In this document: positions 1 through 64,000 of the stretch, in pieces
How the letters are laid out: each line of letters starts with the position of its first letter
How positions within the stretch are numbered: the stretch's first letter is position 1
DNA from: a virus
Taxonomy: Duplodnaviria; Heunggongvirae; Uroviricota; Caudoviricetes
Virus record (IMG/VR): IMGVR_UViG_2695420859_000012
Length of the DNA stretch: 64,000 bases
Reading direction: 5' to 3' (one strand)
The notes under the pieces: model-generated
Seen by the model: only the letters and a program-made list of their open reading frames with translations
Told to the model about the DNA's origin: nothing
Database searches by the model: none
Position numbers and translations under genes: made by a program

Positions 1-972
1 GCCGTCTTTAATGTACTTCTGTTCAGACGCCCAACTCTTACCGTATGGCGGGTTAGACAACATAAAGTCAAAGCGTGAAGCCGCAAACTCGTCGGTAGAC
101 AAGGTTGAGCCTACCTTGATGTTCTCAGGGTTGTTACCTTTGATCATCATGTCCGATTTACAAATCGCGTAGGTCTCGTCATTGATCTCTTTGCCGTAAA
201 GGTAAATATCTCGGCTGTCGTTCGGGTATTTCTCTTCAATGAAGTTTTGAGATTCAGTGAGCATACCACCGCTACCACACGCAGGGTCGTAAACGGTCAT
301 GGTCAATGGTAGCTGCTCTTTCACTGGGTCAAAAACCAAGTGTGTCATCAGCTCAATCACTTCCCTAGGTGTAAAGTGCTCACCGGCTTCTTCGTTATTC
401 TCCTCGTTGAACTTACGGATCAACTCTTCGAACACGTACCCCATACCCAGGTTAGTAAGGGCTGGCATCTTGTTGCCATCTGGGTCTTCGATCGTTTCAT
501 GAGTTAAGTTGATGTAAGGGGAAACAAACTTTTCGACGACATCAAGAAGGACTTGCTTTGAGGCCATGTGACGAATTTGCAACTTGAGGTTAAAGCATTC
601 AATGATTTCTTTAACATTATCGCTAAAGCCAAGCAGGTACTCTTCAAAGTTGGCGAGTAATATCTGTTGGTTATTCGTTGCGGTGTTGAACAGGGATTTC
701 AGGGTCCATTTAGATGTATTGTAAAAAACATAACCACTAGCCGCCTTCAATGGTTCATCATCAAGCTCCGTGGCTTGCATCTCTTCTTTTTGGAACTTGA
801 CCTCTTCAAGCACGGCTTCTTTGGTGGGTTCAAGTAACGTATCTAAACGTCGTAATACCACCATAGGTAAAATCACATCGCGGTACTTACCGCGAACGTA
901 CACATCACGTAAACAGTCGTCGGCAATGTTCCATATAAATGAGATGAGCTTGTTATGTACACTATGATCCAT
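1..972 (-). CDS. hsdM: Type I restriction-modification methyltransferase subunit (HsdM-like), N-terminal part only; gene runs off the left edge
   Basis: Own minus-strand translation from ATG at 970-972: MDHSVHNKLISFIWNIADDCLRDVYVRGKYRDVILPMVVLRRLD..., FTPREVIELM, SAM motif DPACGSGGML, N6-adenine MTase motif NPPYG; no stop before position 1. Absent from ORF track because open-ended. Confidence 0.75.
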   Translation of the reverse strand, partial: MDHSVHNKLISFIWNIADDCLRDVYVRGKYRDVILPMVVLRRLDTLLEPTKEAVLEEVKFQKEEMQATELDDEPLKAASGYVFYNTSKWTLKSLFNTATNNQQILLANFEEYLLGFSDNVKEIIECFNLKLQIRHMASKQVLLDVVEKFVSPYINLTHETIEDPDGNKMPALTNLGMGYVFEELIRKFNEENNEEAGEHFTPREVIELMTHLVFDPVKEQLPLTMTVYDPACGSGGMLTESQNFIEEKYPNDSRDIYLYGKEINDETYAICKSDMMIKGNNPENIKVGSTLSTDEFAASRFDFMLSNPPYGKSWASEQKYIKDG

Positions 973-1134
973 TTTCTTTTCCTGTTCAGTGTTGGTTGCA
1001 CCCCACAAAGTTGCTGCAACGGCTTCACTATAAATTTAAAATTCTGTTCTTTCTGTAACGCCTAAATGGCCTCTACATCGTTCGATTAACTTGTTCTACC
1101 CGGCGCTAGATTTAAGTTTATGACACCATAAAGT

Positions 1135-1176
1135 GAATCGCCACAGGTTTAATAGACTGAATCGCCACAGGTTTAA
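1135..1176. repeat. Two 18-bp direct repeats (gaatcgccacaggtttaa) separated by 6 bp, upstream of hsdM
   Basis: Exact copies at 1135-1152 and 1159-1176. Confidence 0.6.
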
Positions 1177-1204
1177 CAGACACCTCAGAGTCATTTAAGA
1201 TGAC

Positions 1205-1396
1205 TTAAAGAGAGGTGTACAGCTCGGTATTCAGACCAGTCCACTGACGGCCAACGCCGACAACTTCACCGATACCTTTGTCTTCACCCAATTTGTTTAC
1301 TTTGATGCCAACGTACCCAGGCTCAACACGATCGCAGCCTGTAAGACCCATTGTGCAAACAGCAGCCACGATCACTGCCAGTAAACCTTTCTTCAT
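1205..1396 (-). CDS. Small lipoprotein, function unknown
   Basis: 63 aa; signal peptide with lipobox LTGC (MKKGLLAVIVAAVCTMGLTGC). Confidence 0.5.
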   Translation of the reverse strand: MKKGLLAVIVAAVCTMGLTGCDRVEPGYVGIKVNKLGEDKGIGEVVGVGRQWTGLNTELYTSL

Positions 1397-1399
1397 TAC

Positions 1400-1600
1400 T
1401 TACTTCCCCTTCGAATTAATTAGTGACTTCAGAAAGTTACGACCAACATTAAAGCCGATAACAGGAGCGCCAAAAGCAACAATGATTCCAAGCATTACGG
1501 CAATATCGCTTTTAGCCGAGATCAGCGACGGAACCAGCAAACAGTAGATGAAAACTACAGATATACCTGTAGCCACTGCCATCAGATAGAGTTTGATCAT
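1400..1600 (-). CDS. Small hydrophobic membrane protein, function unknown
   Basis: 66 aa, two hydrophobic segments; abuts the lipoprotein gene. Confidence 0.4.
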   Translation of the reverse strand: MIKLYLMAVATGISVVFIYCLLVPSLISAKSDIAVMLGIIVAFGAPVIGFNVGRNFLKSLINSKGK

Positions 1601-1690
1601 GTGTTTTCCTATGTGGCTATTGTGTGTAGATGGTGAGTAAGTGTTTATATATTTTCAAGGTATAAAGGCGTCCATTCGGACGCCTGAAAA

Positions 1691-4030
1691 TTAATCTTCT
1701 AATTCATCTGTCGGTGATGTCTTCTCGCGCCTGTCATCTATTGCCTGTAACGCAGCAATGATTTCAGCTAATGGCTTCTCCCGGTACATCTCGACGATCT
1801 GTGATTTGGTGTATTTCTTCTCGCCAATTTCCACACGCCCGCTGGCGCTCTTGGGCAGGTATCCTTCCTCCAGCATGTATTCAACCAGAGACTCGACGAC
1901 GTCCAGCCCGCGAGTCGGGTCGAAGTAGAATTTCCATGAGCATTTGCCAAACGGAGGCGCGACTTTGTTTTTAATGCACTCGGCGCCAACGTCCTGTCCG
2001 ATCTTCTCTTTGCCATCCTTCATGACGGATGCACCCAGACGGATGCGCACCGACGCGTAGAACTTCGGAGAGTCGCCACCCGGAGACGTAGTCGGATCGC
2101 CAAACATCACACCAATTTTGGTACGCACCTGGTTCAAGAAGATGATGCACGCGTTGTACTTACGCGCCCAAAGCGCCAGAGTAGGGAAGTTCGCACTTGT
2201 CGCGCGCGCCAGCGCCGTGTTGTCGTTCATGTTCAGCTGATCTTTGTCTTTCGCAGTGCCTTCTGCCATCTTGTCGAACTTCTCAGCCTTCGAGTTCGGA
2301 ACCATCGACGCCAGAGAGTCGGCTACGATGCAGATAGGGGCTGTTTCCGGAATAAGCTCTTCGTCGCGCACCAGCTTGAGGATTGTGCCGATCAGCTCTA
2401 CGGAGTCTTCGAAGGTATCCGGCTGTTTGTAGACCCACTGACCGTCATCCTCATCTGCGTTCAGGCCATTGGCTACAGCCAGGCCAACGTCAAAACTGTT
2501 TTCATGATCGAGGAATACCGCCAGACCATCTTGTTTTTGAGCGGAGATCATCGCTGCTGTTGCAAGGAATGTGTTGTGGCTGATAATCCCGTTAGACCAG
2601 AAAGAGTGTGTTTCCGGCATCGCTACGTCGAACGTTGGTGCTTCACCTTCCTCAATAGCCACGACTTCGTCGTAGAACAAGTTAGAGCCAATTACCGCTG
2701 CCAGTTGTGCAAACAGATGCTCGTTAAAACGATTCTTTCTGCCAATGAAGGAGACATAGATTTCTCGCAGTTTGTCTATTCCGACACGATCGCCGCGGCC
2801 AATAACGTGGTCTACCAGAGCGTAGTCTTCACGGGTGGTCTTGGTGAGCGACTCGTAGAGTGATTTCACTAAGCCGCTGATGTGCGGAACATAGCCTGAG
2901 TAAGTGCGGTCAAAACCAATGTCCCGTTTGGTTGCCACTGATAAACGTGCCGGAGATTCGAAACCAATCGTTGACAGAAAAAGGTCGTAATTAGAGCCAC
3001 TGAATGACAGCCGGTAATATGTATTTTCATAACCCGCGACGTGTTTTTCAGAGATAGTTGACGTAATCCCCAGATTCAGGAGCATGAGGCGAATTTGCTG
3101 TAGCAGCAGCCCACTCGCGCTCACAACCTCAATGCAGCGACCATCATTGACGTGGCATTCCAGCTCAAAGTAGCCGCGAAGGAATGCAATTTGAGCCTCG
3201 CTATTGGCGCGACGCACACTCAACGGAACCTGCTTGCCAGCAGCTTTCTCATACTCCAGACCATATTCTTTAAAAAGCAGCGAACGCACCTCTTTGCTAA
3301 ACAGCACATGGTCTTCCGAGCCGTTATGTTTTCTCGTAACTGGCATCTTGTCTGATACCAGCGAAATGAGGCGGTAGTACTCATCCTTGATGAAAGGATC
3401 TGTGTTAGAAAAATTCACTGAATTTTCAGAGGCGACGTATCCGTCAGCAATTAAATAGCCCATCAGTTTTGCGATATTGGCATCCAGGTGCTGATCGCCG
3501 AATTGATGTGTGCCAACCATTGAAGGAATCGTGTCGCCTACACTGATTTTTTCAGCATGTCGCCAGACGACATTACCTAAGTCGTCAACCACACGGATTG
3601 GGTGACGGAACGTAGCCTCGATATAACCGCCTGATGCCAGCTTAATACGCTTGAATTTGCGACGGTTGTTCCATGTCAGGTGTGAGGTCTTCTCTATCAC
3701 GCCATTTTCATTGATGAGTCCAACGTTATGCTCTACATCGCGAGTAGTGCATGTCGCTTTGTACCCTTCAATCTCAAACAACTCTTTCACTGTTACCATT
3801 CCACGCTCCGTCAGCAGCATGGTGTCTGCGGTAACACATTTCCCTGCACTTGGAGGACCGAATACTTCGACGATACGACCACATGGGAAGCCGCCATCGT
3901 AACGACCAGAAATAGCTTTGTTTAACGGTGGAAAGCCTGTATCAATCCAATGAGTTACTTTCTGAATTTCGTCGTTGCTACCGATTTTCTTTTTCAGAGC
4001 AAGTGCCAGTGCGGATTTTCCTTTTGCCAT
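1691..4030 (-). CDS. recA: RecA-family recombinase interrupted by an intein in the Walker A P-loop
   Basis: N-extein ends GRIVEVFGPPSAGK, C-extein resumes TFLATAAM... and contains IIFLNQVRTKIGVMFGDPTTSPGGDSPKFYASVRIRL, closely matching bacterial RecA as recalled; exteins total 357 aa. Confidence 0.85.
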   Translation of the reverse strand: MAKGKSALALALKKKIGSNDEIQKVTHWIDTGFPPLNKAISGRYDGGFPCGRIVEVFGPPSAGKCVTADTMLLTERGMVTVKELFEIEGYKATCTTRDVEHNVGLINENGVIEKTSHLTWNNRRKFKRIKLASGGYIEATFRHPIRVVDDLGNVVWRHAEKISVGDTIPSMVGTHQFGDQHLDANIAKLMGYLIADGYVASENSVNFSNTDPFIKDEYYRLISLVSDKMPVTRKHNGSEDHVLFSKEVRSLLFKEYGLEYEKAAGKQVPLSVRRANSEAQIAFLRGYFELECHVNDGRCIEVVSASGLLLQQIRLMLLNLGITSTISEKHVAGYENTYYRLSFSGSNYDLFLSTIGFESPARLSVATKRDIGFDRTYSGYVPHISGLVKSLYESLTKTTREDYALVDHVIGRGDRVGIDKLREIYVSFIGRKNRFNEHLFAQLAAVIGSNLFYDEVVAIEEGEAPTFDVAMPETHSFWSNGIISHNTFLATAAMISAQKQDGLAVFLDHENSFDVGLAVANGLNADEDDGQWVYKQPDTFEDSVELIGTILKLVRDEELIPETAPICIVADSLASMVPNSKAEKFDKMAEGTAKDKDQLNMNDNTALARATSANFPTLALWARKYNACIIFLNQVRTKIGVMFGDPTTSPGGDSPKFYASVRIRLGASVMKDGKEKIGQDVGAECIKNKVAPPFGKCSWKFYFDPTRGLDVVESLVEYMLEEGYLPKSASGRVEIGEKKYTKSQIVEMYREKPLAEIIAALQAIDDRREKTSPTDELED
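2573..3838 (-). mobile_element. Intein (about 422 aa) with LAGLIDADG homing-endonuclease domain, inside the recA P-loop
   Basis: Begins with Cys immediately after GPPSAGK and ends ...IISHN followed by Thr; LAGLIDADG-type blocks LMGYLIADGYV and FLRGYFELECHVNDG. Confidence 0.8.
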
Positions 4031-4032
4031 GA

Positions 4033-4305
4033 TCAGGCTCCTTTTGTTTCGTTGATTCGTTTTAAAGCGGCGGATTCATCGAATACAATCGCATCGTGGT
4101 TAAGGAGTCTGGATACACGAGCGAGGATTTTTACGACCTGCTCGCTGACTAATCCAAACTCGCGATCTGTCGCTTTCATTCCGGCAGCGCCTAGAATTGA
4201 CGGCAGTGCGATGACAGCGTACTCACCGTGATAAAAGACAATCTCTTTTGCCAGTTGGGCAGGGGTGGTTGTAGCGCCATTAATAATTGATTTAAGCATT
4301 AGCAA
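4033..4305 (-). CDS. Hypothetical protein
   Basis: 90-aa ORF packed between exonuclease and recA genes. Confidence 0.4.
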   Translation of the reverse strand: MLMLKSIINGATTTPAQLAKEIVFYHGEYAVIALPSILGAAGMKATDREFGLVSEQVVKILARVSRLLNHDAIVFDESAALKRINETKGA

Positions 4306-5294
4306 TACCTTTCGAATGGAAGAACATACACTTCAAGGTCTTCAAGGAACGAACGGAAATTCAGCTCGTAGCACAGTTGCTCGAATGCTTTCACGTCACG
4401 ATTGCCTTTGATTGTTTCGATTTCGGTAGGCGGAAACTTCGTCTCAATCAGGTTCATTAGCGTGATGTTTCTCTTGAACGCTTCGAGCATTCGACAGCCT
4501 GTTTTCTCGTTGAAGGCATTCTTCGCTAGTTTGTTGAAGGCGGTCTTATGGCGTCCTTTGTCAACCACGATTGAGCCGTCGTTGATGCCGCGTACCATCG
4601 TTGCGACACTTCCCCATTCATGCAGCAGCTCTTTCGCACCGCCAGCACCAATGCCACCAACACCGCTAATGTTGTCCGATTTATCGCCTTGTAATGCTTT
4701 TGCTTCCAAAAATGCGCGAGGAGTAGCGAATCCTGTCAGCTCCGCAAATTGCTCAAAATTAACCTGCTTGTTTTTGGCGTCTTCACGCAGGCTTACCCAG
4801 CTTACGTTTTCACGAACTAACTGAAGCCAGTCGCTATCGCCTGTTAACAGATAGATGTGTTCAACGGTTGGCTGCGGTGCCATGCGGGATACCAGCAGCC
4901 CGGCCAGATCATCCGCTTCTGCATCTTTTGCAATGAGTTGGGTAACTCCAAGCGCGGTCATCATTTTGAGGATGTATGGCTTCTGGATAGCAAAGCCTTC
5001 CTTCATCTTTTTCATATCAGGATCGTCGTCGCGATTTGCTTTGTAGTCCGGGTAAAAGTCGCGACGCTTGTCACTAAATCCATCCCAAAGAATCATAGGT
5101 CGGGCATGGAGGATGGAGGCATAACGACGGACGTTCTTAACAAAGCCGAAAGCAGCCTGTACTTCCATTTCGCCGTTGTGCAATTTGTCAGATTGTTGGT
5201 GGTAATAACCCAGGCTATTGCCATCTACGAAGAGATAATTCACCGGTACATTCCTTCCAAAAAGTAAGGCGTCCGTAGACGCCTTACTGGTCAC
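4299..5294 (-). CDS. 5'-3' exonuclease / flap endonuclease (FEN, RNase H-like)
   Basis: AKDAEADDLAG acidic motif and H3TH-like GDKSDNISGVGGIGAGGAKELL. Confidence 0.75.
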   Translation of the reverse strand: MTSKASTDALLFGRNVPVNYLFVDGNSLGYYHQQSDKLHNGEMEVQAAFGFVKNVRRYASILHARPMILWDGFSDKRRDFYPDYKANRDDDPDMKKMKEGFAIQKPYILKMMTALGVTQLIAKDAEADDLAGLLVSRMAPQPTVEHIYLLTGDSDWLQLVRENVSWVSLREDAKNKQVNFEQFAELTGFATPRAFLEAKALQGDKSDNISGVGGIGAGGAKELLHEWGSVATMVRGINDGSIVVDKGRHKTAFNKLAKNAFNEKTGCRMLEAFKRNITLMNLIETKFPPTEIETIKGNRDVKAFEQLCYELNFRSFLEDLEVYVLPFERYC

Positions 5295-5303
5295 GTAATG
5301 GGA

Positions 5304-6332
5304 TTACAGAGAGTCCAGCTCTCTCAGTAGGTCATCCAGACCTTCATCTTCCGTCGCAGATGCGGCTGCTACAGATGTCGTTGCGACTGCTTCAGACTCT
5401 TTGACTGATACTGCAACGGCAGCGGGACTTGCTTCTGGTTTAAATTCAGTTTCAACGGCACGGAGGATTTCTTCATCAACCAGACTGGTTGGTTCAGAAG
5501 CTGGGGTATGAGCGGTAGCTACAGCAGTCGCACCCTCCGTATGACCAGTGACAGAGCCAAATCCAGGTAGTGCCGCAGCCGATGTTTTCGCGGTTGAGGA
5601 AATTGCTGGTGCAGATGCTGCGGCAGTTGGTGCAGCGATGCCAATCAGACGACCCATAGTGCGAACTGTCGACAGAAGACGAGTTTCATCAGCCTGATTT
5701 GCGTATGCGATCAGATCATGCTGGGTATTCCAGAATTTATCTTCGATATCGCCTTTGTAGACTTTACGCTTAGGCGAGACGTCATATTTGGTATCGCGAC
5801 CAGAGCCAGTACGTTTAATCAGGAATGCGTAGCCTTCCTCTTTGCTCAGTGGATTGCCGATATCATCAGCGATGTCTTCGGTGATTGCTTTGCAGATATC
5901 ATCGAATACAGTAGACGGCAGCTCGATTAACTGGCATTTCTCAGCATCTGCGAAATCCTCACGAGCAGAAAGAATGCCGTTGACCAGGTAGCGAGGAGTG
6001 GCACGCATTTGACCGATGCGTTCTTCCATTGCTTTGTTACCCTTGTGACGAGCGCGACCTTCCATCACCATTTCGCATAGCTGACAAGCGCGACCGTGAG
6101 TATGTTGCTCACAAATATAAGCGTTGGTTGCTTCTTTACCTTCCTCGTTCTGATACTTAACGTAGTGCATACCGAAAGTCTGGAAGAACTTACCGTTTGG
6201 GTCGTCTTTATTCGGGAAGATGCGGATATAGTTGACGCCGTCTTTTAAGCGAGTCAGATCAACGTTGTTACCACGTTTGGCGGCAATGTCTTCACGAGTT
6301 TTGTTAAGCAAATCAAGTAATGTCTTAGACAT
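5304..6332 (-). CDS. Single-stranded DNA-binding protein, T4 gp32-like
   Basis: Recalled similarity to T4 gp32 around the zinc-binding region (IRIFPNKDDPNGKFF...CEQHTHGRACQLCE); Ala/Ser/Thr-rich acidic C-terminal tail. Confidence 0.6.
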   Translation of the reverse strand: MSKTLLDLLNKTREDIAAKRGNNVDLTRLKDGVNYIRIFPNKDDPNGKFFQTFGMHYVKYQNEEGKEATNAYICEQHTHGRACQLCEMVMEGRARHKGNKAMEERIGQMRATPRYLVNGILSAREDFADAEKCQLIELPSTVFDDICKAITEDIADDIGNPLSKEEGYAFLIKRTGSGRDTKYDVSPKRKVYKGDIEDKFWNTQHDLIAYANQADETRLLSTVRTMGRLIGIAAPTAAASAPAISSTAKTSAAALPGFGSVTGHTEGATAVATAHTPASEPTSLVDEEILRAVETEFKPEASPAAVAVSVKESEAVATTSVAAASATEDEGLDDLLRELDSL

Positions 6333-6449
6333 GTGTTTCTCCTTGTTGTGATTTGGCCGATGGCGCTATGCGCGTTGGGCTTTCGTTCATTCGTGGCTCT
6401 TTCGAGCTGTTAAATGATAGATCAGTACTTACTTATTATCTATCAAAAA

Positions 6450-6905
6450 TCAACGGGGAGTAATAAAGCGTTCAGAGCCTAATCGCTCTAATTCAACGAT
6501 GGCCATCTTTGACGCCTGAACGATCATGTCTCGGCGATGCGAAAAGGCGGCGACAGCATGTTTGTATATGTCTGCGATGTGCCGTGCTTCATCCAACTTC
6601 TGCCTTTTAGACAGATACTGTGGGTTTGTTTTAACCTTAGCGTCCAGTACAGATTCGTTGAACTTAATGCCGTTCATACTCAAGTTCTTACGCTCTGTGT
6701 CGTATAGCTTTGCTTCAACAGCTTCAAGGTTAAGTTTTGCCTCTGCGACACTTCTTTCTGCATGAGCGAGTTTTGAGCCATACTCCATTAAAAGGCGGGG
6801 TTGTCTACGCCAGACTTCCTCCAGATTGTCTCGGTCAAACTCGAGATCAGACATTATTTTCTCGTAAATATCGGCGATCATGCACATTTCCTTATCACTT
6901 ATCAT
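6450..6905 (-). CDS. Hypothetical protein (position suggests a replication/recombination accessory)
   Basis: 151-aa ORF between SSB and DnaE genes. Confidence 0.4.
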   Translation of the reverse strand: MISDKEMCMIADIYEKIMSDLEFDRDNLEEVWRRQPRLLMEYGSKLAHAERSVAEAKLNLEAVEAKLYDTERKNLSMNGIKFNESVLDAKVKTNPQYLSKRQKLDEARHIADIYKHAVAAFSHRRDMIVQASKMAIVELERLGSERFITPR

Positions 6906-7007
6906 TTTGTATTGATTATATCATTGTAATGATGAGGCAATGAGCTTGAAGATAGGGGGGGTGAGGGGATAAGGGAAAACATGGCCTTTATGGCCATGTT
7001 TATTGGA

Positions 7008-8177
7008 TCACGTCTTAATAGTTTCTGCTACGTCGGCTAATATCGCTTCTAGTCGTTCTCCCTCTTCAGGTCTGAAGTAAAGAATGTTGGGGTTAAACCC
7101 GTAAAAGACAGTAACGTCAAGGTCTGGAAGATACTCCTTCCTGCCGACCAAATCGGATGGCTTGTTTTTGTTGTTAAACAATGAAGTTGCCCGGCTGCCA
7201 CACGTCAGCACATAGGTCGGACGCACCAGATTGATCTCTTCACGCATAAAGTCGGTGAACTGGCCGATCTCGTCTTTGGTGTAGTCTTTTTCTTTGTCTT
7301 TAACCTTCTTGCAAACACCTGTGACATAGAGATCGCCCATGCGTAAATCTCCAGCCGTCAATAGCTTGGCCTTAAAGTCGTCGTATCCGTTCTCCATAAA
7401 GTAACCGGTTCGAGCATCATTGCCGTTCGCATTGTCCAGAATGATCATGATTTTCGGCTTAATACCAATGCTGGGGCGGATTAGTTCATCACCTAAGCCC
7501 ATTTCAGCCGCCATCCGCGTCATGAGTACGTTAATTTCAGCCGAACGTTTGGGGTTCATCTCAAACGGACGTGAGGCTTTAACTGCGTCTATGACAAGGT
7601 TTCCCATCAATTCAGCCTGGTCGCGTAGGCGCTCTGGATCAGTTGCTGGCAGACTGCCTGGCTCGATGGATGCAAACGCCCCTACTTTTTGCAGCGATTC
7701 GCGCACTCGACTATTACAGGCACGTTTCTCGACAGCTTCTTCGAATTGCGCCAGTGACTCGAATTTGCCGCCAACTTTTTCTCGCGCTCTCATGATGGCT
7801 TGGCAGCCATTCTCAGAACACCCCTTCACAGCAGAGAAGGGCGCATACAGCACCTGGCTGCCATCTTCAAGCGTGCGGATCTCGATTCGGTTAGATGACA
7901 CGTTAACGTCTGGTGGCAATACGCGAATGCCATAGGTCAGCGCATCTTTAACCAGCCCCTGGTGTTTATCTTCGCCAAGAATAGTGAGAGCAGCAGCGAA
8001 AAACTCTGCGGGATAATGAGTTTTCAACCACATAGATTGATAACTGATTAAGGAGTAAGCAACAGAGTGTGATTTGTTGAAGGCATACGCGCCGGATTTC
8101 TCAAACATATTCCAGATTTCTTCGGCTCGTTCGTGCGTCAGGCCATTGCTCTCTTCGACAACACCGGTAATTTTCAT
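7008..8177 (-). CDS. dnaE: DNA polymerase III alpha (DnaE-type), C-terminal fragment
   Basis: ERAEEIWNMFEKSGAYAFNKSHSVAYSLISYQSMWLKTHYPAEFFAA matches the DnaE finger region as recalled; GAGG 7 nt before the ATG, which overlaps the HNH stop (ATGA). Confidence 0.8.
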   Translation of the reverse strand: MKITGVVEESNGLTHERAEEIWNMFEKSGAYAFNKSHSVAYSLISYQSMWLKTHYPAEFFAAALTILGEDKHQGLVKDALTYGIRVLPPDVNVSSNRIEIRTLEDGSQVLYAPFSAVKGCSENGCQAIMRAREKVGGKFESLAQFEEAVEKRACNSRVRESLQKVGAFASIEPGSLPATDPERLRDQAELMGNLVIDAVKASRPFEMNPKRSAEINVLMTRMAAEMGLGDELIRPSIGIKPKIMIILDNANGNDARTGYFMENGYDDFKAKLLTAGDLRMGDLYVTGVCKKVKDKEKDYTKDEIGQFTDFMREEINLVRPTYVLTCGSRATSLFNNKNKPSDLVGRKEYLPDLDVTVFYGFNPNILYFRPEEGERLEAILADVAETIKT

Positions 8178-8908
8178 GCAGTCACCTCATCAATCTTCAC
8201 GAACTCATACCCATTGGAGGCCAGCCAGTTCCGTTGGCGCTCCCAGCTCCATATCTCTTCACGCATTTCACTATGCAGGCGAATGTGGGCGTCTTCTGGA
8301 AGTGCTACAAGATTCCCAGGGGCGTTATCTATCGTATCGCGGTTAATATGGTGGACATGTTCATCGTCACGTAGCTCCCGACCGAGACGTTCTTTCGCTA
8401 TCAATCGATGAACGTATTCGTATTGCGAAACGCCATTGTTACCAACCAGCTGCATCATGTAGCCGTTGGTTTTTACGATGATGCCACCTTTGTAGTTGTT
8501 CGCTTCTTCTCCGATCTTTCCGCGTTTGGCAGCCGCCAGCTTTTCCTTCGTCTCCGCGCGGATTGTTCTGCCGGTTAGCTTTTTCGAAACGGTGGCCACT
8601 CGCTCATCGATATCAGCACGCAGACCGGCATTCCACGAGGTTTTCCCATACATAGGGTTGCCAGTGCCAGTCCGGGCTTCGGAGAGACGCTTCATACGTT
8701 CGTCATTATTTTTGTTTTTGCCACGATTCCAGGCTGGGGTAGCGGAGATCCGCGCGCTTCCGCGCCTGATCCCCCATTTGGCTAATAAGCGGTCAATATT
8801 TGCCTTGCTGCAACCAGCTTCGGCGGCAATGTCTTCTTTTCTCATCAGGTCAACCATGTAACGCTGACGTAACCATTCTTCTGTGATTTTGTACTTCGTA
8901 CTCGGCAT
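8174..8908 (-). CDS. HNH homing endonuclease inserted within dnaE
   Basis: HNH motif EHVHHINRDTIDNAPGNLVALPEDAH; separate frame and start. Confidence 0.8.
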   Translation of the reverse strand: MPSTKYKITEEWLRQRYMVDLMRKEDIAAEAGCSKANIDRLLAKWGIRRGSARISATPAWNRGKNKNNDERMKRLSEARTGTGNPMYGKTSWNAGLRADIDERVATVSKKLTGRTIRAETKEKLAAAKRGKIGEEANNYKGGIIVKTNGYMMQLVGNNGVSQYEYVHRLIAKERLGRELRDDEHVHHINRDTIDNAPGNLVALPEDAHIRLHSEMREEIWSWERQRNWLASNGYEFVKIDEVTA

Positions 8909-8956
8909 TTCTAAGACTCACTAAACAAATTGTTTTCTTATCTTATAAATTAATTC

Positions 8957-11320
8957 TCAAATATCGAAGCTCGTTATGTCGGCATTTATTGCCATTGCTT
9001 CGGCATAAGTGCGACGCTCACCATCAGCACAAAGTAGGCGTGCTGCTTTATGGATTTTTCTCGTAGAACCATCATCCAGTGACACTGTCACCCAGCCTTC
9101 CTCCGCTCGCTTAATGAAGTCGCCGCCAATGGATTTCATTTTCTCCATATCTTTTTTCCCGATCGCTTTCCTGACCGAGTCTGCTTCCGCCATTGAGAAC
9201 CCCGCCAAGATTCGCGTAGCAGCCATGATCTGTTCCTGATAAATCAGAACTCCGTTTGTGTCGCGAGAGATGTCGTCCAGCATTGGGTGTAAGGAATGTG
9301 GGGCCATGAAGCCTTTGGCCACGGACACATAATCGTCCAACATGCCGGATTGAATCGGGCCAGGTCGGAAGAGCGCAGTTGTAGCGACGACCGTTTTAAA
9401 GCTCATTGGCTCAATTCCACCACCTAAATCTTTAAGCAGCTTGCGCATTGGGCCTGATTCAAGCTGGAATACGCCCTGTGTATACCCTGCAGCAAAACCA
9501 TCCAGCACCTTGCGATCTTCAAGAGAAATGGCATCAAGATTGATATCTTCACCTGTGTTCTCTTTTATGTAGCGTTTTGCACTATCGAGCAAATCGAGAG
9601 TTGCCAGGCCAAGCACGTCCAGCTTAATTAGGCCCATAGCCTCGCAGTAACGCTTGTCAAATGCGATACAACGCGCGTCACCACGGCGTTCAACCGGTGT
9701 ACGTTCTGTCAGAGGAACACCTGCTACGATCATCCCTGCCGCATGTCTACCAAAGCCACGCATAAGGCTTTGTAACTTGCAGGCTGCATTGAATGCATCA
9801 GGATATTTTGTTGCGTATTTGTCGAGACTTGCCAGTTGTTCGCGCAGCTCTTCCAATGGAAGGCTATCATCCTCGACGTTCTTCAGTTCTTTTGATACCG
9901 CCATATCTGCGGACTCCACACCATAAATACGAGCGGTGTCACGTAGTGCAGAGGCTGCGCCCAGGTAGGTGAAGTTCGGAATGCCTGCAACGTAATCTTC
10001 GCCGTAGCGTTCATTCAGATACTCGATCACCTCATGGCGACGTGCCTGGCTGAAGTCCAAGTCCGCATCCGGCAAGTCGAGACGCTCAGGGTTGATGAAA
10101 CGCTCAAACAGAAGACCGTGACGGATTGGGTCGACGTTGGTTATGCCTATGCACCACGCCACCAGAGAACCGGCAGAGGAACCACGACCAGGCCCGACAG
10201 GAATGCCAGTTTCACGGCTGTGATTCATCAGATCGCGTACCATCAGGAAGTAACCACAAAATCCCAGGCGAGTAAGCGTGTCCATTTCGTACTTAAGTCG
10301 CTCAACATAAACCCTGTTCTCAGAAGCAGGTGGTGTGTATCCAAACTCTTTTGTGGTAAGACGTTTACGCAGCCCTGCAACAGCCAGTTTCATCAGCGTT
10401 GCAGGTTCGTCGTCTGCCATCTTGGGCAGTGCTGGTGGCAATTCATGCCAGCGCCATGTGCAGGCATCGATAATGGAGTCCTGCGTTGTTGAGGCCATTG
10501 CAGCTGTTACCGGCACATCCATGCGAACGGAGAAGGCTTTAAGCGCCTCAAGGAGATGGCGACGACCATTGATGGCGTTATCTCGCTGGTGGGGGATACG
10601 CAGACGATGCGGCTGGTCGATTTTTATGTTGTTCGTAACCATGTGCGCAATGTCTTTAATGTCTGCATCGTCGATCGATTCGTAATAAGCGGGATAGAAC
10701 GCTACTGGCTCTATTTTCAGTGCGCTGGCGACTTTCATCGCCCGGACGTTAATCTGGTCGTAGAATGGGGTAGGGTGCGGATAAACCACACTATAGAAGT
10801 TGTCTTTTCCACCCGCTGTAATCAGTGTGCTTATGATTTTTGCAAAATCGTTGCGTTGGAACACGCTACCGATGTCGGAAGTAAGCAGGATGATGTTGCC
10901 TTTGGCATATGTAGAAACCAACTGTTCGAGCGAGAGACGCGGTACAAAGTAGAACTGTTCTCGTGTGTTGGCCGCCGTCATTAGTTCGCAGATGTCGCGA
11001 TATCCTTTCTCATTTTTAATTAGAGCGGTAAACGAGTAGTTACGTCCTCGCTCTAATGATTCCATACATCTCATAGATTCTTTAGCAAGTTTAGCCCGGT
11101 GCTCGTATGTGGGATCATCAACAATGTTTAGTTTCACACCACAAATAACCGCCATGTCGTCACCAGCGGCACGTTGTAGTGGAATAACGCTCGCAATATT
11201 CATGCTATCTGCTGAAATTACAGCGGTGTAGCCAGCTTCTCTGGCAATCTTCACCGCGTTTTCTGCTTTTAGAGCCGACTCCCCAAGTGAGAAGTCAGTT
11301 CGAACCATCAGTGCCTTCAT
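8957..11320 (-). CDS. dnaE: DNA polymerase III alpha (DnaE-type), N-terminal part
   Basis: GYFLMVRDLMNHSRETGIPVGPGRGSSAGSLVAWCIGITNVDPIRHGLLFERFINPERLDLPDADLDF matches the DnaE catalytic core as recalled; ORF stops 44 codons after the point where similarity to uninterrupted DnaE ends. Confidence 0.85.
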   Translation of the reverse strand: MKALMVRTDFSLGESALKAENAVKIAREAGYTAVISADSMNIASVIPLQRAAGDDMAVICGVKLNIVDDPTYEHRAKLAKESMRCMESLERGRNYSFTALIKNEKGYRDICELMTAANTREQFYFVPRLSLEQLVSTYAKGNIILLTSDIGSVFQRNDFAKIISTLITAGGKDNFYSVVYPHPTPFYDQINVRAMKVASALKIEPVAFYPAYYESIDDADIKDIAHMVTNNIKIDQPHRLRIPHQRDNAINGRRHLLEALKAFSVRMDVPVTAAMASTTQDSIIDACTWRWHELPPALPKMADDEPATLMKLAVAGLRKRLTTKEFGYTPPASENRVYVERLKYEMDTLTRLGFCGYFLMVRDLMNHSRETGIPVGPGRGSSAGSLVAWCIGITNVDPIRHGLLFERFINPERLDLPDADLDFSQARRHEVIEYLNERYGEDYVAGIPNFTYLGAASALRDTARIYGVESADMAVSKELKNVEDDSLPLEELREQLASLDKYATKYPDAFNAACKLQSLMRGFGRHAAGMIVAGVPLTERTPVERRGDARCIAFDKRYCEAMGLIKLDVLGLATLDLLDSAKRYIKENTGEDINLDAISLEDRKVLDGFAAGYTQGVFQLESGPMRKLLKDLGGGIEPMSFKTVVATTALFRPGPIQSGMLDDYVSVAKGFMAPHSLHPMLDDISRDTNGVLIYQEQIMAATRILAGFSMAEADSVRKAIGKKDMEKMKSIGGDFIKRAEEGWVTVSLDDGSTRKIHKAARLLCADGERRTYAEAMAINADITSFDI

Positions 11321-11498
11321 GTGTTTTTACCTTTCTGGTTTTTTTGATTTTGTCATTGGGGAAGCCTACGAACTTCCCATGCATCGAAATCGCAACTTCT
11401 TTTGCTGATTGGTGACAATCGGGCTTGTCTGGACACACCAGACAAGCCTTACCTGTTTCAGAAGCAGCGATAAGAGAGCCGAAACATCCTTTACGCAC
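11295..11498 (-). CDS. Small Cys-rich hypothetical protein
   Basis: 67 aa with CLVCPDKPDC; overlaps dnaE start by 26 bp. Confidence 0.3.
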   Translation of the reverse strand: MRKGCFGSLIAASETGKACLVCPDKPDCHQSAKEVAISMHGKFVGFPNDKIKKTRKVKTHEGTDGSN

Positions 11499-11500
11499 GA

Positions 11501-12736
11501 TTAACCAAATATTTTTTGAACAACTTCACGAGCCGCTTGTGCAGAAGCTGAAGGGAGTTTGTTAATGAAAGAACGCTCAATACCTGTCACAAAGTCGCCT
11601 CGCATCATTCCAATCTTGGCTGACAACAAAAGTTCACGAGGGCCAATTGGCTGACTAATAAGGTGTTCTTCGTATCCATCGCGAACGATACCGGCAAACT
11701 TAACCATCTTTTCAGCGTATTCATCCACGATGCCTGCATTTGTCAACATGTTGATCTCTGCGTCTTTGCTCATGTATTTCACATTCGAAACGATGCCAAA
11801 ACGCGAAAAGTTCGCGGCGTTCTGGATGTTTGTACCCTGGTACAAGCCGGTTTCATCACCAGATCCGTTCGTGTTGCCAGTGCCAATGAAAGCAAACCGT
11901 TCATGCGGAGTAATGCGACGCCATTCTGGAGTTGCCTCTTTGATGACCAACGCTTCACCTTCCAGCACTGGCTGATACACGCCAAGAATTTGTGGAAACG
12001 CAAAGTCGTATTCATCCGCGAGGTAAACCCAGCCATGCTTCATTGCGAGCGCAAGCAAGCCAGGTTCGAAATACGTAGAGCCATCACGCGCCAGAATTTG
12101 CCCCGTAACATGTGCCTCTTCCATTGATGCTGTATGTTGGGCACGGATCAACGGACGATTGAGCAAAGCACATAGCTGTGTAGGCAATGACGATTTGCCT
12201 GTTCCTGCATGACCCCACAAATAGCCAGGTATGCCAAGTTCAAGCATCATGAAAATATCTTTGATCAGTTCGAAGTCGCCATATACGTAGCCCTTCTTCA
12301 CTTCTGGAACGAACTCTGGATACGGCGTATTGACGTTGACGCTAACCATGAGCGGCGTCCCACGTTTTGTTCCGAGTTCTTCCACCGTTACGTTTAGCAG
12401 TTCGTGAGCTGCGACCAGATCTGTCTTGTACTCAACTGTGCCTGTGTAGCCAGGGCTACTGGTCAAGACAGAAGATTTGGCCATTTCGCTTTTTTGCTCG
12501 GCACGTTTAGCTTGAATTGCATCAAGTGCCTTTTTCGATAGCGTTGGTTCATCTGGAAACTGCGTTGTGTACATTTTCAGTACGGTGTCAGGATCGGCAT
12601 CTTTTACTGACTCAGGAATGCCCTCGCAATTACCATTGGCTACATGGGACTTAAAATAGTGAAATGATTTGCCGCACCACTTGCAAACAAGGTAATCAGA
12701 AGGATTTTTTTCATTTTGCAGTGCAGTAGTCGTCAT
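11501..12736 (-). CDS. AAA+ ATPase, MoxR/CobS-like
   Basis: Walker A GHAGTGKSS; N-terminal CxxC; adjacent to a vWA protein. Confidence 0.7.
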   Translation of the reverse strand: MTTTALQNEKNPSDYLVCKWCGKSFHYFKSHVANGNCEGIPESVKDADPDTVLKMYTTQFPDEPTLSKKALDAIQAKRAEQKSEMAKSSVLTSSPGYTGTVEYKTDLVAAHELLNVTVEELGTKRGTPLMVSVNVNTPYPEFVPEVKKGYVYGDFELIKDIFMMLELGIPGYLWGHAGTGKSSLPTQLCALLNRPLIRAQHTASMEEAHVTGQILARDGSTYFEPGLLALAMKHGWVYLADEYDFAFPQILGVYQPVLEGEALVIKEATPEWRRITPHERFAFIGTGNTNGSGDETGLYQGTNIQNAANFSRFGIVSNVKYMSKDAEINMLTNAGIVDEYAEKMVKFAGIVRDGYEEHLISQPIGPRELLLSAKIGMMRGDFVTGIERSFINKLPSASAQAAREVVQKIFG

Positions 12737-12831
12737 GCGTTTTTCCTTTGTTCTCTAATGAGCGTTCAACTTCTTATATAAATATATCATTATATATCGT
12801 AAGTGGTTACTTATCGTTAAGGCTGTTTTGT

Positions 12832-14940
12832 TCACTTTAAAATGATACGAGATAGTTCAGTAACTACAGATGAACCAAGACTATCAACGCTCGTTACCAG
12901 GGCATGATTTGAGTAAAATCTCTCCGGTGCGTCAGTCATGATGCCAATTGCCATCAAATCAATATCAGTCTGCGTTTCAATTTGCTTCGCAACTGAACGC
13001 AAATGAGCGTCAAAACCTCTCCCAACAGCCCACGGCGCGCCATCACTCAGAACAAGCATGATCTTCCTGTCCTCCATGCGACCGGAAAATAACGATGCAA
13101 GGCTGGCTATGCTTTCACCATCCACGTTATTAAGAAGTGGGAATGTGTAGCCTACGCACCCCATACGTGAGCGAACTTCGCGAGAATTTACCTTTTCATT
13201 CCAATTTTTGATGATAGGTAGCATTAAAGATTCAAAGCGAGAGAACTCATACTTGACAGCCTTAAGTTCTCCTGCCGCCATATGACTACCAAATGTAGTG
13301 AAGCCGGTGATAATGTTGGGAACATTTATTCGATCAAGGGCATCGGCGATGGTATATGCACTTGCAAGAGCCAGTTTAATCGTTATACCACTCATTGAAC
13401 CTGATAAATCAATCACTTGTTGAACACAGGCGTTAACGGCTTTAGATTCTTCTTTTTTACGAAACACGCGAGCATCATTCATTGCTAATCTGTAGATACT
13501 AGAACCATGAATGCGCCCCCGACGCTGGCCCGGTATAAACTGAACTCTGTTTCTGCTTGCTATTGCTCGCTCCAGGTCTTTTGCCAGCGTCGACGAAACA
13601 CCTGACGAAAGATGCTTTTCAATATATTTGTCGAAGAGCTGGTTGCCTTCAGGAACGATGCGATAGCGGCTGATTGGATATCCTCCCAAATCAATATCGG
13701 AGAATGTTTTAATAAGCCGTTTGATATGGGCTTCTGCCTGATCAATCGAGCCGATGAAGTCGTATGAGCGATTGTATGGCCTGTATTCGCTTTTCGAGCT
13801 TTCTGTTAACTCGCTTTTAATCGTTTCGGATAGAGCATCTTCTGTCATGCCTCCGACTTCATCTTCTATGCTATCCAGCTCCTCTAAAGCCTCTTCCAGA
13901 CTCATTTTTGACGGAGTTGGGATATCTGAAGAGCCATCTTCTGTCGTTTTTCTTTTTTCGTGGTCAGCGGTTAATGATTCTGACGCCGCGTTATCAGAAG
14001 CATCAGAATCTGATACCTCTTTATCATTTTCTGTATCATCGAATATTGTTTCTGATGATTCAGAATTATCTGAATCATCACTGTCGCTATTATCATGTTT
14101 GTACTTACTATGTGATTCTGATTTGATAGATTTGTGATTATCTAACACTGAGGGTGTCTCATGATCTTCGTTGTCTTCATTGTTTTCTCCAGAGGCATCC
14201 GTCTGGTCAGCGTCTGAAGGATCGGAAGTTTTTCCCGGAGCTGACTCCTTACCTTTGCTTTCACTTTCAGTGTCTTTGAGGATCTTAGCTATGGTCGCAG
14301 CCACCTTTACACAATCCTCGGTGCAAGACATGTTACGCACGGCCACATCGATACCATGTTCTTTTAATAATGAAATTGGTTTCTCAATGACAGGCCAATG
14401 TTCATCCATGAAATCTACGAACGGTGCTTGGCCATCCCAGGCTCTTACAACCGGACAGAGAAAGAAGTTTAGAAAAAGCGCGCGCTGATCTTTGCCACAA
14501 TAAGCAATAGCCTCTGAAGCCTTTGGTTTAAAGACTTTTTCGATTATAAGGCGCTGAGTTGCCATCAGATTACGTCTTGTTCCGTTAAAGACCTGACCCA
14601 TTTTTCGCTCGATGAACACGTCTTCTAAGGCATTCCATAGCGACCAGGAAGGAACGCGTCCTTTTTCTCTCATTTTGTTGGACACACGAATATCGGTAAA
14701 CAAAATGTGAGCAACCTCATGATCGAGAAATCCGCGCACAGCATTCATCAATGCCGGTGTTGCGTTATCCGGGATTGATGGGATGTTTACGAAAATTGGC
14801 TCTCCATCATCGTTATAGCGTACATAAGCGTCGTCCCCTCGTTCTGCAACAGGGATGTTTTTACCTGAAAGGAGAGCGACTACTCGTTTTACACTGTCAC
14901 GGAAGTCCTGAACCTCTTTGATGGAACGTTTTTTAGACAT
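12832..14940 (-). CDS. vWA-domain protein with acidic linker, CobT-like partner of the AAA+ ATPase
   Basis: C-terminal MIDAS-like DLSGSMSG; long Asp/Ser/Glu-rich low-complexity middle region. Confidence 0.65.
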   Translation of the reverse strand: MSKKRSIKEVQDFRDSVKRVVALLSGKNIPVAERGDDAYVRYNDDGEPIFVNIPSIPDNATPALMNAVRGFLDHEVAHILFTDIRVSNKMREKGRVPSWSLWNALEDVFIERKMGQVFNGTRRNLMATQRLIIEKVFKPKASEAIAYCGKDQRALFLNFFLCPVVRAWDGQAPFVDFMDEHWPVIEKPISLLKEHGIDVAVRNMSCTEDCVKVAATIAKILKDTESESKGKESAPGKTSDPSDADQTDASGENNEDNEDHETPSVLDNHKSIKSESHSKYKHDNSDSDDSDNSESSETIFDDTENDKEVSDSDASDNAASESLTADHEKRKTTEDGSSDIPTPSKMSLEEALEELDSIEDEVGGMTEDALSETIKSELTESSKSEYRPYNRSYDFIGSIDQAEAHIKRLIKTFSDIDLGGYPISRYRIVPEGNQLFDKYIEKHLSSGVSSTLAKDLERAIASRNRVQFIPGQRRGRIHGSSIYRLAMNDARVFRKKEESKAVNACVQQVIDLSGSMSGITIKLALASAYTIADALDRINVPNIITGFTTFGSHMAAGELKAVKYEFSRFESLMLPIIKNWNEKVNSREVRSRMGCVGYTFPLLNNVDGESIASLASLFSGRMEDRKIMLVLSDGAPWAVGRGFDAHLRSVAKQIETQTDIDLMAIGIMTDAPERFYSNHALVTSVDSLGSSVVTELSRIILK

Positions 14941-15038
14941 GGCTAATCCTTTGTTATGAAAACAAATTATTTACTAGTGTGTTTAATGTAGCACTGCGCG
15001 AATAGGGAACTAAGCCATTCGCGCAGGGAGAAGAGGGG

Positions 15039-15251
15039 TTAACAGATTCTGACGGCTAAAGACCCGGAGCCGATATTGAGAAGCGTGAAGCGTTTGTTGT
15101 TAAGTTCGAATATAAAGCCAGTTGTGTCATTCACACCAACCTGAATCTGCTCATTCGGTAGATCGGTGAGGATGTCAGCTACACACTCATCAGCTAATTT
15201 CTGTACGTGTCCGATCTCAAGAGCGATTAGGCTGGAAATAGTGGTGTTCAT
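15039..15251 (-). CDS. Hypothetical protein
   Basis: 70-aa ORF; preceded by hairpin ctgcgcgaat...attcgcgcag at about 14984-15026. Confidence 0.3.
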   Translation of the reverse strand: MNTTISSLIALEIGHVQKLADECVADILTDLPNEQIQVGVNDTTGFIFELNNKRFTLLNIGSGSLAVRIC

Positions 15252-15457
15252 TCAATCAATCCATTCTAACTTATACTATGGTAAGGAATACTACTAAAAT
15301 TTATATCAATACTGAATACATTCATATCATATGCAAGTTAATTTTCTTACCTGTTTTGGGCTAATTTTTCTCCGTGCAATGGCCTTTAACCGGTCTTTTA
15401 AGTGCCTATCGAAAAAAATGATAATAGCTTTACAACCCTAACCTTTGATGTAATATC

Positions 15458-15471
15458 GGTAAGCACTTACC
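15458..15471. promoter_or_regulatory. Dyad GGTAAG-CA-CTTACC upstream of the XRE regulator gene
   Basis: 14-bp palindrome about 30 bp upstream of the ATG at 15503. Confidence 0.4.
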
Positions 15472-15502
15472 AGAGAGAATTGAACGCGCAAAGGTTGTAA
15501 CA

Positions 15503-15889
15503 ATGTCTGACAACAAGATTGAATTTATAGAAAGTCGCTATGCTGCTTTTATCGCAGGGCTGATTGAATCCTCACCTATGAGTCAGGCCCAAATAGCCAG
15601 ACTTATTGGTTATAAAAATGCCAACAACCTTTCTTTAATTAAAAGTGGCAAAATTCCTTTGCCTATCGATAAGGTTCGTCCGTTGGCGCTGGCGCTGGGT
15701 ATTGAGCCAAGTCGTCTTATGATGATGGTGCTGGAAGAACGCCAACCTGAACTCGCAGCATTTTTATACAAAGAAGGCACCGCTCCTCTTAACGAGGACG
15801 AAAAACAGGTTCTTGCTGCATATAACGAGCGATTCGGTAAAGAGAAAGGCGCATCACAAAAGGTTGTTGAGGCCATAAAGTCTCTATGA
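15503..15889 (+). CDS. HTH transcriptional regulator (XRE-like)
   Basis: HTH-like segment MSQAQIARLIGYKNANNLSLIKSGK; plus strand, 3' end overlaps recombinase 3' end. Confidence 0.6.
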   Translation: MSDNKIEFIESRYAAFIAGLIESSPMSQAQIARLIGYKNANNLSLIKSGKIPLPIDKVRPLALALGIEPSRLMMMVLEERQPELAAFLYKEGTAPLNEDEKQVLAAYNERFGKEKGASQKVVEAIKSL

Positions 15890-16987
15890 AAAATTTACAC
15901 GAATAAGCTCTGTTGATAGACGATCTCCCTTGAATTTGTGGTCAATTTCGTCTAAATCCGGTTGCTCTACGATTGATGCGATGTACGTCGAGAAACTTTC
16001 TAAGGCGTCTCGCATCTCGTCCATATAATCGTGCCGGTCGTAGACTCGATCTATCCCCTCAAGACTGTGGTTCATGATTTTGCGTGATACCTCCTGGCTT
16101 ATGCCTAATGCTGGGAAGTAACTACGCGCAGTGCGGCGCAAGTCTCGGGGTGTAAATGGCTCAAGCTCCATCAGTTCTGGTCGTTCCAGAATACGACGTA
16201 ATGCCTGGGCTATTGCCACTTTAGACATAGGAAGGTCTTTCCCGATTTTTTTATTCGAAGGCACGAGCCACTGGCTGCCTTTACCGTATTCGAACAACTC
16301 TTCAATGCATGTGCGCATTAATGAGCTTAAAGGCAGAGAATGCTCACGGGCAGATTTGTTCCTCTTGCCTTGATTCCAAACCCCACGCTTAAGATTGAAC
16401 TCACTTTTTTTAGCCCGCAGTACTTCGTCAGGTCGTCTTGCGGATACAAGACATAGCCTGGCCGCCCATTTTGTACCAGCACACACATTGAAGTAGTCCC
16501 ATATATTCCAGAACACCCATACCTCTGCGTCGGTTAGCTTCCGCTCGCGAGGTGTGGGCTTTGCGCCACCGGCAACTTTGTTAAGTGACATATCGTTTAA
16601 CGGTGACACGTCGATCATCCCCTGGAAGGCGCACCAGCTGAGGAACTGCTTCATCAGAGAGAAAACGCGGCGACCCATAACAATTTTGCCATCCAGTATT
16701 AGTGGGTTGACCAGTTGGTTCACCATGAACCTATTAATATCACTTACTTTTACATCGGCAATGTGCGGCAAAACATGTATCAAAATACAATGAACAGCGA
16801 TCTCTGGCCGACGTCTTGTTATCAGCAGAGATAAGCGAGTGAATAACATGAATGCGTCCGAGAATCTCATGTCATTGCTGACCTGGGAGATCATAACGGC
16901 CTGCATTTGAGATGCTCTTTCGAGATACTCAATCGCCTCTTTTGAGGTGTTCTCCGCAGCGCGTGCTCTGTCAAAGCTATTTTTCAT
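15884..16987 (-). CDS. Tyrosine site-specific recombinase / integrase family
   Basis: LVSARRPDEV (catalytic Arg box), RDLRRTARS (HxxR-box variant), NHSLEGIDRVYDRHDY (nucleophile Tyr region). Confidence 0.75.
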   Translation of the reverse strand: MKNSFDRARAAENTSKEAIEYLERASQMQAVMISQVSNDMRFSDAFMLFTRLSLLITRRRPEIAVHCILIHVLPHIADVKVSDINRFMVNQLVNPLILDGKIVMGRRVFSLMKQFLSWCAFQGMIDVSPLNDMSLNKVAGGAKPTPRERKLTDAEVWVFWNIWDYFNVCAGTKWAARLCLVSARRPDEVLRAKKSEFNLKRGVWNQGKRNKSAREHSLPLSSLMRTCIEELFEYGKGSQWLVPSNKKIGKDLPMSKVAIAQALRRILERPELMELEPFTPRDLRRTARSYFPALGISQEVSRKIMNHSLEGIDRVYDRHDYMDEMRDALESFSTYIASIVEQPDLDEIDHKFKGDRLSTELIRVNFS

Positions 16988-17085
16988 ATGACAATCACCG
17001 AGTTACGCCGATGCACTGTATAAGTAAACAGTATATTAGGCATAGATTCTTATAGGATCAAGAGTAAAAGTAACTCATTTTCAGT

Positions 17086-17118
17086 AATGATTCCATACAT
17101 AGTAGGTATGGAATCATT
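17086..17118. other. Candidate recombination core site: 13-bp inverted repeats flanking a 7-bp spacer
   Basis: AATGATTCCATAC (17086-17098) / ATAGTAG / GTATGGAATCATT (17106-17118); arms are exact reverse complements; 130 bp upstream of the recombinase start. Confidence 0.45.
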
Positions 17119-17237
17119 GTAGGCCTTTTTTATAAAATCTGTGATTCTTCTCAGGATAAATTATCTAAACTAAAAATTGTGTTTTGTGTTGGCATCTGCT
17201 TGAATAGACGCATGTTTATTCAGATATGGAATAATCA

Positions 17238-17774
17238 GTGAACAACCAAATTCATTGGGACTACCCATTCTCAGAAGAATTCGGCAGTGGGATGGTACAC
17301 AGACAATTCACTGTGGGAAGCACTATTTATGCCGTTGGGTTTGAACAAATATTGACGATGGATGATTTCACACGTAAGGGAGTTGATATCCTAAATGTAC
17401 ATCCAACATTCCGGTTTCCTCTGAGTGGTGTATGGGGAGTGATTTTTGACGAAATTGACCCTGTAGAAATGGATTTCAAAGGATTTCGGCATATCCAACA
17501 TCAAGGCTTGGCAGGTGGTCAAGTGCTTTTGAATGTTGCAAGTATAATCTTTGACCATTATACTGTTTGTAACGCAGGAGCTTATGTCTTCTCCGCCGCA
17601 GACGACCATCAGCATTTACGCAGAACTGACTTGGTAGACATTTACTGTAAGATACTAGGTCTAAATGGAAAACGTAAAAGTAGATTGTTCGCCAATGGTT
17701 TTCCTGGATGGGAGGCATACTGTGATGTACCAACAGGAGGAAGAGGCTATGTCGTCACGACTGAAAGTTATTAA
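17238..17774 (+). CDS. Hypothetical protein, weak GNAT-like motif
   Basis: 178 aa; QHQGLAGGQVLL loosely resembles GNAT motif A; plus strand in accessory island. Confidence 0.4.
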   Translation: MNNQIHWDYPFSEEFGSGMVHRQFTVGSTIYAVGFEQILTMDDFTRKGVDILNVHPTFRFPLSGVWGVIFDEIDPVEMDFKGFRHIQHQGLAGGQVLLNVASIIFDHYTVCNAGAYVFSAADDHQHLRRTDLVDIYCKILGLNGKRKSRLFANGFPGWEAYCDVPTGGRGYVVTTESY

Positions 17775-17976
17775 TTATTACCCCACCTCTGCAGAACGTT
17801 TGAGCCTTGAAATGGGCGAAAGACTACAGAAAGCTGCTGGTCAGGATTTAAAGAACAAGTTGGGTTCAGGGGAAATTAAACTGATTAACGGTAAATATGT
17901 AGGTGAAAGCCTGAAAGTTAATAGCACCTCTATGCTAAAAGCGCGGTTGCGTAAAGCGTATATCTCCGCTAAATGA
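17749..17976 (+). CDS. Small hypothetical protein, overlapping downstream partner of 17238..17774
   Basis: Re-called start ATG at 17749 behind AGGAGG (MSSRLKVINYYPTSAERL..., 75 aa); track ORF 17665..17976 starts further upstream. Confidence 0.35.
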   Translation: MSSRLKVINYYPTSAERLSLEMGERLQKAAGQDLKNKLGSGEIKLINGKYVGESLKVNSTSMLKARLRKAYISAK

Positions 17977-18005
17977 AAAGGCCTATATGGGCCTTTTCAT
18001 TTTTA
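17976..18005. terminator. Intrinsic terminator hairpin between convergent genes
   Basis: aaaaggcc-tatatg-ggcctttt followed by cattttta. Confidence 0.6.
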
Positions 18006-18248
18006 TAGTGTACTCACCAGCGCCGCAAATTCCGTATACCCCCCAATATGCTCTCCATGTATGAATATCTGAGGTATGGTATCCACTGGTTTACCAACCT
18101 GGTTGCTCAACGTTTCTTTGTTGATCCCCGCAGATGTAATATCTATATACTCATAATCACCGTAGCCATGTCCCTTTAGTTGCTTCGCCAACTCGACCGC
18201 ACGTTTGCAGTATGAGCAGTTATCTCGTCCGTAGATAGTGATCGTCAT
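18003..18248 (-). CDS. Glutaredoxin (NrdH-like redoxin)
   Basis: 81 aa with CSYC active site (MTITIYGRDNCSYCKRAVELA). Confidence 0.8.
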   Translation of the reverse strand: MTITIYGRDNCSYCKRAVELAKQLKGHGYGDYEYIDITSAGINKETLSNQVGKPVDTIPQIFIHGEHIGGYTEFAALVSTL

Positions 18249-18421
18249 AACTTAACAAATACCTTTATAAATATTGATTCGAACATATCAGACTATACTA
18301 CAAACAGATTTTTTTGATAAGTATGTAGTAACTTATTGATTGACTAGTAAACAATTGAAGTGATTACGACAATAGATTACAGTAAGGATTGCCTTGAAAT
18401 GTACATTTTATAGAGGTTTTA

Positions 18422-19330
18422 ATGATTGGTAAGTTGTCTGATTCTTTGATTGAAAATAAATACAACGAATTTAGAGAAGAAATATCTTTACTTTTTGACT
18501 ATTTAAATCAGATAAATGATACAACAAAGAAAAATATAAAACGTCTTCTTAAAGAAGTGGAGTATGCACAAAATCCAGATACTATTATTAATATTAATGA
18601 AACTATTAAGATTAAGTGTGGCACAACGTTAGCTCGCCATTTATGTTCAAACCCATATACAGGTTCAACATTAGAGATAGGTAACAGCGCCATTGATTTA
18701 GAAGAAAAGATAAGATTGTGTAATACTTTGAAAAATAAACAATATCAGTGGGTTATTACTGAAGCCTATGAGTTACTGGAAGACTATATTGAGGCAATAT
18801 ATGTCTATACTGTATGTGTTCGAAATGATTTATGGTCCTCAAGTGATTTTGGTAAGGTTGAAGATGATGAAATTGGGAAAAGGGAAGTTTATTACAGATT
18901 ATTAAAAGCAAAAAGTAACCCATCGAAAAAAATAACTAAAATTTTCAGAAATAAAATACCTGGCTTCAAAGAGATAGAAACAAACAACAAGATTGGCAAA
19001 AACTATCGCTTTAACATCAAGCTAATTGAACTACTAAGACATACAATAGTACACAATAGTGGACGATTCAATGATACAGAAAAATTTATAAATAAGGTTT
19101 TAGATGAATCTGAAATAAACGGTAAGAAAAGAGTTATTGGAGAAAGAGCTGTTAGAAGTTACATTACTAAAGTGCAAGAAGATGATATTGTGATGCTCTT
19201 AGAAAGACCATCTGAAATTTTAGGTTCTTTTGGTGGGTATTTTAACAGAGCAAAATTTTTACTAAGTGATATTTTAGAATACTCACTAATCATTAAAGAA
19301 GAACTAAAATCATATCTAGGCAATCATTAA
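18422..19330 (+). CDS. AT-rich cargo protein with HEPN-like Rx4H motif; candidate abortive-infection/defence protein
   Basis: 302 aa; LLRHTIVHNSG (R206-x4-H211); Lys/Asn/Ile-rich; AGAGG RBS; own terminator. Confidence 0.45.
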   Translation: MIGKLSDSLIENKYNEFREEISLLFDYLNQINDTTKKNIKRLLKEVEYAQNPDTIININETIKIKCGTTLARHLCSNPYTGSTLEIGNSAIDLEEKIRLCNTLKNKQYQWVITEAYELLEDYIEAIYVYTVCVRNDLWSSSDFGKVEDDEIGKREVYYRLLKAKSNPSKKITKIFRNKIPGFKEIETNNKIGKNYRFNIKLIELLRHTIVHNSGRFNDTEKFINKVLDESEINGKKRVIGERAVRSYITKVQEDDIVMLLERPSEILGSFGGYFNRAKFLLSDILEYSLIIKEELKSYLGNH

Positions 19331-19331
19331 C

Positions 19332-19362
19332 AAAAAAGGGGCCGAAGCCCCTTTGGATTTTG
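19332..19362 (+). terminator. Rho-independent terminator
   Basis: aaaaggggc-cgaa-gcccctttt then ggatttt. Confidence 0.7.
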
Positions 19363-19427
19363 CGCTTAAAAAAGTGTTGCTAGGATGTTAGCAAGCTATG
19401 GTTAAGAACGTCTGCCGTAATTGTCTA

Positions 19428-19505
19428 TCACAGCGTTGAGCGGTCTGGTTTATGTTAGCGGAGTCTTAATCGAGTTGATTAAAAGGCCAAACCGCTCAAC
19501 GCTGT
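19428..19505. repeat. Long stem-loop (15-bp inverted repeat cacagcgttgagcgg / ccgctcaacgctgtg) abutting tRNA-Ser 3' end
   Basis: Perfect 15-bp arms, about 48-nt loop. Confidence 0.6.
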
Positions 19506-19507
19506 GT

Positions 19508-19594
19508 CTGGCGGAGAGTAATGGAATCGAACCATCATCGCTTGCGCAATGGGACGGTTTTCAAGACCGCTTGAGCACCATGCTCCCTACTCTC
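19508..19594 (-). tRNA. tRNA-Ser (anticodon UGA), type II, CCA encoded
   Basis: Own cloverleaf: acceptor GGAGAGU/ACUCUCC, anticodon loop CUUGAAA, long variable arm, T-loop GGTTCGATTCC. Confidence 0.7.
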
Positions 19595-19694
19595 CAGCTA
19601 TTGTGATGGTCGGTGCTGAACTCCGACACAGGGTTGTAGCAAGCCCCGCAAAGCGCGCACTACTGTAGTTGCGGCACATCAGCCTGTGCATTCA

Positions 19695-19773
19695 TCACAA
19701 CGGTAAGATCACTACCTTTCGACCAGTCATTGTGCACATGAACGACGATTAACCGTAATGATCTTATCGTTGT
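19695..19773. repeat. Stem-loop of the CACAACGGTAAGA family
   Basis: cacaacggtaagatcac pairs with atgatcttatcgttgtg. Confidence 0.55.
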
Positions 19774-19824
19774 GTTGTGAAGCCAGATGCTTATCTTCTG
19801 GTTGCTTCAAAGAGCTGCACTTCC

Positions 19825-19913
19825 TCACAACGGTAAGAGCACTGGTCTGACTCTATCGATTTACGGCCTTGTGGGTCAGTATCGCCGATTCGCCCAATGC
19901 TCTTACCTGTTGT
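19825..19913. repeat. Stem-loop of the CACAACGGTAAGA family abutting tRNA-Thr 3' end
   Basis: cacaacggtaagagca pairs with tgctcttacctgttgtg. Confidence 0.55.
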
Positions 19914-19914
19914 G

Positions 19915-19990
19915 TTGGTGCCGGTTAACGGACTTGAACCGCTGGCCATTCGCTTACAAAGCGACTGCTCTACCAACTGAGCTAAACCGG
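19915..19990 (-). tRNA. tRNA-Thr (anticodon UGU), CCA encoded
   Basis: Own cloverleaf: acceptor GCCGGUU/AACCGGC, anticodon loop UUUGUAA, T-loop GGTTCAAGTCC; 76 nt. Confidence 0.65.
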
Positions 19991-19994
19991 CAAT

Positions 19995-20081
19995 TTGGTG
20001 GGGAGTGATGGAGTCGAACCACCCGAGTCGCCATGACAGTAGATTTACAGTCTACACCGCTACCTCTACGGACTAACTCCC
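19995..20081 (-). tRNA. tRNA-Tyr (anticodon GUA), type II, CCA encoded
   Basis: Acceptor GGGGAGU/ACUCCCC, anticodon stem GUAGA/UCUAC with loop CUGUAAA, long variable arm. Confidence 0.7.
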
Positions 20082-20086
20082 CTAAA

Positions 20087-20161
20087 TTGGCGATGGTGGG
20101 TGGATTCGAACCACCGACCAGTTGGTTAACAGCCAACTGCTCTACCGCTGAGCTACACCAT
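20087..20161 (-). tRNA. tRNA-Asn (anticodon GUU), CCA encoded
   Basis: Acceptor GAUGGUG/CACCAUC, anticodon stem GUUGG/CCAAC with loop CUGUUAA, T-loop GGTTCGAATCC. Confidence 0.75.
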
Positions 20162-20430
20162 CAATTCAGCACTGCCAGTATTTATTACTCAACAGTGCCA
20201 ATCGCGACGGTTTAGTTTCTGCCAGGAAACGCACCGCTACTTGCACTTTTCGTTAGTGCCAGACGCTTTCGACTTCGCTCAATAGTAGAAGGCAAAATCT
20301 TTAAGTAGATGATGTTTCTGAGGACAGCACCTACTTTGTAATTTATACAATGTGATGTATGGAATCATTTGTTGTGAAAACAGGCACCAATGGCAACAGT
20401 GGTTAAACCTACACAACAATCCCGTCTTCA

Positions 20431-20550
20431 CAACGTTGAGGCCACTACTCCGATTGAATGTTTGCCCAACATGTTACATATCAACGCTCGCCGGTATCTC
20501 TGTGAATAGAACCTTAGAATTGATAAAAATGTAATGGCCTCAACGTTGTG
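20431..20550. repeat. Long stem-loop (cacaacgttgaggcc / ggcctcaacgttgtg)
   Basis: Perfect 15-bp inverted repeat, about 90-nt loop; shares CACAACG start with the other tRNA-region stem-loops. Confidence 0.55.
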
Positions 20551-20711
20551 TGCTGGCTAACCATACCAGCCGGGCTACGTCGCCGCTTTTTAACCCAGTA
20601 TAAACGACATAATTGAACAAAATGACGTAACAGGATGGGCGGTCAGTGGCTAAGAATCCGGGAGTCATATGGAGTTGAAAATATACCAACCGCCCATTCT
20701 GTTACTTCATC

Positions 20712-20735
20712 GGAGGGAACATGAATGTTCCCTCC
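20712..20735. repeat. Perfect palindrome ggagggaacat-ga-atgttccctcc
   Basis: 11-bp arms, 2-bp spacer, no T-run. Confidence 0.6.
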
Positions 20736-20940
20736 TGCGTTCTGCAATCACACTCGCTCAGTGTGTCCCATTTCGGTAACGAGGCTGGAAACTGACCTCG
20801 CTGGTGTTTGGCTTATTAGGCTACTGCCAGATAGACTTCTTCGTTTGCACTTGTATTTAAGTTCAAACAGTCGCGTCTCAACGAAAACAAAGTCATCTTA
20901 TACATAAAAGATAGGTAAGTAAATACTTATCGAAATGTTT

Positions 20941-21231
20941 TTATTCGGTTGTGACTTTTTTGATCAAGGCCACTCTACGATCAGGTGTTCTTGTGATGGT
21001 GGCAGTGAATCGTTTCGCTTGGATAGTAATGGTTTCGTTCTCATTAAGTTGCCCGTAGCGAGTTTCCACAAGGGTACCAAGACGCCACAGGCCATCATCA
21101 ATACGTTTATGGCTAGCAAATTTAATCAGCAGCAGTTTTACGACTAACTGCCCTACGTAAAAAGCGAATGCGACTCCGGCTGCCATAAAATAGGTTGCCA
21201 ACCACCATTCCCAAGAAGTTAAATTGCTCAT
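20941..21231 (-). CDS. Small membrane protein
   Basis: 96 aa with N-terminal hydrophobic segment. Confidence 0.4.
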   Translation of the reverse strand: MSNLTSWEWWLATYFMAAGVAFAFYVGQLVVKLLLIKFASHKRIDDGLWRLGTLVETRYGQLNENETITIQAKRFTATITRTPDRRVALIKKVTTE

Positions 21232-21376
21232 TTTCTCACCTTTGTTTCATGAACTACCCGATACACACGCTTTCCGATGCACAGTGTTTTGGTTTTAAGT
21301 TCCTGCTTAATTAAGTCACGACAGATGCCGAAGCCGATAAGGAAGCCACCCATAAAAGCTAATGAGATGTATGGAA
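21224..21376 (-). CDS. Very small membrane protein (not in ORF track)
   Basis: Own translation: MIPYISLAFMGGFLIGFGICRDLIKQELKTKTLCIGKRVYRVVHETKVRK; start coincides with one copy of the GTATGGAATCATT motif. Confidence 0.3.
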
Positions 21377-21592
21377 TCATTTTAACACTCCTGATTCTAC
21401 TAATTGCTGTAGCAATACTTTCCCTTTATCAGTTAACTGGTAGTTGGCCGAACACTTCGTTTCAGAAACGTTTGCAACCAACCCTAAACGCTCTAACTTA
21501 GCTCGCGTTTTAGGCTTCCAGTACTCAGGGAACTCCGGCCACTTACTGATTTCATGAAGCGTTTCCTTCTCCCGTTTACTTAATACGATCAT
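21377..21592 (-). CDS. Small hypothetical protein
   Basis: 71-aa ORF. Confidence 0.4.
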   Translation of the reverse strand: MIVLSKREKETLHEISKWPEFPEYWKPKTRAKLERLGLVANVSETKCSANYQLTDKGKVLLQQLVESGVLK

Positions 21593-21751
21593 CCTTAATC
21601 TCCTTCACGGTGTTGGTTATTTCTACAATGCGATAAATGCGACCGCGTCTTTCTATAACACCGTTTTTAATGTAGTCATTAATGCAACTGGACATCACCA
21701 CAATACCGATGAAAAAACCAACTGCTAAAAATGCAATCATCCAGCCGAGCA

Positions 21752-23074
21752 TCATTCTTTATCTCCGATTCGATCTTCTGTATCGCGTAAGCAACGCGGC
21801 CATTTCAGTCGTGGGTGGCGTAAGCTGCCATCAGGTGTTTTCTCGTGACAATGAACCTCGACAATACGACCACGGTACTTCTCTTTGTTGTTCCAGATCT
21901 CGTCCAGATATTTATGCTTAATGCCGCTCGCACGAACGATGACGCCGTTTTCAAGACGAATAACAATTTTTCCAAGCGTGTTGGCAAAACCAGAGTCCGG
22001 GTCGCCCGGCTCAAAATCGATAATTTCACCATCTTCTGAATCTTCGTCTTTTAACTTCCACCAGCTGCGGGTACGTTTAAATTCGTAAACAGAGTTCGGA
22101 TCTTTGCCCATCTCCCCTTCTTCGTTATCGTCCAGGCGTTTCATGAAGCGTTCGATGAAGTCTTCGTGGCTATGGATGATGTAGAACGGATGCAGGTGAA
22201 TGTCTTGTGCGTAGCCTTCACTGCGATCGTTTTTGAACAACGCCACGAGCATAGCCAGGCGCTCTTTCAGCTTCATACCTGTCTTTGCATACTCTTTGGA
22301 TTTAGCCTGTGCTCGCCATTCCGGTAGGAAGAAGTCGAAAACATGATAAATAGCGCCAATTGCCTGCACGTTCTTTTTGCGCAATGCAGATACGGACTGG
22401 TTAAATGAACCGGCTGTGCCTTCACCATCGAAGAAGATGTGTTTGTGGCCTGAAAGTTTGCCTAATTCGAGCATGGCTGGCTTTAGGTGATCGAGAGACG
22501 TGATTGGATTACCAGTACGAGAAAGGAAGTTAACCTCTTCTTCGTCAACAATAACCTCGCAAATTACTCGCAAACCATCGAGCTTAAGGCTGCCAATCAT
22601 CGGCCATTTTGCTTTAGGGTTTGGCTTGAAGGGGTATTTGTCGCCTTTTTCTTTATACGGTGACGCCAGCTGCACCTCGAATTTCGGAATGGGATTTTCA
22701 AAAACCTTGTTACATAGGCTAATCCCAACGCCAGCTTTCGGATCTTTTAAGAGGAAACGACGGAAGACGTCCTGCCCATCGGCGCACATTGACGCCACGA
22801 TAGACTCAACAGCAACTATTGCTGCGTTCCCCGTCAGCTCGCGAGAGGCCAGCTTATTCAGTATATCAATGGCTTTTTCGTCACTTGGGACGGACTCACT
22901 AAGCGGCTCTGCCACTTTGTATTTTTTTACCCCAAAACGGATGAAAGGGTTGAGCATCAATGAAACCATGCTTTGCTCGAAGTCATCCATGTTGGCCAAT
23001 GCCTCTTTTTTTGCATTGGTTCCCATAGCTTTCATTTCGTCCAGCTTATGCTTAAGTGCGATCAACTTTTTCAT
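21752..23074 (-). CDS. ATP-dependent DNA ligase
   Basis: Adenylation motif KLDGLR; downstream FFDGEG and WWKLK motifs. Confidence 0.85.
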   Translation of the reverse strand: MKKLIALKHKLDEMKAMGTNAKKEALANMDDFEQSMVSLMLNPFIRFGVKKYKVAEPLSESVPSDEKAIDILNKLASRELTGNAAIVAVESIVASMCADGQDVFRRFLLKDPKAGVGISLCNKVFENPIPKFEVQLASPYKEKGDKYPFKPNPKAKWPMIGSLKLDGLRVICEVIVDEEEVNFLSRTGNPITSLDHLKPAMLELGKLSGHKHIFFDGEGTAGSFNQSVSALRKKNVQAIGAIYHVFDFFLPEWRAQAKSKEYAKTGMKLKERLAMLVALFKNDRSEGYAQDIHLHPFYIIHSHEDFIERFMKRLDDNEEGEMGKDPNSVYEFKRTRSWWKLKDEDSEDGEIIDFEPGDPDSGFANTLGKIVIRLENGVIVRASGIKHKYLDEIWNNKEKYRGRIVEVHCHEKTPDGSLRHPRLKWPRCLRDTEDRIGDKE

Positions 23075-23541
23075 TGTTGTTTTACCTCCATATGTTGATC
23101 GATTTGCTCATGTGTTTCTTTTGTTGTTTCTTCAAGCAACGCCGCATACACGTCAGTGATCGCTGTTTGTGATGTGGTGCTCTTCTTAACCATGCTATTA
23201 ATCGTTACACTGTCACGTTTTCGTTTTATAGTTCTGGCTTGTTTATTCCGTTCTTCAACCTCCTTAATGAGCGCGGTCATATCTTCGAAATACAGAGATT
23301 CTCCTTTACGAATCTCTTCAACCATCATTTTTAACGCCTTGCATTTGCCTGCTTTAATAGCGGTTGCGCACGACTGGAAAGAAGTTCGAGGAAGACGGTT
23401 TTCTTTGAAGGCAAGAATGGTGTGCTGGCAAACGGAATAGCTGCAATATGTCGACTCACCGTTTATCTTTACTTCCTCACAACGAAGTGAATAACCGTTA
23501 TTTCCTGAAATAGAAGGGATTTTTGACAAATCAGCTTTCAC
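23071..23541 (-). CDS. Hypothetical Cys-containing protein
   Basis: 156 aa, apparent GTG start, weak RBS. Confidence 0.35.
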   Translation of the reverse strand: MKADLSKIPSISGNNGYSLRCEEVKINGESTYCSYSVCQHTILAFKENRLPRTSFQSCATAIKAGKCKALKMMVEEIRKGESLYFEDMTALIKEVEERNKQARTIKRKRDSVTINSMVKKSTTSQTAITDVYAALLEETTKETHEQIDQHMEVKQQ

Positions 23542-23607
23542 AATTACCGCCAGAAATAATCTTGTGCTTACCTATCATTATTTGCGTAAAAACGACACAC
23601 AGAGAGC

Positions 23608-24384
23608 TTACCAACTTCCCCAGCTAATCATCTTGCGCTGATCGCTTTCTAAGCGATAAGGGGCAAGAAGCTCTGTGACATGATTGGTGGCGTATGATTT
23701 AGCCTCTTGCTTAATCATCGGTAATTCGTTAGCAATCCTGACCATCTTCCCAGCAAATTCCGCCATTACGCCATCACAAGCCTTCCCCGCATCAACAACG
23801 ATATGCACAAGATCCAACTGGCTTTTGCACATATCCCAAAGAGACGCGTATTCACTCTCTCTGATTACATTTACGGCACTATTAGCCCCTTTATTAATCA
23901 AAACTTCCAACAGATTTTTCGGGGTAACGAAATCTGCTTTCAGAGATAATGTCTTTTCACCACTTATCGAACGCAAGTACTCTTCGTAGTTATTCTTCAT
24001 CAAACCGCTGCTGCGCATTGCTAGAACTGCTTCTTGAATGGCCGCTTCAATAGTTTCGTCGTTTGAAAGACAAAAAACGGTATTTGTGTAGATCACTCTG
24101 CCATCAAGCCATGCTCCAACCTGCACTTTAAGACTGAGCGGGTTTTCTTTGCTAATAAAAACAACTAATGCAGAACGCCGTGCACAAGAAGGTTCGCCCC
24201 ATACGTGTAACTCAACCTTCAGATAAGGCAACCCTGGTAGCGGGATCTCGTCCATACGAGCAGCGATATGATTCATTGCTGTATTGACGGCCTTTCCAAT
24301 GATGTCTAGTCGACTGCCCTCGCTGATTTCTAAACCTGTTTTATCAATGATGTCACAGGCCAATTTCTGAATTTCGTCTTTCAT
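23608..24384 (-). CDS. Hypothetical protein
   Basis: 258 aa; TAAGTA-N6-TACTTA dyad about 43 bp upstream. Confidence 0.4.
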   Translation of the reverse strand: MKDEIQKLACDIIDKTGLEISEGSRLDIIGKAVNTAMNHIAARMDEIPLPGLPYLKVELHVWGEPSCARRSALVVFISKENPLSLKVQVGAWLDGRVIYTNTVFCLSNDETIEAAIQEAVLAMRSSGLMKNNYEEYLRSISGEKTLSLKADFVTPKNLLEVLINKGANSAVNVIRESEYASLWDMCKSQLDLVHIVVDAGKACDGVMAEFAGKMVRIANELPMIKQEAKSYATNHVTELLAPYRLESDQRKMISWGSW

Positions 24385-24509
24385 ACCAACTCCTAGCTAA
24401 CAGATGAAAGTATTCTTACAAAAAACTAAGTATGTATCTACTTATCATTTTAGGCGCAATAGTTCCCTATACGAAGATGCCGGGCTTATAGTCTGCCCGG
24501 CATTCACCA

Positions 24510-24923
24510 TTAATGAGCTACAGCCTCACTGTTGCACATCTTTCTGTAGACCTGCTTATAACGCTGTAAGTCATGAGGATCATTAGGTGCCAACGACTTC
24601 GATAGGATTTTGTATACCACCCCTTTCGAAAACATGCCCTTTGGCTTCATTTCGAGTTCAACAACATATGAGTGATAGCCCACGTATGCACCAAAGCCAT
24701 TTTTGGCGTTCAATTCTCCGCACACAAAGCCTGTCACACTCCCATCGTCATGATCAGTCCTGACAAACTTATCTTTCCTAAACATCACCGACGTGGGATC
24801 TTTCATATCATCCGCAATTGCTTGTTGGCCCAGAGCAATAGCCTTCTCGTCTGTAGGCTTACACCCCACTAAAGCAAACAAAGACAATAAAGCTCCTGTT
24901 AAAATCAGCTTATTTTTGCTCAT
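24510..24923 (-). CDS. Lipoprotein, function unknown
   Basis: 137 aa; lipobox LVGC. Confidence 0.5.
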   Translation of the reverse strand: MSKNKLILTGALLSLFALVGCKPTDEKAIALGQQAIADDMKDPTSVMFRKDKFVRTDHDDGSVTGFVCGELNAKNGFGAYVGYHSYVVELEMKPKGMFSKGVVYKILSKSLAPNDPHDLQRYKQVYRKMCNSEAVAH

Positions 24924-25156
24924 GTTGGCTTCCCTTTATTTATATTTATCGCAGGTATTAGTTAATCAAAACACGAGCAGTGCCACAATAATTAAATGGC
25001 GTACTATTTCTTATGGTTATTAGTTTCCTAGTAACTTTACCGACCATAAACTAAATCAACAAAGCTGACATATTAACTAAATTTAAGTACCATTTTTCGC
25101 ACACTTGACACTTGCCGCGTCTAAACTGTTCATCCTATATCAACAGAACAAAAAAT

Positions 25157-26302
25157 ATGAAATACATAAAATCTTCATCGTTGCTGGCATTAACTTTGCT
25201 TTTTAGCTCTGGATTCGTTAACGCAGACAATAAACAAACGCTGATAGAAGCCGCTACCGCAGGGGATACCGCAGCACAAAGTGAGTTAGGGACAAATTAT
25301 TTTGATGGTATCAATGGTTTTGATAAGGATGTAGTTGAGGCCAAGAAGTGGATTGATCTCGCTGCAGAAAAGGGAGACAAAGTAGCATATTATGCACTTG
25401 GGGTTATGTACACATTTGGCGAGGGTGTAGATAAAGACTTAAATAAAGCAGTTGAGTACTACAAACTTGCGGGAGATGCTCGTGAAGGTAGAGCCTATAA
25501 CAATCTTGGTGCTATTTATCAAAAGGGGATGCTTGGTAAAGTAGATCATGCGCTCGCCATTAAATACTTCAAACTAGCCTCTGATGCCGGGTATGTTAAA
25601 GCTAGCTACCTTCTTGGTGCGTATTACCAATATGGTAAAGGTGTACAAAAGAGTTATAAAAAAGCTTTTACTTATTACAAAAAAGCGGCGGATCAAGGTA
25701 GTTCAGATGGCATGTTCGCATTAGGCACCTTATACGATGACGGTTTAGGTGTTAAACGCAACGATGCCGAAGCAATTAAGTGGTATAAAAAAGCTGCTGA
25801 ACTCGGAAACGCCGATGCCATGACAAATCTTGGCATTATGTATGAGTATGGTGAAGGGGTTAAAAAAGACTATAAAAAAGCAGCTGAGCTTTATCAGGCT
25901 GCTTGTGATAAAGAAGATAAAAATGGCTGTGATTACATTGCAGAACTGAAAGAAAGCGGCAAATATCGAGCGCCGGCTTCCAAAGCCAAAACAAAATCCG
26001 CCACCCAGCGACTTATTGCTAAATCCATTGATAAGGGCGTTAACGCTACATTTACCTGGCAGGGTGATGATGCTACCTTCACCGCTAATGATGGCAAAGT
26101 TGACTGCACCTTCCTGAAGGATTTTTCAGAGAAAGGAGGCAATCTGGCTACCTCGTTTGTTTGCACCGATAACGTTCAAATCATACTGAAGCAATTCAGA
26201 GATACCAAGAATGCCTACCTCGCGGTAATGACTGACAACTTCAACACAGAAGTTAAATCATTTTCGGTCAATGTGTACGTGACTAATACTGGTTCAAACT
26301 AA
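25157..26302 (+). CDS. Secreted Sel1-like repeat protein with unknown C-terminal domain
   Basis: Start re-called at ATG 25157 (MKYIKSSSLLALTLLFSSGFVNA); tandem Sel1-type repeats (KWYKKAAELGNADAMTNLGIMYEYGEGV...); about 115-aa non-repeat C-terminus. Confidence 0.7.
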   Translation: MKYIKSSSLLALTLLFSSGFVNADNKQTLIEAATAGDTAAQSELGTNYFDGINGFDKDVVEAKKWIDLAAEKGDKVAYYALGVMYTFGEGVDKDLNKAVEYYKLAGDAREGRAYNNLGAIYQKGMLGKVDHALAIKYFKLASDAGYVKASYLLGAYYQYGKGVQKSYKKAFTYYKKAADQGSSDGMFALGTLYDDGLGVKRNDAEAIKWYKKAAELGNADAMTNLGIMYEYGEGVKKDYKKAAELYQAACDKEDKNGCDYIAELKESGKYRAPASKAKTKSATQRLIAKSIDKGVNATFTWQGDDATFTANDGKVDCTFLKDFSEKGGNLATSFVCTDNVQIILKQFRDTKNAYLAVMTDNFNTEVKSFSVNVYVTNTGSN

Positions 26303-27547
26303 TGCTGCTATGCCTTTTACCTTGCTTAAAAGTTCAAGCTGTCGTGAGTAAGGTTTTGCGCAATAGTAGGCTTTGATAATCTGCCCCGGGGTCGCATCGC
26401 CGGGGTCGAGTCCTTCCTCGCCCAAACATGCAATTTTCACATTAAGACCGATACTGGTCAGTCGCCTGGCTGCGGCCATAGTGTTTCGTATAGCTTGCTT
26501 TTCACTATCCCACATCATGATCACATTACGTAATCCACGCGCCTTGAGCGTCAGGAACGCGCCCAACTGATCTTCTGCATCCTGAGTGGTGTTACCAGAT
26601 AGATGCATCCCGAACGTTCCTATTGGTTCCACGTAATCGCGTAATGTTTCTTCGTCAAAAATAGCTCGTTTGACCCCCATAACATCGAACGCCCCCTCAC
26701 AGACAACTACAGTCTGTTTGCCGACTGCATTGTGGCCGTTGTAGAGAAACTTACCTGAAGCTGGAAGCTGCATAGGAAAGAGGTAGCGGCGTTCTGCTGT
26801 ACCGGTAATGTCTCGTCCTTGAAATGTCTTCATTACCCCATCCAGATCGTAAACCGGTATCAGTATTCGCATATCGAAAATCTGTCCTTTAACCTGATCT
26901 GTATACGGATCTACATAAGCGTGCTTGCCTTCGACGCAGTATCGTAGGTCAAAATACTTTGCCATTTCAGGCGATATATTTCGTTCAACCAGATAGTCTG
27001 GAAGATGGCCATCTATAGGAAGATCGTAATGACGAGGGAGTGCAACTGGTCCCTCTAACTCGACTGTGCTTGCAAGCACTATCTCTTCTTTCTTTGGTGC
27101 CCACCCCTGGGAAAGAAGAGCGTTCTGCACATATTCCTCGAACTGTCGTCGTGATTTACCGCTGTAGTGCTTGAGGAAGACCAGCTTATTGAACTGAATC
27201 TCTTCGGGATGATCACCAGCGAAGCATTTACCGACGCCACTGGTCAGATTGAAATATACCTTCCAGTTGGAGCTGCCGCATACCGGACACTCCTTGATAT
27301 TCACTTCACGACCGCGAGTACTCACGCCTCCACGTCGATAAACGATACCTTCAGTATCCAACCATTGTTCAAAATCTAATTCGGTAATTAGCTCTTTCAG
27401 CTCGCTCACGATAATTCCACTTTTAACAGGCAATATTGTGACCAACCTAAATGTTGATATAACATAAAGGCTCATGTGTTTTTCTTTTGTGGTTTGGCAA
27501 AAGAAAAGTTGTTTCACCAATGAATCAAGCGTGGAGGTGTTCTCCAC
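26294..27547 (-). CDS. DNA primase (zinc finger + TOPRIM)
   Basis: CPVCGSSNWK...CFAGDHPE; TOPRIM-like VVVCEGAFDVMGV with downstream acidic residues; follows helicase gene. Confidence 0.7.
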   Translation of the reverse strand: MENTSTLDSLVKQLFFCQTTKEKHMSLYVISTFRLVTILPVKSGIIVSELKELITELDFEQWLDTEGIVYRRGGVSTRGREVNIKECPVCGSSNWKVYFNLTSGVGKCFAGDHPEEIQFNKLVFLKHYSGKSRRQFEEYVQNALLSQGWAPKKEEIVLASTVELEGPVALPRHYDLPIDGHLPDYLVERNISPEMAKYFDLRYCVEGKHAYVDPYTDQVKGQIFDMRILIPVYDLDGVMKTFQGRDITGTAERRYLFPMQLPASGKFLYNGHNAVGKQTVVVCEGAFDVMGVKRAIFDEETLRDYVEPIGTFGMHLSGNTTQDAEDQLGAFLTLKARGLRNVIMMWDSEKQAIRNTMAAARRLTSIGLNVKIACLGEEGLDPGDATPGQIIKAYYCAKPYSRQLELLSKVKGIAALV

Positions 27548-27556
27548 GCTTATTTT

Positions 27557-28897
27557 TTAGGTAACGTCTAAGATTCGCTCAATGAAGCGCATTTGTTCGA
27601 GGTTTTGTTTAACGCGAATGCTGATCCCTCCCTGCTGGTTACGCGAACCAGCAAAGTAGAGACGAGCCTCTCCTTTCGCTTCTTCTTCTTCGGTTTTGTT
27701 GATCGTTATTACCAGGTCAGCAATACGTACTTTTTCGATGTTGTCGGCAGCGTGCATCATTGTGGCAACTTCTGACGCGCCACCTTCACGGTTTGTTTGC
27801 GACGCCGTGATACCAGCAACGTTATGCTTGTCATAAAGAGCACGTAAATCGGTGTAGATACTACGAATGTTGGCGCGATCATCACGAAGGTCATAACTGG
27901 CACGCATCAAATCTGCGTAGTCGACAACAACCATGTCAGGCACCATGCCATTGGCTTTCATACTGTTAAGCATACGGTCCAGATCTGCCGGTGACATACT
28001 TCCTGACGGACGCTCAACAACCCACAAACTACCAATCCCCTTCGTGGCTCCCAACTCTGCCAACTTGCGATGAACTTCATCGCGCCGTTCCACCAGCTTG
28101 GACATTTCCGTCTCCGACAATCTTGCATCAAAACGGTCGGACAAAATGGTGGTGTGAACCTCCAGCGAGAGATACAGAACATTGTAGCCAGCAAGCGTAG
28201 CGTTTATGGAAAACTCACCCATTGCGGTCGATTTACCGGATTTAGCAAAACCCATGAAGAGCACCATTTCGCGCTTTGCCCAGCCTTTTTGGTACAGCAA
28301 TCTATCAAGCAGAGGGAGTCCAGTTGTAATGCTGTTTGGCACATACTCCTCTGAAGCCTCATATTCACGCGCTTTCAATCGCTCACTTGCGGAGGTGTAG
28401 TAGTCATAGATTCCGGTCGCTTCGTTCGAGCCTATCTGCTGAACCTTGGCCATGATTGCCATCGCCCCCTGAAAGTCGCCCTTCTCTTTCAGTTCAGCAG
28501 CTTTAATCAGAGCATCATCAAACGCTACACTTTTTGCGAATGTGGATACCTGGTCAACCATGTACGAGGTATCAGACAATTTTTCTGCAAGGATGCGCTT
28601 AAACGCAGCAACAACATCCGGGAAGAGTTCCTCACGGATGGTCTTATCGCGTTTCGCACGCTTAAGCATATCCAGAATCGCAGATGAAGAAGGCGCGCTC
28701 TTGTACATACGGTAATAGCCCGAAACCATATTAACCAATATGGCATTGGCCGCATTGGCAAATTGGCTAGGCACAACCAGATCTCCCGCACGAGTAAGAA
28801 ACTCGTGATCACGACAAAAATATGCCGTCAGTCTGTTCTGGAAATCTTCATCAAACTCTTCGGACAGCCCGCGTCCTGTATGGCAAAGTTCGGTCAT
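27557..28897 (-). CDS. Replicative DNA helicase, DnaB-like
   Basis: Walker A FMGFAKSGKST; ADLVITINK strand. Confidence 0.75.
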   Translation of the reverse strand: MTELCHTGRGLSEEFDEDFQNRLTAYFCRDHEFLTRAGDLVVPSQFANAANAILVNMVSGYYRMYKSAPSSSAILDMLKRAKRDKTIREELFPDVVAAFKRILAEKLSDTSYMVDQVSTFAKSVAFDDALIKAAELKEKGDFQGAMAIMAKVQQIGSNEATGIYDYYTSASERLKAREYEASEEYVPNSITTGLPLLDRLLYQKGWAKREMVLFMGFAKSGKSTAMGEFSINATLAGYNVLYLSLEVHTTILSDRFDARLSETEMSKLVERRDEVHRKLAELGATKGIGSLWVVERPSGSMSPADLDRMLNSMKANGMVPDMVVVDYADLMRASYDLRDDRANIRSIYTDLRALYDKHNVAGITASQTNREGGASEVATMMHAADNIEKVRIADLVITINKTEEEEAKGEARLYFAGSRNQQGGISIRVKQNLEQMRFIERILDVT

Positions 28898-28940
28898 GTG
28901 CTTTCCTTTGTTTTTTAAACAAATTGTTTTCTAGTATTAG

Positions 28941-29681
28941 TTAATTAGATAGGGGATCAATAAACCGCCGTGCTTCTTCCAGTTCTTCTGGAAAGTGGGC
29001 GGAAATAAGGCGCTCTGGAACGATTTCCATTAGCCAGATAGCGGAGAAAATTGCGCGTATGCGCTTGCTGCGGGGGATGGTGCGTAAACGCTCCAGAATC
29101 CACTCAAAATAGCTTTCCTGGATCGGGTTGAACTGCATGTCTCCCATATGCTTAAAGCTAACTAGAGAGTCATCCAGACGGGTTGTTGCGCGTCTGGCTA
29201 ATTTCTCTTCGAATATCTCAACCAGCTCTGGCTGCCATAAATGCTGTGGGCGCGGCAGCTTGTCCCACAGCCGTCGTGCAGCTGCGGAAAGAACGGTGGA
29301 GATAAAGTAGTCGTATGAGCAGCAATAGCGGTCAGCAAACTGGCGTGCTTTCCATAGAGACGTTTTATTGGCAGTCGACAACTCCTGATAAGGCAGGCGT
29401 TTTAACCCGGTGGTGAACGGAGCTGTTTCAAAGTGTTCGCGACCGTGCGTCAGCATGATATTTGAGTACTGACGTTTGTATGCCTCCGTAAAAAGACAGG
29501 TGGCCATGAGAGGATGCATGTCGCGGTAATCAAACCACTTCGTCTCGAAGAGTTCAGCCTCGTCTTTACAGCGCGACAAACCAATGTTTTCAGCGACCCA
29601 CTTGTCCATAACAGCGGTATTCCACTCTGTCATGAAGTCGTACTGGTCGTTGTCGATGGTATCGAAAAAGATTTGGCTCAT
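28941..29681 (-). CDS. Hypothetical protein, first gene of helicase/primase operon
   Basis: Start moved to ATG at 29679-29681 (AGGTGAG RBS; track ORF starts at GTG 29690); no recognisable motifs. Confidence 0.4.
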   Translation of the reverse strand: MSQIFFDTIDNDQYDFMTEWNTAVMDKWVAENIGLSRCKDEAELFETKWFDYRDMHPLMATCLFTEAYKRQYSNIMLTHGREHFETAPFTTGLKRLPYQELSTANKTSLWKARQFADRYCCSYDYFISTVLSAAARRLWDKLPRPQHLWQPELVEIFEEKLARRATTRLDDSLVSFKHMGDMQFNPIQESYFEWILERLRTIPRSKRIRAIFSAIWLMEIVPERLISAHFPEELEEARRFIDPLSN

Positions 29682-29797
29682 GTGGCTCACCTGGTAGGTA
29701 GTTACTTACTTATCACAATGAGCGGATGATAGCGACTGGTGGCAGTTTTTGGAAGTGGAAACGGAAGGGAGTTGTTCTGGTGGTGTCTTTTAAAAGA

Positions 29798-29852
29798 CCT
29801 GCTTCCGTATATATTTAATAAGTTACTTATTATTTATATATACAGAAGCAGG
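29798..29852. repeat. 55-bp palindromic element, copy 1
   Basis: cctgcttccgtatatatttaataagttacttattatttatatatacagaagcagg; identical to 62647-62701. Confidence 0.9.
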
Positions 29853-29963
29853 CATAACTTGTCGTCTTAGACGCCCAGAAGCTCTACACTTTGAGCCTGT
29901 TAAATTGATTAAAAACTTATGTGTAAAATAGAACGCATTAGTCAGTAGCAAAGAGATGCAATA

Positions 29964-30731
29964 ATGGACGATTTATCGGTATACGCGAGATCATTGGATA
30001 AGGCTAAATACTATGTTTACTGTCTCTATGATACAGAAGACAAGATGAAAAGACCGTTTTACATAGGAAAAGGCAAATCGACTCGTTGTCTCGATCACAT
30101 CAAGTATCCCGATGACTCTCCCAAATCCATGCGGATCAAAGAACTTTTGGCTAATAAAAAATTAGGCATAGATATACTTCGTCATGGTATGGATGAAACC
30201 ACAGCCAAACTTGTTGAGGCGACATGCATCGACCTTATGGGGGTCGGAGAGCTTACGAATAAGGTACGAGGAAGTGGTTCCATGATGGGCAGAATATCAC
30301 TGGACGCCTACCATCACTTAGTGCTGCAAGAGGAAACTGAAATTGCTCCTGAGCACGCCGGTCTTGCCTTCCTGCTAAACAGCACCTACAAGTCAGGAAT
30401 GTCCGCTCTGGCATTATATGAGGCTACGCGTGGCGTATGGGCAAAGGTTCCAAGAGACGAGAATCTCAAATATGCCTACGCTACATATGGTGGGCTGATA
30501 ATGGAAGTTTATCAGATTGAATGCTGGGTCAAAGCCGGTTCTCAGCAGTACTTTACAAGGGATATAGCTCTTGGCCCCGACACAAAACGTTATGAATTTG
30601 TTGGCAGAATAGCCGATGAGCATATTAGAAAACTGTATGTAGGCAAATTAATCAAGAAGCCACCAAGCTACGGTAGCCCTTTTGTGAAGGTTGGGGTGGT
30701 TAGGACTGAACATAGTGTTAGCGCGGCATAA
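29964..30731 (+). CDS. GIY-YIG nuclease-domain protein (possible free-standing homing endonuclease or cargo nuclease)
   Basis: N-terminal YYVYCLYD...PFYIGKGKSTR; about 150-aa unknown C-terminal region. Confidence 0.6.
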   Translation: MDDLSVYARSLDKAKYYVYCLYDTEDKMKRPFYIGKGKSTRCLDHIKYPDDSPKSMRIKELLANKKLGIDILRHGMDETTAKLVEATCIDLMGVGELTNKVRGSGSMMGRISLDAYHHLVLQEETEIAPEHAGLAFLLNSTYKSGMSALALYEATRGVWAKVPRDENLKYAYATYGGLIMEVYQIECWVKAGSQQYFTRDIALGPDTKRYEFVGRIADEHIRKLYVGKLIKKPPSYGSPFVKVGVVRTEHSVSAA

Positions 30732-30749
30732 AGCTGACACTGTAGTTAT

Positions 30750-30786
30750 GCATTGGCGCAATGTACGCGCCAATGCATGATTTTTA
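30750..30786. terminator. Bidirectional intrinsic terminator between GIY-YIG gene and parG-like gene
   Basis: gcattggcgc-aatgtac-gcgccaatgc followed by atgattttta. Confidence 0.7.
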
Positions 30787-31143
30787 ACCTTTCTTCATCA
30801 ACTCTCGTTTGATTTCATCGGTACGCATCGTGACATCGGCAGCGGTGATCGCCTCATTCAATTTCACGATGTCCTCGATTTCCTGCGGTGACTTCTCTGC
30901 CAGATGGAAAATGGCTGCTCGAATCACGTCAGAACGAGTGAACTTCTCGAAGCGAGGGATGAACTTCATCATCTCCAGCAGTTCGAAGTATTCGTCCTCC
31001 AGTGACATTGTGCGGCTTTTAATTTTCTCTTTGCCACGAGTCGGGCGTCCCTGTGGTCTGACTGGTTGGCGCAAAGGAGTTGTGTTCTTAGCCGGTGCAT
31101 CAGGCTCTTTGCGCTTTGCTAGGTCACCCATTTTCATGGACAT
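30784..31143 (-). CDS. Small partition-operon partner protein (ParG/ParB-like)
   Basis: Immediately downstream of parA (ATGA overlap); basic N-terminal tail. Confidence 0.5.
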   Translation of the reverse strand: MSMKMGDLAKRKEPDAPAKNTTPLRQPVRPQGRPTRGKEKIKSRTMSLEDEYFELLEMMKFIPRFEKFTRSDVIRAAIFHLAEKSPQEIEDIVKLNEAITAADVTMRTDEIKRELMKKG

Positions 31144-31811
31144 TATTCTTCTTCCTCCAGACTCAACAGATAATCTACAAATTCTTCAAACTCGGCTTCC
31201 GCCTTTTTGTCGCGCTCGCTACCGGTCATTTCAAAGATAGAACGACCAGACTCTTCCGCATCATCATAGACGTTGCGGTTATATAGATTGACTGGCGCAG
31301 ACTCGATGCCAAACGTCTCAACAATCTCTTTAGCCGCCAGAATGCGAGACACTTGTGATGGCAAAGCCGGGCACTGGTTCATGACCGCGCGGACCTTCAC
31401 TTTATCGTTTACATTACGAACATTGTCGATAATAGGATCGATGTCACGCAGAGATTTCAAATCACGACGCTTAGGACGAAGCGGGATAATGATAACGTCG
31501 GCCATCAGCATCGCTTGTCGCTGAATTTCGGAGTCAAAGCCACCAGCATCTACCACTACATACTCAGCTCTACCCTGAAGCGATTTTAGGTGCTTAATGA
31601 TGTCATCCTGAACGTATGCAAAAGGAATCAGCTCAAGGTCTTCGTTCTGTCGACGGTCTTCACACCAGCTCGTTGTCGTGCGCTGAATATCTATATCGGT
31701 GATATAAACCTTCTTCTTCTTTTTGACTTTCAGGCAAACGGCAATTTGCTGGGCAACGGTGGATTTGCCAGGCCCGCCCTTTGTGCCGCCAACCACAAAG
31801 ATCTTGGTCAT
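31143..31811 (-). CDS. parA: ParA/ParF-family partition ATPase
   Basis: Deviant Walker A GGTKGGPGKST; 222 aa. Confidence 0.85.
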   Translation of the reverse strand: MTKIFVVGGTKGGPGKSTVAQQIAVCLKVKKKKKVYITDIDIQRTTTSWCEDRRQNEDLELIPFAYVQDDIIKHLKSLQGRAEYVVVDAGGFDSEIQRQAMLMADVIIIPLRPKRRDLKSLRDIDPIIDNVRNVNDKVKVRAVMNQCPALPSQVSRILAAKEIVETFGIESAPVNLYNRNVYDDAEESGRSIFEMTGSERDKKAEAEFEEFVDYLLSLEEEE

Positions 31812-31959
31812 TGGAGAGTTCCCTTTGCGTATATAATTATCGTCTGAAACAACTTGTTTTCTTATATGTGATATAGCCTAAATGCCTACGGCTGTGGTGT
31901 AAAGGTTAAATGGTAGGTGCTGCCTTAGAATTTTTAGGCGAGAATCAATGGCTGTTAAC

Positions 31960-31990
31960 AAAAAAGGCGACCAAAGTCGCCTTATTTTTA
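31960..31990. terminator. Intrinsic terminator
   Basis: aaggcgac-caaa-gtcgcctt followed by atttttaa. Confidence 0.65.
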
Positions 31991-32740
31991 ATCTTTTAGG
32001 TATAAACCTACTGGAGTTCTTGTTTTGCGGGAGATGATAAGTACGATAAATTTCTGAACGTTAACTTGCACTTTGTTTGGGAGCCAAGAGCTTAACTCTG
32101 CATCAAGCAACAATCCTCTGTTCCACGGCAAAAATCCGGTTTCTTTCCCCATCCCGTACTCGCCTAACACATCCTCGAACGTTTCTGTTTTGGCATTGTA
32201 TATACGCACATCGCCGGTTCGCATGAGAGGCCCTGCCCAGATCTTAGCACCAGGAATGGTTTGTGTATCGTCGCAGACTAAATGCTCATACCAATGAAGA
32301 AGAAAGAGATAGGTACGGTGACACAATCCTCGCTGACGACGCTCTCTGACAGTTTCGACACCGGCTACCTGGTAACATTCGATCTCATTACCGTCTTCAA
32401 CAAAACTATATTCACGCAGAGCTATCCTACCAGCGATCGTATTTTTGTTTTCGTCCAGAAGCCCGGACTGGAGCACCTCTTTGATAATCTCTTCTTCAGG
32501 GGCATCTTCATCCGCTCGATCTAAGATGAATTCGCTCAGGTCGCCTTGGTCGCGCGCACCTACAAGTTCCATAGAGACATACAGGCAAATGTCATCTTCT
32601 GGTTCAATGATTTCAATTTCTGAGATTTTATAGAGGGAGGCTTCATTGATAAGAAAGCCAAAACGAACAACACGAGTCTCCCCTTTATGAGGAAACTCGC
32701 TTAGATCTTTTGAATATGCGCTATCTAGTGTAGGAGCCAT
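31988..32740 (-). CDS. Hypothetical protein
   Basis: 250 aa, overlaps upstream ORF. Confidence 0.4.
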   Translation of the reverse strand: MAPTLDSAYSKDLSEFPHKGETRVVRFGFLINEASLYKISEIEIIEPEDDICLYVSMELVGARDQGDLSEFILDRADEDAPEEEIIKEVLQSGLLDENKNTIAGRIALREYSFVEDGNEIECYQVAGVETVRERRQRGLCHRTYLFLLHWYEHLVCDDTQTIPGAKIWAGPLMRTGDVRIYNAKTETFEDVLGEYGMGKETGFLPWNRGLLLDAELSSWLPNKVQVNVQKFIVLIISRKTRTPVGLYLKD

Positions 32741-33108
32741 TTTGTAGCAGAATCATCAGCCTTAACCGTGCTGACAATGCTACCATGATTGCGTAAGAAG
32801 CGGCGAATAGAATGTTCAATAACCTCCGAAAAAGCCTCGATAAAACGAGACAGCTCAGGGTACTGTTTAGCTGGCTTGACTACAAAACGAACACGACCAT
32901 TCAGGTAAATTGCTTCAGCTAATGGCTTCACGCTTGCACCAGCGCGCTCAACATCGTCTTTGAAGGTAACGATGAAGCGTGAGTCTTCCGGTTCAATAGC
33001 GTCATTATTGAGCTTACGTACTTCAAGCTTGTGCTGATTCAGCACATGAGTCTCGATAATACTCGTGCAATCGCGAATAGTTTGTATAGAACGTTTCTCG
33101 TTCAGCAT
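32725..33108 (-). CDS. Hypothetical protein
   Basis: 127-aa ORF. Confidence 0.4.
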   Translation of the reverse strand: MLNEKRSIQTIRDCTSIIETHVLNQHKLEVRKLNNDAIEPEDSRFIVTFKDDVERAGASVKPLAEAIYLNGRVRFVVKPAKQYPELSRFIEAFSEVIEHSIRRFLRNHGSIVSTVKADDSATKWLLH

Positions 33109-33332
33109 GTGTCCACCTTAGCCGTTAACACAAGTGTCATTGCGGCACCCCTCTCGGGGTTGAAGGCTACGAGGATGCGTAGCCTGTATGTGCCCACTTA
33201 CGTGGATGCCTAATAAATCTACATCAAATTACTAAATGATTCAACATGAGCTTGAGTGAACAGGCGTGTATATGAGTGAAGATGCCATCTTTAGGATAAA
33301 AGGTAAACTGAGACCACTCATCAATCATCGAC

Positions 33333-33560
33333 TCAGTTCAGGTGCCCCCACTCACACAACCTTTCACCTATCGTATTGTGGATAAGCAACTGTCGCTCCG
33401 TTTCCTCAGTCATAAAATCCTCTCTACTCACATAAATAGGATTTGCAGCATCGCAGAATAGCACGCCTGGAGCCTGCGTCTTAATCACGCACCCATTTAT
33501 CAAACAGCTCGCGATGAACACCAGAGGCATCTTTTTGCCGCACTTCATTAACCGTTTCAT
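33333..33560 (-). CDS. Outer-membrane spanin (Rz1-like lipoprotein), overlapping the i-spanin gene
   Basis: Frame overlapping 33481..33732; internal start MKRLMKCGKKMPLVFIASC with lipobox IASC; start choice approximate. Confidence 0.45.
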   Translation of the reverse strand: MKRLMKCGKKMPLVFIASCLINGCVIKTQAPGVLFCDAANPIYVSREDFMTEETERQLLIHNTIGERLCEWGHLN

Positions 33561-33732
33561 TTTTGACATCCACTGTGCTTTGAAGTCGTTTTCTGTCTTC
33601 CTGTTTTGCCTTCTCTTCCATTGCTCGTCGCGCCGCATTTCCGCCCATCGTGTAAGCGCCGACAAGAACGAAAAGAACGGCAGCCAGCGTAATCAAAGCA
33701 ACTTTTAGCTTTGTCATCAGGCTGCCTAGCAT
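33481..33732 (-). CDS. Inner-membrane spanin (Rz-like)
   Basis: 83 aa; N-terminal TM helix then charged segment. Confidence 0.5.
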   Translation of the reverse strand: MLGSLMTKLKVALITLAAVLFVLVGAYTMGGNAARRAMEEKAKQEDRKRLQSTVDVKNETVNEVRQKDASGVHRELFDKWVRD

Positions 33733-33733
33733 A

Positions 33734-34453
33734 TTAGACCATCCCTTTCTGGTGTTTTCTTACCTGCGACCAGGCAATGAATCCTGCCACAACAATAGTG
33801 GCAATACCGAAGATGATGCGTACTGTATCCCCGCTAGAGATATGACCTTGTGCTTTATCCATAGCAGCGGAAACCTGCGGCATAACATCGGCAAGCTGCG
33901 CCAGACCAATACCTGCTGTGACAGTTGCGCCTGCGGTTTCTTTAGTTACAGGAACAGCCTTCACGGTTTTCACCGGCTTAACGACGCCGGCTCGACGCAG
34001 ACCTTCCTCAATAACTTCTGCCGCATACCAGGTGTTCAGCGTTTTTAGTGGACCTCGACCATTCTCGTGGCGAATGATTGCCTCAACCAAAGGTCGAAGG
34101 ATGTCGTAATCATGCAGATCGATGATCATGTCTGCGGTTACACCAACGGCTTTAGACACCTCATTAATGTAGGCGTCAGTGTTGTTTTCATTCGGCGGTG
34201 CCCAACGTTCAATAACTTCACGAATGGTATCGATACTTGAGCCGTCTTTTGCGCGACGTTTGTCGTGGTAGGTAATTAGAGTCACCGCCAGCGCACGAAT
34301 CCCCCAAACAGGGTCTTTAAACGTGCAAAAGCGCGGTTCGTCTGGATTCGCAACCAGACCTTGCCACGGTGATCCTTTATCAAGATTACCGGGGTTATTA
34401 TTACGAATGCCTCTCGGAGTCTTCATCCTTGATCTCCTGTTATTGCAGTCCAT
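33734..34453 (-). CDS. Putative endolysin with C-terminal hydrophobic segment
   Basis: Assigned by position between holin-like and spanin genes; enzymatic family not identified by eye. Confidence 0.45.
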   Translation of the reverse strand: MDCNNRRSRMKTPRGIRNNNPGNLDKGSPWQGLVANPDEPRFCTFKDPVWGIRALAVTLITYHDKRRAKDGSSIDTIREVIERWAPPNENNTDAYINEVSKAVGVTADMIIDLHDYDILRPLVEAIIRHENGRGPLKTLNTWYAAEVIEEGLRRAGVVKPVKTVKAVPVTKETAGATVTAGIGLAQLADVMPQVSAAMDKAQGHISSGDTVRIIFGIATIVVAGFIAWSQVRKHQKGMV

Positions 34454-34763
34454 TTTTTACGCCATACGCGGCTAACCCCAAAAGCAGTGCAGTAATAATG
34501 AACGACGTTATTTTAGAAACAATGCCGCCAAAGAACCCACTGGAGATGGAATCTAACCGGTTAAGGAGTTTGTCCAGATTGGAGTGTTGAATACTATGTT
34601 GCGCCGGGGTCATATCACCAAAGTAGGTTTTCAGCTGATCATTGACCTCCTGGCCAATTTCTTCACGTAGCTCTTTACCTAATTTGCCAACAACCTCCCG
34701 AGCAACGATCGCGGCAATACGCTCAACTTGCTCTGTTGTAACGCTCGCCATCTCGTTCGACAT
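34440..34763 (-). CDS. Holin-like membrane protein
   Basis: Start re-called at M5 behind GGAGG (track 34440..34775); C-terminal TM ITSFIITALLLGLAAYGV. Confidence 0.45.
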   Translation of the reverse strand: MSNEMASVTTEQVERIAAIVAREVVGKLGKELREEIGQEVNDQLKTYFGDMTPAQHSIQHSNLDKLLNRLDSISSGFFGGIVSKITSFIITALLLGLAAYGVKNGLQ

Positions 34764-34844
34764 GTTTTCCTCCATGAAAAGTCAAATCGGGATGGCGGAT
34801 TTATATCACATTTCACCCTTTTATTGTAGGTGTGTACCTACCTA

Positions 34845-35078
34845 TCATTCAGCATTGCAACGGACTGATGAGAAAGCACCTACTCCTACCCATCGCCAGT
34901 TATAGATACTACCCGCTTTGTATAAGGTATAGTCGTTCACTTTTTTAACAGCATATATGGGTATGACTGTCTCCTGTCCACCAATGATAGCCTCACCGTA
35001 ACATATAGGTGTCGGCAATTTCTGGCAGCCAGTAAGAGAGAGAACAACAGCTATTATTAGAAATAATCTTTTCATCAT
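34845..35078 (-). CDS. Small lipoprotein next to tail-fibre genes (candidate superinfection-exclusion lipoprotein)
   Basis: 77 aa; lipobox LTGC. Confidence 0.45.
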   Translation of the reverse strand: MMKRLFLIIAVVLSLTGCQKLPTPICYGEAIIGGQETVIPIYAVKKVNDYTLYKAGSIYNWRWVGVGAFSSVRCNAE

Positions 35079-35085
35079 TTACTCA

Positions 35086-35694
35086 TCAGTTATACAGATT
35101 TCTATTTATTACCGGTACTCTGCCATTTACGCTAAAACTATGGCCGCCATTAAGTTGGTTTACGAATATCGAGCTAACAGTATTTCCATATGCCGCATAT
35201 CCATAAACCATTGTCATGGCTCCGCCCGGTACTGGAACAGCGAACACATTCGCATATGTTGGGATTATCGCTGGTGGGTAATCAAAAACATGCCCTCCAG
35301 AGCTGTTCCACTCCGTATTATTAAGAAAGGTAAATGAAAGTGGGATATTTGCCGTATTATAGATTTCCTCCCCTTGTGCATTGAAAAAACTCATGCCCCA
35401 AGTTTCTTTTTTGGCTATACCTTTCGAAAATACGTATATCGTGGCACTAGAGTCGCTACCCTGACCTCCGAAACTGTAAATCACCTGGTTGTTACGCACT
35501 ATTCTGTTGGCTATTAATGAAACAGCTTTCGAATAGGCAACAAAAATCATCGGTGAACGATCTGGAGATATTTGGGTGTTAAACTCTGTCCCGCCGGACA
35601 AAGAAACAACCTGCTTTCTCTGAAAAACGATAGGAGACAAAGAAGGAGACATCCAGACCTTCCCGTCAGATCGATATATCTTGCTTCCGTACAT
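35086..35694 (-). CDS. Hypothetical tail-fibre-associated protein
   Basis: 202 aa; translationally coupled to upstream ORF (TAATG); Gly/Ser/Asn-rich. Confidence 0.4.
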   Translation of the reverse strand: MYGSKIYRSDGKVWMSPSLSPIVFQRKQVVSLSGGTEFNTQISPDRSPMIFVAYSKAVSLIANRIVRNNQVIYSFGGQGSDSSATIYVFSKGIAKKETWGMSFFNAQGEEIYNTANIPLSFTFLNNTEWNSSGGHVFDYPPAIIPTYANVFAVPVPGGAMTMVYGYAAYGNTVSSIFVNQLNGGHSFSVNGRVPVINRNLYN

Positions 35695-35948
35695 TATTTT
35701 TGAAAAACCAATATGTTTAAATTACCACTAGCTCCAGACCACGAAATGGTATTTCCAGAAACCGTAAGACTTGTGTATTTTCCATTGGTTACGTCCATTA
35801 TGTAATAGTCGATTCCCAATCCCGCCTCAACCTCATATGTTCTACTTCCTGAACCAGAGGGAGTAAAATAATCGAGGTAATAAACAGGGGCCAACGCATC
35901 GACCATCTCCTGTCTTGATGGCGACCAAACCTGTGCACCATAGCTCAT
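35694..35948 (-). CDS. Hypothetical tail-fibre-associated protein
   Basis: 84 aa immediately downstream of tail-fibre gene. Confidence 0.4.
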   Translation of the reverse strand: MSYGAQVWSPSRQEMVDALAPVYYLDYFTPSGSGSRTYEVEAGLGIDYYIMDVTNGKYTSLTVSGNTISWSGASGNLNILVFQK

Positions 35949-36008
35949 AAATATATCCTTATACTTTTAAGCAGGGGCTGGTTTAGTTCCAGCCCCGATT
36001 GAAGTTGT

Positions 36009-39000
36009 TTATTCTTTAGGTGAATTTAACTTCGTTTCAAGCTCCTCAACCCTTTTGGTCAATTGCTGAATATGATGAATGAGTGGTACAACCAAACGCT
36101 CATACATCACTCCTTCAGCGACCATACCATTTGAGGAAATATCTTCTGGAGAATCATTATTTGTTGGTTCACGCCAATGGACATATTGCGGGGCAATCTC
36201 ACCAACCTCTTCAGCAATAAGGCCGTAATACCCCCAATCCTTTCGGTCACCTCGACAAATTGAACGATACCAAACAGGTCTTAATGACAAAAGTTCATCA
36301 GCATATCGATCTTGTAATGTTTCAATATCCTTTTTATAGCGCCTTGAAGAGGTTGAACGCCAAACTGTATTGATACCTGGGTTTGGATCAATGTACATAT
36401 TGGCACCGCTAGTAGTTGTGCCAATATCCCATATAGCAAACCCTCCACTACCGCCTGATTTGACAACCAGTGTTTCAGCAATAATATCCAGGTTGCCACT
36501 ATAGCCTGTCAGTGATGATCTGCTTGCATAGGAACTTAGAAGGTTTGTTACCTCTGTTTTCGTGTAAGCATTAAGGTTAGCCGCAGTCAAAGTTATATCG
36601 GCAGAGCCATCAAACGCCACACCAGCAATTTTCCTTGCTGTCTGCAATTTTGTGGCGGTTGCGGCATTACCAGTAGTGTTCTGATTACCAGTTGTATTCA
36701 CACCAGGGATTGAATCCTTAGCGGTATATACCTGCGCCCACGCTGACCATGCCGCACCTGTGTTATCTCTTCGTGAGCGAATGAAAACTGGCGCATGTGC
36801 ACCGCTCGTACCACTCCAGCCAATAAGCAACTCTCCCTCACCAGCAGCACTCGCACCTTTCATGTGCAATACGTTGCCATACATGGTCGGGTAGCTATTG
36901 TTGTACGCCTCGTACATTTGAATGCCAGCAGTGCCTTGAGTAGAGCCGCTTAACGCCGTAACTCGGCCACGAGATACCAATGTATTAATGTTGATATCGC
37001 CTGAGCCATCAAACTTAACACCATTGATGTTTCTCGCTGTTTGCAACTTCGTAGCTGTTGAAGCATTACCGTTCAAACTACCATTTACGCCACCAGTCAC
37101 ATTTAGTCCATTACCAATTGATACAGCACCGCTGGTATTATTAATTGTAATAGGTCGCAAACCGTTCCATGAACCTAATGTGTCTCCTGATGCTGTTAGC
37201 ATGAAATATGTGTTCGATCCATCATTACGGATAAAGAACCCAAAGCTACCGTAAGCAATGCGGAAACCATTTGCATATTTTGAAATGATCTCGCCAGAAG
37301 ATGTCAAACCTCCAGATAATGTACCACCGGTAAGAGGTAATGCACCGACATCAGAGGCTGTTGGTTTGTTTTTCGTGTTATATACTCTTCGCCATCCCGG
37401 AGAATAATCTGTGCCATTAAATACATAGATAAACTCCGCATTAGTGAGAGCACCAGAGACACTCGTCGTTGTGGCCGTTGTTATACGGATCGTATAATTG
37501 TTTGAGCTACTACCGTTATTAAATACCTCTATAACAGCTCCTGCCAATGGAATAACGCCACAACCAGTTTCACTATTTGGTATGGTTGCACTATTGGCAT
37601 AGGCCCACGCACATCGAGCAATCCATGACTTTGTGTTAAATGCTCCATTATTTTGCAATAACGTCACTAACTGTGCTGTTGTTATTGCTCCGCCATTACT
37701 TCCTGTAGTTAACCAACCAGTAGGAGATGCCGGGCAACCTATATTTGCTGGCGACAAGGAAATATTTGCCGAGCCGTCAAACGACACCCCATTGATAGTA
37801 CGCGCAGTCTGCAACTTCGTAGCAGTAGCCGCGTTGCCCGTTGTATTCTGATTACCAGTCGTATTAACACCTGGCAAATTAATATTCGCAGTACCATCAA
37901 AGCTCACGCCGCCGATAGTTCTTGCCGTCTGAAGTTTTGTAGCAGTTGCAGCATTACCAGTGGTGTTCTGATTACCCGTAGTATTTACACCTGGAAGGTT
38001 GATATTTGCAGAACCGTCGAAACCAACTCCACCGATAGATCTTGCCGTCTGCAATTTCGTTGCTGTACTTGCATTACCATTTAATGTTCCGGTGATCCCA
38101 CCAGTAACAGACAACGGACCTGAAACTGTTCCTCCGGTTGTTGGCAGTGCTCCAATATCTAACGGCGTCGGTTTCTGATGTGTGCTATACATCGTATAAA
38201 CAACACCATCGGTAACGCTGGAAGGCTTACTAGCTGAATATGTTGGCGATGTATAAATAGAAACTGTCGCATTTGCAGTACAATCCCAATGGATATTTAC
38301 ACGAGTCGCATAATTGCCAATCTCAACGTAAATATCATATGTATCGCCGGATGTGTTGATCCAGGCGAAATTCGTTAATCCGACAGCTGTACGCTTCCAC
38401 AAAGCACCTGTAATCCCTTTGGGGTTTCCATTGCCTGCTCGTAGAACCAGTTCTGAAATGCCTGCCTGATGTGGGGAGCCGACGTTGTAACCAGCGCCAC
38501 CAATCAATGCGATGTAAACGATGGAACTCGCTTGTGGCATGGTAACCGTAGCCAGTTTGAACCACCCTGCCCCGCCAGAGAAAGACATCGTTACTGAATT
38601 TAAAGTACCAATATCTTTCGGCGTTAATGTGATATCCGCAGTCAGTGCTTTACCGTTAACTTTTCGGTTAGATGGCACCCTGCTATTCGCATTGTCATTG
38701 GCTGCTTTAACTGCTTTTGGCGTTGCGGCCAGCGATTCACTGGTGCTGTCGACAGCACTGCTAAGTTTCACAACACCTTTAGTTGTAAGGCTTGCGTCTT
38801 CCATCGCAACTGCACCGGCAATCTCTTCAGCACGATCAGCAGCAGCTTCCGCACGGGTCGCAGCGGATTCAGCAGCAGTTTTGCTCTGAGATGCTGCCGT
38901 CGCACTGCCTGCCGCCTCTGTTGCTTTCGTGGATGCCGTCGTGGCGCTGCCCTTCGCTGCTGACGCCTGTCTGGTCGCCTCATCTTTTGAAGCAGACGCA

Positions 39001-40166
39001 GATGATGCCGATGACGCTGCCGAACTGGCGGACGATGCGGCTGCCGTTTTTGAGGATTCTGCACGGGTTTCCGACGCTTTCGCGTTCGTTTCGGATGTCT
39101 TCGCTGCGGAAGCAGACCTCGCTGCTGCGCTGGCCTGTTCAGTGGCTTCGCCAGCCTTCGTTGTGGCTGTTGAAGCAGACGATGCGGCACTTTCTGCCGA
39201 TTTTCCGGCGGCTGTGGCACTGGCTGAGGCCTGCCCGGCACTTGTTGACGCGGCACTGGCAGACGACGCAGCCGCTGTTTTTGAGCCTGCTGCAGCCGAG
39301 GCGCTCTGTCCCGCTGCCGTTTCAGAAGACCTGGCGTTCGTCTCGGACGTTTTTGCCGCCTTCGCGGAATTTCCTGCCGCCGTTGCCGAGGAAGCTGCGC
39401 TACTGGCGCTCGAGGATGCGTTCGTTTCTGATGATTTCGCTGCCTCTTTTGAGGCCGCCGCATCCCGGGCTGAGGTGGCAGCTTCTGACGCTTTCGTGGT
39501 CGCGGTGGATGCAGAAGTGGCTGCTGATTGTTGTGACGCTGCGGCATTCGTTTCAGATTTTTTCGCAGCAGTTGCACTCGCACTTGCGGCACTTTGTGAG
39601 GATGCCGCAGCGGATGCACTTTGAGACGCTTGAGAGGCTTTTTCTCCAGCGGTATTGGCGCTTTCTGCTGCTGCGGCAGCACTGGCCGCCGCCTCACGAG
39701 CTTTGTCGCCAGCAGCATCAATCGCGTCAGTGTTATTTTTATACCACTCAACGTTTTCGTTGTGCTCGTTGACGATCTGCATTAGCGGCTTAACGGTTAC
39801 TTCTGAACCGTCTTCACGCTCGATTGTCACCTCATCCAGAGCAGTCAACCAACTGCGCATGGACTTGGAATCAGCCGACATACGCGACATTAGTGCTGTA
39901 AAGCGCGCGCTAAACTGTGTTAAGTCGCCTTCATAGGTCGTAATGATTCGGCACGGAACTTCAGACTGAGTTTCGCCGGTATAAGGTTCTGAGAGAACAA
40001 TGTTCGTATCACTGGTTACGCGCTTGATCTCATACAGCTTATTGTCGGGGCCAATGACGATCATCCCCGGCAACACACCATTAGCTGTTACGTTCCAGGC
40101 TGTCCCTGCCCCAACCAGAGTATTGCTGCCCTGTGTAAATGTGATAGTACCTTCCCTGTACCACAT
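36009..40166 (-). CDS. Long tail fibre with C-terminal intramolecular-chaperone domain
   Basis: 1385 aa; Ala/Ser/Thr-rich shaft; repeated NAATATKLQTARTIGGVSFDG fibre motifs; C-terminal ...SSRRYKKDIETLQ... region resembles the S74-type chaperone as recalled. Confidence 0.8.
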   Translation of the reverse strand: MWYREGTITFTQGSNTLVGAGTAWNVTANGVLPGMIVIGPDNKLYEIKRVTSDTNIVLSEPYTGETQSEVPCRIITTYEGDLTQFSARFTALMSRMSADSKSMRSWLTALDEVTIEREDGSEVTVKPLMQIVNEHNENVEWYKNNTDAIDAAGDKAREAAASAAAAAESANTAGEKASQASQSASAAASSQSAASASATAAKKSETNAAASQQSAATSASTATTKASEAATSARDAAASKEAAKSSETNASSSASSAASSATAAGNSAKAAKTSETNARSSETAAGQSASAAAGSKTAAASSASAASTSAGQASASATAAGKSAESAASSASTATTKAGEATEQASAAARSASAAKTSETNAKASETRAESSKTAAASSASSAASSASSASASKDEATRQASAAKGSATTASTKATEAAGSATAASQSKTAAESAATRAEAAADRAEEIAGAVAMEDASLTTKGVVKLSSAVDSTSESLAATPKAVKAANDNANSRVPSNRKVNGKALTADITLTPKDIGTLNSVTMSFSGGAGWFKLATVTMPQASSIVYIALIGGAGYNVGSPHQAGISELVLRAGNGNPKGITGALWKRTAVGLTNFAWINTSGDTYDIYVEIGNYATRVNIHWDCTANATVSIYTSPTYSASKPSSVTDGVVYTMYSTHQKPTPLDIGALPTTGGTVSGPLSVTGGITGTLNGNASTATKLQTARSIGGVGFDGSANINLPGVNTTGNQNTTGNAATATKLQTARTIGGVSFDGTANINLPGVNTTGNQNTTGNAATATKLQTARTINGVSFDGSANISLSPANIGCPASPTGWLTTGSNGGAITTAQLVTLLQNNGAFNTKSWIARCAWAYANSATIPNSETGCGVIPLAGAVIEVFNNGSSSNNYTIRITTATTTSVSGALTNAEFIYVFNGTDYSPGWRRVYNTKNKPTASDVGALPLTGGTLSGGLTSSGEIISKYANGFRIAYGSFGFFIRNDGSNTYFMLTASGDTLGSWNGLRPITINNTSGAVSIGNGLNVTGGVNGSLNGNASTATKLQTARNINGVKFDGSGDININTLVSRGRVTALSGSTQGTAGIQMYEAYNNSYPTMYGNVLHMKGASAAGEGELLIGWSGTSGAHAPVFIRSRRDNTGAAWSAWAQVYTAKDSIPGVNTTGNQNTTGNAATATKLQTARKIAGVAFDGSADITLTAANLNAYTKTEVTNLLSSYASRSSLTGYSGNLDIIAETLVVKSGGSGGFAIWDIGTTTSGANMYIDPNPGINTVWRSTSSRRYKKDIETLQDRYADELLSLRPVWYRSICRGDRKDWGYYGLIAEEVGEIAPQYVHWREPTNNDSPEDISSNGMVAEGVMYERLVVPLIHHIQQLTKRVEELETKLNSPKE

Positions 40167-40258
40167 GTTGAATATGCTCCTTGATTTGGTGGGCTATCCT
40201 TGCCCACCATTAAGTATGTACCTACTTATTTTTACCGATATAAATATTTTTTTCTACA

Positions 40259-43200
40259 TTACAGAAGGCCAATTCTTACTCGTAGGACGTTGTTATCGTC
40301 ATAAACGTCAATCCGCTGACCATTTATGACCAGTCGCCCATTACCCCCGCTATTACCGTTGATCTCAAGCGTTCCATTTTTGCCGAACCGCCATCCAGAT
40401 CTACCGCTAACAAAATTGGTAGATTGCAGATCGCCTACTTTTGCATTGGTGATTGTGCCATCCTTGATATACGCACCATTCATATAGGCGATACTGTTTT
40501 CGATAACAAATGGCGTGGTGATCTTCCCGTTAACAGAGTTGACCAAACCAAACCTGTCAGCCTGCACCAAAAACTGAGAAAGGCCAGTGGTGTCGATACC
40601 AAGCGCAATACCAGCAACATACTTCTGCCCTCCGCTCGTTGAAGTTTCCATTTTCAACGTCCACGCGGTTGACACTTTTTTGTTGGTATCAGCAATAGCT
40701 GTTGCCTGCTGTTGAATTGTCGCGGTATTTCCATCCACCTCTGCTTTCAGAGTATCGATTCGCCCACTCAGAGCATTATCTGCCTGCGTTCTCGCTGTCG
40801 TTTCAGTTGTTACCGCCGCGGAAATGTTGGCTGCCGTTTGAGACTCTAAGTTTGTGATTTGAGTCGCCAATGCAGCATCTTGCTCTGTACGCGTTTTCGT
40901 TTCGGTTGCTACAGCCGCTTTAATATCCTCTTTGTATTGAGAGGTCAGCTTGGTGATCTGAGACGACAACGCCGAGTCAGCATCAGTTCGAGCCTGCGTT
41001 TCAACTGCAACGGCCGCACTAATATCTTTCGCTGTCTGTGCTTTTAAACTTGAAACCTCTTTTGTTAAAGCGGTATCACCATCAGCACGAGCCGTTGTTT
41101 CTCTGGCAAGAGATGCCTCGAGATCATTAGCTTTTGCTGTAAGAGACGAAATCTGAGTGGACAATGCACTATCGGCATCAGTCCTTGCCTTTGTCTCTAC
41201 AGCAACCGCTGCGGCAATATCAGTTCCGGTTTGTGCTCGCAGGCTGTTAATTTCTCGTGAGAGCGCCTGGTCAGCACTTGCTCTGGCCTCCTGCTCCTGA
41301 GTGATGGCAGCGGATATATCACCGTCAACCTTTGACTGAAGCTGGTTTATTTGTTTGGCTAACGCAGAGTCCCCGCTTGCTCGGGCCTCCTGCTCACTAC
41401 GTATTGCAGCAGAAATATCATCATCAACCTTTGCCTGAAGTTGGGTGATCTGGCTTGCCAGAGCCGAATCTTCCGTTGCTCGGGCTTCTTGCTCTTCCTT
41501 AATAGCTGCGACGATATCGTTGCTTACTTTCGACTCAAGCTGAGTGATCTGTGTCGTCAGAGCTTCATCGGCAGATGTGCGAGCCTCCTGCTCTGTACTA
41601 ATCGCCGCGCTGATATCTCCTTCAAACTTAGATTGCAGCTGAGTGACACGCTTTGCCAACGCTTCATCGCCATCGGCACGAGCGGTGGACTCTTCCAGAA
41701 TACTGGCCTTAATGTCTTCGCCAATTTCTACGCGAATTTCCTCAACCTTCGTGGCCATTGCAGACATATCATCAGCAAAGGTTTTCTGTGTTGTTGCGAT
41801 CTTCGCGTTATTGACCATCTGCTTGTGCTGGTCTTCATCTTGACGAAGAGCTAGGTCAATATTTGTTTTGGCTAACGCCTCAATGTTCGTAGTCAGTTCT
41901 GCACTGGCACGATCGACCTCTGCAACCGTCTTTTTCATTTCTTCAACGGCAGCGGAGCTTTCCTCTACCGTTGACTGCAACACTTCCAGTTGTTTAGCGT
42001 TTGCAGCATCGCCTTCAACACGAGCCTCGCTTTCCTTAGCAATAAGAGCCGCCGCTTCATCTCTTGCAGCCTTTATTGCCTCGACTGTATTAGCGAGAGC
42101 TTTATCGTGTTCAGATACGGTGTTTTCGATTTCAACAATTGCAGCATCAGTAGCATCAATTTTTTCAAACGCTTCATTGACCTTGTCGATCGTTGCCGAA
42201 ACCTCACCTTTAAGCTCGGTTTGTGCGTTCTCCAAAGCATCGCTACGCTCGTTGAATTTTATTTCAAAACCCGCGAGGTTATCGCTGAACTGCTTATCTA
42301 ATTCAGCTATATCTTCCTTAACGTCGTTTACCGACCCCTCCAAAGATTCGACGCTCTGGTTGATATGCTCATTTAACTCGTCAACTGCTTCTTGAGAGGC
42401 TTTGCTGTTGATGTCCTCAAGCAGAGCCTGACCAAGCTCGGAAGATGTAATTTTGCCAGCCAGGAACGACAGTACATCGCGAGTTGTCGCCTCTGTACCC
42501 AAGTTTGAGTTCGGAGGGCTTAACATACCTCGCTTGTTCGATGCTCGAACCCAGTAATACCACGTTTCGCTATCCCCAAGGCCAGCATGTGTAAAGGTGG
42601 TGCTTGCAGACTCTGCGATCAGTTTCGCCGTATCCAGATTGTTGGTCTGGGATGCGTAAACATTAATGTGATCAAGGTCTACCGAATCTGGATTAACCCA
42701 ATTCAGTATCACATTACGATAGTCTCCAACGGCCGTTAATGACGTTGGTGCATCCGGCGGTGTCATTGTGCCCAGCACCTGATAAACGGTACTGATAATT
42801 TCTGTTTTTTTACCGTTGAATGAAACCGCATACAGTTGGAAGTCGTAGCGTCCATTCTCCGCGACATTAACGATTTCGTATTGTTCTTCGGTTACACGCG
42901 CCGATTGCCAGTTCGATACATTGTTTTCATCAGAACGTCGCCAACTGATCCAATACTCTGGAGATTTCCCTTCCCATGTTGCAGTCAGTTTTACTGACAG
43001 GTTGCCCGGGCTTGAGAGGTAAGTCCCTTCAGTGATTTGCAAATTAGACGGCTTGGAGTAAGTCGGGTCCAATACCGTCGTATTCTGCGGGATAAGCGTT
43101 GCACCATTGTCGATCGCCTCATATTTAGACGGATTGTTTTCAACAGCGGTGATGTCAAAGCTACCCGACGTTTCCCCCTGAGCGATGTTAACGATGCGAA

Positions 43201-44989
43201 CGCGCATAGGTTCGAGATCTGGTTCTGTAATTGTCCAGACACCGTTCAAAACAGGCGTTTCCGCTGACGACAGAGCTTTTGAAAACGTAACCTTTGTTAT
43301 GTTTTCGCCAGTTTCAAGAACATCGCGCTCAACGATTTTGCCTTCCTGATTCAATATCCGAATAAAGCTGCCGCTTTTAGCTAACGACACAGGCGCATCG
43401 AGAGTGATGCTGTTTTTGGTAAACTCCACAATTCGACCGGAGTTACGTTTACCTGCACGATATTTGTTCTGAATCAGAACGGTTTCACCGGGCATCAGAA
43501 ATGAGGCGTCTAAGCCGGCAGTAAATGTAATTACATCCGACTCCATTCTGGCGGTATACAAAAGCCACAAACCAACTCGGTGAGCCTGGCCTCGGCTTGT
43601 ACATCCAAATGCTACGACTTCTGTTTTACGCTCACCATAACGGCGCATTGCGTCCTGATCTTCAACGTACTCGATGTTTTGCTTATAACCGTCCTCCTTG
43701 TTGTTGTAGGTTACGAGCGCAACGGATGGGCGATCTTTACGCGCAGAACCTTTATAGGTAAACAGTCCATCTTTGACGTTGGAGTTGGTAAACATCATTA
43801 CTGGATCTGATGGGCTATCCTGCATGATGTTAACCATGCCACCAGCCCAAAACACCATGCCGCGGAATGCACCGGCAATATCCTGAATTAATCGGTATGC
43901 GTCTTGTCGACTGGTGATCTGCGTATTGATTGCAAAGCGTTTCTCTTTACCCCCAAAGCCATCATCGACCTCTTCGTCACAATATCGACCAATCTGGTAG
44001 AGCTGGCCGAGGTCAATCATGGATTCCGACACAAATTGCCCAAGACCATACCGAGTATTGGTAAGCAAATCGTAGAGAATCCACGCAGGGTTTGAAGAAG
44101 ACAACAGCTTAAAAGTACCGTCCCATACGCCGACATAAGTATTGGTGTATTCGTTGTAGTTTGACGGTACTCGGATTTTGATACCGCGCACCAAATACGA
44201 ACGGGAAGGCATTGTGCTACCAAACTGCTCTGAATTGACCTTCAAGCCAACAAGAGCAGAGTTAGGGTAGTTCATTGGCGTGTCGACAATCTCACCTATG
44301 GAATCAACCCATGTGTCGTTGTAGAGGTACTGGCTACTGTTATCATCTGTAAGACGAATCACCCTAACCTTGTATGCACGACCAGGCTTAGGTAGTTTCA
44401 GCTCATAGCTACGGTAATACACGCCGGTTTTCTTTGCCGTTAGCGTGATATCAACGCTTTTCTCACCTTCTGCCACTACATCAGAAAATGTTGCGTCTCC
44501 GTTGGCGATCTGGAATTTGTACTTCACCGTAGTGCCATTTGTATCGCCAGAGCTTTTATCAACGCTACGTAAAGAGGGGAATTTCATGATGACACGAACG
44601 CGATCAGCTTCATCGTTATCGATTGAAACCGTAACGTCGTGTGTTTTTTTAAGCTGAATATTTACGGACTTAGGCGTTTCGACAAAATCAAAACCAGCCA
44701 TTGGCGTCTGGTCTTGTGAGCCGTCACGAAAATCCCATGTAATACCGCTGAAGTTGGAAGAGCCATCTTCATTCAAGATCGGTAAATCGTCGATGAAGAT
44801 CGACTTTGCGCCATTTACCAGGCCACCGATAACCCCCTCGCCAAGAAGGTCGAGGATGGCTGCCATAGCACGAGAATTGACAGTATCATCAGCTTCAACC
44901 GGGGTACGGCTGGAGCTTTTACTTTTCTTGCCACCAGCACCGGCAATAAGAAGCGGTAATTTTTTCTTCTTGAACTGTTCCATGTCCAA
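40259..44989 (-). CDS. Central tail fibre / host-specificity protein (lambda gpJ-like)
   Basis: 1576 aa following gpI-like gene; contains about 33-aa tandem coiled-coil repeats. Confidence 0.75.
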   Translation of the reverse strand: MDMEQFKKKKLPLLIAGAGGKKSKSSSRTPVEADDTVNSRAMAAILDLLGEGVIGGLVNGAKSIFIDDLPILNEDGSSNFSGITWDFRDGSQDQTPMAGFDFVETPKSVNIQLKKTHDVTVSIDNDEADRVRVIMKFPSLRSVDKSSGDTNGTTVKYKFQIANGDATFSDVVAEGEKSVDITLTAKKTGVYYRSYELKLPKPGRAYKVRVIRLTDDNSSQYLYNDTWVDSIGEIVDTPMNYPNSALVGLKVNSEQFGSTMPSRSYLVRGIKIRVPSNYNEYTNTYVGVWDGTFKLLSSSNPAWILYDLLTNTRYGLGQFVSESMIDLGQLYQIGRYCDEEVDDGFGGKEKRFAINTQITSRQDAYRLIQDIAGAFRGMVFWAGGMVNIMQDSPSDPVMMFTNSNVKDGLFTYKGSARKDRPSVALVTYNNKEDGYKQNIEYVEDQDAMRRYGERKTEVVAFGCTSRGQAHRVGLWLLYTARMESDVITFTAGLDASFLMPGETVLIQNKYRAGKRNSGRIVEFTKNSITLDAPVSLAKSGSFIRILNQEGKIVERDVLETGENITKVTFSKALSSAETPVLNGVWTITEPDLEPMRVRIVNIAQGETSGSFDITAVENNPSKYEAIDNGATLIPQNTTVLDPTYSKPSNLQITEGTYLSSPGNLSVKLTATWEGKSPEYWISWRRSDENNVSNWQSARVTEEQYEIVNVAENGRYDFQLYAVSFNGKKTEIISTVYQVLGTMTPPDAPTSLTAVGDYRNVILNWVNPDSVDLDHINVYASQTNNLDTAKLIAESASTTFTHAGLGDSETWYYWVRASNKRGMLSPPNSNLGTEATTRDVLSFLAGKITSSELGQALLEDINSKASQEAVDELNEHINQSVESLEGSVNDVKEDIAELDKQFSDNLAGFEIKFNERSDALENAQTELKGEVSATIDKVNEAFEKIDATDAAIVEIENTVSEHDKALANTVEAIKAARDEAAALIAKESEARVEGDAANAKQLEVLQSTVEESSAAVEEMKKTVAEVDRASAELTTNIEALAKTNIDLALRQDEDQHKQMVNNAKIATTQKTFADDMSAMATKVEEIRVEIGEDIKASILEESTARADGDEALAKRVTQLQSKFEGDISAAISTEQEARTSADEALTTQITQLESKVSNDIVAAIKEEQEARATEDSALASQITQLQAKVDDDISAAIRSEQEARASGDSALAKQINQLQSKVDGDISAAITQEQEARASADQALSREINSLRAQTGTDIAAAVAVETKARTDADSALSTQISSLTAKANDLEASLARETTARADGDTALTKEVSSLKAQTAKDISAAVAVETQARTDADSALSSQITKLTSQYKEDIKAAVATETKTRTEQDAALATQITNLESQTAANISAAVTTETTARTQADNALSGRIDTLKAEVDGNTATIQQQATAIADTNKKVSTAWTLKMETSTSGGQKYVAGIALGIDTTGLSQFLVQADRFGLVNSVNGKITTPFVIENSIAYMNGAYIKDGTITNAKVGDLQSTNFVSGRSGWRFGKNGTLEINGNSGGNGRLVINGQRIDVYDDNNVLRVRIGLL

Positions 44990-45000
44990 AAAATCCTTGA

Positions 45001-45591
45001 TTACATAAGCTGGTCGATGGTGATAGAAGAACTCACGACCTGTGAGCCAACTAAAATTTCCTCGCCATAGATAAGCTGTACAGGGTTCCCCTGGTTTGTT
45101 GTGTTTTGAGGTCCATCAAAGTAATAAGAGTTCGAGTTATCCGCCTGCCTCACACTTTCGTTAGTGGCTTGCGGAGATATGATTTGCGCTATACCGCCCA
45201 TCATCAGTGACAAACCGAGAGGCGCAAGAGCGGGCACCCATATCGAGGCAACCATTAATACTGCTCCAACAACCGTCTGAAACCATCCAAAAGCAGATCC
45301 ACCACTTCCTCGCGGAACAGGGGTAATGCGGATTTTTGCAATATTGTCAGACTGCCCCATCATCTGATATTCACTCTCGTCCACAGACCACTTGTGGCCC
45401 TGTTTATTGGTGATCTGGATGTGGTATCTGTCATAGGTTTTGATATTGCGCTTCATCCATGCTTTAAACCCAGGCTTGTTGGCCTCAATTAAATCCAGAG
45501 CCTGTTTTGTATTACGCACCTTTAGATGCCAGTGGCGGCCAAAATGTTTGGCCATAGGGCCGCCAAGCTGCACATGAACTAACTCAGACAC
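45001..45591 (-). CDS. Tail assembly protein (gpI-like)
   Basis: Gene order M-L-K-I-J; C-terminal hydrophobic segment. Confidence 0.6.
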   Translation of the reverse strand: MSELVHVQLGGPMAKHFGRHWHLKVRNTKQALDLIEANKPGFKAWMKRNIKTYDRYHIQITNKQGHKWSVDESEYQMMGQSDNIAKIRITPVPRGSGGSAFGWFQTVVGAVLMVASIWVPALAPLGLSLMMGGIAQIISPQATNESVRQADNSNSYYFDGPQNTTNQGNPVQLIYGEEILVGSQVVSSSITIDQLM

Positions 45592-46403
45592 GTCTCATCT
45601 CCCTTGAGCAAGTCTCTGTGACGCAAGTGATGCGTCGTATGTTTCTGATACATTCCGCCGTAATAAGCACGACAACTTAGGCGGTCGATCTGGTGATGAA
45701 GAATCATTCCATCGCCGATATAAACCGCGCAGTGGTCAGGCATTTTCCCGTATTGGATAAAGAATACGTCCCCACGTTGAGGCTCTGTTCCGGGCGCAAG
45801 ACGCACCAATCCCTCGTTACGGTAGTTCTGATCGAGAATGTCGTTATCGCCGGTGTACCACGATGGAATATGCAGGTGTGCGTTCGGGTTTAGTTCGACG
45901 TTAAACTCACGCTTCAAATAGTCCCGACACAACATCCAGCAATCAAATACGCCAAATACATACGGTCTGCCCAGGTATGGCATTTCGAAACCATCAGGTG
46001 TGATCACATTCATCTCGCTAAAATGGAAAGGGGCATCTCCCTCAACATTCTTGCGAATAGCCAGAATCATCCACGGAACTTCCGTCGCTTCGCAGCCTGC
46101 ACGATCGGCATCAGATGCTTCTGCTGATTCATCAGTATGTGAATGCCAGATTGCGATAACATCACCCGCATCCTCTGCCGCCATAATGTCGTCAACGTGC
46201 ATTACAAAAGTGTTCTGCGGGTTCTCCGAAACATTCCGCGCTTCCATAAAGCGATATTTGTCGCCATTAGTTCTAACCAGAAAGCCACACGCTTCATTAG
46301 GGTAGCGATTTATGGCGCAGAGATAGATTTGCTGCATAACGTCAGAGCCAAGCTCAGGGATTGCTTTATTACCCATACCGCGTAGCTCCAATAAATCCGC
46401 CAA
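45579..46403 (-). CDS. Tail assembly protein (gpK-like, JAB/MPN + NlpC/P60-type)
   Basis: HSHTDESAEASDADRAG metalloprotease-like motif; position between gpL-like and gpI-like. Confidence 0.6.
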   Translation of the reverse strand: MADLLELRGMGNKAIPELGSDVMQQIYLCAINRYPNEACGFLVRTNGDKYRFMEARNVSENPQNTFVMHVDDIMAAEDAGDVIAIWHSHTDESAEASDADRAGCEATEVPWMILAIRKNVEGDAPFHFSEMNVITPDGFEMPYLGRPYVFGVFDCWMLCRDYLKREFNVELNPNAHLHIPSWYTGDNDILDQNYRNEGLVRLAPGTEPQRGDVFFIQYGKMPDHCAVYIGDGMILHHQIDRLSCRAYYGGMYQKHTTHHLRHRDLLKGDETCLS

Positions 46404-47067
46404 AATGGATCACACCGTCGGCAAAATAATTCCGACGCGCATTACAGGCGTCATAACGTTTTGTGCAGTAATCCGCACCAGACATAGACGTCTGCTGGTT
46501 ATTTTTGTCGAAATATGGACCGGTATAGCCGCATTCTGGCCCTCGGTATTTCCACGGGCAGGTGTTTTTAATGATCTGACGATACGGCAGTTGCACCCCC
46601 ATCAAATCGAACACACTGGACAATTCAAACTCGACAACCTGATGAGTTTCGAGAGTTTTCTGTTCGATAAACCACATTTCATCCGGGAAATGTTGGTTTG
46701 GATCTGCTGTTGGGTTGCCGTCTTTAAAATTAACGGCATCGAGGAAGCGAGCCAGCGTCATCTTGCGAATAATGCGGCAGCCAACAAGATCGTCGTTCGC
46801 CTGAACTTCCGCAGAGACGGTTCCGGCAAAGTTCGATACCTGAATTTTTGGACGTGGCAACGTTCCCTGGCCCGTTTTGTCAAAGCCTGATGCTTTTATT
46901 GGCCACGGCTCGTATGTCACTCCTTGCCAGACGACCGGTTGCATCAGTTCGTTTGTTCCGGCGTGGAAGAATAGCTTCCCCCCTGAAGTTGTGTTCGACA
47001 TATCCAGTACGAACAACTCAATGAGTGCAGAGGGAGATAAGCTCTGAATATCAGCTTTAATTCCCAT
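46369..47067 (-). CDS. Minor tail protein (lambda gpL-like)
   Basis: C-terminal LARFLDAVNF...CPWKYRGPECGYTGP...CNARRNYFADGVIHFGGFIG matches lambda gpL as recalled; start moved to M12 behind AAGGA. Confidence 0.8.
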   Translation of the reverse strand: MGIKADIQSLSPSALIELFVLDMSNTTSGGKLFFHAGTNELMQPVVWQGVTYEPWPIKASGFDKTGQGTLPRPKIQVSNFAGTVSAEVQANDDLVGCRIIRKMTLARFLDAVNFKDGNPTADPNQHFPDEMWFIEQKTLETHQVVEFELSSVFDLMGVQLPYRQIIKNTCPWKYRGPECGYTGPYFDKNNQQTSMSGADYCTKRYDACNARRNYFADGVIHFGGFIGATRYG

Positions 47068-47149
47068 TGTTTCATCCTTGAAATAAGTAGGCGCTAACAT
47101 CCTGTCAGCGCCACAATGATAGTAAATTAGTACTTACTTATCCAGATAC

Positions 47150-47485
47150 TTAAGCCTCAAATACTTGTCTGAATGTAGCAGTTAAGACACAGTACCCCTG
47201 ATATCGCTTGACCGTATGACTGTCACATACAACTACAATCTGCTTGCCTCTTGGATTAACCCAATAGAACGATTCAACGCCTGATCGCTCAGTCAGGAAG
47301 TCATCGATTGCATTAATTTCGTTGTATGATCTGGTAAAGGTTAACGACCATTCTTCTTTAATACGATTAAGACCTTGAGCCTGTCGCTGCTCGTAGTCAT
47401 CACCAAAATTAAGTACCGTTACATTCGGTTTTACGCTTTTTTCAGATTCGTAATCTGGATACCAATTAAACGTTTGTCTTTCCAT
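47150..47485 (-). CDS. Minor tail protein (gpM-like)
   Basis: 111 aa between tape measure and gpL-like gene. Confidence 0.6.
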   Translation of the reverse strand: MERQTFNWYPDYESEKSVKPNVTVLNFGDDYEQRQAQGLNRIKEEWSLTFTRSYNEINAIDDFLTERSGVESFYWVNPRGKQIVVVCDSHTVKRYQGYCVLTATFRQVFEA

Positions 47486-47527
47486 CTCACATCCTTGTGA
47501 GACTGCCCCGGTCGGGGCAGTCGATAG

Positions 47528-50500
47528 TTAGTTACGTTGAGTGTTTGGGTTGAGAGATCCGCCAGGGCGTTTCTCTTGAGCGATAGTCTCAAGCGCGATT
47601 GCTTTCATCCGTTGAGCGGCATTGTTCCATATGCTTTCTGTATCGCCGGATTCAGTTGTGCTACCGTCACTATGGACGTTGATCTCAATTGATACCGGAG
47701 AAAGAACATTTCCTCCTCCACTCATACCATCGGTACTGAGCGTTACAGGGATTGTTCGACCATCAGGCAATGGAACATACGCCTCATTCATATCGCCTTC
47801 CCCAAACAACGCCAATTGAGGTGAGTTGGCGATACCGCCTTTCTGGTATGCCCGGAGCGGGATCACGCCGTCTTTTCCGAATATGCCACCATTTGCAAAC
47901 TTCGGAATTGCAGGAATACCATTCGTGCCATCGGCAGCAGAACTGGTCAGATTGTTGAACCCGGAAGTTGAGCCAGAAGAACCGGACATCAATCCATCGA
48001 ATCCACCACCAGCCCATACTGAAACCAAACCAGATGCAACTGTCGCGCCGAAATTCAACCACTTATTACCAGAGCCGGAAGCATTAGCTCCAAGCATTGC
48101 AAACGCGGCAGACAGAGCGCCGGTAACAGAGCTGAGGTTCTGCATCGAGAAGATGGAGTCCTTCACTGCTTTTGTCTCAGCATCTTTGGCTTCGGTGCTA
48201 TCAAATAGCCCCGATACCCAGCTACCAATCGCATTTGTTGCTGTGCCAATTGCGCTGGTGGTCTGCTGTGTTGTTTGCCCCAATCCAGTTACCGAACTGG
48301 ACGTCTCCTTCGTGGCTTCTCCTACCGACTTGTCGCCATTAACAGTGTTGCCCATTCGTACACCTTGATTGGCAACGGCAGAAGCAACTCCAGTGAGCAA
48401 ATTGCCACTCTGTGAACTACCAGCTGCGGTGGTTCCCATCCCCAACATGTTCATTAGAGGCAGCGTGATTTGCGACTTCACGACCATATTGGTGATATCT
48501 TTCAAAATGGACTGAGATAGGCTGGAGAAGCTCATCTTCCCGTTAATAACGAAATCAGTCAGGACATCAGTTAAGCCACTAAACAAATCAGTCCAGGTGC
48601 TTTCGATCTGCTCTGCCAAGTTTTCGTATTCCAGTGCCAACTTCTGCGTCGCAGTCCCCGTCTCTTTAATAAGCGCGGTATTGCCAGCAGCAATCAGTTG
48701 ATTGATTTTCTTTGTATAAAGCGCCACAACTTTAGGATCAGACGCCTTATCACGAAGTTCTATCAACGCTTTGAGATTGCGGTTGTAGGTGTCTTCGAAA
48801 TCGGCAACTTTCTCTTCGCGAGACGGCGTATAGCCAGCACTAATAATGGAATCCGCCTCCGGTGCCCAAGTGGAGATCATCTGCTCAACATTGCGGCGAT
48901 TAAACATCTCACGATATTCAGGTGTCGCATTTTTGAGGTCTTCAAGACGTTTTTTCGCCTTGTCGATCATCTCTTGAGTGATGAACTCGTTAGGAACCGC
49001 ATTAGCCAAATCTGTCAGCGATTTCGTTGTATCGCGAAGAGACTGATCAAACGATACCGTAGCCTTAGAGCTTTCACCCATTTGCCCCATAAGCTGATCG
49101 GCTTTGTCCAGAGCCTTCTGGTATCCGGCTGCCAGTTTCTGTTGCGCTGCCTGTTCCTTCTTGGCCGCACGCTGCGAGGCGTTAGCTGATCGTTGGGCTG
49201 CTTTCTCGGCAGCTGCTGCATCCTGTTCACGAGCTTTAGTTAGTGCAGCAATGGCTGCGGCACGCTCTTCATCGCTCATTTTCTCCAGAGAGCTGGCGCT
49301 GGATGCTTTCTGCAAATTAAGCTGCGTCTTGAGTTGTTTAGGCCCAATAATCGGCTTACCTTCGAAGTCCATCATCGGAGTGCCGTCAGGCAAAGTACGC
49401 TGATAAGTCGCAGAATCCATCTGGTTTCGCATATATTGCGCCAACGCCTTCTGAGCAGCTTTATCAGTTGTACCTAACCCAAGAACAGTCCCCTGGTTTG
49501 ACATTACGCCCTTACCAGTTTTGGCCGCGTTATCTCTCTCGAACTCTGCCTGAGTAAGTTCCTGAGCAACGGCTTCCAAATGCTCCTGATAACCACGAAT
49601 ACTGCCTTGCAGTTTCTGGATTTGCTCGGTATTGCCATCCTTTTTGGCTTTTTCAAGCTGATCATTAAGAGTCGCGATTTGCTTCTCGGTCGCATTCTTA
49701 CGAGAAGAAAGTGAATCAACCAGTTTTTGCGCAGGCTCCAGATAGCTTTTGTTTACCGTTTCACGTAACGGTGCCAATAGCTTGTTCTTTTCGTCATCTG
49801 AAAGTGAACCGTCATCATTGATTTTCTGGATCTTATCCAGAGCCTCCTGCCGGGCTTTCACGAATGTTGCCGCGAAAATCTGGTTTTCCGCTCGAATTTT
49901 CTCAATCTGAGATTCGGCAGCCTCTTTAGCCAAACGCTTTGCTACAGCGCCGTCACCAAGAGCTATCGTGCCGGTTATCTTTTGATACTCTTCCTGATTT
50001 TTTTTCAGGCGTGCTTCGATGTCAGCCTTCGACTCTTTGTGAGTAATAACACCGGCAGAGTTAGATACGTAATTAACACCCTCACCAGTTTTTAATGCTC
50101 GTTGATCAGCAAGAATCTGCTTTTCGAGCTTTTCTGCGCGGTCGGCCATTTGTGCACGTTTGGCCGCCGTCATCGCCTCTGGTATTTTCCTAATCTCGTC
50201 AACGACCTTTGAAGTTTCGCTGCGGAGCATGGTCATGTACGTGATTAGGCCAGCAACAGCTACAGTGGCAACTGTAAATGCTGCCCCTATAGGGTTTGCT
50301 GCAATGAACGCCGTTAATCCAGCAAAAGCGCCTTTAAGCCCCGTAATCGCCCCACGGATGGCGAAAATAAGAGAGGGGATCGGAGCCAGCCCCATACGTG
50401 CCGCACGATTGAATCGGGTTACTGCTGTAGCGCCGAGGTTAAATGGAGTCTGTATGGCGGTCGCCATCGTGGCAAAGGTGCTAACCATCTGGCTGCCTGC

Positions 50501-52120
50501 GCCAACTACCCCCATGATCCCTGCTCGCATCAGTTTGAACGCAACCATCGCGGCCACGACCTTACCGAGATTAATTACCAGCTCTTGGTTCTTTGCTAAC
50601 CATTGAGCAAGCTGACGCAACCCATCAATTGCCGTCGTTAACCCCGAGCCTAAAGAATTGGCAAACGAAATCCCTTCGGCGCTATTCATGATTGAAGCCA
50701 GTTCTTTCATCCCCTTCGATAGAGAATCCAGATATCCGGCCTGACCAACCCGATCAGCAAATAACGTGAATGACGTCTGAAGTTGCGCCAGCGCACCTGT
50801 GTAGGTTTGCATCATGTCTTTCGCTGCGTTCTCATTCTCCGCACGCAGACCAACAAACATCAGAGACAACGCCTGTTTTGCCTCAACCGTACCGCTGGCA
50901 ACGGCTTTAGTCAGTTCCCCCATAGTGATGCCTGCGGCGTCTGCCATTGCCTGCATCGCGTTAGGAACGGCTTCACCTAATTGCTGACGTAGCTCTTCCA
51001 TTGACACAACGCCCTTACCGGACATCTGCTGAACGGCCACAGCCGCACGTTTCAACAGCTCACTATCACCACCAAAACGAGCAACGGAGTCCACCAGCGC
51101 CTTCAGAGAACCATCGGTTGGATCTAAGCCAGCAGAACGAAACTTCACGAAGGAATCTGTTAACGCCTGCATCGCGAACGGCGCATTTTGCGCCATGTCT
51201 ACGATGTACTTCATATCATCAGCGGCAGCCTGGCCAGGGTTGGACTTCTCCTTATTCAACCCTCGAAGCATCACCCGCATACGTTCCATTTCGGCCGCAG
51301 CTTCAACAATAGGCTTCTGCCACCCAAACATGATGTCAGTAACCGTTCTGGCTGCATCTCCGATCTCGCCAAGCAGGAAAATGTTGCCACGAAGGCCAGA
51401 GAACATACCTCCTTCGTTACTTTTACCGCTATGGCCAGAAGCGCCGCTACGCCGCCCGCTACCACCATCGCCACTTCCAGATGTACGAACGCGTACCGGC
51501 TTGCTAATCAGTTGCTGACGTCCGATAACTTCGTCCATCTGCTCACGAACCTTTTTCAGTCCCTCGGCAGCCTGACTCGTTGTGACACCCCAATTACTGA
51601 GTCGCTTCGTCGTGGTATTAAGGCGCGTATTCATGCCACTCACGGACGCAGAGGCTTCTTTGACCTCCGTACCAAAGCGGCTTGCGCTTTTGCTTGCATA
51701 GGTCGCCCAATCAGAGAAATCATTTAGCTCTGATTGCACTTTACGTAATGACGCGGTGAGTTTATCTACTGAAGAAGTTGTCGTATCGACGCGCTCAATC
51801 AGGGCTTTAAGACCAGAATTGAGGCTGGTGATGTTGCCACGCATTTTACGCGTAGCATCTGAAGCAAGCTCAAAACCGGCAGCTACATCCTGTAGTTTAT
51901 CTGCTGTAGAATCGAGCTTGCTTTCCAGAACGCCAATGATACGGGCGACCGAACCCAAAGAGCGTTCAAAGGTTTGGATTTTTTGAGCAGGCTTTGTTAC
52001 CTGCTCACCAAATCGAGTAAGCAGTTTCCCCGCACGATCGATTGACGCTGTAAACTGTTTGTCTTCCAGCGACAGGATAAACTCTACGTTTTGTGACATT
52101 CCCTTGTCATCCTCTGCCAA
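47528..52120 (-). CDS. Tail tape measure protein
   Basis: 1530 aa, Ala/Gln-rich coiled-coil; follows G/GT chaperone genes. Confidence 0.85.
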   Translation of the reverse strand: MAEDDKGMSQNVEFILSLEDKQFTASIDRAGKLLTRFGEQVTKPAQKIQTFERSLGSVARIIGVLESKLDSTADKLQDVAAGFELASDATRKMRGNITSLNSGLKALIERVDTTTSSVDKLTASLRKVQSELNDFSDWATYASKSASRFGTEVKEASASVSGMNTRLNTTTKRLSNWGVTTSQAAEGLKKVREQMDEVIGRQQLISKPVRVRTSGSGDGGSGRRSGASGHSGKSNEGGMFSGLRGNIFLLGEIGDAARTVTDIMFGWQKPIVEAAAEMERMRVMLRGLNKEKSNPGQAAADDMKYIVDMAQNAPFAMQALTDSFVKFRSAGLDPTDGSLKALVDSVARFGGDSELLKRAAVAVQQMSGKGVVSMEELRQQLGEAVPNAMQAMADAAGITMGELTKAVASGTVEAKQALSLMFVGLRAENENAAKDMMQTYTGALAQLQTSFTLFADRVGQAGYLDSLSKGMKELASIMNSAEGISFANSLGSGLTTAIDGLRQLAQWLAKNQELVINLGKVVAAMVAFKLMRAGIMGVVGAGSQMVSTFATMATAIQTPFNLGATAVTRFNRAARMGLAPIPSLIFAIRGAITGLKGAFAGLTAFIAANPIGAAFTVATVAVAGLITYMTMLRSETSKVVDEIRKIPEAMTAAKRAQMADRAEKLEKQILADQRALKTGEGVNYVSNSAGVITHKESKADIEARLKKNQEEYQKITGTIALGDGAVAKRLAKEAAESQIEKIRAENQIFAATFVKARQEALDKIQKINDDGSLSDDEKNKLLAPLRETVNKSYLEPAQKLVDSLSSRKNATEKQIATLNDQLEKAKKDGNTEQIQKLQGSIRGYQEHLEAVAQELTQAEFERDNAAKTGKGVMSNQGTVLGLGTTDKAAQKALAQYMRNQMDSATYQRTLPDGTPMMDFEGKPIIGPKQLKTQLNLQKASSASSLEKMSDEERAAAIAALTKAREQDAAAAEKAAQRSANASQRAAKKEQAAQQKLAAGYQKALDKADQLMGQMGESSKATVSFDQSLRDTTKSLTDLANAVPNEFITQEMIDKAKKRLEDLKNATPEYREMFNRRNVEQMISTWAPEADSIISAGYTPSREEKVADFEDTYNRNLKALIELRDKASDPKVVALYTKKINQLIAAGNTALIKETGTATQKLALEYENLAEQIESTWTDLFSGLTDVLTDFVINGKMSFSSLSQSILKDITNMVVKSQITLPLMNMLGMGTTAAGSSQSGNLLTGVASAVANQGVRMGNTVNGDKSVGEATKETSSSVTGLGQTTQQTTSAIGTATNAIGSWVSGLFDSTEAKDAETKAVKDSIFSMQNLSSVTGALSAAFAMLGANASGSGNKWLNFGATVASGLVSVWAGGGFDGLMSGSSGSTSGFNNLTSSAADGTNGIPAIPKFANGGIFGKDGVIPLRAYQKGGIANSPQLALFGEGDMNEAYVPLPDGRTIPVTLSTDGMSGGGNVLSPVSIEINVHSDGSTTESGDTESIWNNAAQRMKAIALETIAQEKRPGGSLNPNTQRN

Positions 52121-52484
52121 ATATTTGCATCAGTTGCTCTTTGGCGTCAGGGTCTGCCTTATCCTGGCTTGGATCGTAGACTTTATCTGTTACGACTGGT
52201 CTTCCAATCCTGAGTTGCAAACCCTCCATGAACGCCTTCACAGCCTCGCCATCCGCCTGGGACGCACGAGCGACTTGTAAGTTGCGGACATCCTCTTCCG
52301 CACGCAGACGGTCTATATTGCGACTGAGCATCCAGAACATCGTGAGAGGAACGTTCAGTAGCTCTAATGGCGACACGGCGTAGTGAGCAACTACACGACT
52401 GAAATAGAATCCGAGATCTATTGAGACGGTCCTTGTCCCGGATTCATCGCGGGAAATTACTTTGCCCCTTCGCCAGCCGCTTTT
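52107..52484 (-). CDS. T-frame extension of tail assembly chaperone (GT product by -1 frameshift)
   Basis: -1 frame relative to G is open from 52493 down to 52107; A5 run (plus 52481-52485) allows Lys-tRNA re-pairing. Confidence 0.5.
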   Translation of the reverse strand, partial: KSGWRRGKVISRDESGTRTVSIDLGFYFSRVVAHYAVSPLELLNVPLTMFWMLSRNIDRLRAEEDVRNLQVARASQADGEAVKAFMEGLQLRIGRPVVTDKVYDPSQDKADPDAKEQLMQIFGRG

Positions 52485-52774
52485 TCGTTTTCTTCATCAA
52501 TCACTTCCATAGCGAAGGTGAAGATCTGCTGGAGTTGCGGAACAGTCAGTTTTTCAAGAACTTCATCAGGCACTGAAGGGATAACCTTACGAACCAGATC
52601 TGCATAAGCTGTCACTTGCTCAACAGGAGACATGTTCATGAGATCTTTGCCTTCCATCTGCTTGATGGAAACGAACAAACCTACCGTCATTTCAACGATG
52701 GGATATTCCTGACCGCCAAATTTGATGCTTTTCTTCGGAGGCAGAATGGAATCGAGATCGAGTAATTTGGTCAT
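52457..52774 (-). CDS. Tail assembly chaperone (gpG-like)
   Basis: 105 aa between major tail and tape measure genes; acidic C-terminus. Confidence 0.6.
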   Translation of the reverse strand: MTKLLDLDSILPPKKSIKFGGQEYPIVEMTVGLFVSIKQMEGKDLMNMSPVEQVTAYADLVRKVIPSVPDEVLEKLTVPQLQQIFTFAMEVIDEENEKAAGEGAK

Positions 52775-52829
52775 TGGTTTAAATCCTTTTAAAAGAGAGG
52801 CTCATCCTGAGCCTCTGCTTAGTTACTGA

Positions 52830-53576
52830 TTAATCTGCGGAGTTAATCGTTACTGACTTAGTAGCCTTCTTAGAACCGCTATTGCTGGTGAAGGAGATGT
52901 TTGCAGTACCCTGCGCCACACCGCGCACAAGACCCGTTTGATCTACCGTGGCCTTTTCCTGGTCTTCGGATTCCCAAACACCGGTTTTGTCTGCGGCATC
53001 AGCTGGAGTGATTTCGGCTGTCAGTTGCACAGTTTCTCCAGCTTTTACGGTTGGAGATTCCGGTTTGATCGACACGGTTTTTACCGGTTTAGGGCCGCTC
53101 ATTCTTCCCAGAACGCCTTCGTCATCAGGGTACGCACTGAACTGAACAGAGAACACACGAACATCATCAGACTGGTAAGTCATGGTGAAGTTACCTGCGG
53201 TCGCAGCTTTCGGGATGGTCAGAACGTAGTCGGTAGTGTCCTGCGGAGTCAGAACCAGCTCTTTGGCTACGTCGATCAGGTTGACACCCTGTGCGGAAGT
53301 GATGGTCACAGCGTTGTCGTCTTCGTTCAGAGTAGACCCCGGCATCAGATCGACCATATTTTTCAACACAGACTCGGCCAGCGGCGCAGTAATGGTAATG
53401 TTACGACCCTGCACCAGCTCGGACATAATTGTCTGCCCGTGCTGGTCGACAGTGACTTTCAGCGTTTCAGTGGCTACTTCAACCTGAACACCACCTTTGG
53501 TGTAACCCAAATCCACACCACCAAACGACACCTTACAGGCACCAAGTTTGATGTTTTTTACATGGGTATTAGACAT
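52830..53576 (-). CDS. Major tail protein with C-terminal Ig-like domain
   Basis: Start re-called at M13 behind AAGGAG (track 52830..53612); C-terminal Big_2-like segment. Confidence 0.65.
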   Translation of the reverse strand: MSNTHVKNIKLGACKVSFGGVDLGYTKGGVQVEVATETLKVTVDQHGQTIMSELVQGRNITITAPLAESVLKNMVDLMPGSTLNEDDNAVTITSAQGVNLIDVAKELVLTPQDTTDYVLTIPKAATAGNFTMTYQSDDVRVFSVQFSAYPDDEGVLGRMSGPKPVKTVSIKPESPTVKAGETVQLTAEITPADAADKTGVWESEDQEKATVDQTGLVRGVAQGTANISFTSNSGSKKATKSVTINSAD

Positions 53577-53650
53577 TGATGGAAAACTCCTTTTTCCGTT
53601 AATTCTACGCATTCATTGCGCTAATAGTAAGTATATACTTACCGATTAAC

Positions 53651-54157
53651 TTAATTCAATAAATAGCCAGCAAATTCAACAGGAATGCCTGCTTCTATTA
53701 ATGCTCCATCATTTTTGGGATAAATGATTGGCATCGCAATCGGTCGTACCAGTCGAAAATAAACACCACCAGATTCCGTTTCCTCTACTGGAAACATCTC
53801 AATGATTTTATTGGCTTTCTCAACCGTCGTAGTAATTGACGAACCACGCACAATGATTGTGAATGATTCGTGATAAAAGCCCTGTAGCTCATGATCGATG
53901 CTGATACCGGTATTTGGGTTAATAAGCAGGACGCCAGATTTCACATTGGCAGGCAAGTAGTGACAGAAAATGTCAGTCCCGACCGTGCCAATCTTTGCCT
54001 TCTGCATCAAACTTGCAAACGCTTCAATAAACACATTAACCTCTCGTAAATCCGGCTTTTCTGGCAGCCTCAAGAATCGCTTCTGAGAACTGCTTCTCGC
54101 TAATTTCCACCGCTCTTTCCAGAAAGTGTGGCCCAACACGGGGTTTAACACCGGCAA
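53651..54157 (-). CDS. Tail terminator / tail completion protein (by position)
   Basis: 168 aa upstream of major tail gene. Confidence 0.45.
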   Translation of the reverse strand: MPVLNPVLGHTFWKERWKLARSSSQKRFLRLPEKPDLREVNVFIEAFASLMQKAKIGTVGTDIFCHYLPANVKSGVLLINPNTGISIDHELQGFYHESFTIIVRGSSITTTVEKANKIIEMFPVEETESGGVYFRLVRPIAMPIIYPKNDGALIEAGIPVEFAGYLLN

Positions 54158-54509
54158 TTGGTGGGTTTGTCACGTTCTTCATTCGAGAAAGATAACCGAG
54201 TCGGTATTTACCCAGCTCCATGTACTTAGCATAGTCACCTACTTCTACGCCCGGATGCCCCTGACGTGGTTTTGCTCCAGACACAGAAAGCTCAATACGC
54301 AGCCCTGAATAACCTTCTTTAATCACCCTGGCAAAGATGGCTGTCTCCAGAGATCCGGTTTCCAGCGGGGCCATTGCACGGCTGAGGCGCTCAACCAAAC
54401 GCGCCAGCTTTTCCATGTCCCGAATAAGATATCGCTTAAATGCTTTCTGGCTGTTGTTGAGTCTATTCCCCGCACGTTTGAACTGATGCGCATCGTATTT
54501 CAGACCCAT
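54036..54509 (-). CDS. Head-tail joining protein (by position)
   Basis: 157 aa in head-tail connector cluster. Confidence 0.4.
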   Translation of the reverse strand: MGLKYDAHQFKRAGNRLNNSQKAFKRYLIRDMEKLARLVERLSRAMAPLETGSLETAIFARVIKEGYSGLRIELSVSGAKPRQGHPGVEVGDYAKYMELGKYRLGYLSRMKNVTNPPIAGVKPRVGPHFLERAVEISEKQFSEAILEAARKAGFTRG

Positions 54510-54940
54510 ATATTCGCCCCTACTTCAAGATGCCCAGGTCTTCCTCGTAGCCCCCAGCGGCGATGAACACTGGACACCTTTAATTTTTGACCTTCAAGGA
54601 TCAGTACATCATCAAGTTGTACAGCCGCTTCTAAAGGGACAACTAACACAGCATCAAACAGCTCCAGACTCGCCTTACCACGACTACCAGAGCTATCAGC
54701 ACGAACTGACGATTTCTCATTACTCTGTTCGAACTTAACCACGCCGACATTCGTCTTCCTGACGAATTGTAATTGCGCCTCACCGTAAACGTTCTTTGCG
54801 CCAAAGCGGTAGATCGCAATTTCTGTTTGCCATGAAATATTCATGCTCTCTCCCTGTTGTTGTCGGTCGCTCTCATTACTGGCCAAAAAACCTTTCGACC
54901 AAAAGTAAATAATGCGACTGGCGTTACGCACGGCGAACAA
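54500..54940 (-). CDS. Head-tail connector protein (by position)
   Basis: 146-aa ORF. Confidence 0.4.
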   Translation of the reverse strand: MFAVRNASRIIYFWSKGFLASNESDRQQQGESMNISWQTEIAIYRFGAKNVYGEAQLQFVRKTNVGVVKFEQSNEKSSVRADSSGSRGKASLELFDAVLVVPLEAAVQLDDVLILEGQKLKVSSVHRRWGLRGRPGHLEVGANIWV

Positions 54941-55757
54941 TCATACGGTTGTTGATGTAACTGACCAGCAAGCGCCAGGTACTACGAGCCACATGCACGT
55001 TTGCAGCTTTACCGGTACGGTACATGTTGGTTGTTTCACCGATGGACTCTGACAAAATGCCATCCTCTCGTGCTGCGGCTACATCATTGCCATTTGCGAT
55101 CTCACACGCTTCGTTGACAACGGCAAGCATCAACGCTTCTTTGAAGTAGTCAGGGAACTCTTCAAACTTCTCCTGCGTCATCTTTTCCCAATCGACTAAA
55201 TCATGCCGGTACGCTCCATCTGCTTCCCACGGAATGTCATACACATTCAGCATATTTTGAGGGCGATCGTATCGGTCAAAGTCGATACGTAGAATTTTGC
55301 GGATTGAGAACGGTAAAGTTTTAATTCGTCTGGTAGCCTCAATGAGACGCTTGCGCATTAAGCCTTCACCATCCGACAGCAAAGTGTCCCCATTCAGCAT
55401 ATCGATCGCCTGCATTTGAGCATCAGCGACAGTTGCAAACGACTGTTCTGGTATCGACAGTTCAAAACTATTCAGCAGAACATACATTTGCCGCTCTTCA
55501 TGCGTCAGACCCGATGCAACAGCCTTCACAATGACGTACCGCAGATCTCGCTCTTTCTCAGAGAGCTGGTTATATTCAGCCGACACGACAACCGGAATCG
55601 ACATTTGACCGCTGGTAATTTCTAGCGGCTCGCCATCAACGAGAATAGCCCCGGTGCTGTCCTTTACTGTGTAGGTGGCAGATTCGATATCCAGCACGTT
55701 GAAGGCAAATGAAAGAGAAACAGCTTCACCGCTACGATACGAGTCGATCTGCGCCAT
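54924..55757 (-). CDS. Head completion / connector protein (by position)
   Basis: 277-aa ORF. Confidence 0.4.
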   Translation of the reverse strand: MAQIDSYRSGEAVSLSFAFNVLDIESATYTVKDSTGAILVDGEPLEITSGQMSIPVVVSAEYNQLSEKERDLRYVIVKAVASGLTHEERQMYVLLNSFELSIPEQSFATVADAQMQAIDMLNGDTLLSDGEGLMRKRLIEATRRIKTLPFSIRKILRIDFDRYDRPQNMLNVYDIPWEADGAYRHDLVDWEKMTQEKFEEFPDYFKEALMLAVVNEACEIANGNDVAAAREDGILSESIGETTNMYRTGKAANVHVARSTWRLLVSYINNRMIVRRA

Positions 55758-56191
55758 TACTCACCGCCTTGTGCTTTCAGGATGCCGTCAATCATTTCGA
55801 CAATTCCTTTCGCTTTGACACCAACCTGATTACCAATAACTCGTAGACCGGCAATACCTTCGTTGTCTGCAATTGACTCCAGCTCTTCTCGTGTGAAAGT
55901 CTGGATCTGTTTGGCCGGTTCATCTGGTGTCCCACGTTTCATTGGCACAATGTCAGGCGCTGCTGGCTCGGTAATCAGGTCTGCTGTCAATTCACCACGA
56001 TCACTGTATGCGGCAGACGGAGAAACATTTTTGCCCTCTACTGTTGACGCTCGCATTGAAGCACAAATCCTCTGCTGATCGATAAAAGGCAACTCCGCTA
56101 CGGATACCCCGTTCTCGAACTGAACGCCACACAGCATTCCCGAATAACCGGAAAATTGCGGTTCTAATAAAACAATTTTTGCTGGTTTCAT
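55757..56191 (-). CDS. Hypothetical head-associated protein
   Basis: 144-aa ORF. Confidence 0.35.
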   Translation of the reverse strand: MKPAKIVLLEPQFSGYSGMLCGVQFENGVSVAELPFIDQQRICASMRASTVEGKNVSPSAAYSDRGELTADLITEPAAPDIVPMKRGTPDEPAKQIQTFTREELESIADNEGIAGLRVIGNQVGVKAKGIVEMIDGILKAQGGE

Positions 56192-56235
56192 AACGCTTTC
56201 TCTCCACTTGGGCGGCGAAAGCCGCCCAATATCGG

Positions 56236-57156
56236 TTATTCCTGTGCGGCAGTAACTTCTACAGTTGCTGTCGCTTTGTGGCTACCATCTTGGGTAGTAA
56301 CCTCGATTGTGGCAGTACCAGCCGCAACACCAGTTACAACACCGGTTTCGCTGTCAACCGTTGCAAACTCGGTATTTTTGGATTCCCAAGTAACGGTTTT
56401 ATTTGTGGCTCCTGCCGGCTCGACATTTGCTGTCAGCTGAACAGTTTTGTTTGCCTCAACGGTTGTGCTATTTGGGTCGATTTCGACGCCGGTAACAGCC
56501 ACAACAGGCGCAGTTACTTCCACCGTTGCAGTTGCCTTTTTGCTGCCATCTTGGGAAACGATCTCAATCGTCGCAGTGCCAACTTCTACACCAGTAACGT
56601 TCCCGCTCTGGTCTACCGTTGCCTTATCTTCATTTTTGGAAGACCAGGTAACAGCCTTATTCGTCGCATTTGACGGCTGAACATTCGCTTTCAGACTGAC
56701 TGATTTCCCTTTCTCAACAGACGTTGATTCTGGCGTTACCGTTACGGATTGAACGGCTACCGGATTTACGGTGACTTCCACTGAAGCGGAAAGCTGGGTT
56801 TCCTGATCAGTTGCAGTAATTTTTACTTTGCCTGGTGCTACGCCAGTTACTAATCCAGTGCCGTTAACGGTTGCAATTTGGTCATTGGCTGACTTCCAGG
56901 TGAATGAACTGGCACTCTTACCCATACTAATACCTGCACTAAGTTGAACAGTTTTCCCAACCAAAACTGACGGTGAAGCCGGGGTTATGTTTACGGATTG
57001 GGAGAGGGGAACCGCCTGCAAACAAGCAGATAGCTGACTTTGTTGCCGCTCGGTTAAAGGTTCATCGGAGATAGAATTGGTAAATCCGGCACGGCACATA
57101 TGCCCCGTAAAATCCGAAAATGCCTCTTCCGTAATCTTCATCTTTTGTTCTGGCAT
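56236..57156 (-). CDS. Ig-like (Big_2) repeat protein, probable capsid decoration protein
   Basis: Three Big_2-like repeats (e.g. VTPESTSVEKGKSVSLKANVQPSNATNKAVTWSSKNEDKATVDQSGNVTGVEVGTATIEIV); follows capsid gene. Confidence 0.6.
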   Translation of the reverse strand: MPEQKMKITEEAFSDFTGHMCRAGFTNSISDEPLTERQQSQLSACLQAVPLSQSVNITPASPSVLVGKTVQLSAGISMGKSASSFTWKSANDQIATVNGTGLVTGVAPGKVKITATDQETQLSASVEVTVNPVAVQSVTVTPESTSVEKGKSVSLKANVQPSNATNKAVTWSSKNEDKATVDQSGNVTGVEVGTATIEIVSQDGSKKATATVEVTAPVVAVTGVEIDPNSTTVEANKTVQLTANVEPAGATNKTVTWESKNTEFATVDSETGVVTGVAAGTATIEVTTQDGSHKATATVEVTAAQE

Positions 57157-57170
57157 TTCTCGCTCCTACA

Positions 57171-57200
57171 AAAAGGGTGGGCGTATAGCCCACCCTTTAA
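57171..57200. terminator. Hairpin agggtgggc-gtata-gcccaccct downstream of capsid gene
   Basis: 9-bp GC-rich stem with T-run on minus-strand transcript (CCCACCCTTTTTG). Confidence 0.6.
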
Positions 57201-57229
57201 CATAGATAACTACTTATCTACTACACTGA

Positions 57230-58105
57230 TTAAATTTTTACATTGGTCAGTGCAGCGATAGCCTTATCGTGCTTATTCGCCAGAGAGCAGTACCACTTCA
57301 CACGGGTACGTACTGCGTCTTTGTTCTGTACAGTACCAATGTTTTCAACAACGATACCTGCGTTATCGCCGCCATACAGACCAGTAACGCCGTTCTCTTC
57401 TGACAGATGCAAGCAGTAGATGCTTGCTTTGCCAGAATCAGTCGGGATGAAGTCGTTGATGATGAACGGAACGCCGTTATGACACAGCATCGGACGACCG
57501 AAGTTCTCCATCATGATTTCAGACGGACCTACGTTTACTGTACGCAGCAGCGCACGGTAAGCACGAAGGTGCTCTGAACGCATCATGATGCAGTCAGCAC
57601 CAAGATCTTTCACCGCATCGACCAGTTCGTCGAACATAGAGAAAGTCATAGATGCACCGGCGATATCGATCTTCTGATCTGCGTGCATCAGGCGTGGAAT
57701 GCCGTCAAACGCTTTGTTGTTGGTGCTGGAGTCACCCAAAATCAGATTGCGACGGAACGCACGAGCCAGACCTTTAACTTTCTGACGAACCTGAATAGCC
57801 AACTGGTTATTGGTGTCGGCCATAGTGGTTGCCAGGAATTTATCAACGTCTACGTCACCAGCCAGAATACGCAGTTTCGCAACGCATTCTTCGAAGGTTG
57901 CTGCACCTTCCGGGATGGTGTCGTTAACGTCGATGAAGGTAGCCTCACTCAGCGTTTTTTCACGGTTGTACAGATATGCCTTTGAAGTAATTTTCATAAA
58001 AGGCAGGATGGCAAACAGGTCATCGCGATCGATGATGGTTTCAATCACGCCCTGTTCAAGTTCGTTGTTAGACAGCTTTTCAGCTTCTTCACGCAGTAAT
58101 GGCAT
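57230..58105 (-). CDS. Putative major capsid protein
   Basis: 291 aa; position after scaffold, strong RBS AAAGGGAA, terminator downstream. Confidence 0.55.
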   Translation of the reverse strand: MPLLREEAEKLSNNELEQGVIETIIDRDDLFAILPFMKITSKAYLYNREKTLSEATFIDVNDTIPEGAATFEECVAKLRILAGDVDVDKFLATTMADTNNQLAIQVRQKVKGLARAFRRNLILGDSSTNNKAFDGIPRLMHADQKIDIAGASMTFSMFDELVDAVKDLGADCIMMRSEHLRAYRALLRTVNVGPSEIMMENFGRPMLCHNGVPFIINDFIPTDSGKASIYCLHLSEENGVTGLYGGDNAGIVVENIGTVQNKDAVRTRVKWYCSLANKHDKAIAALTNVKI

Positions 58106-58130
58106 CTATCAATTCCCTTTGATTTAGATG

Positions 58131-59018
58131 TTACTTAAGTCCAATTTTCCCCAGACCGGAGGCCAACTTATCCATAGTCGACTTGTTCTTCGGTTGGGAT
58201 ATTGTGTAGGTCGATTTGGAATGTGAGCCTACACCCTGCTTGGCTTCGCTACGCATCAATGCGTCAGCTTCCGGATCTGCCCGCACAATGCGTTCAATCG
58301 CGGATTCAAACGGCAACGGCTTACCTTCACCGTCAACCAGAACAGCTCGTTCTTTATGACCTGCCGGTTTGTCATAACCCACTACGCTACCGTCTTCACC
58401 CACTTCAAAATGAGAACCGTAGATCACGCGGGCTTTTGCCGGAGTCATCAGAACTTTGTCACGTAGGAAGAGAGAGTTACTGAAGGAAGCGCCCACGGTC
58501 ATCTCGACTAATTGAGATTTCAGTGATGCGTTTTCACTTTCCAGTGCTGCATAACGTTCGTCACGCTGTGCCAGCTCTGCCTGGTGTGCTTCGATCATCT
58601 GTTTTTTAACAGCATCGAACTCACCACGACGCTCCAGTTCAGCTTGCTCCGCCTCACGACGTGCGTTTTCTGCGGCCTGTTCAGCTTCTAAAAGCTGGCG
58701 AGCACGCGCCGGGTCGATTTCACCGTACTGAGCAAGCTGATCGGCCAATGTGCGCTCTTTCTCTTTGCGCTTCATGTTCTCTTTCAGCAGTTCAGCACCA
58801 GCTTTCTTGGTTTTGCGAAGTTCGGCCAGTAACTCTTCATGAGTCATGCCAGCGTATTCGTCATCACCCTTCGGCTGCTCTTTTTGTTCACCCTGCTTGT
58901 CAGGATCTTGTGTACTCTGCTCATTATCAGCAGCTACACCGCCAGCGCCCCCACGCTCATGCGCTTCAGCAACATCCATCAGACCACGACGGGCCAAAAG
59001 CATTTGCCACAGTTTCAT
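58131..59018 (-). CDS. Head scaffolding protein
   Basis: 295 aa, charged coiled-coil (AEQAAENARREAEQAELERR...). Confidence 0.6.
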   Translation of the reverse strand: MKLWQMLLARRGLMDVAEAHERGGAGGVAADNEQSTQDPDKQGEQKEQPKGDDEYAGMTHEELLAELRKTKKAGAELLKENMKRKEKERTLADQLAQYGEIDPARARQLLEAEQAAENARREAEQAELERRGEFDAVKKQMIEAHQAELAQRDERYAALESENASLKSQLVEMTVGASFSNSLFLRDKVLMTPAKARVIYGSHFEVGEDGSVVGYDKPAGHKERAVLVDGEGKPLPFESAIERIVRADPEADALMRSEAKQGVGSHSKSTYTISQPKNKSTMDKLASGLGKIGLK

Positions 59019-59039
59019 AAAAATTCCCTTTGTTACTTA

Positions 59040-60614
59040 TCACTCGTTCTCTTGAGTAGATGAGTCCCCATTCCCTCGGGGTTGATCTTGCCCGCTTTCT
59101 TGGGCTGCACCACGATCATAAGTAAGTACTGACTTATTTTCAAGGGTATTTAGATCATTTTTTGGCGGAAAATTCAAGAGATCTTTATCAAATTCCTTTT
59201 TCATCGCCTCAGTAATGTTCGGGAAAATCTTCTCAATAAGCATTTCCATCTGGTGACGACGTACAGAGTCCGGTGCCTGAAGTAATGACAGTTTCTCGGC
59301 AACAGAAAATTCATCTGTAAGGCCACGAATATCGAAACTTTCTGGATACGCAATTAAAGAGTGGTCTTCGTCCAGATCTACCCCCATCCATTTCGCAACC
59401 AGTAGCATGATTTGGCGTTCAGCCCTTTCCAGACGCTCTGCTTTTGTGACAAGCAAGCTATTTACACGCTGGAAGTCATACATTTTTGCGGCACCAGATG
59501 AGTTATCAATTCCCTGTGCGTTGTCCTGCTTCGTTCGCTCACCAGCGACACCAACTGAATGGTAGATTTCGTTAATCACCGTCTTAATCGTAGTGATGAT
59601 CATCTGAGCTTGTTTCGGGTCTGGTGACAAATAAAACGGCTGGTTTCCACCTTCAGAATCGTAGGTGAAGACTCGCTTTGTGCCCATTTCAAGCACTTTA
59701 GTGTGGTTTTCATCACCAGGTAAAAGCGACTGTACCGGTATAGCCAACTGGCTAAATGTCTGATCCTGAATAATGGCATCAAGGTTTGACAGATAGTTTG
59801 CAACCGCACGATCAAGATAAGCGATATCATCGATCAACGATGGGCTGAAATACGGTGATTCACTTTCTCCAATACAATCAACAGGAAACACAGGAACTAC
59901 GCTGAGATTATGCTCACCGCTATCCTCTAAAATAACTTTTGCCTGACGGCGACCTGCTCCACCAGCGCCCTTCTTCACTTCCTCACGGAACAGATACCAC
60001 TCGTTTTGTGTCCACAGACGATAACGTTGGTATTCCTGACCTGTAGAAGTAAAAGGATCTGCATCATCACGAGCGACTTCCACAATTAACGCCCACAACA
60101 TATTCCCGTCGTCGTCCCATGCCACATCCAGCATTTGCTGAGGTGAAATCCAGTAGGCGTAGGCGCGAGCATCTTTCTTTTTCTCGTCAGCTACTGACTC
60201 AACATCACCACTCATCGTGCTATCGACAACAACCCATATGCGACCGTAAATAGACGACTGCAAATCAATAGCGGCCATAAATGAGTCAATAGAGGCATTC
60301 TGGCGAGTCGCACGTTTCCAGAAATTGCGGATCTGCTCTGGTGCCTCTTCGATATTTCTATGAATGTCTTCTTTAAAGAGATATTTGTTGATGAGGTTTA
60401 CCACCTCACGAGTGTGGTTGAAGCGATAAGCACGCTCAACTCGCTCCTTAAACTCCTGATCTCCCTCTTTAAAGTAACGAAAGATATTGTCTGTAAACCA
60501 ACCACGCCCGCCAGCGTAAGTGCTGGCGAGGAAGTCCCAATGTTCTTTTTTCTTTTCGTATTCCGGGTGGCGTCGCGCCACCAGATCCTTAATTTGTTTG
60601 TCGTTCAATTCCAT
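59040..60614 (-). CDS. Portal protein
   Basis: 524 aa directly downstream of large terminase. Confidence 0.7.
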   Translation of the reverse strand: MELNDKQIKDLVARRHPEYEKKKEHWDFLASTYAGGRGWFTDNIFRYFKEGDQEFKERVERAYRFNHTREVVNLINKYLFKEDIHRNIEEAPEQIRNFWKRATRQNASIDSFMAAIDLQSSIYGRIWVVVDSTMSGDVESVADEKKKDARAYAYWISPQQMLDVAWDDDGNMLWALIVEVARDDADPFTSTGQEYQRYRLWTQNEWYLFREEVKKGAGGAGRRQAKVILEDSGEHNLSVVPVFPVDCIGESESPYFSPSLIDDIAYLDRAVANYLSNLDAIIQDQTFSQLAIPVQSLLPGDENHTKVLEMGTKRVFTYDSEGGNQPFYLSPDPKQAQMIITTIKTVINEIYHSVGVAGERTKQDNAQGIDNSSGAAKMYDFQRVNSLLVTKAERLERAERQIMLLVAKWMGVDLDEDHSLIAYPESFDIRGLTDEFSVAEKLSLLQAPDSVRRHQMEMLIEKIFPNITEAMKKEFDKDLLNFPPKNDLNTLENKSVLTYDRGAAQESGQDQPRGNGDSSTQENE

Positions 60615-60640
60615 TTGAATAACCTTAGATAATTACCTAC

Positions 60641-61897
60641 CTATCGAGAACCACCAAGAATAACACGGTTTTTGACTGGATACCTACGATGTACTGGATA
60701 GCCCAATGCGTCTGCACTATGCTCAATGCCACCTGTCTTATCCATATCTCGTGTTCCAGGCTTGTAGATGACTTTTTCCAGTGAATCAATCAAATGCTTG
60801 CACTTCGGATCGATATACAACCGGATATCTCCAGATGCGGTCATCAGCATTCGGTTAACAGCATTAACACGATCCGCAATTGGCGGGTGCTTTTTCGAAT
60901 AATCGACACGTAAGAATCCCTTCTCTTTGAATATGTCGACGTCAGACTCCCCGCGAGCATGTTGGCGATAAGCACCTGCCGGATCTGGAAATACCGTTAT
61001 CTGTGATTTCCAGCGCCAGAAGCGTCTCTCAAGCTCATCACAAACCTCTGCCGTGTTAGAGGAAAAGAGCACCAATTCATCAATTGCCCATAGCTCACCA
61101 TTTGGCTGAGGTTGCAAAATTACTGAAGACATCGGGTCAATGTTGAAGTCCTGCCCTACCCATATAGGCAACCGAGGGTTGAACTGAAGCGGTTTTACAT
61201 GCACGTTACGATCGAACGGGTAGTAAACGCGCCCGGACATGTTCTCAAAGCTCGCCAGGTACTCCTGAGCGAACGATTTCGGGTCCATATCGTTCTTAGC
61301 AGCTTCAATTTCCGCCGTAGGCACAAACGGAGAATCGGCAGTTACAAACTGCCAGCTCTTCCACTGTCCCTTTCTTTGCAGCTCTACGTTCTGGCCTATA
61401 GTCCACAGTTTGTGAAATTCCGAGAAACCTTTTGGCGTACCAATGATAAGTGCACCGCCGCGTGTCGATGAAAGAGTAGGTCGTAACACCTTGTACCAGG
61501 TGTCAGCCTTCATATCCTGAAATTCATCAAGCACTACAAAATGCAACGCTACGCCGCGCAGAGTGTCAGGCTTATCAGCACCTTTGAGGGCGATCTCCGA
61601 ACCGTTCTTCAACACGATTGTCATCGTGGTGTCGTTCTTTTTCCTAACCCACTTACGAGGCAGAACTTCCTGTAGATCGTCCCACAAAATCTGGCGAGCC
61701 ATCTGGTAAGTAGGAGCGACATACCAGACCCTTTGCTTTTTTTCCTTTGCCGCCGCACGAATAATAGTGGAGATCGACAACCGGGATTTTCCCCAGCGTC
61801 GACCAGCACAAACAACTTTAAATCGATGCGGAGACTGGAAGACTTTCATCTGTCCAGAATGCAGTTGCACAAGACTGAGCGAGGACGGGATTGCCAT
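60641..61897 (-). CDS. Terminase large subunit
   Basis: Walker A VVCAGRRWGKS, Walker B VVLDEF; nuclease-region acidic residues. Confidence 0.8.
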   Translation of the reverse strand: MAIPSSLSLVQLHSGQMKVFQSPHRFKVVCAGRRWGKSRLSISTIIRAAAKEKKQRVWYVAPTYQMARQILWDDLQEVLPRKWVRKKNDTTMTIVLKNGSEIALKGADKPDTLRGVALHFVVLDEFQDMKADTWYKVLRPTLSSTRGGALIIGTPKGFSEFHKLWTIGQNVELQRKGQWKSWQFVTADSPFVPTAEIEAAKNDMDPKSFAQEYLASFENMSGRVYYPFDRNVHVKPLQFNPRLPIWVGQDFNIDPMSSVILQPQPNGELWAIDELVLFSSNTAEVCDELERRFWRWKSQITVFPDPAGAYRQHARGESDVDIFKEKGFLRVDYSKKHPPIADRVNAVNRMLMTASGDIRLYIDPKCKHLIDSLEKVIYKPGTRDMDKTGGIEHSADALGYPVHRRYPVKNRVILGGSR

Positions 61898-62529
61898 TAT
61901 TCGTCCTCCCCTTCACTTCCATCATCTGTCGCATCAAATTCGCTTAGAGCTTCTTCTTCCAACGTCTCAAGCAATTCGTCATCGATGATTTCAGGCTCGT
62001 CGTCTTCCTGACGTAATTTCGCCACCTGGGAAGGCGTAAGCTCACCAAATACCAGGTTCGGAATTTCTTCCTCGTCATTTTCCGCATGATCCATGCCCAA
62101 TGCTTTGGACGAAACTTCAAAGCATTTTGCAAGGGTATTACTGGCTCTCTGTAAGCTCTTGAGAGAATCCTCAATCGCCCCTAAAGGCTTACCCTCACGT
62201 TTGGCCGTAGTGACTTCGACCATCACCATCTGCCCCAACGCATACGCCCAGCCGTCATAACGTGTACGACGTTCTTCTATCTTTTCCGCACGGGCTTTAG
62301 CGCGAAGCTCTGCGTCAGATTTAAGAGACTCACGAACCATCTTCCCAACAGAGTCCGCGCCTTTCTCTAATCCTCGCTTTTTGAAATGTCTGGAGAGTGT
62401 TTCACGACGAATGCCGTACTCTTCCTCCAGCTTTGAGAGTGTATATTCGCCTGACGTCCATTTGGCTTCAGCTTCGGCCCACTCCGCTGGTGTCAGGCGA
62501 GTTTTTACCTCGTCTTTTTCGACCGTCAT
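61897..62529 (-). CDS. Terminase small subunit
   Basis: 210 aa upstream of TerL with ATGA coupling; HTH-like N-terminus; acidic C-terminus. Confidence 0.6.
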   Translation of the reverse strand: MTVEKDEVKTRLTPAEWAEAEAKWTSGEYTLSKLEEEYGIRRETLSRHFKKRGLEKGADSVGKMVRESLKSDAELRAKARAEKIEERRTRYDGWAYALGQMVMVEVTTAKREGKPLGAIEDSLKSLQRASNTLAKCFEVSSKALGMDHAENDEEEIPNLVFGELTPSQVAKLRQEDDEPEIIDDELLETLEEEALSEFDATDDGSEGEDE

Positions 62530-62646
62530 AGATCCCTCTAAAACACACAGAGCGCGTCCATGCGCTCTAAAACAACTTGTTTACTGCATTTTCTAACCAA
62601 CTTGTTTTCTGGGTTGTTTAATTAGGTCTGGGCATGTCTTATTAAG

Positions 62647-62701
62647 CCTGCTTCCGTATATATTTAATAAGTTACTTATTATTTATATATACAGAAGCAG
62701 G
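62647..62701. repeat. 55-bp palindromic element, copy 2
   Basis: Identical to 29798-29852; between terS start and the 88-aa gene. Confidence 0.9.
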
Positions 62702-62725
62702 TCTTTAAATAAGCTCCCAGACCGA

Positions 62726-62992
62726 TTACATCACCAGTAACTTCGCTTTGGCTCGACCTAAAGTGGTTAACCCAAGAGTTCGGCGGTGATAGCGATTGTC
62801 ACTGCGTTGGCGCGTATGCCCTTTCTCCACAAGCCCCTTTTTTATCAGAGCGCGAATTGAGAACTGGATACTTTGCTTGGTTGTCTTGTACGGCAAAACT
62901 TCAAGCAATTCGTCCAGATCAAGTAGATAACCTCGCTCATAACCGAGATTGAGCGTTTTGATGATGTCCTTTTGTTTATCGGTTAACGTCAT
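62726..62992 (-). CDS. Small basic protein, possible DNA-binding regulator
   Basis: 88 aa, Lys/Arg-rich C-terminus. Confidence 0.4.
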   Translation of the reverse strand: MTLTDKQKDIIKTLNLGYERGYLLDLDELLEVLPYKTTKQSIQFSIRALIKKGLVEKGHTRQRSDNRYHRRTLGLTTLGRAKAKLLVM

Positions 62993-63001
62993 GGCAAATC
63001 C

Positions 63002-63892
63002 TTATGCCGGTAAAGCAATTTCTAACGGTTTATCCAAAGGTTGTTTGTCGAATGCCAGCAGTGGCAGCGTGTCAGGCAGTCGACGACCAAAGTCAGGGTT
63101 TCGATACACCCCATACAACGGAGACGTAAAGCTCAGGTTGTGAATGTCCTTGAGCAACTTCACAATGCTGGCCTCGTCCACCAGACTGTCGGCAATGTCC
63201 TGAATCGTCGTGCCACGATTCCGCCCAGCTTTTGCCAGGGAACTGTTCTTGTGGTAGTCCGCCACCAGATCACGCAGTGCACGGCGACGACGAGACTCGC
63301 TCATTGCGAACAACTCTTTGACGATCGCCTCGTTATCACCCGGGTCGGAACGGAAATGGCGCTGGAATACACGCAGTGCACTTTCATAGCTCTTCGGTCG
63401 CTCAGGGCGGATGAACTTAAACCCTGCTTTCATGGCGAAGGGATTGTATTTGCTCATCGAGGACTGGATCTCAATGATTGGCCGGTCATGCATCCTGCTA
63501 ACCAGGTTAATCATTCGATAAGAGACGCCTACGCCACGATACTGAGTATCCACAACTGAGCGACTGATCACCGCAAAGTTGTTATTCACGTACCGACCCC
63601 AGTACTGGTTAGCCACGGTGGTATTAGTGGTTGGTTTCAACTTAGGAAACATGCGGTGGCGAGGTGCCAACAGTAGTTTCGGGTAAGCCATAACCACGAC
63701 GCCCACCAGACGGTCATCAAGTTCGCAGCGATAGTAAGTTGGCGCGAAAGGTTTGCCGTCTGTTTTGTAGTGAAGCGACTTAAGAGCGTGCCAGTCCTCT
63801 ACAGTTCCCTTTGTAACAGTCATTCGCTCCAGAAAGTCCAGATGACGCGGAAACTCTTCAGGGCGGTAGCGTTTAATGATGATGTCCGTCAT
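63002..63892 (-). CDS. Hypothetical protein (weak GNAT-like motif)
   Basis: 296 aa; YRGVGVSYRMINL resembles acetyltransferase motif A. Confidence 0.35.
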   Translation of the reverse strand: MTDIIIKRYRPEEFPRHLDFLERMTVTKGTVEDWHALKSLHYKTDGKPFAPTYYRCELDDRLVGVVVMAYPKLLLAPRHRMFPKLKPTTNTTVANQYWGRYVNNNFAVISRSVVDTQYRGVGVSYRMINLVSRMHDRPIIEIQSSMSKYNPFAMKAGFKFIRPERPKSYESALRVFQRHFRSDPGDNEAIVKELFAMSESRRRRALRDLVADYHKNSSLAKAGRNRGTTIQDIADSLVDEASIVKLLKDIHNLSFTSPLYGVYRNPDFGRRLPDTLPLLAFDKQPLDKPLEIALPA

Positions 63893-64000
63893 GAATGGAC
63901 CTCATCGTGACTACCATTGCGATATTCCACCTTCACGCGTTCTTTGTAGTGCTTGGTGATCTGCATATCCGGGCGCAGCGCGTTCTTCAGGTCTTCGTGA
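63889..64000 (-). CDS. Hypothetical protein, 3' end only (gene enters from right edge)
   Basis: Open frame ending ...HEDLKNALRPDMQITKHYKERVKVEYRNGSHDEVHS with TGA at 63889-63891. Confidence 0.4.
   Translation of the reverse strand, partial: HEDLKNALRPDMQITKHYKERVKVEYRNGSHDEVHS

What the first reader, a model, noticed from the sequence alone, without database searches (positions are those of the whole stretch)
8923..8935. Recurring perfect dyad AAACAA-N-TTGTTT(TCT) upstream of several operons
Perfect copies of the 13-bp palindrome at 8923-8935 (before the HNH gene inside dnaE), 28917-28929 (before the helicase gene), 31847-31859 (before parA) and 62570-62582 (before terS), plus a one-mismatch copy at 62595-62607. 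In the sense orientation each follows a TATAAG/TACTAG -10-like hexamer, the classic position for a repressor operator. This suggests one regulator coordinating replication, partition and packaging operons.
Basis: seen in the sequence. Interest (0 to 1): 0.6.

Follow-up and report, generated by a model that had tools for sequence, protein, structure and literature searches.

The report
Dispersed repressor operator of SSU5-like phage-plasmids
A 13-base palindrome (AAACAA-N-TTGTTT) recurs just upstream of about twenty genes in a widespread family of plasmid-like phages (SSU5, pHCM2 and relatives; six copies in this window) and looks like the binding site of one element-encoded repressor that keeps replication, partition, packaging and early genes quiet while the phage lives as a plasmid.

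Summary
The window has 4 perfect and 2 one-mismatch copies of AAACAANTTGTTT (0.01 and 0.5 expected). All six are intergenic and read AG(A/T)-AAACAA-N-TTGTTT on the gene-sense (minus) strand, 14-65 nt before the start codons of the HNH, cobT-like, dnaB, parA and terS genes.

The window is an E. coli SSU5-like phage-plasmid. Whole genomes of relatives (E. coli, Salmonella SSU5, Cyrano, Klebsiella) each carry 18-20 copies. AGAAAACAA is their most over-represented shared 9-mer. At orthologous promoters the motif stays invariant while the flanks diverge.

Predicted sigma-70 -10 hexamers end 2-15 nt upstream, so the dyad covers the start site or about +7 to +21. Some promoters have a second copy 51 bp upstream over the -35 region. 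terS has a 25-bp tandem pair followed by a terminator-like hairpin. In published RNA-seq of a Cyrano lysogen, genes behind the dyad sit at background; parA is the main exception.

Best reading: a dispersed operator for an element-encoded repressor. The binder is inferred, not shown. The ParG-like partner of ParA is the best candidate; the XRE-like and 88-aa proteins are disfavoured. I found no published description. The kind is known (P1 C1 operators, L5 stoperators, pSM19035 omega); this member appears new.

The parts
8923..8938 (-). Operator copy before the HNH endonuclease gene that splits dnaE. Sense strand reads AGAAAACAATTTGTTT; it ends 14 nt before the ATG at 8908.
   Evidence: A predicted -10 (TAAGAT, 8940-8945) lies 4 nt upstream; this is a prediction only.
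14960..14975 (-). Sense strand reads AGTAAATAATTTGTTT; it ends 19 nt before the ATG at 14940.
   Evidence: The orthologous site is a perfect dyad in SSU5, pMT1 and a Klebsiella relative. Predicted -10 is TACATT at 14985-14990.
28917..28932 (-). Operator copy before the DnaB-like helicase/primase operon. Sense strand reads AGAAAACAATTTGTTT; it ends 19 nt before the ATG at 28897.
   Evidence: The dyad is conserved in 6 genomes with DnaB at 64-100% aa identity, and a -10-like hexamer lies 3-5 nt upstream in each lineage. Here -35 is TTGATC (28955-28960) and -10 is AATACT/TAATAC (28933-28939).
31847..31862 (-). Operator copy before the parA / ParG-like operon. Sense strand reads AGAAAACAAGTTGTTT; it ends 35 nt before the ATG at 31811.
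   Evidence: The block cATAAGAAAACAnnTTGTTT is invariant in 11 lineages with ParA at 67-100% aa identity. Predicted -35 is TTTACA (31898-31903) and -10 is TAGGCT (31875-31880), which places the dyad at about +9 to +21.
62595..62610 (-). Upstream copy of the terS tandem pair (one mismatch). Sense strand reads AGAAAACAAGTTGGTT.
   Evidence: The same 25-bp tandem is present in SSU5, Cyrano and pMT1.
62570..62585 (-). Downstream, perfect copy of the terS tandem pair. Sense strand reads AGTAAACAAGTTGTTT; it ends 40 nt before the ATG at 62529.
   Evidence: No sigma-70-like promoter is found nearby.
62548..62569 (-). GC-rich hairpin followed by a T-run (terminator-like), placed directly between the tandem operators and the terS ribosome-binding site.
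   Evidence: The stem is conserved in SSU5 and pMT1 while the loop changes.
30784..31143 (-). Gene for the 119-aa ParG-like protein, second gene of the par operon. It is the best candidate for the dyad-binding protein (inferred, not shown).
   Evidence: Across the dyad-bearing family it keeps an invariant MGDLAK N-terminus, the basic arm RPQGRPTRGK, IKSRTMS(L/I/M)EDE and FTRSDVIRAAI. Its own promoter carries the dyad. It is expressed about 9x above background in a Cyrano lysogen. The ribbon-helix-helix fold is not confirmed.
31143..31811 (-). Gene for a small Walker-type ParA ATPase, first gene of the dyad-controlled par operon.
   Evidence: Pfam AAA_31/MipZ/CbiA/ParA hits.
62726..62992 (-). 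Gene for the 88-aa winged-helix protein immediately upstream of the terS control region. It is the rival candidate binder or a late regulator.
   Evidence: AlphaFold model with pLDDT 84 and a MarR/PadR-like winged helix fold. The family is restricted to SSU5-like elements. It is at background level in the lysogen.

Best explanation
AG(A/T)-AAACAA-N-TTGTTT is a dispersed DNA operator of SSU5-like phage-plasmids. About twenty small transcription units each carry one copy. These units include the HNH, cobT-like, dnaB-primase, parA and terS units in this window, and nrdB and many small early genes elsewhere.

The copy overlaps the predicted transcription start or the first ~20 transcribed bases. 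A few units have a second copy over the -35 region (51 bp away) or a tandem copy (25 bp away).

Inferred mechanism: in the plasmid-prophage state a small dimeric, or dimer-of-dimers, protein encoded by the element occupies these sites. It blocks RNA polymerase binding or promoter escape and also blocks read-through from upstream units. One protein would therefore silence replication, nucleotide-metabolism, early and packaging genes together.

The most likely binder is the ParG-like partner of ParA (window 30784-31143). It would autoregulate its own operon at a partly repressed level.

Shown here: the recurrence of the motif, its position, its conservation, and the silence of downstream genes in a lysogen. 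Inferred: protein binding, the identity of the binder, and the exact start sites.
For: - Far above chance: 4 perfect and 6 near-perfect copies in the window against 0.01 and 0.5 expected. There are 18-20 copies per genome in five relatives. AGAAAACAA is the top shared 9-mer, at 18/15/16 copies against about 0.8 expected.
- Position: 6 of 6 copies in the window are intergenic, as are 14/18, 16/20 and 12/19 in three relatives that are ~90% ORF-covered. In the window all six lie on the sense strand 14-65 nt before a start codon; the sites in the relatives are mostly placed the same way.
- Phylogenetic footprint: the motif is invariant at the parA, dnaB, cobT and terS promoters while the flanks diverge. 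This holds down to 64-67% protein identity of the downstream gene.
- Palindromic with an unconstrained centre base, as expected for a symmetric DNA-binding dimer. Some copies lie after terminators and over -35 regions, so they are not in the downstream mRNA.
- The distance from the best -10 hexamer to the dyad varies: 2-8 nt in 16 of 39 sites and 11-15 nt in 20 of 39. It always falls inside the polymerase footprint. That fits a repressor better than an activator, which needs fixed geometry.
- Promoters with extended -10 boxes (TGnGATAAT) plus the dyad drive genes that are at background in the Cyrano lysogen. The 12 genes directly behind a dyad have median expression 7.6, against a background of about 10. 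The exceptions are parA at 50 and dnaB at 21 (data from PMC9928086).
- For ParG-like as binder: its own promoter carries the dyad in 11 lineages. Its putative DNA-reading segments are invariant wherever the dyad is present and altered in six distant lineages where the perfect dyad is absent. It is expressed in the lysogen.
Against: - No binding data and no mapped transcription starts exist. The -10/-35 assignments are my own scoring, and the stricter consensus scan found no sigma-70 promoter next to any of the five window sites.
- Almost all sense-strand genes are silent in the lysogen, so silence is not specific to dyad-bearing genes.
- The flank is asymmetric: AGA on one side only. The left half, ATAAGAAAACAA, survives without the right half in distant lineages. 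A simple symmetric dimer does not explain this.
- The ParG-like ribbon-helix-helix fold is unconfirmed: no Pfam or PDB match, hhalign probabilities below 1%, and a monomer model with pLDDT 63.
- Its correlation with the dyad is confounded by overall divergence.
- Y. pestis pMT1 keeps six dyads after losing the ParA and ParG-like genes, although that loss is recent.
- A single dyad at parA is unlike the repeat arrays of known type Ib centromeres.
Confidence: 0.6

Rival explanations
1. The dyad is the target of the 88-aa winged-helix protein encoded just upstream of terS. This protein would be a lytic-phase regulator. It could switch off early and middle units late in infection, help late transcription through the terS leader, or both. 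On this reading the dyad is not a lysogenic operator.
For: The protein is a confident MarR/PadR-like winged helix. It is restricted to SSU5-like elements and is 77-88% conserved, with an invariant recognition helix, in dyad-bearing genomes. Its gene abuts the tandem dyads. The terS leader lacks a sigma-70 promoter and carries a terminator-like hairpin, as activator- or antiterminator-dependent late operons do. pMT1 keeps both this gene and the dyads.
Against: It is at background expression in the lysogen, where dyad promoters with good extended -10 boxes are silent. Its recognition helix is unchanged in Moellerella, whose genome has no promoter-associated dyads. Sites at or downstream of the start point are not activator positions. 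Its own operon promoter has no dyad.
Confidence: 0.13
2. A conserved host (Enterobacteriaceae) transcription factor or nucleoid protein binds the dyad, and the phage-plasmid has evolved sites to plug into a host signal.
For: The motif is identical in elements from Escherichia, Salmonella, Klebsiella, Enterobacter, Citrobacter and Yersinia although most element proteins diverge. It is lost in elements of Morganellaceae hosts, which would fit a change of host factor.
Against: From my own knowledge, I know of no E. coli regulator with this consensus. KdgR-type boxes differ by 2 bp in arm spacing. Multi-copy use of the motif in viral contigs is confined to SSU5-like sequences; other hits look like chance. 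I could not scan host chromosomes.
Confidence: 0.09
3. The element acts in the mRNA leader. AGAAAACAAnUUGUUU, lying just 5' of the ribosome-binding site, would be a translational or stability operator. A possible binder is the element's FljA homologue, which has a weak Hfq-like match.
For: In the window all six copies lie 14-65 nt before a start codon, and at most promoters they would be transcribed. The conserved flank is strand-specific (AGA on the sense strand). The element encodes a FljA-family protein (PF03614, E = 1.5e-84) with a weak Hfq-like hit. From my own knowledge, FljA represses fliC post-transcriptionally; PMC2652032 agrees.
Against: The E. coli fliC leader has no such motif. Upstream copies sit after terminators and over -35 regions, outside the regulated mRNA. 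Both arms are equally conserved around a free centre base, which is a double-stranded-DNA signature. As RNA the 6-bp arms cannot close a 1-nt loop. FljA-like is only 41% conserved in the Klebsiella relative, where the motif is identical.
Confidence: 0.06
4. No dedicated binder exists. The motif is part of a duplicated promoter/leader cassette, or an intrinsic promoter-proximal element (start-site or initial-transcribed sequence) shared by descent.
For: Class A promoters share about 60 nt of architecture: -35, TGnGATAAT, 13 nt, then the dyad. The left half alone persists at some promoters in distant lineages.
Against: The flanks, the -10 positions and the downstream genes are unrelated at many sites while the 13-mer is kept. 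A palindrome is not needed for a start-site element. Recurrent pair spacings of 25 and 51 bp suggest cooperative occupancy.
Confidence: 0.05

Closest known systems
Phage P1 C1 repressor with its many operators dispersed over the plasmid prophage (my own knowledge)
   Same: Both are plasmid prophages. One motif is scattered over about 100 kb at roughly 20 promoters, controlling replication functions (ban in P1, dnaB here), methylases, early genes and entry into late expression.
   Different: P1 operators are asymmetric 17-mers (ATTGCTCTAATAAATTT); here the site is a 13-bp palindrome. No C1 homologue was identified. The local XRE-type repressor appears to use other sites.
Mycobacteriophage L5 gp71 'stoperators' (Brown et al. 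1997, my own knowledge)
   Same: Both have about 20-30 short sites in short intergenic gaps with a consistent orientation relative to transcription. In L5 they silence the prophage by blocking polymerase. Here copies also sit between units after terminators, for example nrdA-nrdB and the terS leader.
   Different: L5 sites are asymmetric and act on elongation. Here the core is symmetric and nearly every copy is paired with its own predicted promoter. A roadblock function is only inferred.
Omega (ribbon-helix-helix) of pSM19035, and ParG of TP228: type Ib partition adaptors that are also transcriptional repressors (my own knowledge)
   Same: A small ParA sits beside a small DNA-binding partner whose site overlaps the par promoter. 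Omega also represses copy-number and stability operons, so one protein couples partition with global control. That is the reading proposed here for the ParG-like protein.
   Different: Omega and ParG bind arrays of 7-bp or 4-bp repeats at 1-3 loci. Here single 13-bp palindromes sit at about 20 loci. The ribbon-helix-helix fold of the SSU5-family protein is not confirmed.
CopG of pMV158, bound as a tetramer to a 13-bp pseudosymmetric element (my own knowledge)
   Same: The target size and symmetry match (13 bp within a roughly 19-bp footprint), and the site overlaps a promoter.
   Different: CopG has a single site that regulates plasmid copy number. No homology was detectable (probability 0.4%).
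lac O1 / gal-type operators centred just downstream of the transcription start (my own knowledge)
   Same: The operator centre lies near +11 to +15 at the class A and parA promoters. An auxiliary operator about 5 helical turns away (51 bp) would allow cooperative binding or looping.
   Different: The protein family is different, and there are many promoters rather than one operon.

Membership tests
Classical repressor operator at a sigma-70 promoter | Short dyad-symmetric site recurring more often than chance | tested here: met
Classical repressor operator at a sigma-70 promoter | Site lies within the RNA polymerase footprint (about -50 to +20) of a promoter | tested here: inconclusive
   My scoring puts a -10-like hexamer 2-15 nt upstream in 36 of 39 sites, and extended -10 boxes are obvious at class A promoters. 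The stricter scan found no promoter at the window sites. No start-site data were available.
Classical repressor operator at a sigma-70 promoter | Downstream genes are repressed when the regulator is present | tested here: inconclusive
   Genes behind dyads are at background in the Cyrano lysogen, but so are most lytic genes. No derepression experiment is available.
Classical repressor operator at a sigma-70 promoter | Sequence-specific binding by a protein | not testable with these tools
   Needs EMSA, footprinting or ChIP.
P1 C1 operator regulon | Match to the asymmetric C1 operator consensus, and presence of a C1 homologue | tested here: not met
   The motif is a palindrome unrelated to ATTGCTCTAATAAATTT. 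No candidate scanned gave a C1-like family hit; other genes were not scanned.
L5-type stoperators | Asymmetric sites oriented with transcription inside transcription units, blocking elongation | tested here: inconclusive
   Orientation bias is present through the AGA flank (13/18, 13/20 and 8/19 sites). However the core is symmetric and the sites coincide with predicted promoters. An elongation block cannot be tested here.
Type Ib partition centromere/operator (ParG or omega type) | Small Walker ParA with a small downstream DNA-binding adaptor | tested here: met
   ParA/MipZ Pfam hits. The 119-aa partner has a ParB-like N-terminal peptide and a basic arm; the reading of that peptide rests on my own knowledge.
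Type Ib partition centromere/operator (ParG or omega type) | Adaptor has a ribbon-helix-helix fold | tested here: inconclusive
   No Pfam or PDB hit. hhalign against ParG, omega and CopG gives probabilities below 1%. The monomer model has pLDDT 63. A remote homologue gives a sub-threshold RHH_1 hit, E = 0.11.
Type Ib partition centromere/operator (ParG or omega type) | Array of repeats next to the par operon serving as centromere | tested here: not met
   There is only one dyad at parA and no repeat array in 29650-32050. The copies are dispersed instead.
FljA-type 5'-leader translational operator | Motif shared with the known FljA target, the fliC leader | tested here: not met
   The E. coli fliC leader lacks the motif.
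Known RNA families (Rfam) | Covariance-model match at or near the sites | tested here: not met
   The only window hits are three tRNAs at 19919-20162.

The most novel reading that the evidence does not exclude
The partition adaptor (the ParG-like partner of ParA) doubles as the genome-wide silencer of the lytic programme. The ~20 dispersed operators double as its centromere-like loading sites. Plasmid segregation, copy-number sensing and prophage silencing would then be run by one autoregulated protein, and titration of that protein by runaway replication would be part of the lytic switch.
Probability: 0.3. Interest if true: 0.75.

Novelty: new member of a known kind. Interest (0 to 1): 0.5.

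Why it matters
SSU5-like phage-plasmids are very common in clinical Enterobacteriaceae. About 800 of the 72,556 plasmid records searched matched this family, among them Y. pestis pMT1 and LF82's Cyrano. From my own knowledge, S. Typhi pHCM2 belongs to the family too. Published work reports that phage-plasmids carry resistance genes (abstract of PMC9600943).

I found nothing published on how their lytic genes are controlled. A single conserved operator at about 20 promoters gives a concrete, testable handle on that regulation: one oligonucleotide for pull-downs, EMSA or DAP-seq, and one motif for annotating their transcription units.

If the binder is the partition adaptor, it would be an unusual coupling of segregation and prophage silencing.

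Tried and rejected
- FljA link. The element's FljA homologue suggested an RNA operator. I fetched the E. coli fliC leader and it lacks the motif, so I dropped this.
- XRE-like repressor as binder. It is absent from SSU5. Its own switch region has other repeats (GGTAAGCACTTACC in E. coli, TTACTTAC in Klebsiella) and no dyad.
- 92-aa RHH-like protein of the DEAD-helicase operon. It is expressed in the lysogen, but its putative DNA-reading strand varies between genomes that share an identical dyad.
- Simple sigma-70 and terminator scans at the five window sites gave no promoter. I replaced them with my own weighted scoring, which is only a prediction.
- Remote homology of ParG-like to ParG, omega or CopG was not detectable. 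An exhaustive HMMER search found only syntenic SSU5-like relatives, so no test outside the family was possible.
- pMT1 as a natural ParG-like knockout. It keeps six dyads, but its divergence is too recent to be informative.
Non-SSU5 hits are AT-rich or coding chance matches.
- Rfam found no RNA family and no group I intron around the HNH insertion.
- The most relevant-looking preprint (10.64898/2026.08.19.745698) could not be opened.
- Literature searches on SSU5 or pHCM2 combined with operator, palindrome, promoter or binding-site terms found no description of the motif.

Full report
**1. Observation**

AAACAANTTGTTT occurs perfectly at 8923, 28917, 31847 and 62570. That is 4 copies against 0.01 expected, and no shuffle reaches 4. 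A weight-matrix scan finds no further copies in the window and scores every copy higher on the minus strand.

Almost all genes here are on the minus strand. Read in that sense, the six sites are AG(A/T)-AAACAA-N-TTGTTT. They end 14, 19, 19, 35, 40 and 65 nt before the start codons of five genes:
- an HNH_3/NUMOD3 endonuclease gene that splits dnaE
- a cobT-like gene
- the dnaB-like helicase gene
- a small parA
- the gene preceding terL, which has two copies

All six sites are intergenic in a window that is 91% ORF-covered.

**2. What the window is**

The window is an E. coli SSU5-like phage-plasmid. Positions 27000-33000 are 100% identical to pM160133_p3 (NZ_CP022167) and about 82% identical to Salmonella phage SSU5. 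More than 700 plasmid records match.

I used complete relatives as proxies for the rest of the genome. Copies with at most one mismatch:

| Genome | Copies |
|---|---|
| E. coli record NZ_CP022167 | 18 |
| Salmonella phage SSU5 | 20 |
| Phage Cyrano | 18 |
| Distant Klebsiella quasipneumoniae element (parA DNA only 69% identical) | 19 |
| Degenerate Y. pestis pMT1 | 6 |

An unbiased k-mer census shows that AGAAAACAA is the most over-represented 9-mer shared by three of these genomes: 18, 15 and 16 copies against about 0.8 expected. In viral contigs, multi-copy use of the motif is confined to SSU5-like sequences.

**3. Conservation**

At orthologous promoters the motif is kept while the flanks diverge.
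- parA: in 11 lineages with ParA at 67-100% amino-acid identity, the only invariant block is cATAAGAAAACAnnTTGTTT.
- dnaB: the dyad persists in 6 genomes down to 64% DnaB identity.
- cobT and terS sites behave the same way in the genomes that have them.

This is a phylogenetic footprint, not a repeat inherited by recent duplication.

**4. Anatomy**

Many copies outside the window belong to a stereotyped promoter: a -35 element (TTGxxx or TTTxxx), 16 nt, an extended -10 box (TGnGATAAT or TGGTATTAT), 13 nt, then the dyad. That places the dyad at about +7 to +19.

With a simple weighted score, the best -10 hexamer ends 11-15 nt upstream of the dyad in 20 of 39 sites and 2-8 nt upstream in 16 of 39.
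- dnaB: five lineages place a -10-like hexamer 3-5 nt upstream, so the dyad spans the start site.
- parA: TTTACA-17-TAGGCT lies 15 nt upstream.

AGA is conserved regardless of where the -10 box lies.

The stricter consensus scan found no promoter next to the window sites, and no start-site data exist. The promoter positions are predictions.

Operator pairs recur at two spacings:
- 51 bp: the upstream copy lies over the -35 region, and the AGA/TCT extensions face inward.
- 25 bp: the terS pair in four genomes, plus another gene in Klebsiella.

At terS the pair is followed directly by a GC hairpin with a T-run and then the ribosome-binding site. No sigma-70-like promoter is detectable there.

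**5. DNA or RNA?**

The evidence points to double-stranded DNA bound by a symmetric protein:
- Both arms are equally conserved around a free centre base.
- Some copies sit after terminators and over -35 regions.
- A 1-nt loop is impossible in RNA.

The element does encode a FljA homologue with a weak Hfq-like match, which made an mRNA-leader operator worth checking. The E. coli fliC leader has no such motif.

**6. State in the lysogen**

Published RNA-seq of the Cyrano lysogen (PMC9928086, supplementary table) has a background of about 10 normalised counts. The 12 genes directly behind a dyad have a median of 7.6.

| Gene behind a dyad | Normalised counts |
|---|---|
| terS | 7 |
| cobT-like | 8 |
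| DUF1380 (behind a two-dyad promoter with TGAGATAAT) | 7.5 |
| nrdB | 13 |
| dnaB | 21 |
| CYRAN_111 (operator has a mismatch) | 25 |
| parA | 50 |

Good-looking promoters that are silent imply active repression. The caveat is that almost all lytic genes are silent in this state.

**7. Who binds?**

The candidates were judged on three things: conservation across genomes with an identical dyad, expression in the lysogen, and their own regulatory regions.

| Candidate | For | Against |
|---|---|---|
| XRE-like repressor (15503-15889) | Expressed in the lysogen (96) | Absent from SSU5; its switch region has other repeats and no dyad |
| 92-aa RHH-like protein | Expressed in the lysogen (114) | Putative DNA-reading strand varies between genomes with the same dyad |
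| 88-aa protein (62726-62992) | Confident MarR/PadR-like winged helix; restricted to this family | At background in the lysogen; keeps its recognition helix in a Moellerella relative whose whole genome lacks promoter-associated dyads |
| ParG-like protein (30784-31143) | See below | See below |

The ParG-like protein is the second gene of the par operon and is expressed about 9x above background. Its own promoter carries the dyad in every dyad-bearing lineage. Its N-terminal peptide (MGDLAK), basic arm (RPQGRPTRGK), IKSRTMS(L/I/M)EDE and FTRSDVIRAAI are invariant across members that are otherwise only 49% identical.

Remote homologues found by exhaustive search all sit in syntenic, more distant SSU5-like elements from Moellerella, Providencia, Xenorhabdus and a Raoultella-type lineage. 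In those elements these segments are altered and the perfect dyad is gone. Only the left half, ATAAGAAAACAA, survives at parA and a few other promoters.

This covariation favours ParG-like but is confounded by overall divergence. Its ribbon-helix-helix fold could not be confirmed. I put ParG-like at about 0.35-0.4, the 88-aa protein at about 0.13, a host factor at about 0.09, and another or unrecognised element protein at the remainder.

**8. Comparison with known systems**

These comparisons rest on my own knowledge of the systems named.
- It works like the dispersed operator sets of P1 C1 and the L5 gp71 stoperators.
- If ParG-like is the binder, it also works like omega of pSM19035, a partition adaptor that is a global repressor.
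- It is not a member of the C1 operator family: the sequence and symmetry differ.
- It lacks the repeat array of type Ib centromeres.

Literature searches found no description of this motif or of lytic-gene regulation in SSU5-like elements. One possibly relevant 2026 preprint could not be read.

**9. Verdict**

The feature is real, highly non-random and conserved across the family. It is best explained as the operator of a single element-encoded repressor controlling about 20 transcription units.

The hexamer detail and the suggested binders do not. The regulon is much larger than the window shows. The kind is known and this member appears undescribed. The binder and the mechanism of derepression remain to be shown.

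Noticed in passing
window 29798-29852 and 62647-62701: Two identical copies of a 55-bp near-perfect palindrome, CCTGCTTCTGTATATATAAATAATAAGTAACTTATTAAATATATACGGAAGCAGG. One lies between the 88-aa gene and the terS operators; the other lies upstream of the 249-aa gene that precedes dnaB. The E. coli relative and SSU5 each have 3 copies, and the ends of the SSU5 GenBank record fall inside one copy. A Klebsiella relative has none. It could be a packaging or replication site, a centromere, or a bidirectional terminator.
   Followed up: partly
window 15252-15502: The divergent switch region between a 70-aa gene (15039-15251, minus strand) and the XRE-like repressor (15503-15889, plus strand) has its own perfect palindrome, GGTAAGCACTTACC (15458-15471), and further GTAAG/CTTAC repeats. 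These are probably the immunity operators and are distinct from the AAACAA dyad.
   Followed up: partly
window 7008-11320: dnaE is split into a 787-aa N-terminal ORF (8957-11320) and a 389-aa C-terminal ORF (7008-8177) by a free-standing HNH_3+NUMOD3 homing-endonuclease-like gene (8174-8908) that has its own dyad. dnaE is intact in SSU5. No group I intron was detected. In the Klebsiella relative a gene preceded by a tandem dyad pair starts inside an unannotated 3.8-kb stretch at the syntenic position; I did not check what that gene or stretch encodes.
   Followed up: partly
window 14994-15026: A hairpin sits just upstream of the cobT promoter, where a -35 box would lie. Its stem changes by compensatory substitutions between E. 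coli (CTGCGCGAAT/ATTCGCGCAG) and SSU5 (CTGTACGAACAG/CTGTTCGTACAG).
   Followed up: no
window, many gene starts (e.g. 28897, and in relatives nrdB, cobT): A shared translation-initiation context, AAGGAAA(A/G)CACATG, is present. AAACACATG is the next most over-represented non-overlapping 9-mer, after the operator half-site, in three genomes at 10/10/14 copies.
   Followed up: no
window 6427-6435, 29704-29712, 47132-47140 (sense strand): A third recurrent motif, (GA)TAAGTAAGTA(A/C)T, lies upstream of several genes, with 6-13 copies per genome in relatives. It may mark another promoter class or another regulator's site.
   Followed up: no
outside the window: NZ_CP022167 78138-79436 (locus L002 28138-29436): An operon divergent from the ParB-like genes encodes a DEAD-box helicase, a 92-aa RHH-like protein that is expressed in lysogens, a lipoprotein and a full-length FljA homologue (phase-1 flagellin repressor, PF03614, E = 1.5e-84). 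This suggests the phage-plasmid may repress host flagellin.
   Followed up: partly
window 17238-17774 (+): By position (divergent from the integrase gene), this ORF corresponds to CYRAN_43, which is transcribed about 700-fold above background in a Cyrano lysogen. It is by far the highest signal on the element. It may be a highly expressed moron or a non-coding RNA.
   Followed up: no
window 19919-20162 (-): Three adjacent tRNA genes. The Cyrano equivalents are expressed in the lysogen and inflate the value of the overlapping ORF CYRAN_40.
   Followed up: no
window 62527-62612 (sense strand RNA): If transcribed, the two tandem terS dyads can pair with each other, forming a long hairpin that abuts the terminator-like hairpin. 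The fold is not significantly more stable than shuffles (z = -1.7).
   Followed up: partly

Follow-up and report, generated by a model that had tools for sequence, protein, structure and literature searches.

Described systems related to the CobS/CobT pair

[quoted passage not shown] The closest solved relative of the proteins described here is the cobaltochelatase CobSTN (PDB 9ujv, 9uka; bioRxiv 10.64898/2026.07.21.739949). In cryo-EM structures the "shaft" of CobT enters the CobS ring, and CobT contains a disordered linker of ~90 residues. The fold of its N-terminal domain, CobT_N, has been reported by others to resemble M48C peptidases.

For viruses, Liu et al. (2021, PMC8651126) described a cobST cluster in tailed viruses of bacteria and archaea (PHROGs 249 and 1576). 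Furthermore, Iyer et al. (2021, PMC7824862) independently reported for the group 2.2 jumbo phages a MoxR ATPase gene adjacent to that of a vWA protein which carries a metallopeptidase domain at its N-terminus. Since both the cobST family and the metallopeptidase-vWA fusion are in the literature, the gene pair itself is already known; the preliminary description of the present locus had noted that such pairs occur in phages with unclear roles. Among the gene pairs of tailed phages without an assigned function, it belongs to the more widespread ones, and a literature search for functional experiments on phage cobS or cobT found none. The pair is routinely scored as an auxiliary metabolic gene for vitamin B12, and public annotation is further muddled by the unrelated Salmonella proteins named CobS and CobT.

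The locus and its genomic neighborhood

The window analyzed here, the whole stretch of 64,000 nucleotides, is an SSU5-like phage-plasmid of E. coli. A 3,966-bp stretch with the pair shows a 100% match to the RefSeq plasmid NZ_CP022167.1 and has matches in 464 plasmid records; on the identical plasmid, a type I restriction-modification system is located near the pair. The preliminary description had placed a MoxR/CobS-like AAA+ ATPase beside a CobT-like vWA protein, and both open reading frames were found at the coordinates that it gave. The cobT-like gene (12832..14940, 702 aa) and the cobS-like gene (11501..12736, 411 aa) start with ATG and run in the same direction on the minus strand, each with a Shine-Dalgarno-like AAGGA 7–12 nt 5' of the start codon. 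The placement in a replication module also holds, as the pair lies within a RecA - 5'-3' exonuclease - gp32 SSB - DnaE block. As to the proposed position between the polymerase and an accessory island, a DnaE-type polymerase with a PHP domain (8957-11320) lies immediately downstream, and upstream there are genes for an HTH protein and an integrase as well as a stretch of lower GC content.

Between cobS and dnaE, a 67-aa protein with four cysteines (GCFG-x12-13-C-x2-C-x5-C; 11295..11498, minus strand) is encoded, which matches phrog_6337 (3.2e-45) and phrog_3616 (4.3e-5). A longer phrog_3616 protein occupies the equivalent position in 17 loci, and on the basis of synteny alone the small protein is a possible accessory component of the pair.

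The spacer leading from cobT to cobS contains the palindrome ATAAGTAACCACTTA (12800..12814, no strand given), which is followed on the coding strand by a -10-like TATAAT. This motif is present at 9 sites in the window compared to 0.19 expected, and the motif or a variant thereof occurs in the cobT-cobS spacer of most among the 21 listed loci with a DnaE-type context; for short related loci, the strict palindrome count is weakly above the expectation from mononucleotide shuffles. The palindrome together with the TATAAT is presented as a candidate operator or promoter element. A simple promoter/terminator scan revealed nothing useful on the coding strand, and the RNA fold of the spacer is not unusually stable (z = -0.7). 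The Rfam search of 6900-15600 gave no match, and thus the DnaE split harbors no group I intron and the spacer no known RNA.

Within the 73 viral loci surveyed, the pair resides in replication/recombination modules with DnaE/SSB, Mre11/Rad50 or DnaB/primase, and cobS adjoins cobT in the same direction in 48 of 69 loci. The range of the pair comprises coliphage-like phage-plasmids, cyanophage-like T4 relatives as well as phages of actinobacteria and haloarchaea. In lytic phages with many different hosts, the two genes are conserved in a core-like manner and do not behave as genes of variable islands.

These contexts render a function in virion assembly unlikely. Here, the two proteins would form a chaperone pair for head or tail assembly, with the peptidase domain processing structural proteins. 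Such a role has been proposed for jumbo phages with the Acidianus two-tailed virus (ATV) as precedent (PMC7824862); the model of the CobT-like protein weakly matches ORF892 of ATV in structure (rank 36), and the intact, peptidase-like HExxH motif discussed below would be compatible with the processing of structural proteins. However, the three recurrent contexts all consist of replication/recombination and not of structural genes, and in the window the structural genes start >20 kb from the pair, synteny being indirect evidence of timing.

The CobS-like ATPase

The 411-aa protein matches AAA_5 (2.1e-15) in Pfam and phrog_249 (1.7e-106), and in the PDB it matches CobS (9ujv_A, 1.1e-25), followed by midasin, CbbQ and NorQ. 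Its AAA+ core (11504..12316, minus strand) displays Walker A (G175-S182), Walker B (D241-E242), sensor-1 (N288) and an arginine finger (R312). The Walker A sequence GHAGTGKS noted earlier was confirmed by direct translation (aa 175-182; 12191-12214, minus strand). K181, D241, E242, N288 and R312 are identical in 39/39 phage homologues and equal K77, D141, E142, N186 and R210 of solved CobS.

Outside the core, the phage protein departs from the cellular one. An alignment of 39 phage homologues and true CobS revealed an N-terminal extension (aa 1-140; 12317..12736, minus strand) that is absent in cellular CobS, and Pfam CobS_N, which matches a cellular CobS, gave no match for the CobS-like protein. 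Within the extension, the alignment places a CxxC-x4-H-x4-H knuckle (aa 18-31; 12644-12685, minus strand), a putative zinc-binding site; of the phage homologues aligned (n = 39), 60-65% share its residues C18, H26 and H31. At the other end, the alignment shows no counterpart of CobS residues 317-326, the C-terminal helix alpha10 with which CobS packs against CobT_N. The salt bridge D80-R312 between solved CobS and CobT_N corresponds to the invariant D73 and to K408 in the phage pair, the latter being R or K in 34/39, and at this level one contact of CobS with CobT_N looks retained. The shaft-contact residues of CobS are not conserved within the phage clade according to the alignment, and therefore a shaft-in-pore geometry is an extrapolation.

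The CobT-like protein

The Pfam matches of the 702-aa protein are CobT (1.1e-26), which spans aa 9-294, and CobT_C (3.3e-82); phrog_1576 matches with 1.9e-300. Solved CobT (9uka_G) was matched with 6.9e-17 using the single sequence and with 3.1e-61 using a profile, and by sequence, nothing in the PDB matches the two proteins better than the solved CobS and CobT of cobaltochelatase. Profile searches thus yielded AAA_5/CobS for the ATPase and CobT plus CobT_C for the vWA protein, as expected from the preliminary description, and assigned neither to an unrelated family.

The layout comprises a zincin-like N-domain, an acidic disordered linker, a shaft segment and a vWA/MIDAS domain. Structural statements refer to an MSA-based AF2 model (pLDDT 84.7), the single-sequence AlphaFold prediction reaching a pLDDT of 35. 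The N-terminal domain (aa 1-232; 14245..14940, minus strand) is homologous to CobT_N, and in the model it is built of a helix, a three-stranded sheet and a helical bundle, an order of elements equal to that published for CobT_N. It is followed by the linker (aa 233-345; 13906..14244, minus strand), assigned from composition and pLDDT: the 113 residues contain 33 D+E, 32 S+T and 10 K+R, which bears out the long acidic Asp/Ser-rich linker proposed before, and the AlphaFold pLDDT is <50 across residues 237-337.

The segment aa 464-503 (13432..13551, minus strand) aligns to residues ~373-413 of 9uka_G, which suggests a role similar to that of the CobT shaft; G475 within it is invariant among the homologues aligned. 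The vWA domain (12835..13431, minus strand) has an intact MIDAS formed by D511, S513, S515, N605 and D633, which equal D422, S424, S426, N518 and D546 of solved CobT and are invariant across the homologue alignments. Direct translation verified the previously noted motif DLSGS (aa 511-515; 13396-13410, minus strand). With an AAA_5 ATPase gene beside a gene for a vWA protein with intact MIDAS, the pair belongs to the MoxR-class AAA+ proteins with a vWA/MIDAS adaptor.

A structure search with the model placed the vWA domain nearest to NorD and the midasin MIDAS. With NorD, NorQ and CbbQ among the nearest solved relatives, the pair could act as a chaperone for metal-cofactor insertion into, or maturation of, a phage or host metalloenzyme, much as NorQ-NorD brings iron into NO reductase or CbbQ-CbbO activates Rubisco. 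DnaE, which follows cobT-cobS in about 23 loci and here, two genes downstream, has a PHP domain, would be the candidate client, and small Cys-rich proteins as well as the Cys/His knuckle go along with the pair. Nevertheless, DnaE is missing from the T4-like and DnaB-type contexts that carry the pair and is therefore not a universal client, and nothing connects the HExxH site with metal delivery. We consider a maturation chaperone quite improbable.

The HExxH motif of the N-terminal domain

The N-domain contains the sequence HEVAH (H74, E75, H78; 14707..14721, minus strand), an HExxH zincin motif by translation. HExxH is present in 127/127 full-length homologues of the CobT-like protein and without exception in the alignments A1, A2 and A4. 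Downstream, alignment columns show EDVFIE (14608..14625, minus strand) with the invariant residues E106, D107 and E111, which may provide the third metal ligand or support it. With HExxH and a downstream acidic residue throughout the family, the N-domain is, judged by its sequence, zincin-like.

In contrast, cellular CobT has D-[SA]-x-[AG]-L-[RK] at the HExxH position, as seen in the lineage of solved CobT and in 80/80 species of Hyphomicrobiales; HEVAH of the phage protein stands against D-S-M-A-L-R in solved CobT itself. The scan of genomes with the mixed alignment gave only Hyphomicrobiales, and hence the loss of HExxH is shown for this one order and not for every CobT. As solved CobT used as a search seed yielded only proteins truncated at the N-terminus, the cellular CobT N-terminus was taken from genomic DNA, across an assembly frameshift.

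Homologues of the N-domain comprise 1116 cluster representatives (50% identity clusters, E<=1e-3); a word-indexed search gave close, partial matches only. Matches to known peptidase families are weak, with DUF2201_N in 2/60 members (best 1.7e-4) and Peptidase_M48 in 1/60 (0.068). A PDB search for solved peptidases with a profile of the N-domain only found none, and the same profile did not recover CobT_N. All fold-search matches of the full-length model fell on the vWA domain. Taken by itself, the intact HExxH is a sign of constraint and not of proteolysis, and could serve another metal-binding purpose.

The profile had one PDB match, to the anti-CRISPR protein AcrIIA26 (45 residues, E 0.0016). 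This short match is judged to be probable chance; AcrIIA26 has been described as a novel fold without a link to zincins. The match would otherwise have fitted a conflict module, in the form of a protease for anti-defence or host takeover that is directed against a host protein, or of a defence system on the phage-plasmid. MoxR-vWA pairs are frequent in bacterial conflict systems (PMC7159879), and the restriction-modification system near the pair would be in line with this. However, within PADLOC-DB 2.0 only the vWA protein gave a match, to DrmE, which at 9.9e-4 and 15.8 bits is not meaningful, and the ATPase gave none. Considering also its core-like conservation in lytic phages, the pair is very unlikely to be a conflict module.

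Family assignment and the cobalamin annotation

Homology to the cobaltochelatase CobS/CobT is solid at the family level, as judged from the sequences. The two proteins are not true CobS/CobT equivalogs, since both scores are far below the cut-offs: 86.6 bits vs. 558.55 for TIGR01650 (CobS) and 65.7 bits vs. 759.05 for TIGR01651 (CobT), the latter matching aa 295-697 only.

The usual view of the pair as an auxiliary metabolic gene was put forward by Liu et al. (2021, PMC8651126) and also for phage ICP2. Here, viral CobS/CobT would hijack host CobN to increase cobalamin, for instance for a B12-dependent ribonucleotide reductase. The homology is real over the AAA+ core, the shaft and the vWA/MIDAS domain, public annotation reads "cobalamin/porphyrin biosynthesis", and a location among genes of nucleotide and DNA metabolism is compatible with this view. 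On the contrary, no CobN-like ORF was found within the window and no CobN-sized neighbor was seen beside the pair in the 73 viral loci. Furthermore, the equivalog scores are low, the phage clade keeps the catalytic-looking HExxH that chelatase CobT has lost, and phage CobS lacks the C-terminal helix packing on CobT_N and differs at its N-terminus. De novo B12 synthesis has been lost in E. coli, and Salmonella inserts cobalt early by means of CbiK (PMC5282855), so that neither the CobN partner nor the substrate is present in the hosts of this element; this absence from the hosts is taken from the literature (PMC5282855), the CobN search having covered the window. A genuine cobaltochelatase is thus a highly doubtful reading.

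[quoted passage not shown] The B12 label is very likely wrong in hosts without CobN and the aerobic pathway, such as E. coli, and the pair almost certainly has a job other than cobalt chelation, next to DNA replication genes. Scores below the equivalog cut-offs, a host without CobN and an intact HExxH make "CobS/CobT-like" an apt name and "cobalamin biosynthesis" an inapt one.

Proposed mechanism

On balance, we slightly favor the view that the pair is a phage-type, ATP-driven MoxR-MIDAS machine for the remodeling and possibly the cleavage of a client in the replication phase, and not a chelatase. The CobS-like ATPase is expected to form a hexameric ring. The adaptor would combine the MIDAS-bearing vWA domain and the shaft homologue with the zincin-like N-domain, the acidic linker of ~110 residues joining the latter to the rest. 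By homology to CobSTN and NorQD as seen by cryo-EM, and to midasin, (i) the shaft of the adaptor would enter the pore of the ATPase, (ii) the N-domain would dock onto the small domain of the ATPase, (iii) the MIDAS face would bind an acidic residue of a client protein and (iv) ATP hydrolysis would pull or rotate the adaptor and thereby remodel the client.

Because the phage clade keeps HExxH and a downstream Glu/Asp that CobT has lost, it is proposed that the client is, among other things, cleaved or processed in a zinc-dependent manner, and that no metal is inserted into a corrin. From the conserved synteny, the pair would act while the phage program is in its phase of DNA replication/recombination and would be expressed together with the replisome genes; this synteny may mirror no more than a common early or middle timing. 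For the phage pair, the architecture of the complex, a proteolytic activity, its timing and the client are what we infer.

A more specific version is held only tentatively, with the chances somewhat against it. Here, the pair would be an ATP-gated metalloprotease, in which the MoxR ring and the MIDAS capture a host or phage protein that is cleaved by the adaptor's own HExxH during the replication phase, and cellular CobT would have branched off from this older machine as a pseudo-peptidase. If the metalloprotease reading were true, the widely used viromics marker that equates cobS/cobT with B12 synthesis would be mis-assigned for much of the virosphere. The catalytic-looking HExxH represents a concrete, testable handle on the role of the machine, and the SSU5-like phage-plasmids of E. 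coli offer a genetically tractable setting. The outcome would be a corrected annotation and perhaps a new replication-phase function, with nothing fundamental overturned.

Comparison with known systems

To our knowledge, none of the adaptors of NorQ-NorD, CbbQ-CbbO, RavA-ViaA and midasin carries an HExxH domain. For their clients, NO reductase, Rubisco, respiratory complexes and pre-60S factors, no counterpart was found for the phage pair.

The pair belongs to the cobST cluster (PMC8651126), with an equal two-gene layout, very strong PHROG matches and an occurrence in phages of many host orders. Nothing structural differs, but the published reading, in which CobN of the host is hijacked, is at odds with a host from the Enterobacteriaceae. 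The pair of the group 2.2 jumbo phages (PMC7824862), compared by its description, has the same architecture as described here; its proposed role is virion assembly, in contrast to the replication/recombination context of this locus and of the 73 viral loci.

Compared to CobSTN, the catalytic residues of the AAA+ core are identical and the order of parts in the adaptor is the same: a CobT-family N-domain, an acidic disordered linker, a segment resembling the shaft and a vWA domain whose MIDAS is complete. In contrast, phage CobS replaces CobS_N by an N-terminal extension of ~140 aa that bears a Cys/His knuckle, it is devoid of the last helix, the shaft-contact residues differ, and the element is without CobN in a context of phage replication. 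Furthermore, HExxH is lost in the chelatase CobT and intact in the phage protein.

Identification of the gene pair

The pair consists of a cobT-like gene coding for a 702-aa vWA protein (12832-14940, minus strand) and a cobS-like gene coding for a 411-aa MoxR-class AAA+ ATPase (11501-12736, minus strand), at exactly the positions assigned in the preliminary description. Direct translation confirmed the motifs quoted there, GHAGTGKS at residues 175-182 of the ATPase and DLSGS at residues 511-515 of the vWA protein. The Asp/Ser-rich linker was also borne out, with 33 D+E and 32 S+T among 113 residues (233-345), and a structure model predicts disorder for residues 237-337. The two genes are separated by a spacer of 95 nt, and a Shine-Dalgarno-like AAGGA lies 5' of both.

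The 411-aa protein matches AAA_5 (2.1e-15), phrog_249 (1.7e-106) and the solved cobaltochelatase CobS (1.1e-25), with midasin, CbbQ and NorQ ranking next. The 702-aa protein matches the Pfam families CobT (residues 9-294, 1.1e-26) and CobT_C (residues 492-701, 3.3e-82) as well as phrog_1576 (1.9e-300); its match to the solved CobT is 6.9e-17, or 3.1e-61 with a family profile. Due to these Pfam, PHROG and solved-structure sequence matches, the homology of the pair to CobS/CobT is secure. The scores lie far below the NCBIfam equivalog cut-offs, at 86.6 vs. 558.55 bits for the 411-aa and 65.7 vs. 759.05 bits for the 702-aa protein. Judged by sequence, both are related to the chelatase subunits but not orthologous to them.

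Annotations of the pair already exist on hundreds of RefSeq plasmids, and both proteins have dedicated PHROG families. Liu et al. (2021; PMC8651126) described the pair in tailed viruses as the cobST cluster, and Iyer et al. (2021; PMC7824862) reported a metallopeptidase-vWA fusion beside a MoxR ATPase in jumbo phages. The finding is therefore a known gene pair, correctly identified. Added here are a systematic comparison in which HExxH is intact in the phage proteins but lost from chelatase CobT, the missing-CobN argument for hosts among the Enterobacteriaceae, the synteny with replication modules that is consistent across loci and the small Cys-rich features accompanying the pair.

The annotation in public records varies. 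In the Cyrano record OV696614.1, the region corresponding to 11295-15260 of the window carries the labels "dimethylbenzimidazole phosphoribosyltransferase" and "cobalamin synthetase", which collide with the unrelated Salmonella CobT/CobS names of nucleotide-loop assembly enzymes and thus represent an annotation error. Other records label the pair "porphyrin biosynthesis".

Genomic context

Over the 3,966-bp stretch bearing the pair (11295-15260), the window shares 100% identity with the E. coli plasmid pM160133_p3 (NZ_CP022167.1), 98.5% with Cyrano, a phage-plasmid from E. coli LF82, and ~74% with Salmonella phage SSU5. Altogether 464 plasmid records match this stretch, among which Enterobacteriaceae predominate. 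Cyrano is a functional SSU5-like siphovirus, which is maintained as a plasmid at ~5.5 copies per cell.

Placing the pair in the replication module was correct, as RecA, exonuclease, SSB and DnaE belong to the same gene run. The order is intein-containing RecA, 5'-3' exonuclease, gp32-type SSB, a phrog_2058 protein, HNH-split DnaE, a 67-aa 4-Cys protein, cobS-like, cobT-like, a 70-aa ORF, a divergent HTH gene and an integrase. Apart from the HTH gene, every gene in this run lies on the minus strand. Directly past the integrase, GC falls to 0.376 at 18001-20000 vs. ~0.47 elsewhere, which is consistent with the accessory island suggested previously.

The RecA-like recombinase (779 aa, 1691-4030, minus strand) is interrupted by an intein that includes a homing endonuclease domain of the LAGLIDADG type, since Intein_splicing and LAGLIDADG_3 matches lie inside the RecA match. 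The DnaE-type polymerase (7008-11320, minus strand) is encoded in two pieces, with 787 aa in the N-terminal ORF (8957-11320) and 389 aa in the C-terminal ORF (7008-8177); between them lies a 244-aa HNH/NUMOD3 endonuclease ORF (8174-8908). The DnaE gene is intact (1172 aa) in a relative whose cobT-like protein is 98% identical, and the split recurs in further loci. Rfam revealed no group I intron at the split; this therefore looks like the insertion of a free-standing homing endonuclease, which would make DnaE a two-piece polymerase. The 67-aa protein (11295-11498, minus strand) displays the motif GCFG-x12-13-C-x2-C-x5-C, and its ORF shares 26 nt with the start of dnaE. In 17 viral loci the slot between cobS and dnaE is filled by phrog_3616 (~200 aa), which has the same N-terminal 4-Cys motif.

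To compare contexts, ORFs were called and clustered in 73 viral loci. An adjacent co-directional cobS-like gene is present in 48 of the 69 cobT-bearing loci; several of the remaining ones are contig ends or loci of high GC in which a spurious antisense ORF masks cobS. Three contexts recur, and all are replication or recombination modules. The first (~25 loci, the window included) reads HTH, small ORF, cobT, cobS, 4-Cys phrog_3616, DnaE, phrog_2058 and SSB, in some loci with a sigma factor between cobS and the 4-Cys protein. The second is T4-like (late sigma factor, Mre11, Rad50, cobT, cobS), and the third comprises cobT, cobS, one more gene and a DnaB-like helicase. Furthermore, the full-length relatives in a predicted-structure library include proteins from phages infecting Gordonia, Brevibacterium and haloarchaea.

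Putative regulatory elements

The window has nine sites with the palindrome (A/G)ATAAGT-N1-8-ACTTA, of which eight are intergenic: 12800-12814, 18318-18335, 20916-20929, 24427-24444, 29819-29829, 40211-40228, 53628-53641, 59119-59136 and 62668-62678. In total, 13 matches were counted vs. 0.19 expected. The sites lie 5' of operons in replication and structural modules alike. The one in the cobT-cobS spacer (12800-12814) is located 64 nt 5' of the cobS start and is followed by a -10-like TATAAT box. Most related phage loci have the same palindrome or the variant AAGTCA-N4-TGACTT in this spacer. The palindrome probably serves as a dispersed operator or promoter; in that case, transcription of cobS and the polymerase genes could be separate from that of cobT. 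The conserved HTH gene (15503-15889) is a candidate for the regulator acting through it.

Around two of the sites, ~44 nt are identical (ATATATAAATAATAAGTAACTTATTAAATATATACGGAAGCAGG; approximately 29807-29850 and 62656-62699), which suggests a longer regulatory element present twice, 33 kb apart. A 10-bp inverted repeat with a 13-nt loop (CTGCGCGAAT...ATTCGCGCAG, 14994-15026) is located in the gap that separates the cobT start from the 70-aa ORF; it has no T-run 3' of it and could be a regulatory hairpin or operator.

Proposed function of the pair

A CobN-like ORF is absent from the window, where tail fibre, tail-tip J and tape measure account for the three ORFs of 1385-1576 aa, and the pair has no CobN-sized neighbor in the 73 viral loci. 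De novo cobalamin synthesis has been lost in E. coli, and in Salmonella cobalt is inserted early by CbiK, not CobNST (reviewed in PMC5282855). Following this review literature, neither the chelatase partner nor its substrate should be present in the hosts of this element. Taking the missing CobN in the window and the 73 loci together with the review on the hosts, the pair is almost certainly not a cobaltochelatase in this element. The rival reading, hijacking of a host CobN (PMC8651126), keeps some, low probability.

The N-domain of the cobT-like protein contains HEVAH at residues 74-78. An exhaustive HMMER search with residues 1-227 yielded 1116 cluster representatives (E<=1e-3), and all 127 full-length proteins among the matches listed combine an HExxH within the first 200 residues with a C-terminal DxSxS. 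H74, E75, H78, E106, D107 and E111 are invariant in the alignments. For comparison, the genuine CobT N-terminus was read from a genomic locus across an assembly frameshift. Over the C-terminal 270 residues, this CobT has 99% identity with the solved chain, and its numbering agrees with the residues P24, F25, A28, R34, I72, R76 and D80 named in the structural paper. Its R76-G-L-G-D80-S-M-A-L-R85 aligns with R69-G-F-L-D73-H-E-V-A-H78 of the phage-plasmid protein. A genome scan found D-[SA]-x-[AG]-L-[RK] at this position in 80 of 80 species of the Hyphomicrobiales, the one order sampled for cellular CobT. Since HExxH is replaced there and intact in the phage clade, the alignment argues that the chelatase CobT, as represented by Hyphomicrobiales, is a pseudo-peptidase, whereas in the phage clade the zincin site still looks catalytic. 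Matches to peptidase families are weak (DUF2201_N in 2/60 members, Peptidase_M48 in 1/60), and in fold searches the signal was swamped by the vWA domain, which masked the N-domain.

The invariant N-domain segment N-x-x-E-D-x-F-I-E...G (residues 92-136, ~14533-14667) weakly matches the anti-CRISPR AcrIIA26 (PDB 9zq6_B; E 0.0016, 45 residues). AcrIIA26 has been reported as a novel acidic fold without a link to zincins; therefore, this is probably a chance match.

The favoured reading is a MoxR ring with a MIDAS adaptor, an architecture that we infer from the structures of CobSTN, NorQD and midasin. Such a complex would remodel a protein client in the replication phase, and the HExxH site would probably cleave or process the remodelled client, as suggested by the invariance of the motif. 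Virion assembly with peptidolytic processing (PMC7824862) has some probability as well, and so does a NorQD-style delivery of a metal cofactor. A conflict role retains some probability too, although PADLOC does not support a defence system. Searches of the literature yielded no experimental work on a phage cobS or cobT.

Comparison with the cobaltochelatase CobSTN

The cellular cobS-cobT locus from Brucellaceae (L002, 1024-5380) is the pair matching the solved structures, with cobT frameshifted in the assembly; it adjoins bolA and a DnaJ-domain gene and does not lie within a cobalamin operon.

In CobSTN (bioRxiv 10.64898/2026.07.21.739949; PDB 9ujv, 9uka), CobS forms a hexameric ring with Walker A (G71-S78), Walker B (D141-E142), sensor-1 (N186) and the Arg finger (R210). 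The CobT N-domain resembles the M48C peptidase fold and is followed by a disordered linker of ~90 residues, then by the shaft (Q373-R413), which enters the CobS ring, and by a vWA domain with the MIDAS residues D422, S424, S426, N518 and D546. CobN sits between both CobT domains. In the window ATPase, K181, D241, E242, N288 and R312 are identical in 39 of 39 aligned phage homologues. Across 81 aligned homologues, little or no variation occurs at the MIDAS residues D511, S513, S515, N605 and D633, and the shaft-equivalent segment (residues 464-503) can be aligned to the solved CobT.

In contrast, an N-terminal extension of ~140 residues replaces the chelatase CobS_N domain in phage-type CobS. 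In ~60-65% of homologues this N-terminus contains a CxxC-x4-H-x4-H knuckle (CKWCGKSFHYFKSH; 12644-12685, minus strand), which is not found in cellular CobS and is possibly a zinc-binding recognition module. Furthermore, phage-type CobS lacks the last helix, which in chelatase CobS packs on CobT_N, and the shaft-contact residues of chelatase CobS are not conserved. The chelatase salt bridge D80-R312, however, corresponds to the invariant D73 and to K408 (R or K in 34/39 sequences) of the phage proteins, and thus one contact between N-domain and small domain appears to be retained in the phage pair.

Follow-up and report, generated by a model that had tools for sequence, protein, structure and literature searches.

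In the Cre-loxP system of phage P1, and likewise in Dre/rox, Panto/pox and Nigri/nox, a recombinase gene is accompanied by a nearby intergenic site composed of 13-bp inverted arms around an asymmetric spacer. P1 Cre serves multimer resolution, and the same role is expected for phage-plasmid recombinases (PMC7969092). The logic by which an intergenic palindrome near such a gene is taken as its target has been validated experimentally for Cre-type enzymes (PMC4957104). The sites described in that work have a 13-8-13 layout, and they belong to proteins unrelated to the recombinase considered here.

Other tyrosine recombinases are associated with differently organized sites. A 7-bp overlap region is typical of the lambda-Int family. 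In the TnpI systems of Tn4430 and Tn5401, the binding motif forms an inverted-repeat core and also occurs as extra single copies, which in Tn5401 are found kilobases away in the transposon ends as well and have accessory or regulatory roles. The sfx sites of the Rci shufflon consist of one conserved arm, a 7-bp spacer and a second arm that is not conserved, and they recombine and invert DNA. In Bacillus subtilis, XerD unloads SMC complexes at XDS, according to a passage in PMC11840125 that cites Karaboja et al. 2021.

Here we describe a tyrosine recombinase gene and an adjacent 33-bp palindrome from a window of 64,000 nt (the whole stretch of DNA that was analysed). By analogy, this pair would resemble Cre-loxP in function, and we regard it as representing a widespread and uncharacterised family of an otherwise known type. 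It differs from the Cre/loxP group in that its spacer is 7 bp rather than 8 bp, the recombinase has no sequence match in the PDB, and the similarity to the Cre fold is weak. With lambda/P4 integrases and their attP sites it shares the core-binding and catalytic fold, the combination of Phage_int_M and Phage_integrase domains and the 7-bp overlap; unlike a lambda-type attP, however, it is without an arm-binding domain, arm-type sites and integrated copies, and its arms are symmetric 13-mers. The unusual part of the system is a set of conserved, outward-facing half-sites embedded in genes; we know of no conserved satellite half-sites for loxP.

The palindrome and the adjacent recombinase

The 3-kb stretch of the window that was compared is 100% identical to the Escherichia coli plasmid pM160133_p3 (NZ_CP022167.1, 113,428 bp), and hundreds of non-mobilizable plasmids of ~110 kb are also close to this stretch. 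These plasmids encode phage structural genes, dnaE, primase, helicase, ligase and tRNAs, and on this basis we assign the source element to the SSU5/pHCM2/pMT1-type phage-plasmids.

The palindrome (17086-17118) reads AATGATTCCATAC-ATAGTAG-GTATGGAATCATT and has a 13-7-13 layout (Table 1). Its arms are complementary at 13/13 positions, and a repeat scan extends them to 16-nt arms at 94%. A preliminary description of this DNA had attributed to the site the arm/spacer geometry of a tyrosine-recombinase core site, and the sequence confirms both the 13-bp arms and the 7-bp spacer; the two inverted arms fall within the ~11-14 bp, and the asymmetric spacer within the 6-8 bp, of such sites. The palindrome is intergenic, between the recombinase gene and a rightward ORF (17238-17774). 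The distance of 130 bp upstream of the recombinase gene given at that time is correct for the far arm, which ends 131 bp from the start codon (16987), but not for the near arm, which is 98 bp from it.

Table 1. Positions of the features discussed, numbered from the first nucleotide of the window.
Feature	Position	Strand	Description
Single copy in dnaE	11055-11067	-	14-mer GATGTATGGAATCA at 11057-11070; codes C-M-E-S-L
Tyrosine recombinase gene	15884-16987	-	367 aa; proposed partner of the palindrome
Degenerate copy in recombinase gene	16371-16381	-	GTTTGGAATCA; codons V-W-N-Q
Likely recombinase promoter region	17014-17061	-	Predicted; -35 TTGATC, reverse complement of 17056-17061; -10 TAATAT, reverse complement of 17033-17038
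LexA-box-like 20-mer	17014-17033		CACTGTATAAGTAAACAGTA; predicted, 16/20 versus consensus
Left arm of palindrome	17086-17098		AATGATTCCATAC; proposed binding site of one recombinase monomer
Asymmetric spacer	17099-17105		ATAGTAG, 7 bp; proposed strand-exchange (overlap) region
Right arm of palindrome	17106-17118		GTATGGAATCATT
Variable accessory-gene slot	17119-18002		Holds ORFs 17238-17774 and 17749-17976
T-run and ATAAAATCTG	17126-17141		Degenerate conserved flank motif on the side away from the recombinase gene
Single copy upstream of tRNA cluster	20357-20369	+	Non-coding; 14-mer at 20354-20367
50-aa ORF, unannotated	21228-21380	-	phrog_6302 match over full length
Single copy at ORF junction	21369-21381	+	14-mer at 21366-21379

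Pfam models identify a Phage_integrase domain (PF00589, E 4e-10) and a Phage_int_M domain in the recombinase and find no arm-binding domain (PF13356 or other) in it. Its more distant homologues, at 26-34% identity, are P4-type integrases that do carry an arm-binding domain. A comparison of the recombinase sequence with PDB chains, Cre included, returned no match at E values up to 1. When an AlphaFold model of the protein (pLDDT 82) was used as a Foldseek query, the best match was to the core-binding and catalytic domains of lambda Int (E 1e-7), followed by Tn1549 Int and Xer proteins, with Cre at E 0.07-0.1. We regard the recombinase as lambda/P4-type by descent, with the arm-binding domain lost or never present, and this lineage fits the 7-bp spacer.

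Residues R184/R185, K211, R284 and Y316 are invariant in the family alignment, and their spacing makes them candidate catalytic positions, as would suit the enzyme of a nearby core site. In the usual H-x-x-R motif, judged by spacing, the place of the first histidine seems to be taken by an arginine (R281-D-L-R284), and this arginine is also invariant in the family.

Between the palindrome and the gene lies a putative recombinase promoter with a spacing of 17 nt and 8/12 hexamer matches; it is below the threshold of the sigma-70 scan, which did not list it, and we treat it as a weakly supported prediction. Its LexA-box-like element has the form CTGT-N8-ACAG, which is conserved in Citrobacter, Yersinia and Kluyvera loci. 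One would not readily expect LexA control of a housekeeping resolvase; the box thus counts against such a function and hints that the enzyme may act during induction.

Linkage of the palindrome to the recombinase

An IMG/VR scan for the two fixed arms with any spacer between them returned 80 loci, 79 of which have a recombinase homologue (59-100% amino acid identity) 75-130 bp away, in a set that is biased since the search fixed the arms. A second set was obtained from GTDB genomes by alignment of recombinase homologues, without the use of any DNA pattern. Here 63 of 65 loci, comprising all 63 with a full-length homologue, have an upstream 13-7-13 palindrome, 44-252 bp before the point at which the protein match begins.

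The arms of these palindromes change in sequence with the clade of the recombinase, as is expected of a core site. Class A arms, GTATGGAATCATT, accompany recombinases that are at least 57% identical to that of the window and are found in E. coli, Klebsiella-type elements, Citrobacter, Kluyvera, Buttiauxella, Yersinia pestis pMT1 and Chimaeribacter. Class B arms, GTCTGGAGTCAYA, accompany recombinases at 45-52% identity in Rahnella, Pantoea, Erwinia, Ewingella, Hafnia, Xenorhabdus, Photorhabdus and Morganella; many of the class B loci belong to contigs that are labelled as plasmids or are very large and plasmid-like (Pantoea, Erwinia, Rahnella). The two classes differ chiefly at arm positions 3 and 8, and the differences are mirrored in both arms. 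Three Chimaeribacter paralogues form a third group with hybrid, slightly imperfect arms. Two natural specificity classes that differ mainly at two positions, together with hybrids, provide a ready case for the study of specificity shifts. Any protein that is always gene-linked to the recombinase would yield equal covariation, and none was found.

Conservation is concentrated in the arms. Among the loci found by protein, arm identity is 100% in class A and 93-95% in class B versus 38-56% in the 30-nt flanks, and the left arm of the window is identical in all class A relatives, where its flanks are 40-56% identical. The spacer is 7 nt long in all 143 related loci examined, and its sequence varies (ATAGTAG, TTAATAG, TTGTAAG and others) around the general form TTnnnAG. 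In each of the arm classes TTAATAG is the most frequent spacer, and with respect to the gene it is found both ways round; because a near-symmetric spacer between perfect arms makes flips easy, we did not count spacer flips as evidence of activity. TTAATAG is more conserved across both classes than a free crossover region requires. On the side away from the recombinase gene, a pattern resembling N9-T(5-7)-(G/A)AAWTYTG (or the complement CAGAWTT) is present at a fixed distance from the arm in both classes, where it is retained despite different neighbouring genes.

The preliminary description had also proposed that the site belongs to an asymmetric operator family for a repressor. In this case, the palindrome and the single copies of its arm elsewhere in the window would be operators of the helix-turn-helix (HTH) protein encoded at 15503-15889, or of a recombinase that acts only as a repressor, in the manner of the asymmetric C1 operators dispersed across phage P1. 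The HTH gene does adjoin in all SSU5-like elements, and the palindrome is in a divergent intergenic region, 25 bp upstream of the candidate -35 of the recombinase gene, where a bound protein would probably influence transcription; class B loci have -10-like hexamers (TAGAAT, TAAAAT) on the gene side, 12-35 nt beyond the arm. However, no HTH homologue was detected within 7 kb at most class B loci or at the class A Chimaeribacter loci, and the palindrome is retained at these loci, which indicates that it tracks the recombinase and not the HTH protein. Moreover, the HTH protein diverges faster (44-66% identity) than the recombinase (59-86%), whereas the arms stay identical. Of the four single copies, two to three fall within coding regions or on a start codon and not at promoters, and a search for promoter-like sites within 20100-21500 found none. 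With a palindrome that is independent of the HTH gene and single copies that are not at promoters, the operator proposal is disfavoured, and we consider it unlikely. Autoregulation by the recombinase is compatible with a recombination site and is no rival to it.

Role of the palindrome and its surroundings

All 180 plasmids in PLSDB that carry the palindrome have exactly one copy. Among 5,426 complete E. coli genomes, 206 have the palindrome, again in one copy each and always on a plasmid, and no chromosomal copy was found in any of these 206 genomes. A single plasmid-borne site per replicon with no chromosomal partner is the pattern expected for multimer resolution, and because there is one site per replicon and the element was never found integrated, we consider multimer resolution the most likely function. 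We therefore propose that the adjacent recombinase uses the palindrome as its core site, most likely to resolve multimers, and put the probability of this reading at roughly 0.65. The linkage, the covariation of the arms, the independence from the HTH gene and the copy number together support the earlier suggestion of a lox-like core site of the adjacent recombinase with a possible role in dimer resolution.

In the mechanism that we envisage, two recombinase monomers would bind the two 13-bp arms, two palindromes would pair, and strands would be exchanged across the 7-bp asymmetric spacer, so that plasmid multimers would be resolved to monomers in a way functionally like that of Cre-loxP of P1. 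The palindrome immediately precedes the recombinase promoter region, and its occupancy may therefore control expression of the recombinase gene as well. The comparative data establish how the sequence is built, its linkage to the gene, the arm covariation, the copy number, the absence of rearrangement at the single copies and selection on these as DNA; that monomers bind, that strands are exchanged, that multimers are resolved and that the single copies have a function is inferred. Large plasmids such as those of Pantoea, Erwinia and Rahnella ordinarily need a means of resolving multimers. A 218-kb plasmid that resembles a fusion was considered as a possible product of the site and rejected, its junctions being Tn3 copies and not the palindrome.

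If the palindrome is the target, then a probable site has been defined by sequence alone for a large recombinase family that includes the one of Y. pestis pMT1, and the maintenance biology of phage-plasmids and of the Pantoea/Erwinia/Rahnella megaplasmids becomes directly testable. Our literature search turned up no publication about this recombinase, or about its site, for pMT1 or pHCM2; neither 13-mer occurs in any searchable paper, and matches to the 11-mer are unrelated primers. With a 7-bp spacer and a non-Cre scaffold, members of the family are possible tools for genome engineering that would not cross-react with Cre.

Integration was the other function suggested for the site at the outset. 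The gene is annotated as a 'site-specific integrase', the closest structural relatives of its product are the lambda and Tn1549 integrases, and the LexA-like box in front of it would be in keeping with a reaction linked to induction, all of which could be expected if the palindrome were an attP for chromosomal integration. Yet there are 0 chromosomal copies in the 206 element-bearing E. coli genomes, the recombinase is without an arm-binding domain, and the palindrome is intact beside the gene at every locus examined, whereas integration would split it. In addition, attP cores share identity with their chromosomal target, and perfectly symmetric 13-bp arms are unlike them. With no chromosomal copy, no arm-binding domain and a palindrome that is intact everywhere, a role as attP is disfavoured, and we rate it as very unlikely.

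The palindrome also marks the edge of a cargo hot spot at which toxin-antitoxin and other accessory genes are swapped. In relatives of the window, the slot beyond the right arm holds a YafO toxin pair (locus L005), is reduced to 98 bp (L006) or contains other cargo. Homology with relatives that carry different cargo stops exactly at 17118 (breakpoint 17118/17119), the outer edge of the right arm, and is regained only from the 3' end of grxA (18003) or a point beyond it on the right; a mosaic junction at the outer edge of the arm is seen in at least six cargo variants. This sharp left boundary fits either exchange via the site or homologous exchange within the 33 identical bases, and perfect arms and mosaic junctions are also expected of any essential conserved patch available for homologous recombination. 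No recombination site was found at the right boundary of the slot, the grxA 3' end. An integron-like cassette system was rejected, as the palindrome is on one side of the slot only.

Two further explanations of the palindrome were weighed against a core site. One holds that it is an RNA hairpin or intrinsic terminator that insulates two divergent transcription units. A terminator scan gave a plus-strand hit with 15 pairs, a 7-nt loop and the tail AGGCCTTTTT, but no plus-strand gene ends at the palindrome, and only 4 of the pairs in the stem are G-C. In relatives, moreover, the T-run mostly begins ~9 nt past the stem, and many class B loci have none. The single arm copies, which are unpaired, are conserved as sequence and not as structure, and a terminator is in our view barely credible.

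According to the other explanation, the palindrome and its AT-rich flank would be part of the lytic replication origin of the phage, with the single copies as initiator sites. In its favour, the genes around the palindrome include those for replication (dnaE, primase, helicase, ligase), the arm is bordered by an A/T tract, and phage origins are often inside coding sequence. Nevertheless, the palindrome-gene module is present on Pantoea and Rahnella megaplasmids that do not have this replication module, and the sites are single and kilobases apart instead of forming clustered iterons, which makes an origin highly improbable. The plasmid repA gene is ~19 kb away, and this distance, with the sites unclustered, also led us to reject RepA iterons.

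Conserved single copies of the arm

The preliminary description had reported that the exact 13-mer recurs at two places to the right of the palindrome, and both copies are present, one upstream of the tRNA cluster and one at an ORF junction (Table 1). A further exact copy, inside the dnaE frame, had been overlooked. By chance, 0.002 exact occurrences of a 13-mer are expected on the two strands of 64 kb, and five were observed; with up to 2 mismatches there are 6 matches versus 1.6 expected, and 0 of 100 shuffles reach 6. The genome-wide count that had been proposed as a check gave five exact copies only for the whole 113,428-bp plasmid, all of them within 10.3 kb.

Across relatives, single copies occupy four conserved places, namely dnaE, the recombinase gene, the tRNA leader and the junction at which the copy overlaps the stop codon of a 71-aa ORF and the start codon of the 50-aa ORF. 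The copy in the recombinase gene is degenerate in the window, but relatives from Citrobacter, Kluyvera and Yersinia and of the Klebsiella type match GATGTATGGAATCA exactly at this place. This 14-mer is also the consensus of the single copies and is shifted by 3 nt to the spacer side in comparison with the palindrome arms (GAT + 11 nt versus 13), a shift that may mean a different binding mode or a different binder. A Citrobacter plasmid of 109,688 bp contains the 11-mer core six times, as two arms and four single copies, within 13.2 kb. The single copies lie 0.7-7 kb from the palindrome, and in every locus each one of them points outward, as do the palindrome arms.

The flanks of the single copies have diverged among relatives: the dnaE copy is an island of identity amid diverged coding flanks, and the tRNA-leader copy is an invariant block in the alignment. 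A single 14-mer serves three reading contexts: it encodes C-M-E-S-L within dnaE and V-W-N-Q within the recombinase gene, and its opposite strand encodes M-I-P-Y within the 50-aa ORF. In phage-plasmids of Xenorhabdus and Morganella, which are without the motif, the equivalent DnaE stretch is unconserved (EELLPID, EPVLDYK, QELLPVS), and it follows that in the SSU5-like lineage the DNA motif dictates the sequence of the DnaE protein. The single copies are under selection at the DNA level, and these satellite half-sites impose a DNA motif on protein-coding sequence. Chance or a coding coincidence is ruled out by the three reading contexts, the diverged flanks and the unconserved DnaE stretch where the motif is missing.

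The single copies are limited to the SSU5-like lineage. Class B loci yielded ~9 off-palindrome matches with at most 1 mismatch versus ~13 expected, none beyond chance, and the codons within the class B recombinase genes are ordinary.

Probes that bridge the single copies match without interruption in 209/210 and 242/243 complete E. coli records, and at levels visible in assemblies the single copies are not active crossover sites. These intact probes set them apart from shufflon sites, as does the fact that the 7 nt beside the single copies are unmatched between copies in most lineages; inspection by eye of 20 nt on the spacer side showed no second arm. An inversion between the dnaE and 50-aa-ORF copies, which have ATGAGAT in common in the window, was rejected on the same probe counts, which reveal no rearrangement, and the ATGAGAT match is not general among lineages. 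The arrangement also differs from that of TnpI, whose accessory repeats lie within ~100 bp of the core or in the termini of transposons, whereas here the single copies are 0.7-7 kb away, in coding sequence, and no transposon is present.

Our leading guess, drawn by analogy, is that the single copies bind recombinase monomers without recombination. Monomer binding in cis is argued from three properties, the identity to the arm, the confinement near the core site and the restriction to one lineage. Bound monomers could have a regulatory, architectural or local-reservoir role, comparable to that of the XerD-binding XDS around dif, where a full site is likewise surrounded by isolated dif-like sites that act without recombination. 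The present case differs in that it concerns a plasmid, the kilobase scale and another recombinase family, and the role is guessed from the analogy. If the recombinase does bind the half-sites, this would be the second case of a recombinase that uses isolated half-sites for a purpose beyond recombination.

A more specific version of monomer binding, which we put forward tentatively and consider doubtful, is that the SSU5-type recombinase has gained a second job apart from recombination, in which monomers on three to four outward half-sites would organise or regulate the replication module. The monomers might act, for example, as polar roadblocks, loop anchors or unloaders, with the half-sites accommodated in tolerant coding stretches (dnaE, the recombinase gene itself and the beginning of the 50-aa ORF) and in the tRNA leader, at most 7 kb from the core site. 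Such a second job, if true, would be the plasmid-scale counterpart of XerD/XDS.

Alternatively, the single copies could act at the RNA level, with complementary transcripts that pair and, for instance, block the start codon of the 50-aa ORF. All genes concerned share one strand, and RNAs containing the left copies would consequently be complementary to RNAs containing the right ones: GAUGUAUGGAAUCA would be present in the mRNAs of dnaE and, in relatives, of the recombinase, and its complement in the minus-strand transcripts across the start of the 50-aa ORF and the tRNA leader. A stretch of 20 nt is identical between the dnaE and 50-aa-ORF copies of the window, and the start codon of the 50-aa ORF falls within the motif, with a Shine-Dalgarno sequence (AGGAG) 7 nt upstream. 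Pairing, however, leaves the sequence identity with the recombinase arm unexplained, and identity beyond GAT does not covary among the copies within genomes. The confinement to at most 7 kb from the palindrome suggests an effect in cis on DNA, and no Rfam family was found at the sites, the Rfam matches being tRNAs only. An RNA-level role is thus improbable, and we retain monomer binding as the preferred reading of the single copies. Small-ORF starts (MYGII or MIPYI) were rejected as the cause of conservation of the tRNA-leader copy, which has frame-breaking indels; for the 50-aa ORF such a start is only partly relevant.

Sequences bordering the recombinase gene and its proposed site

In the window, a 20-mer resembling a LexA box lies between the start codon of the recombinase gene and the candidate -10 element, and it is also retained in relatives from Citrobacter and Kluyvera and in Yersinia pestis pMT1. 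Because this box is conserved ahead of the recombinase gene, it suggests that the gene would be under SOS control. On its other side, the recombinase gene is convergent with an HTH gene, and the 3' ends of the two share 6 nt; the HTH gene is in turn divergent from a long leftward operon comprising a 70-aa ORF, a CobT-like gene, an AAA ATPase gene, and dnaE. With genes arranged in this way, the HTH protein could control the replication operon, and transcription of the recombinase gene might run antisense into the HTH gene.

A degenerate T-run with AAATCTG is retained approximately 10–25 nt beyond the arm of the proposed palindromic recombination site, on the side opposite the recombinase gene. 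This motif accompanies both classes of arm sequence (A and B, each of which tracks one recombinase clade) and therefore shows no covariation with them. It could serve as a promoter element or as a binding site for a host factor. In three Chimaeribacter loci of second recombinase paralogues (L137, L142, and L146), a hybrid site, TGTGACGCCAGAC-TTATTAG-GTATGGAGTCACA, is present at approximately 6863–6903. Its left and right arms are incompletely complementary, and the right arm combines GTATGG, a class A feature, with AGTCACA, a class B feature. The site may represent an intermediate in a switch of specificity.

Coordinates of the features (window positions unless a related locus, L number, is named)
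Feature	Position	Strand	Details
HNH-containing dnaE interruption	~8082-9125; HNH ORF 8174-8908	minus	
HTH gene	15503-15889	+	relevant intervals 15252-15502 and 15884-15889
LexA-box-like 20-mer CACTGTATAAGTAAACAGTA	17014-17033		CTGT-N8-ACAG; 16/20 vs consensus
Degenerate T-run + AAATCTG (complement CAGAWTT)	17126-17141; equivalent flank in L088-L150		
Accessory-gene hot spot	17119-18002; L005 7620-8785; L006 7620-7717		adjoins proposed recombination site
Near-perfect palindrome AAATGAAAAGGCCTAT/ATGGGCCTTTTCATTT	17971-18002		between ORF 17749-17976 and grxA
Long-stem inverted repeats CACAGCGTTGAGCGG... and CACAACGTTGAGGCCACT..., repeated	19429-19506 and 20429-20550		flank tRNA cluster
Hydrophobic 50-aa ORF	21228-21380	-	unannotated in window; N-terminus MIPYI

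Accessory-gene hot spot and dnaE interruption

In the window, the hot spot contains two ORFs without a family match. Among other E. coli plasmids, some have a toxin pair of the YafO family at this place and others are nearly empty there. In Citrobacter and Yersinia, as well as in some of the IMG/VR contigs, it is filled by different cargo several kilobases long. At its right edge, the last ORF is convergent with grxA (18003–18248), and the intervening palindrome looks like a bidirectional terminator.

The dnaE frame of the window opens at 11320 and stops at 8957 (787 aa), whereas dnaE of relatives is an unbroken 3519 nt. Approximately 1 kb with an HNH endonuclease gene occupies a place that spans only ~210–250 nt in relatives. 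This insert may be a mobile intron or a homing-endonuclease insertion; a search with Rfam found no intron family.

tRNA cluster and the 50-aa ORF

The 218,363-bp record NZ_CP139126.1 joins an SSU5-like plasmid to resistance-gene DNA (TEM-1, sul2). Fusion mediated by the palindrome was ruled out here, as the junctions, which lie inside the region of the tRNAs and a 96-aa ORF, bear copies of a Tn3-family transposase instead. Upstream of tRNA-Asn in the window, a 27-nt block, ACTTGCACTTTTCGTTAGTGCCAGACG (20239–20265), is invariant at all but one position across diverged relatives.

The Shine-Dalgarno sequence AGGAG precedes the 50-aa ORF, whose start codon is overlapped by the stop codon of an upstream 71-aa ORF. 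A match to phrog_6302 spans the full length of the 50-aa ORF, and other records label it "hypothetical protein" or "C-type natriuretic protein."
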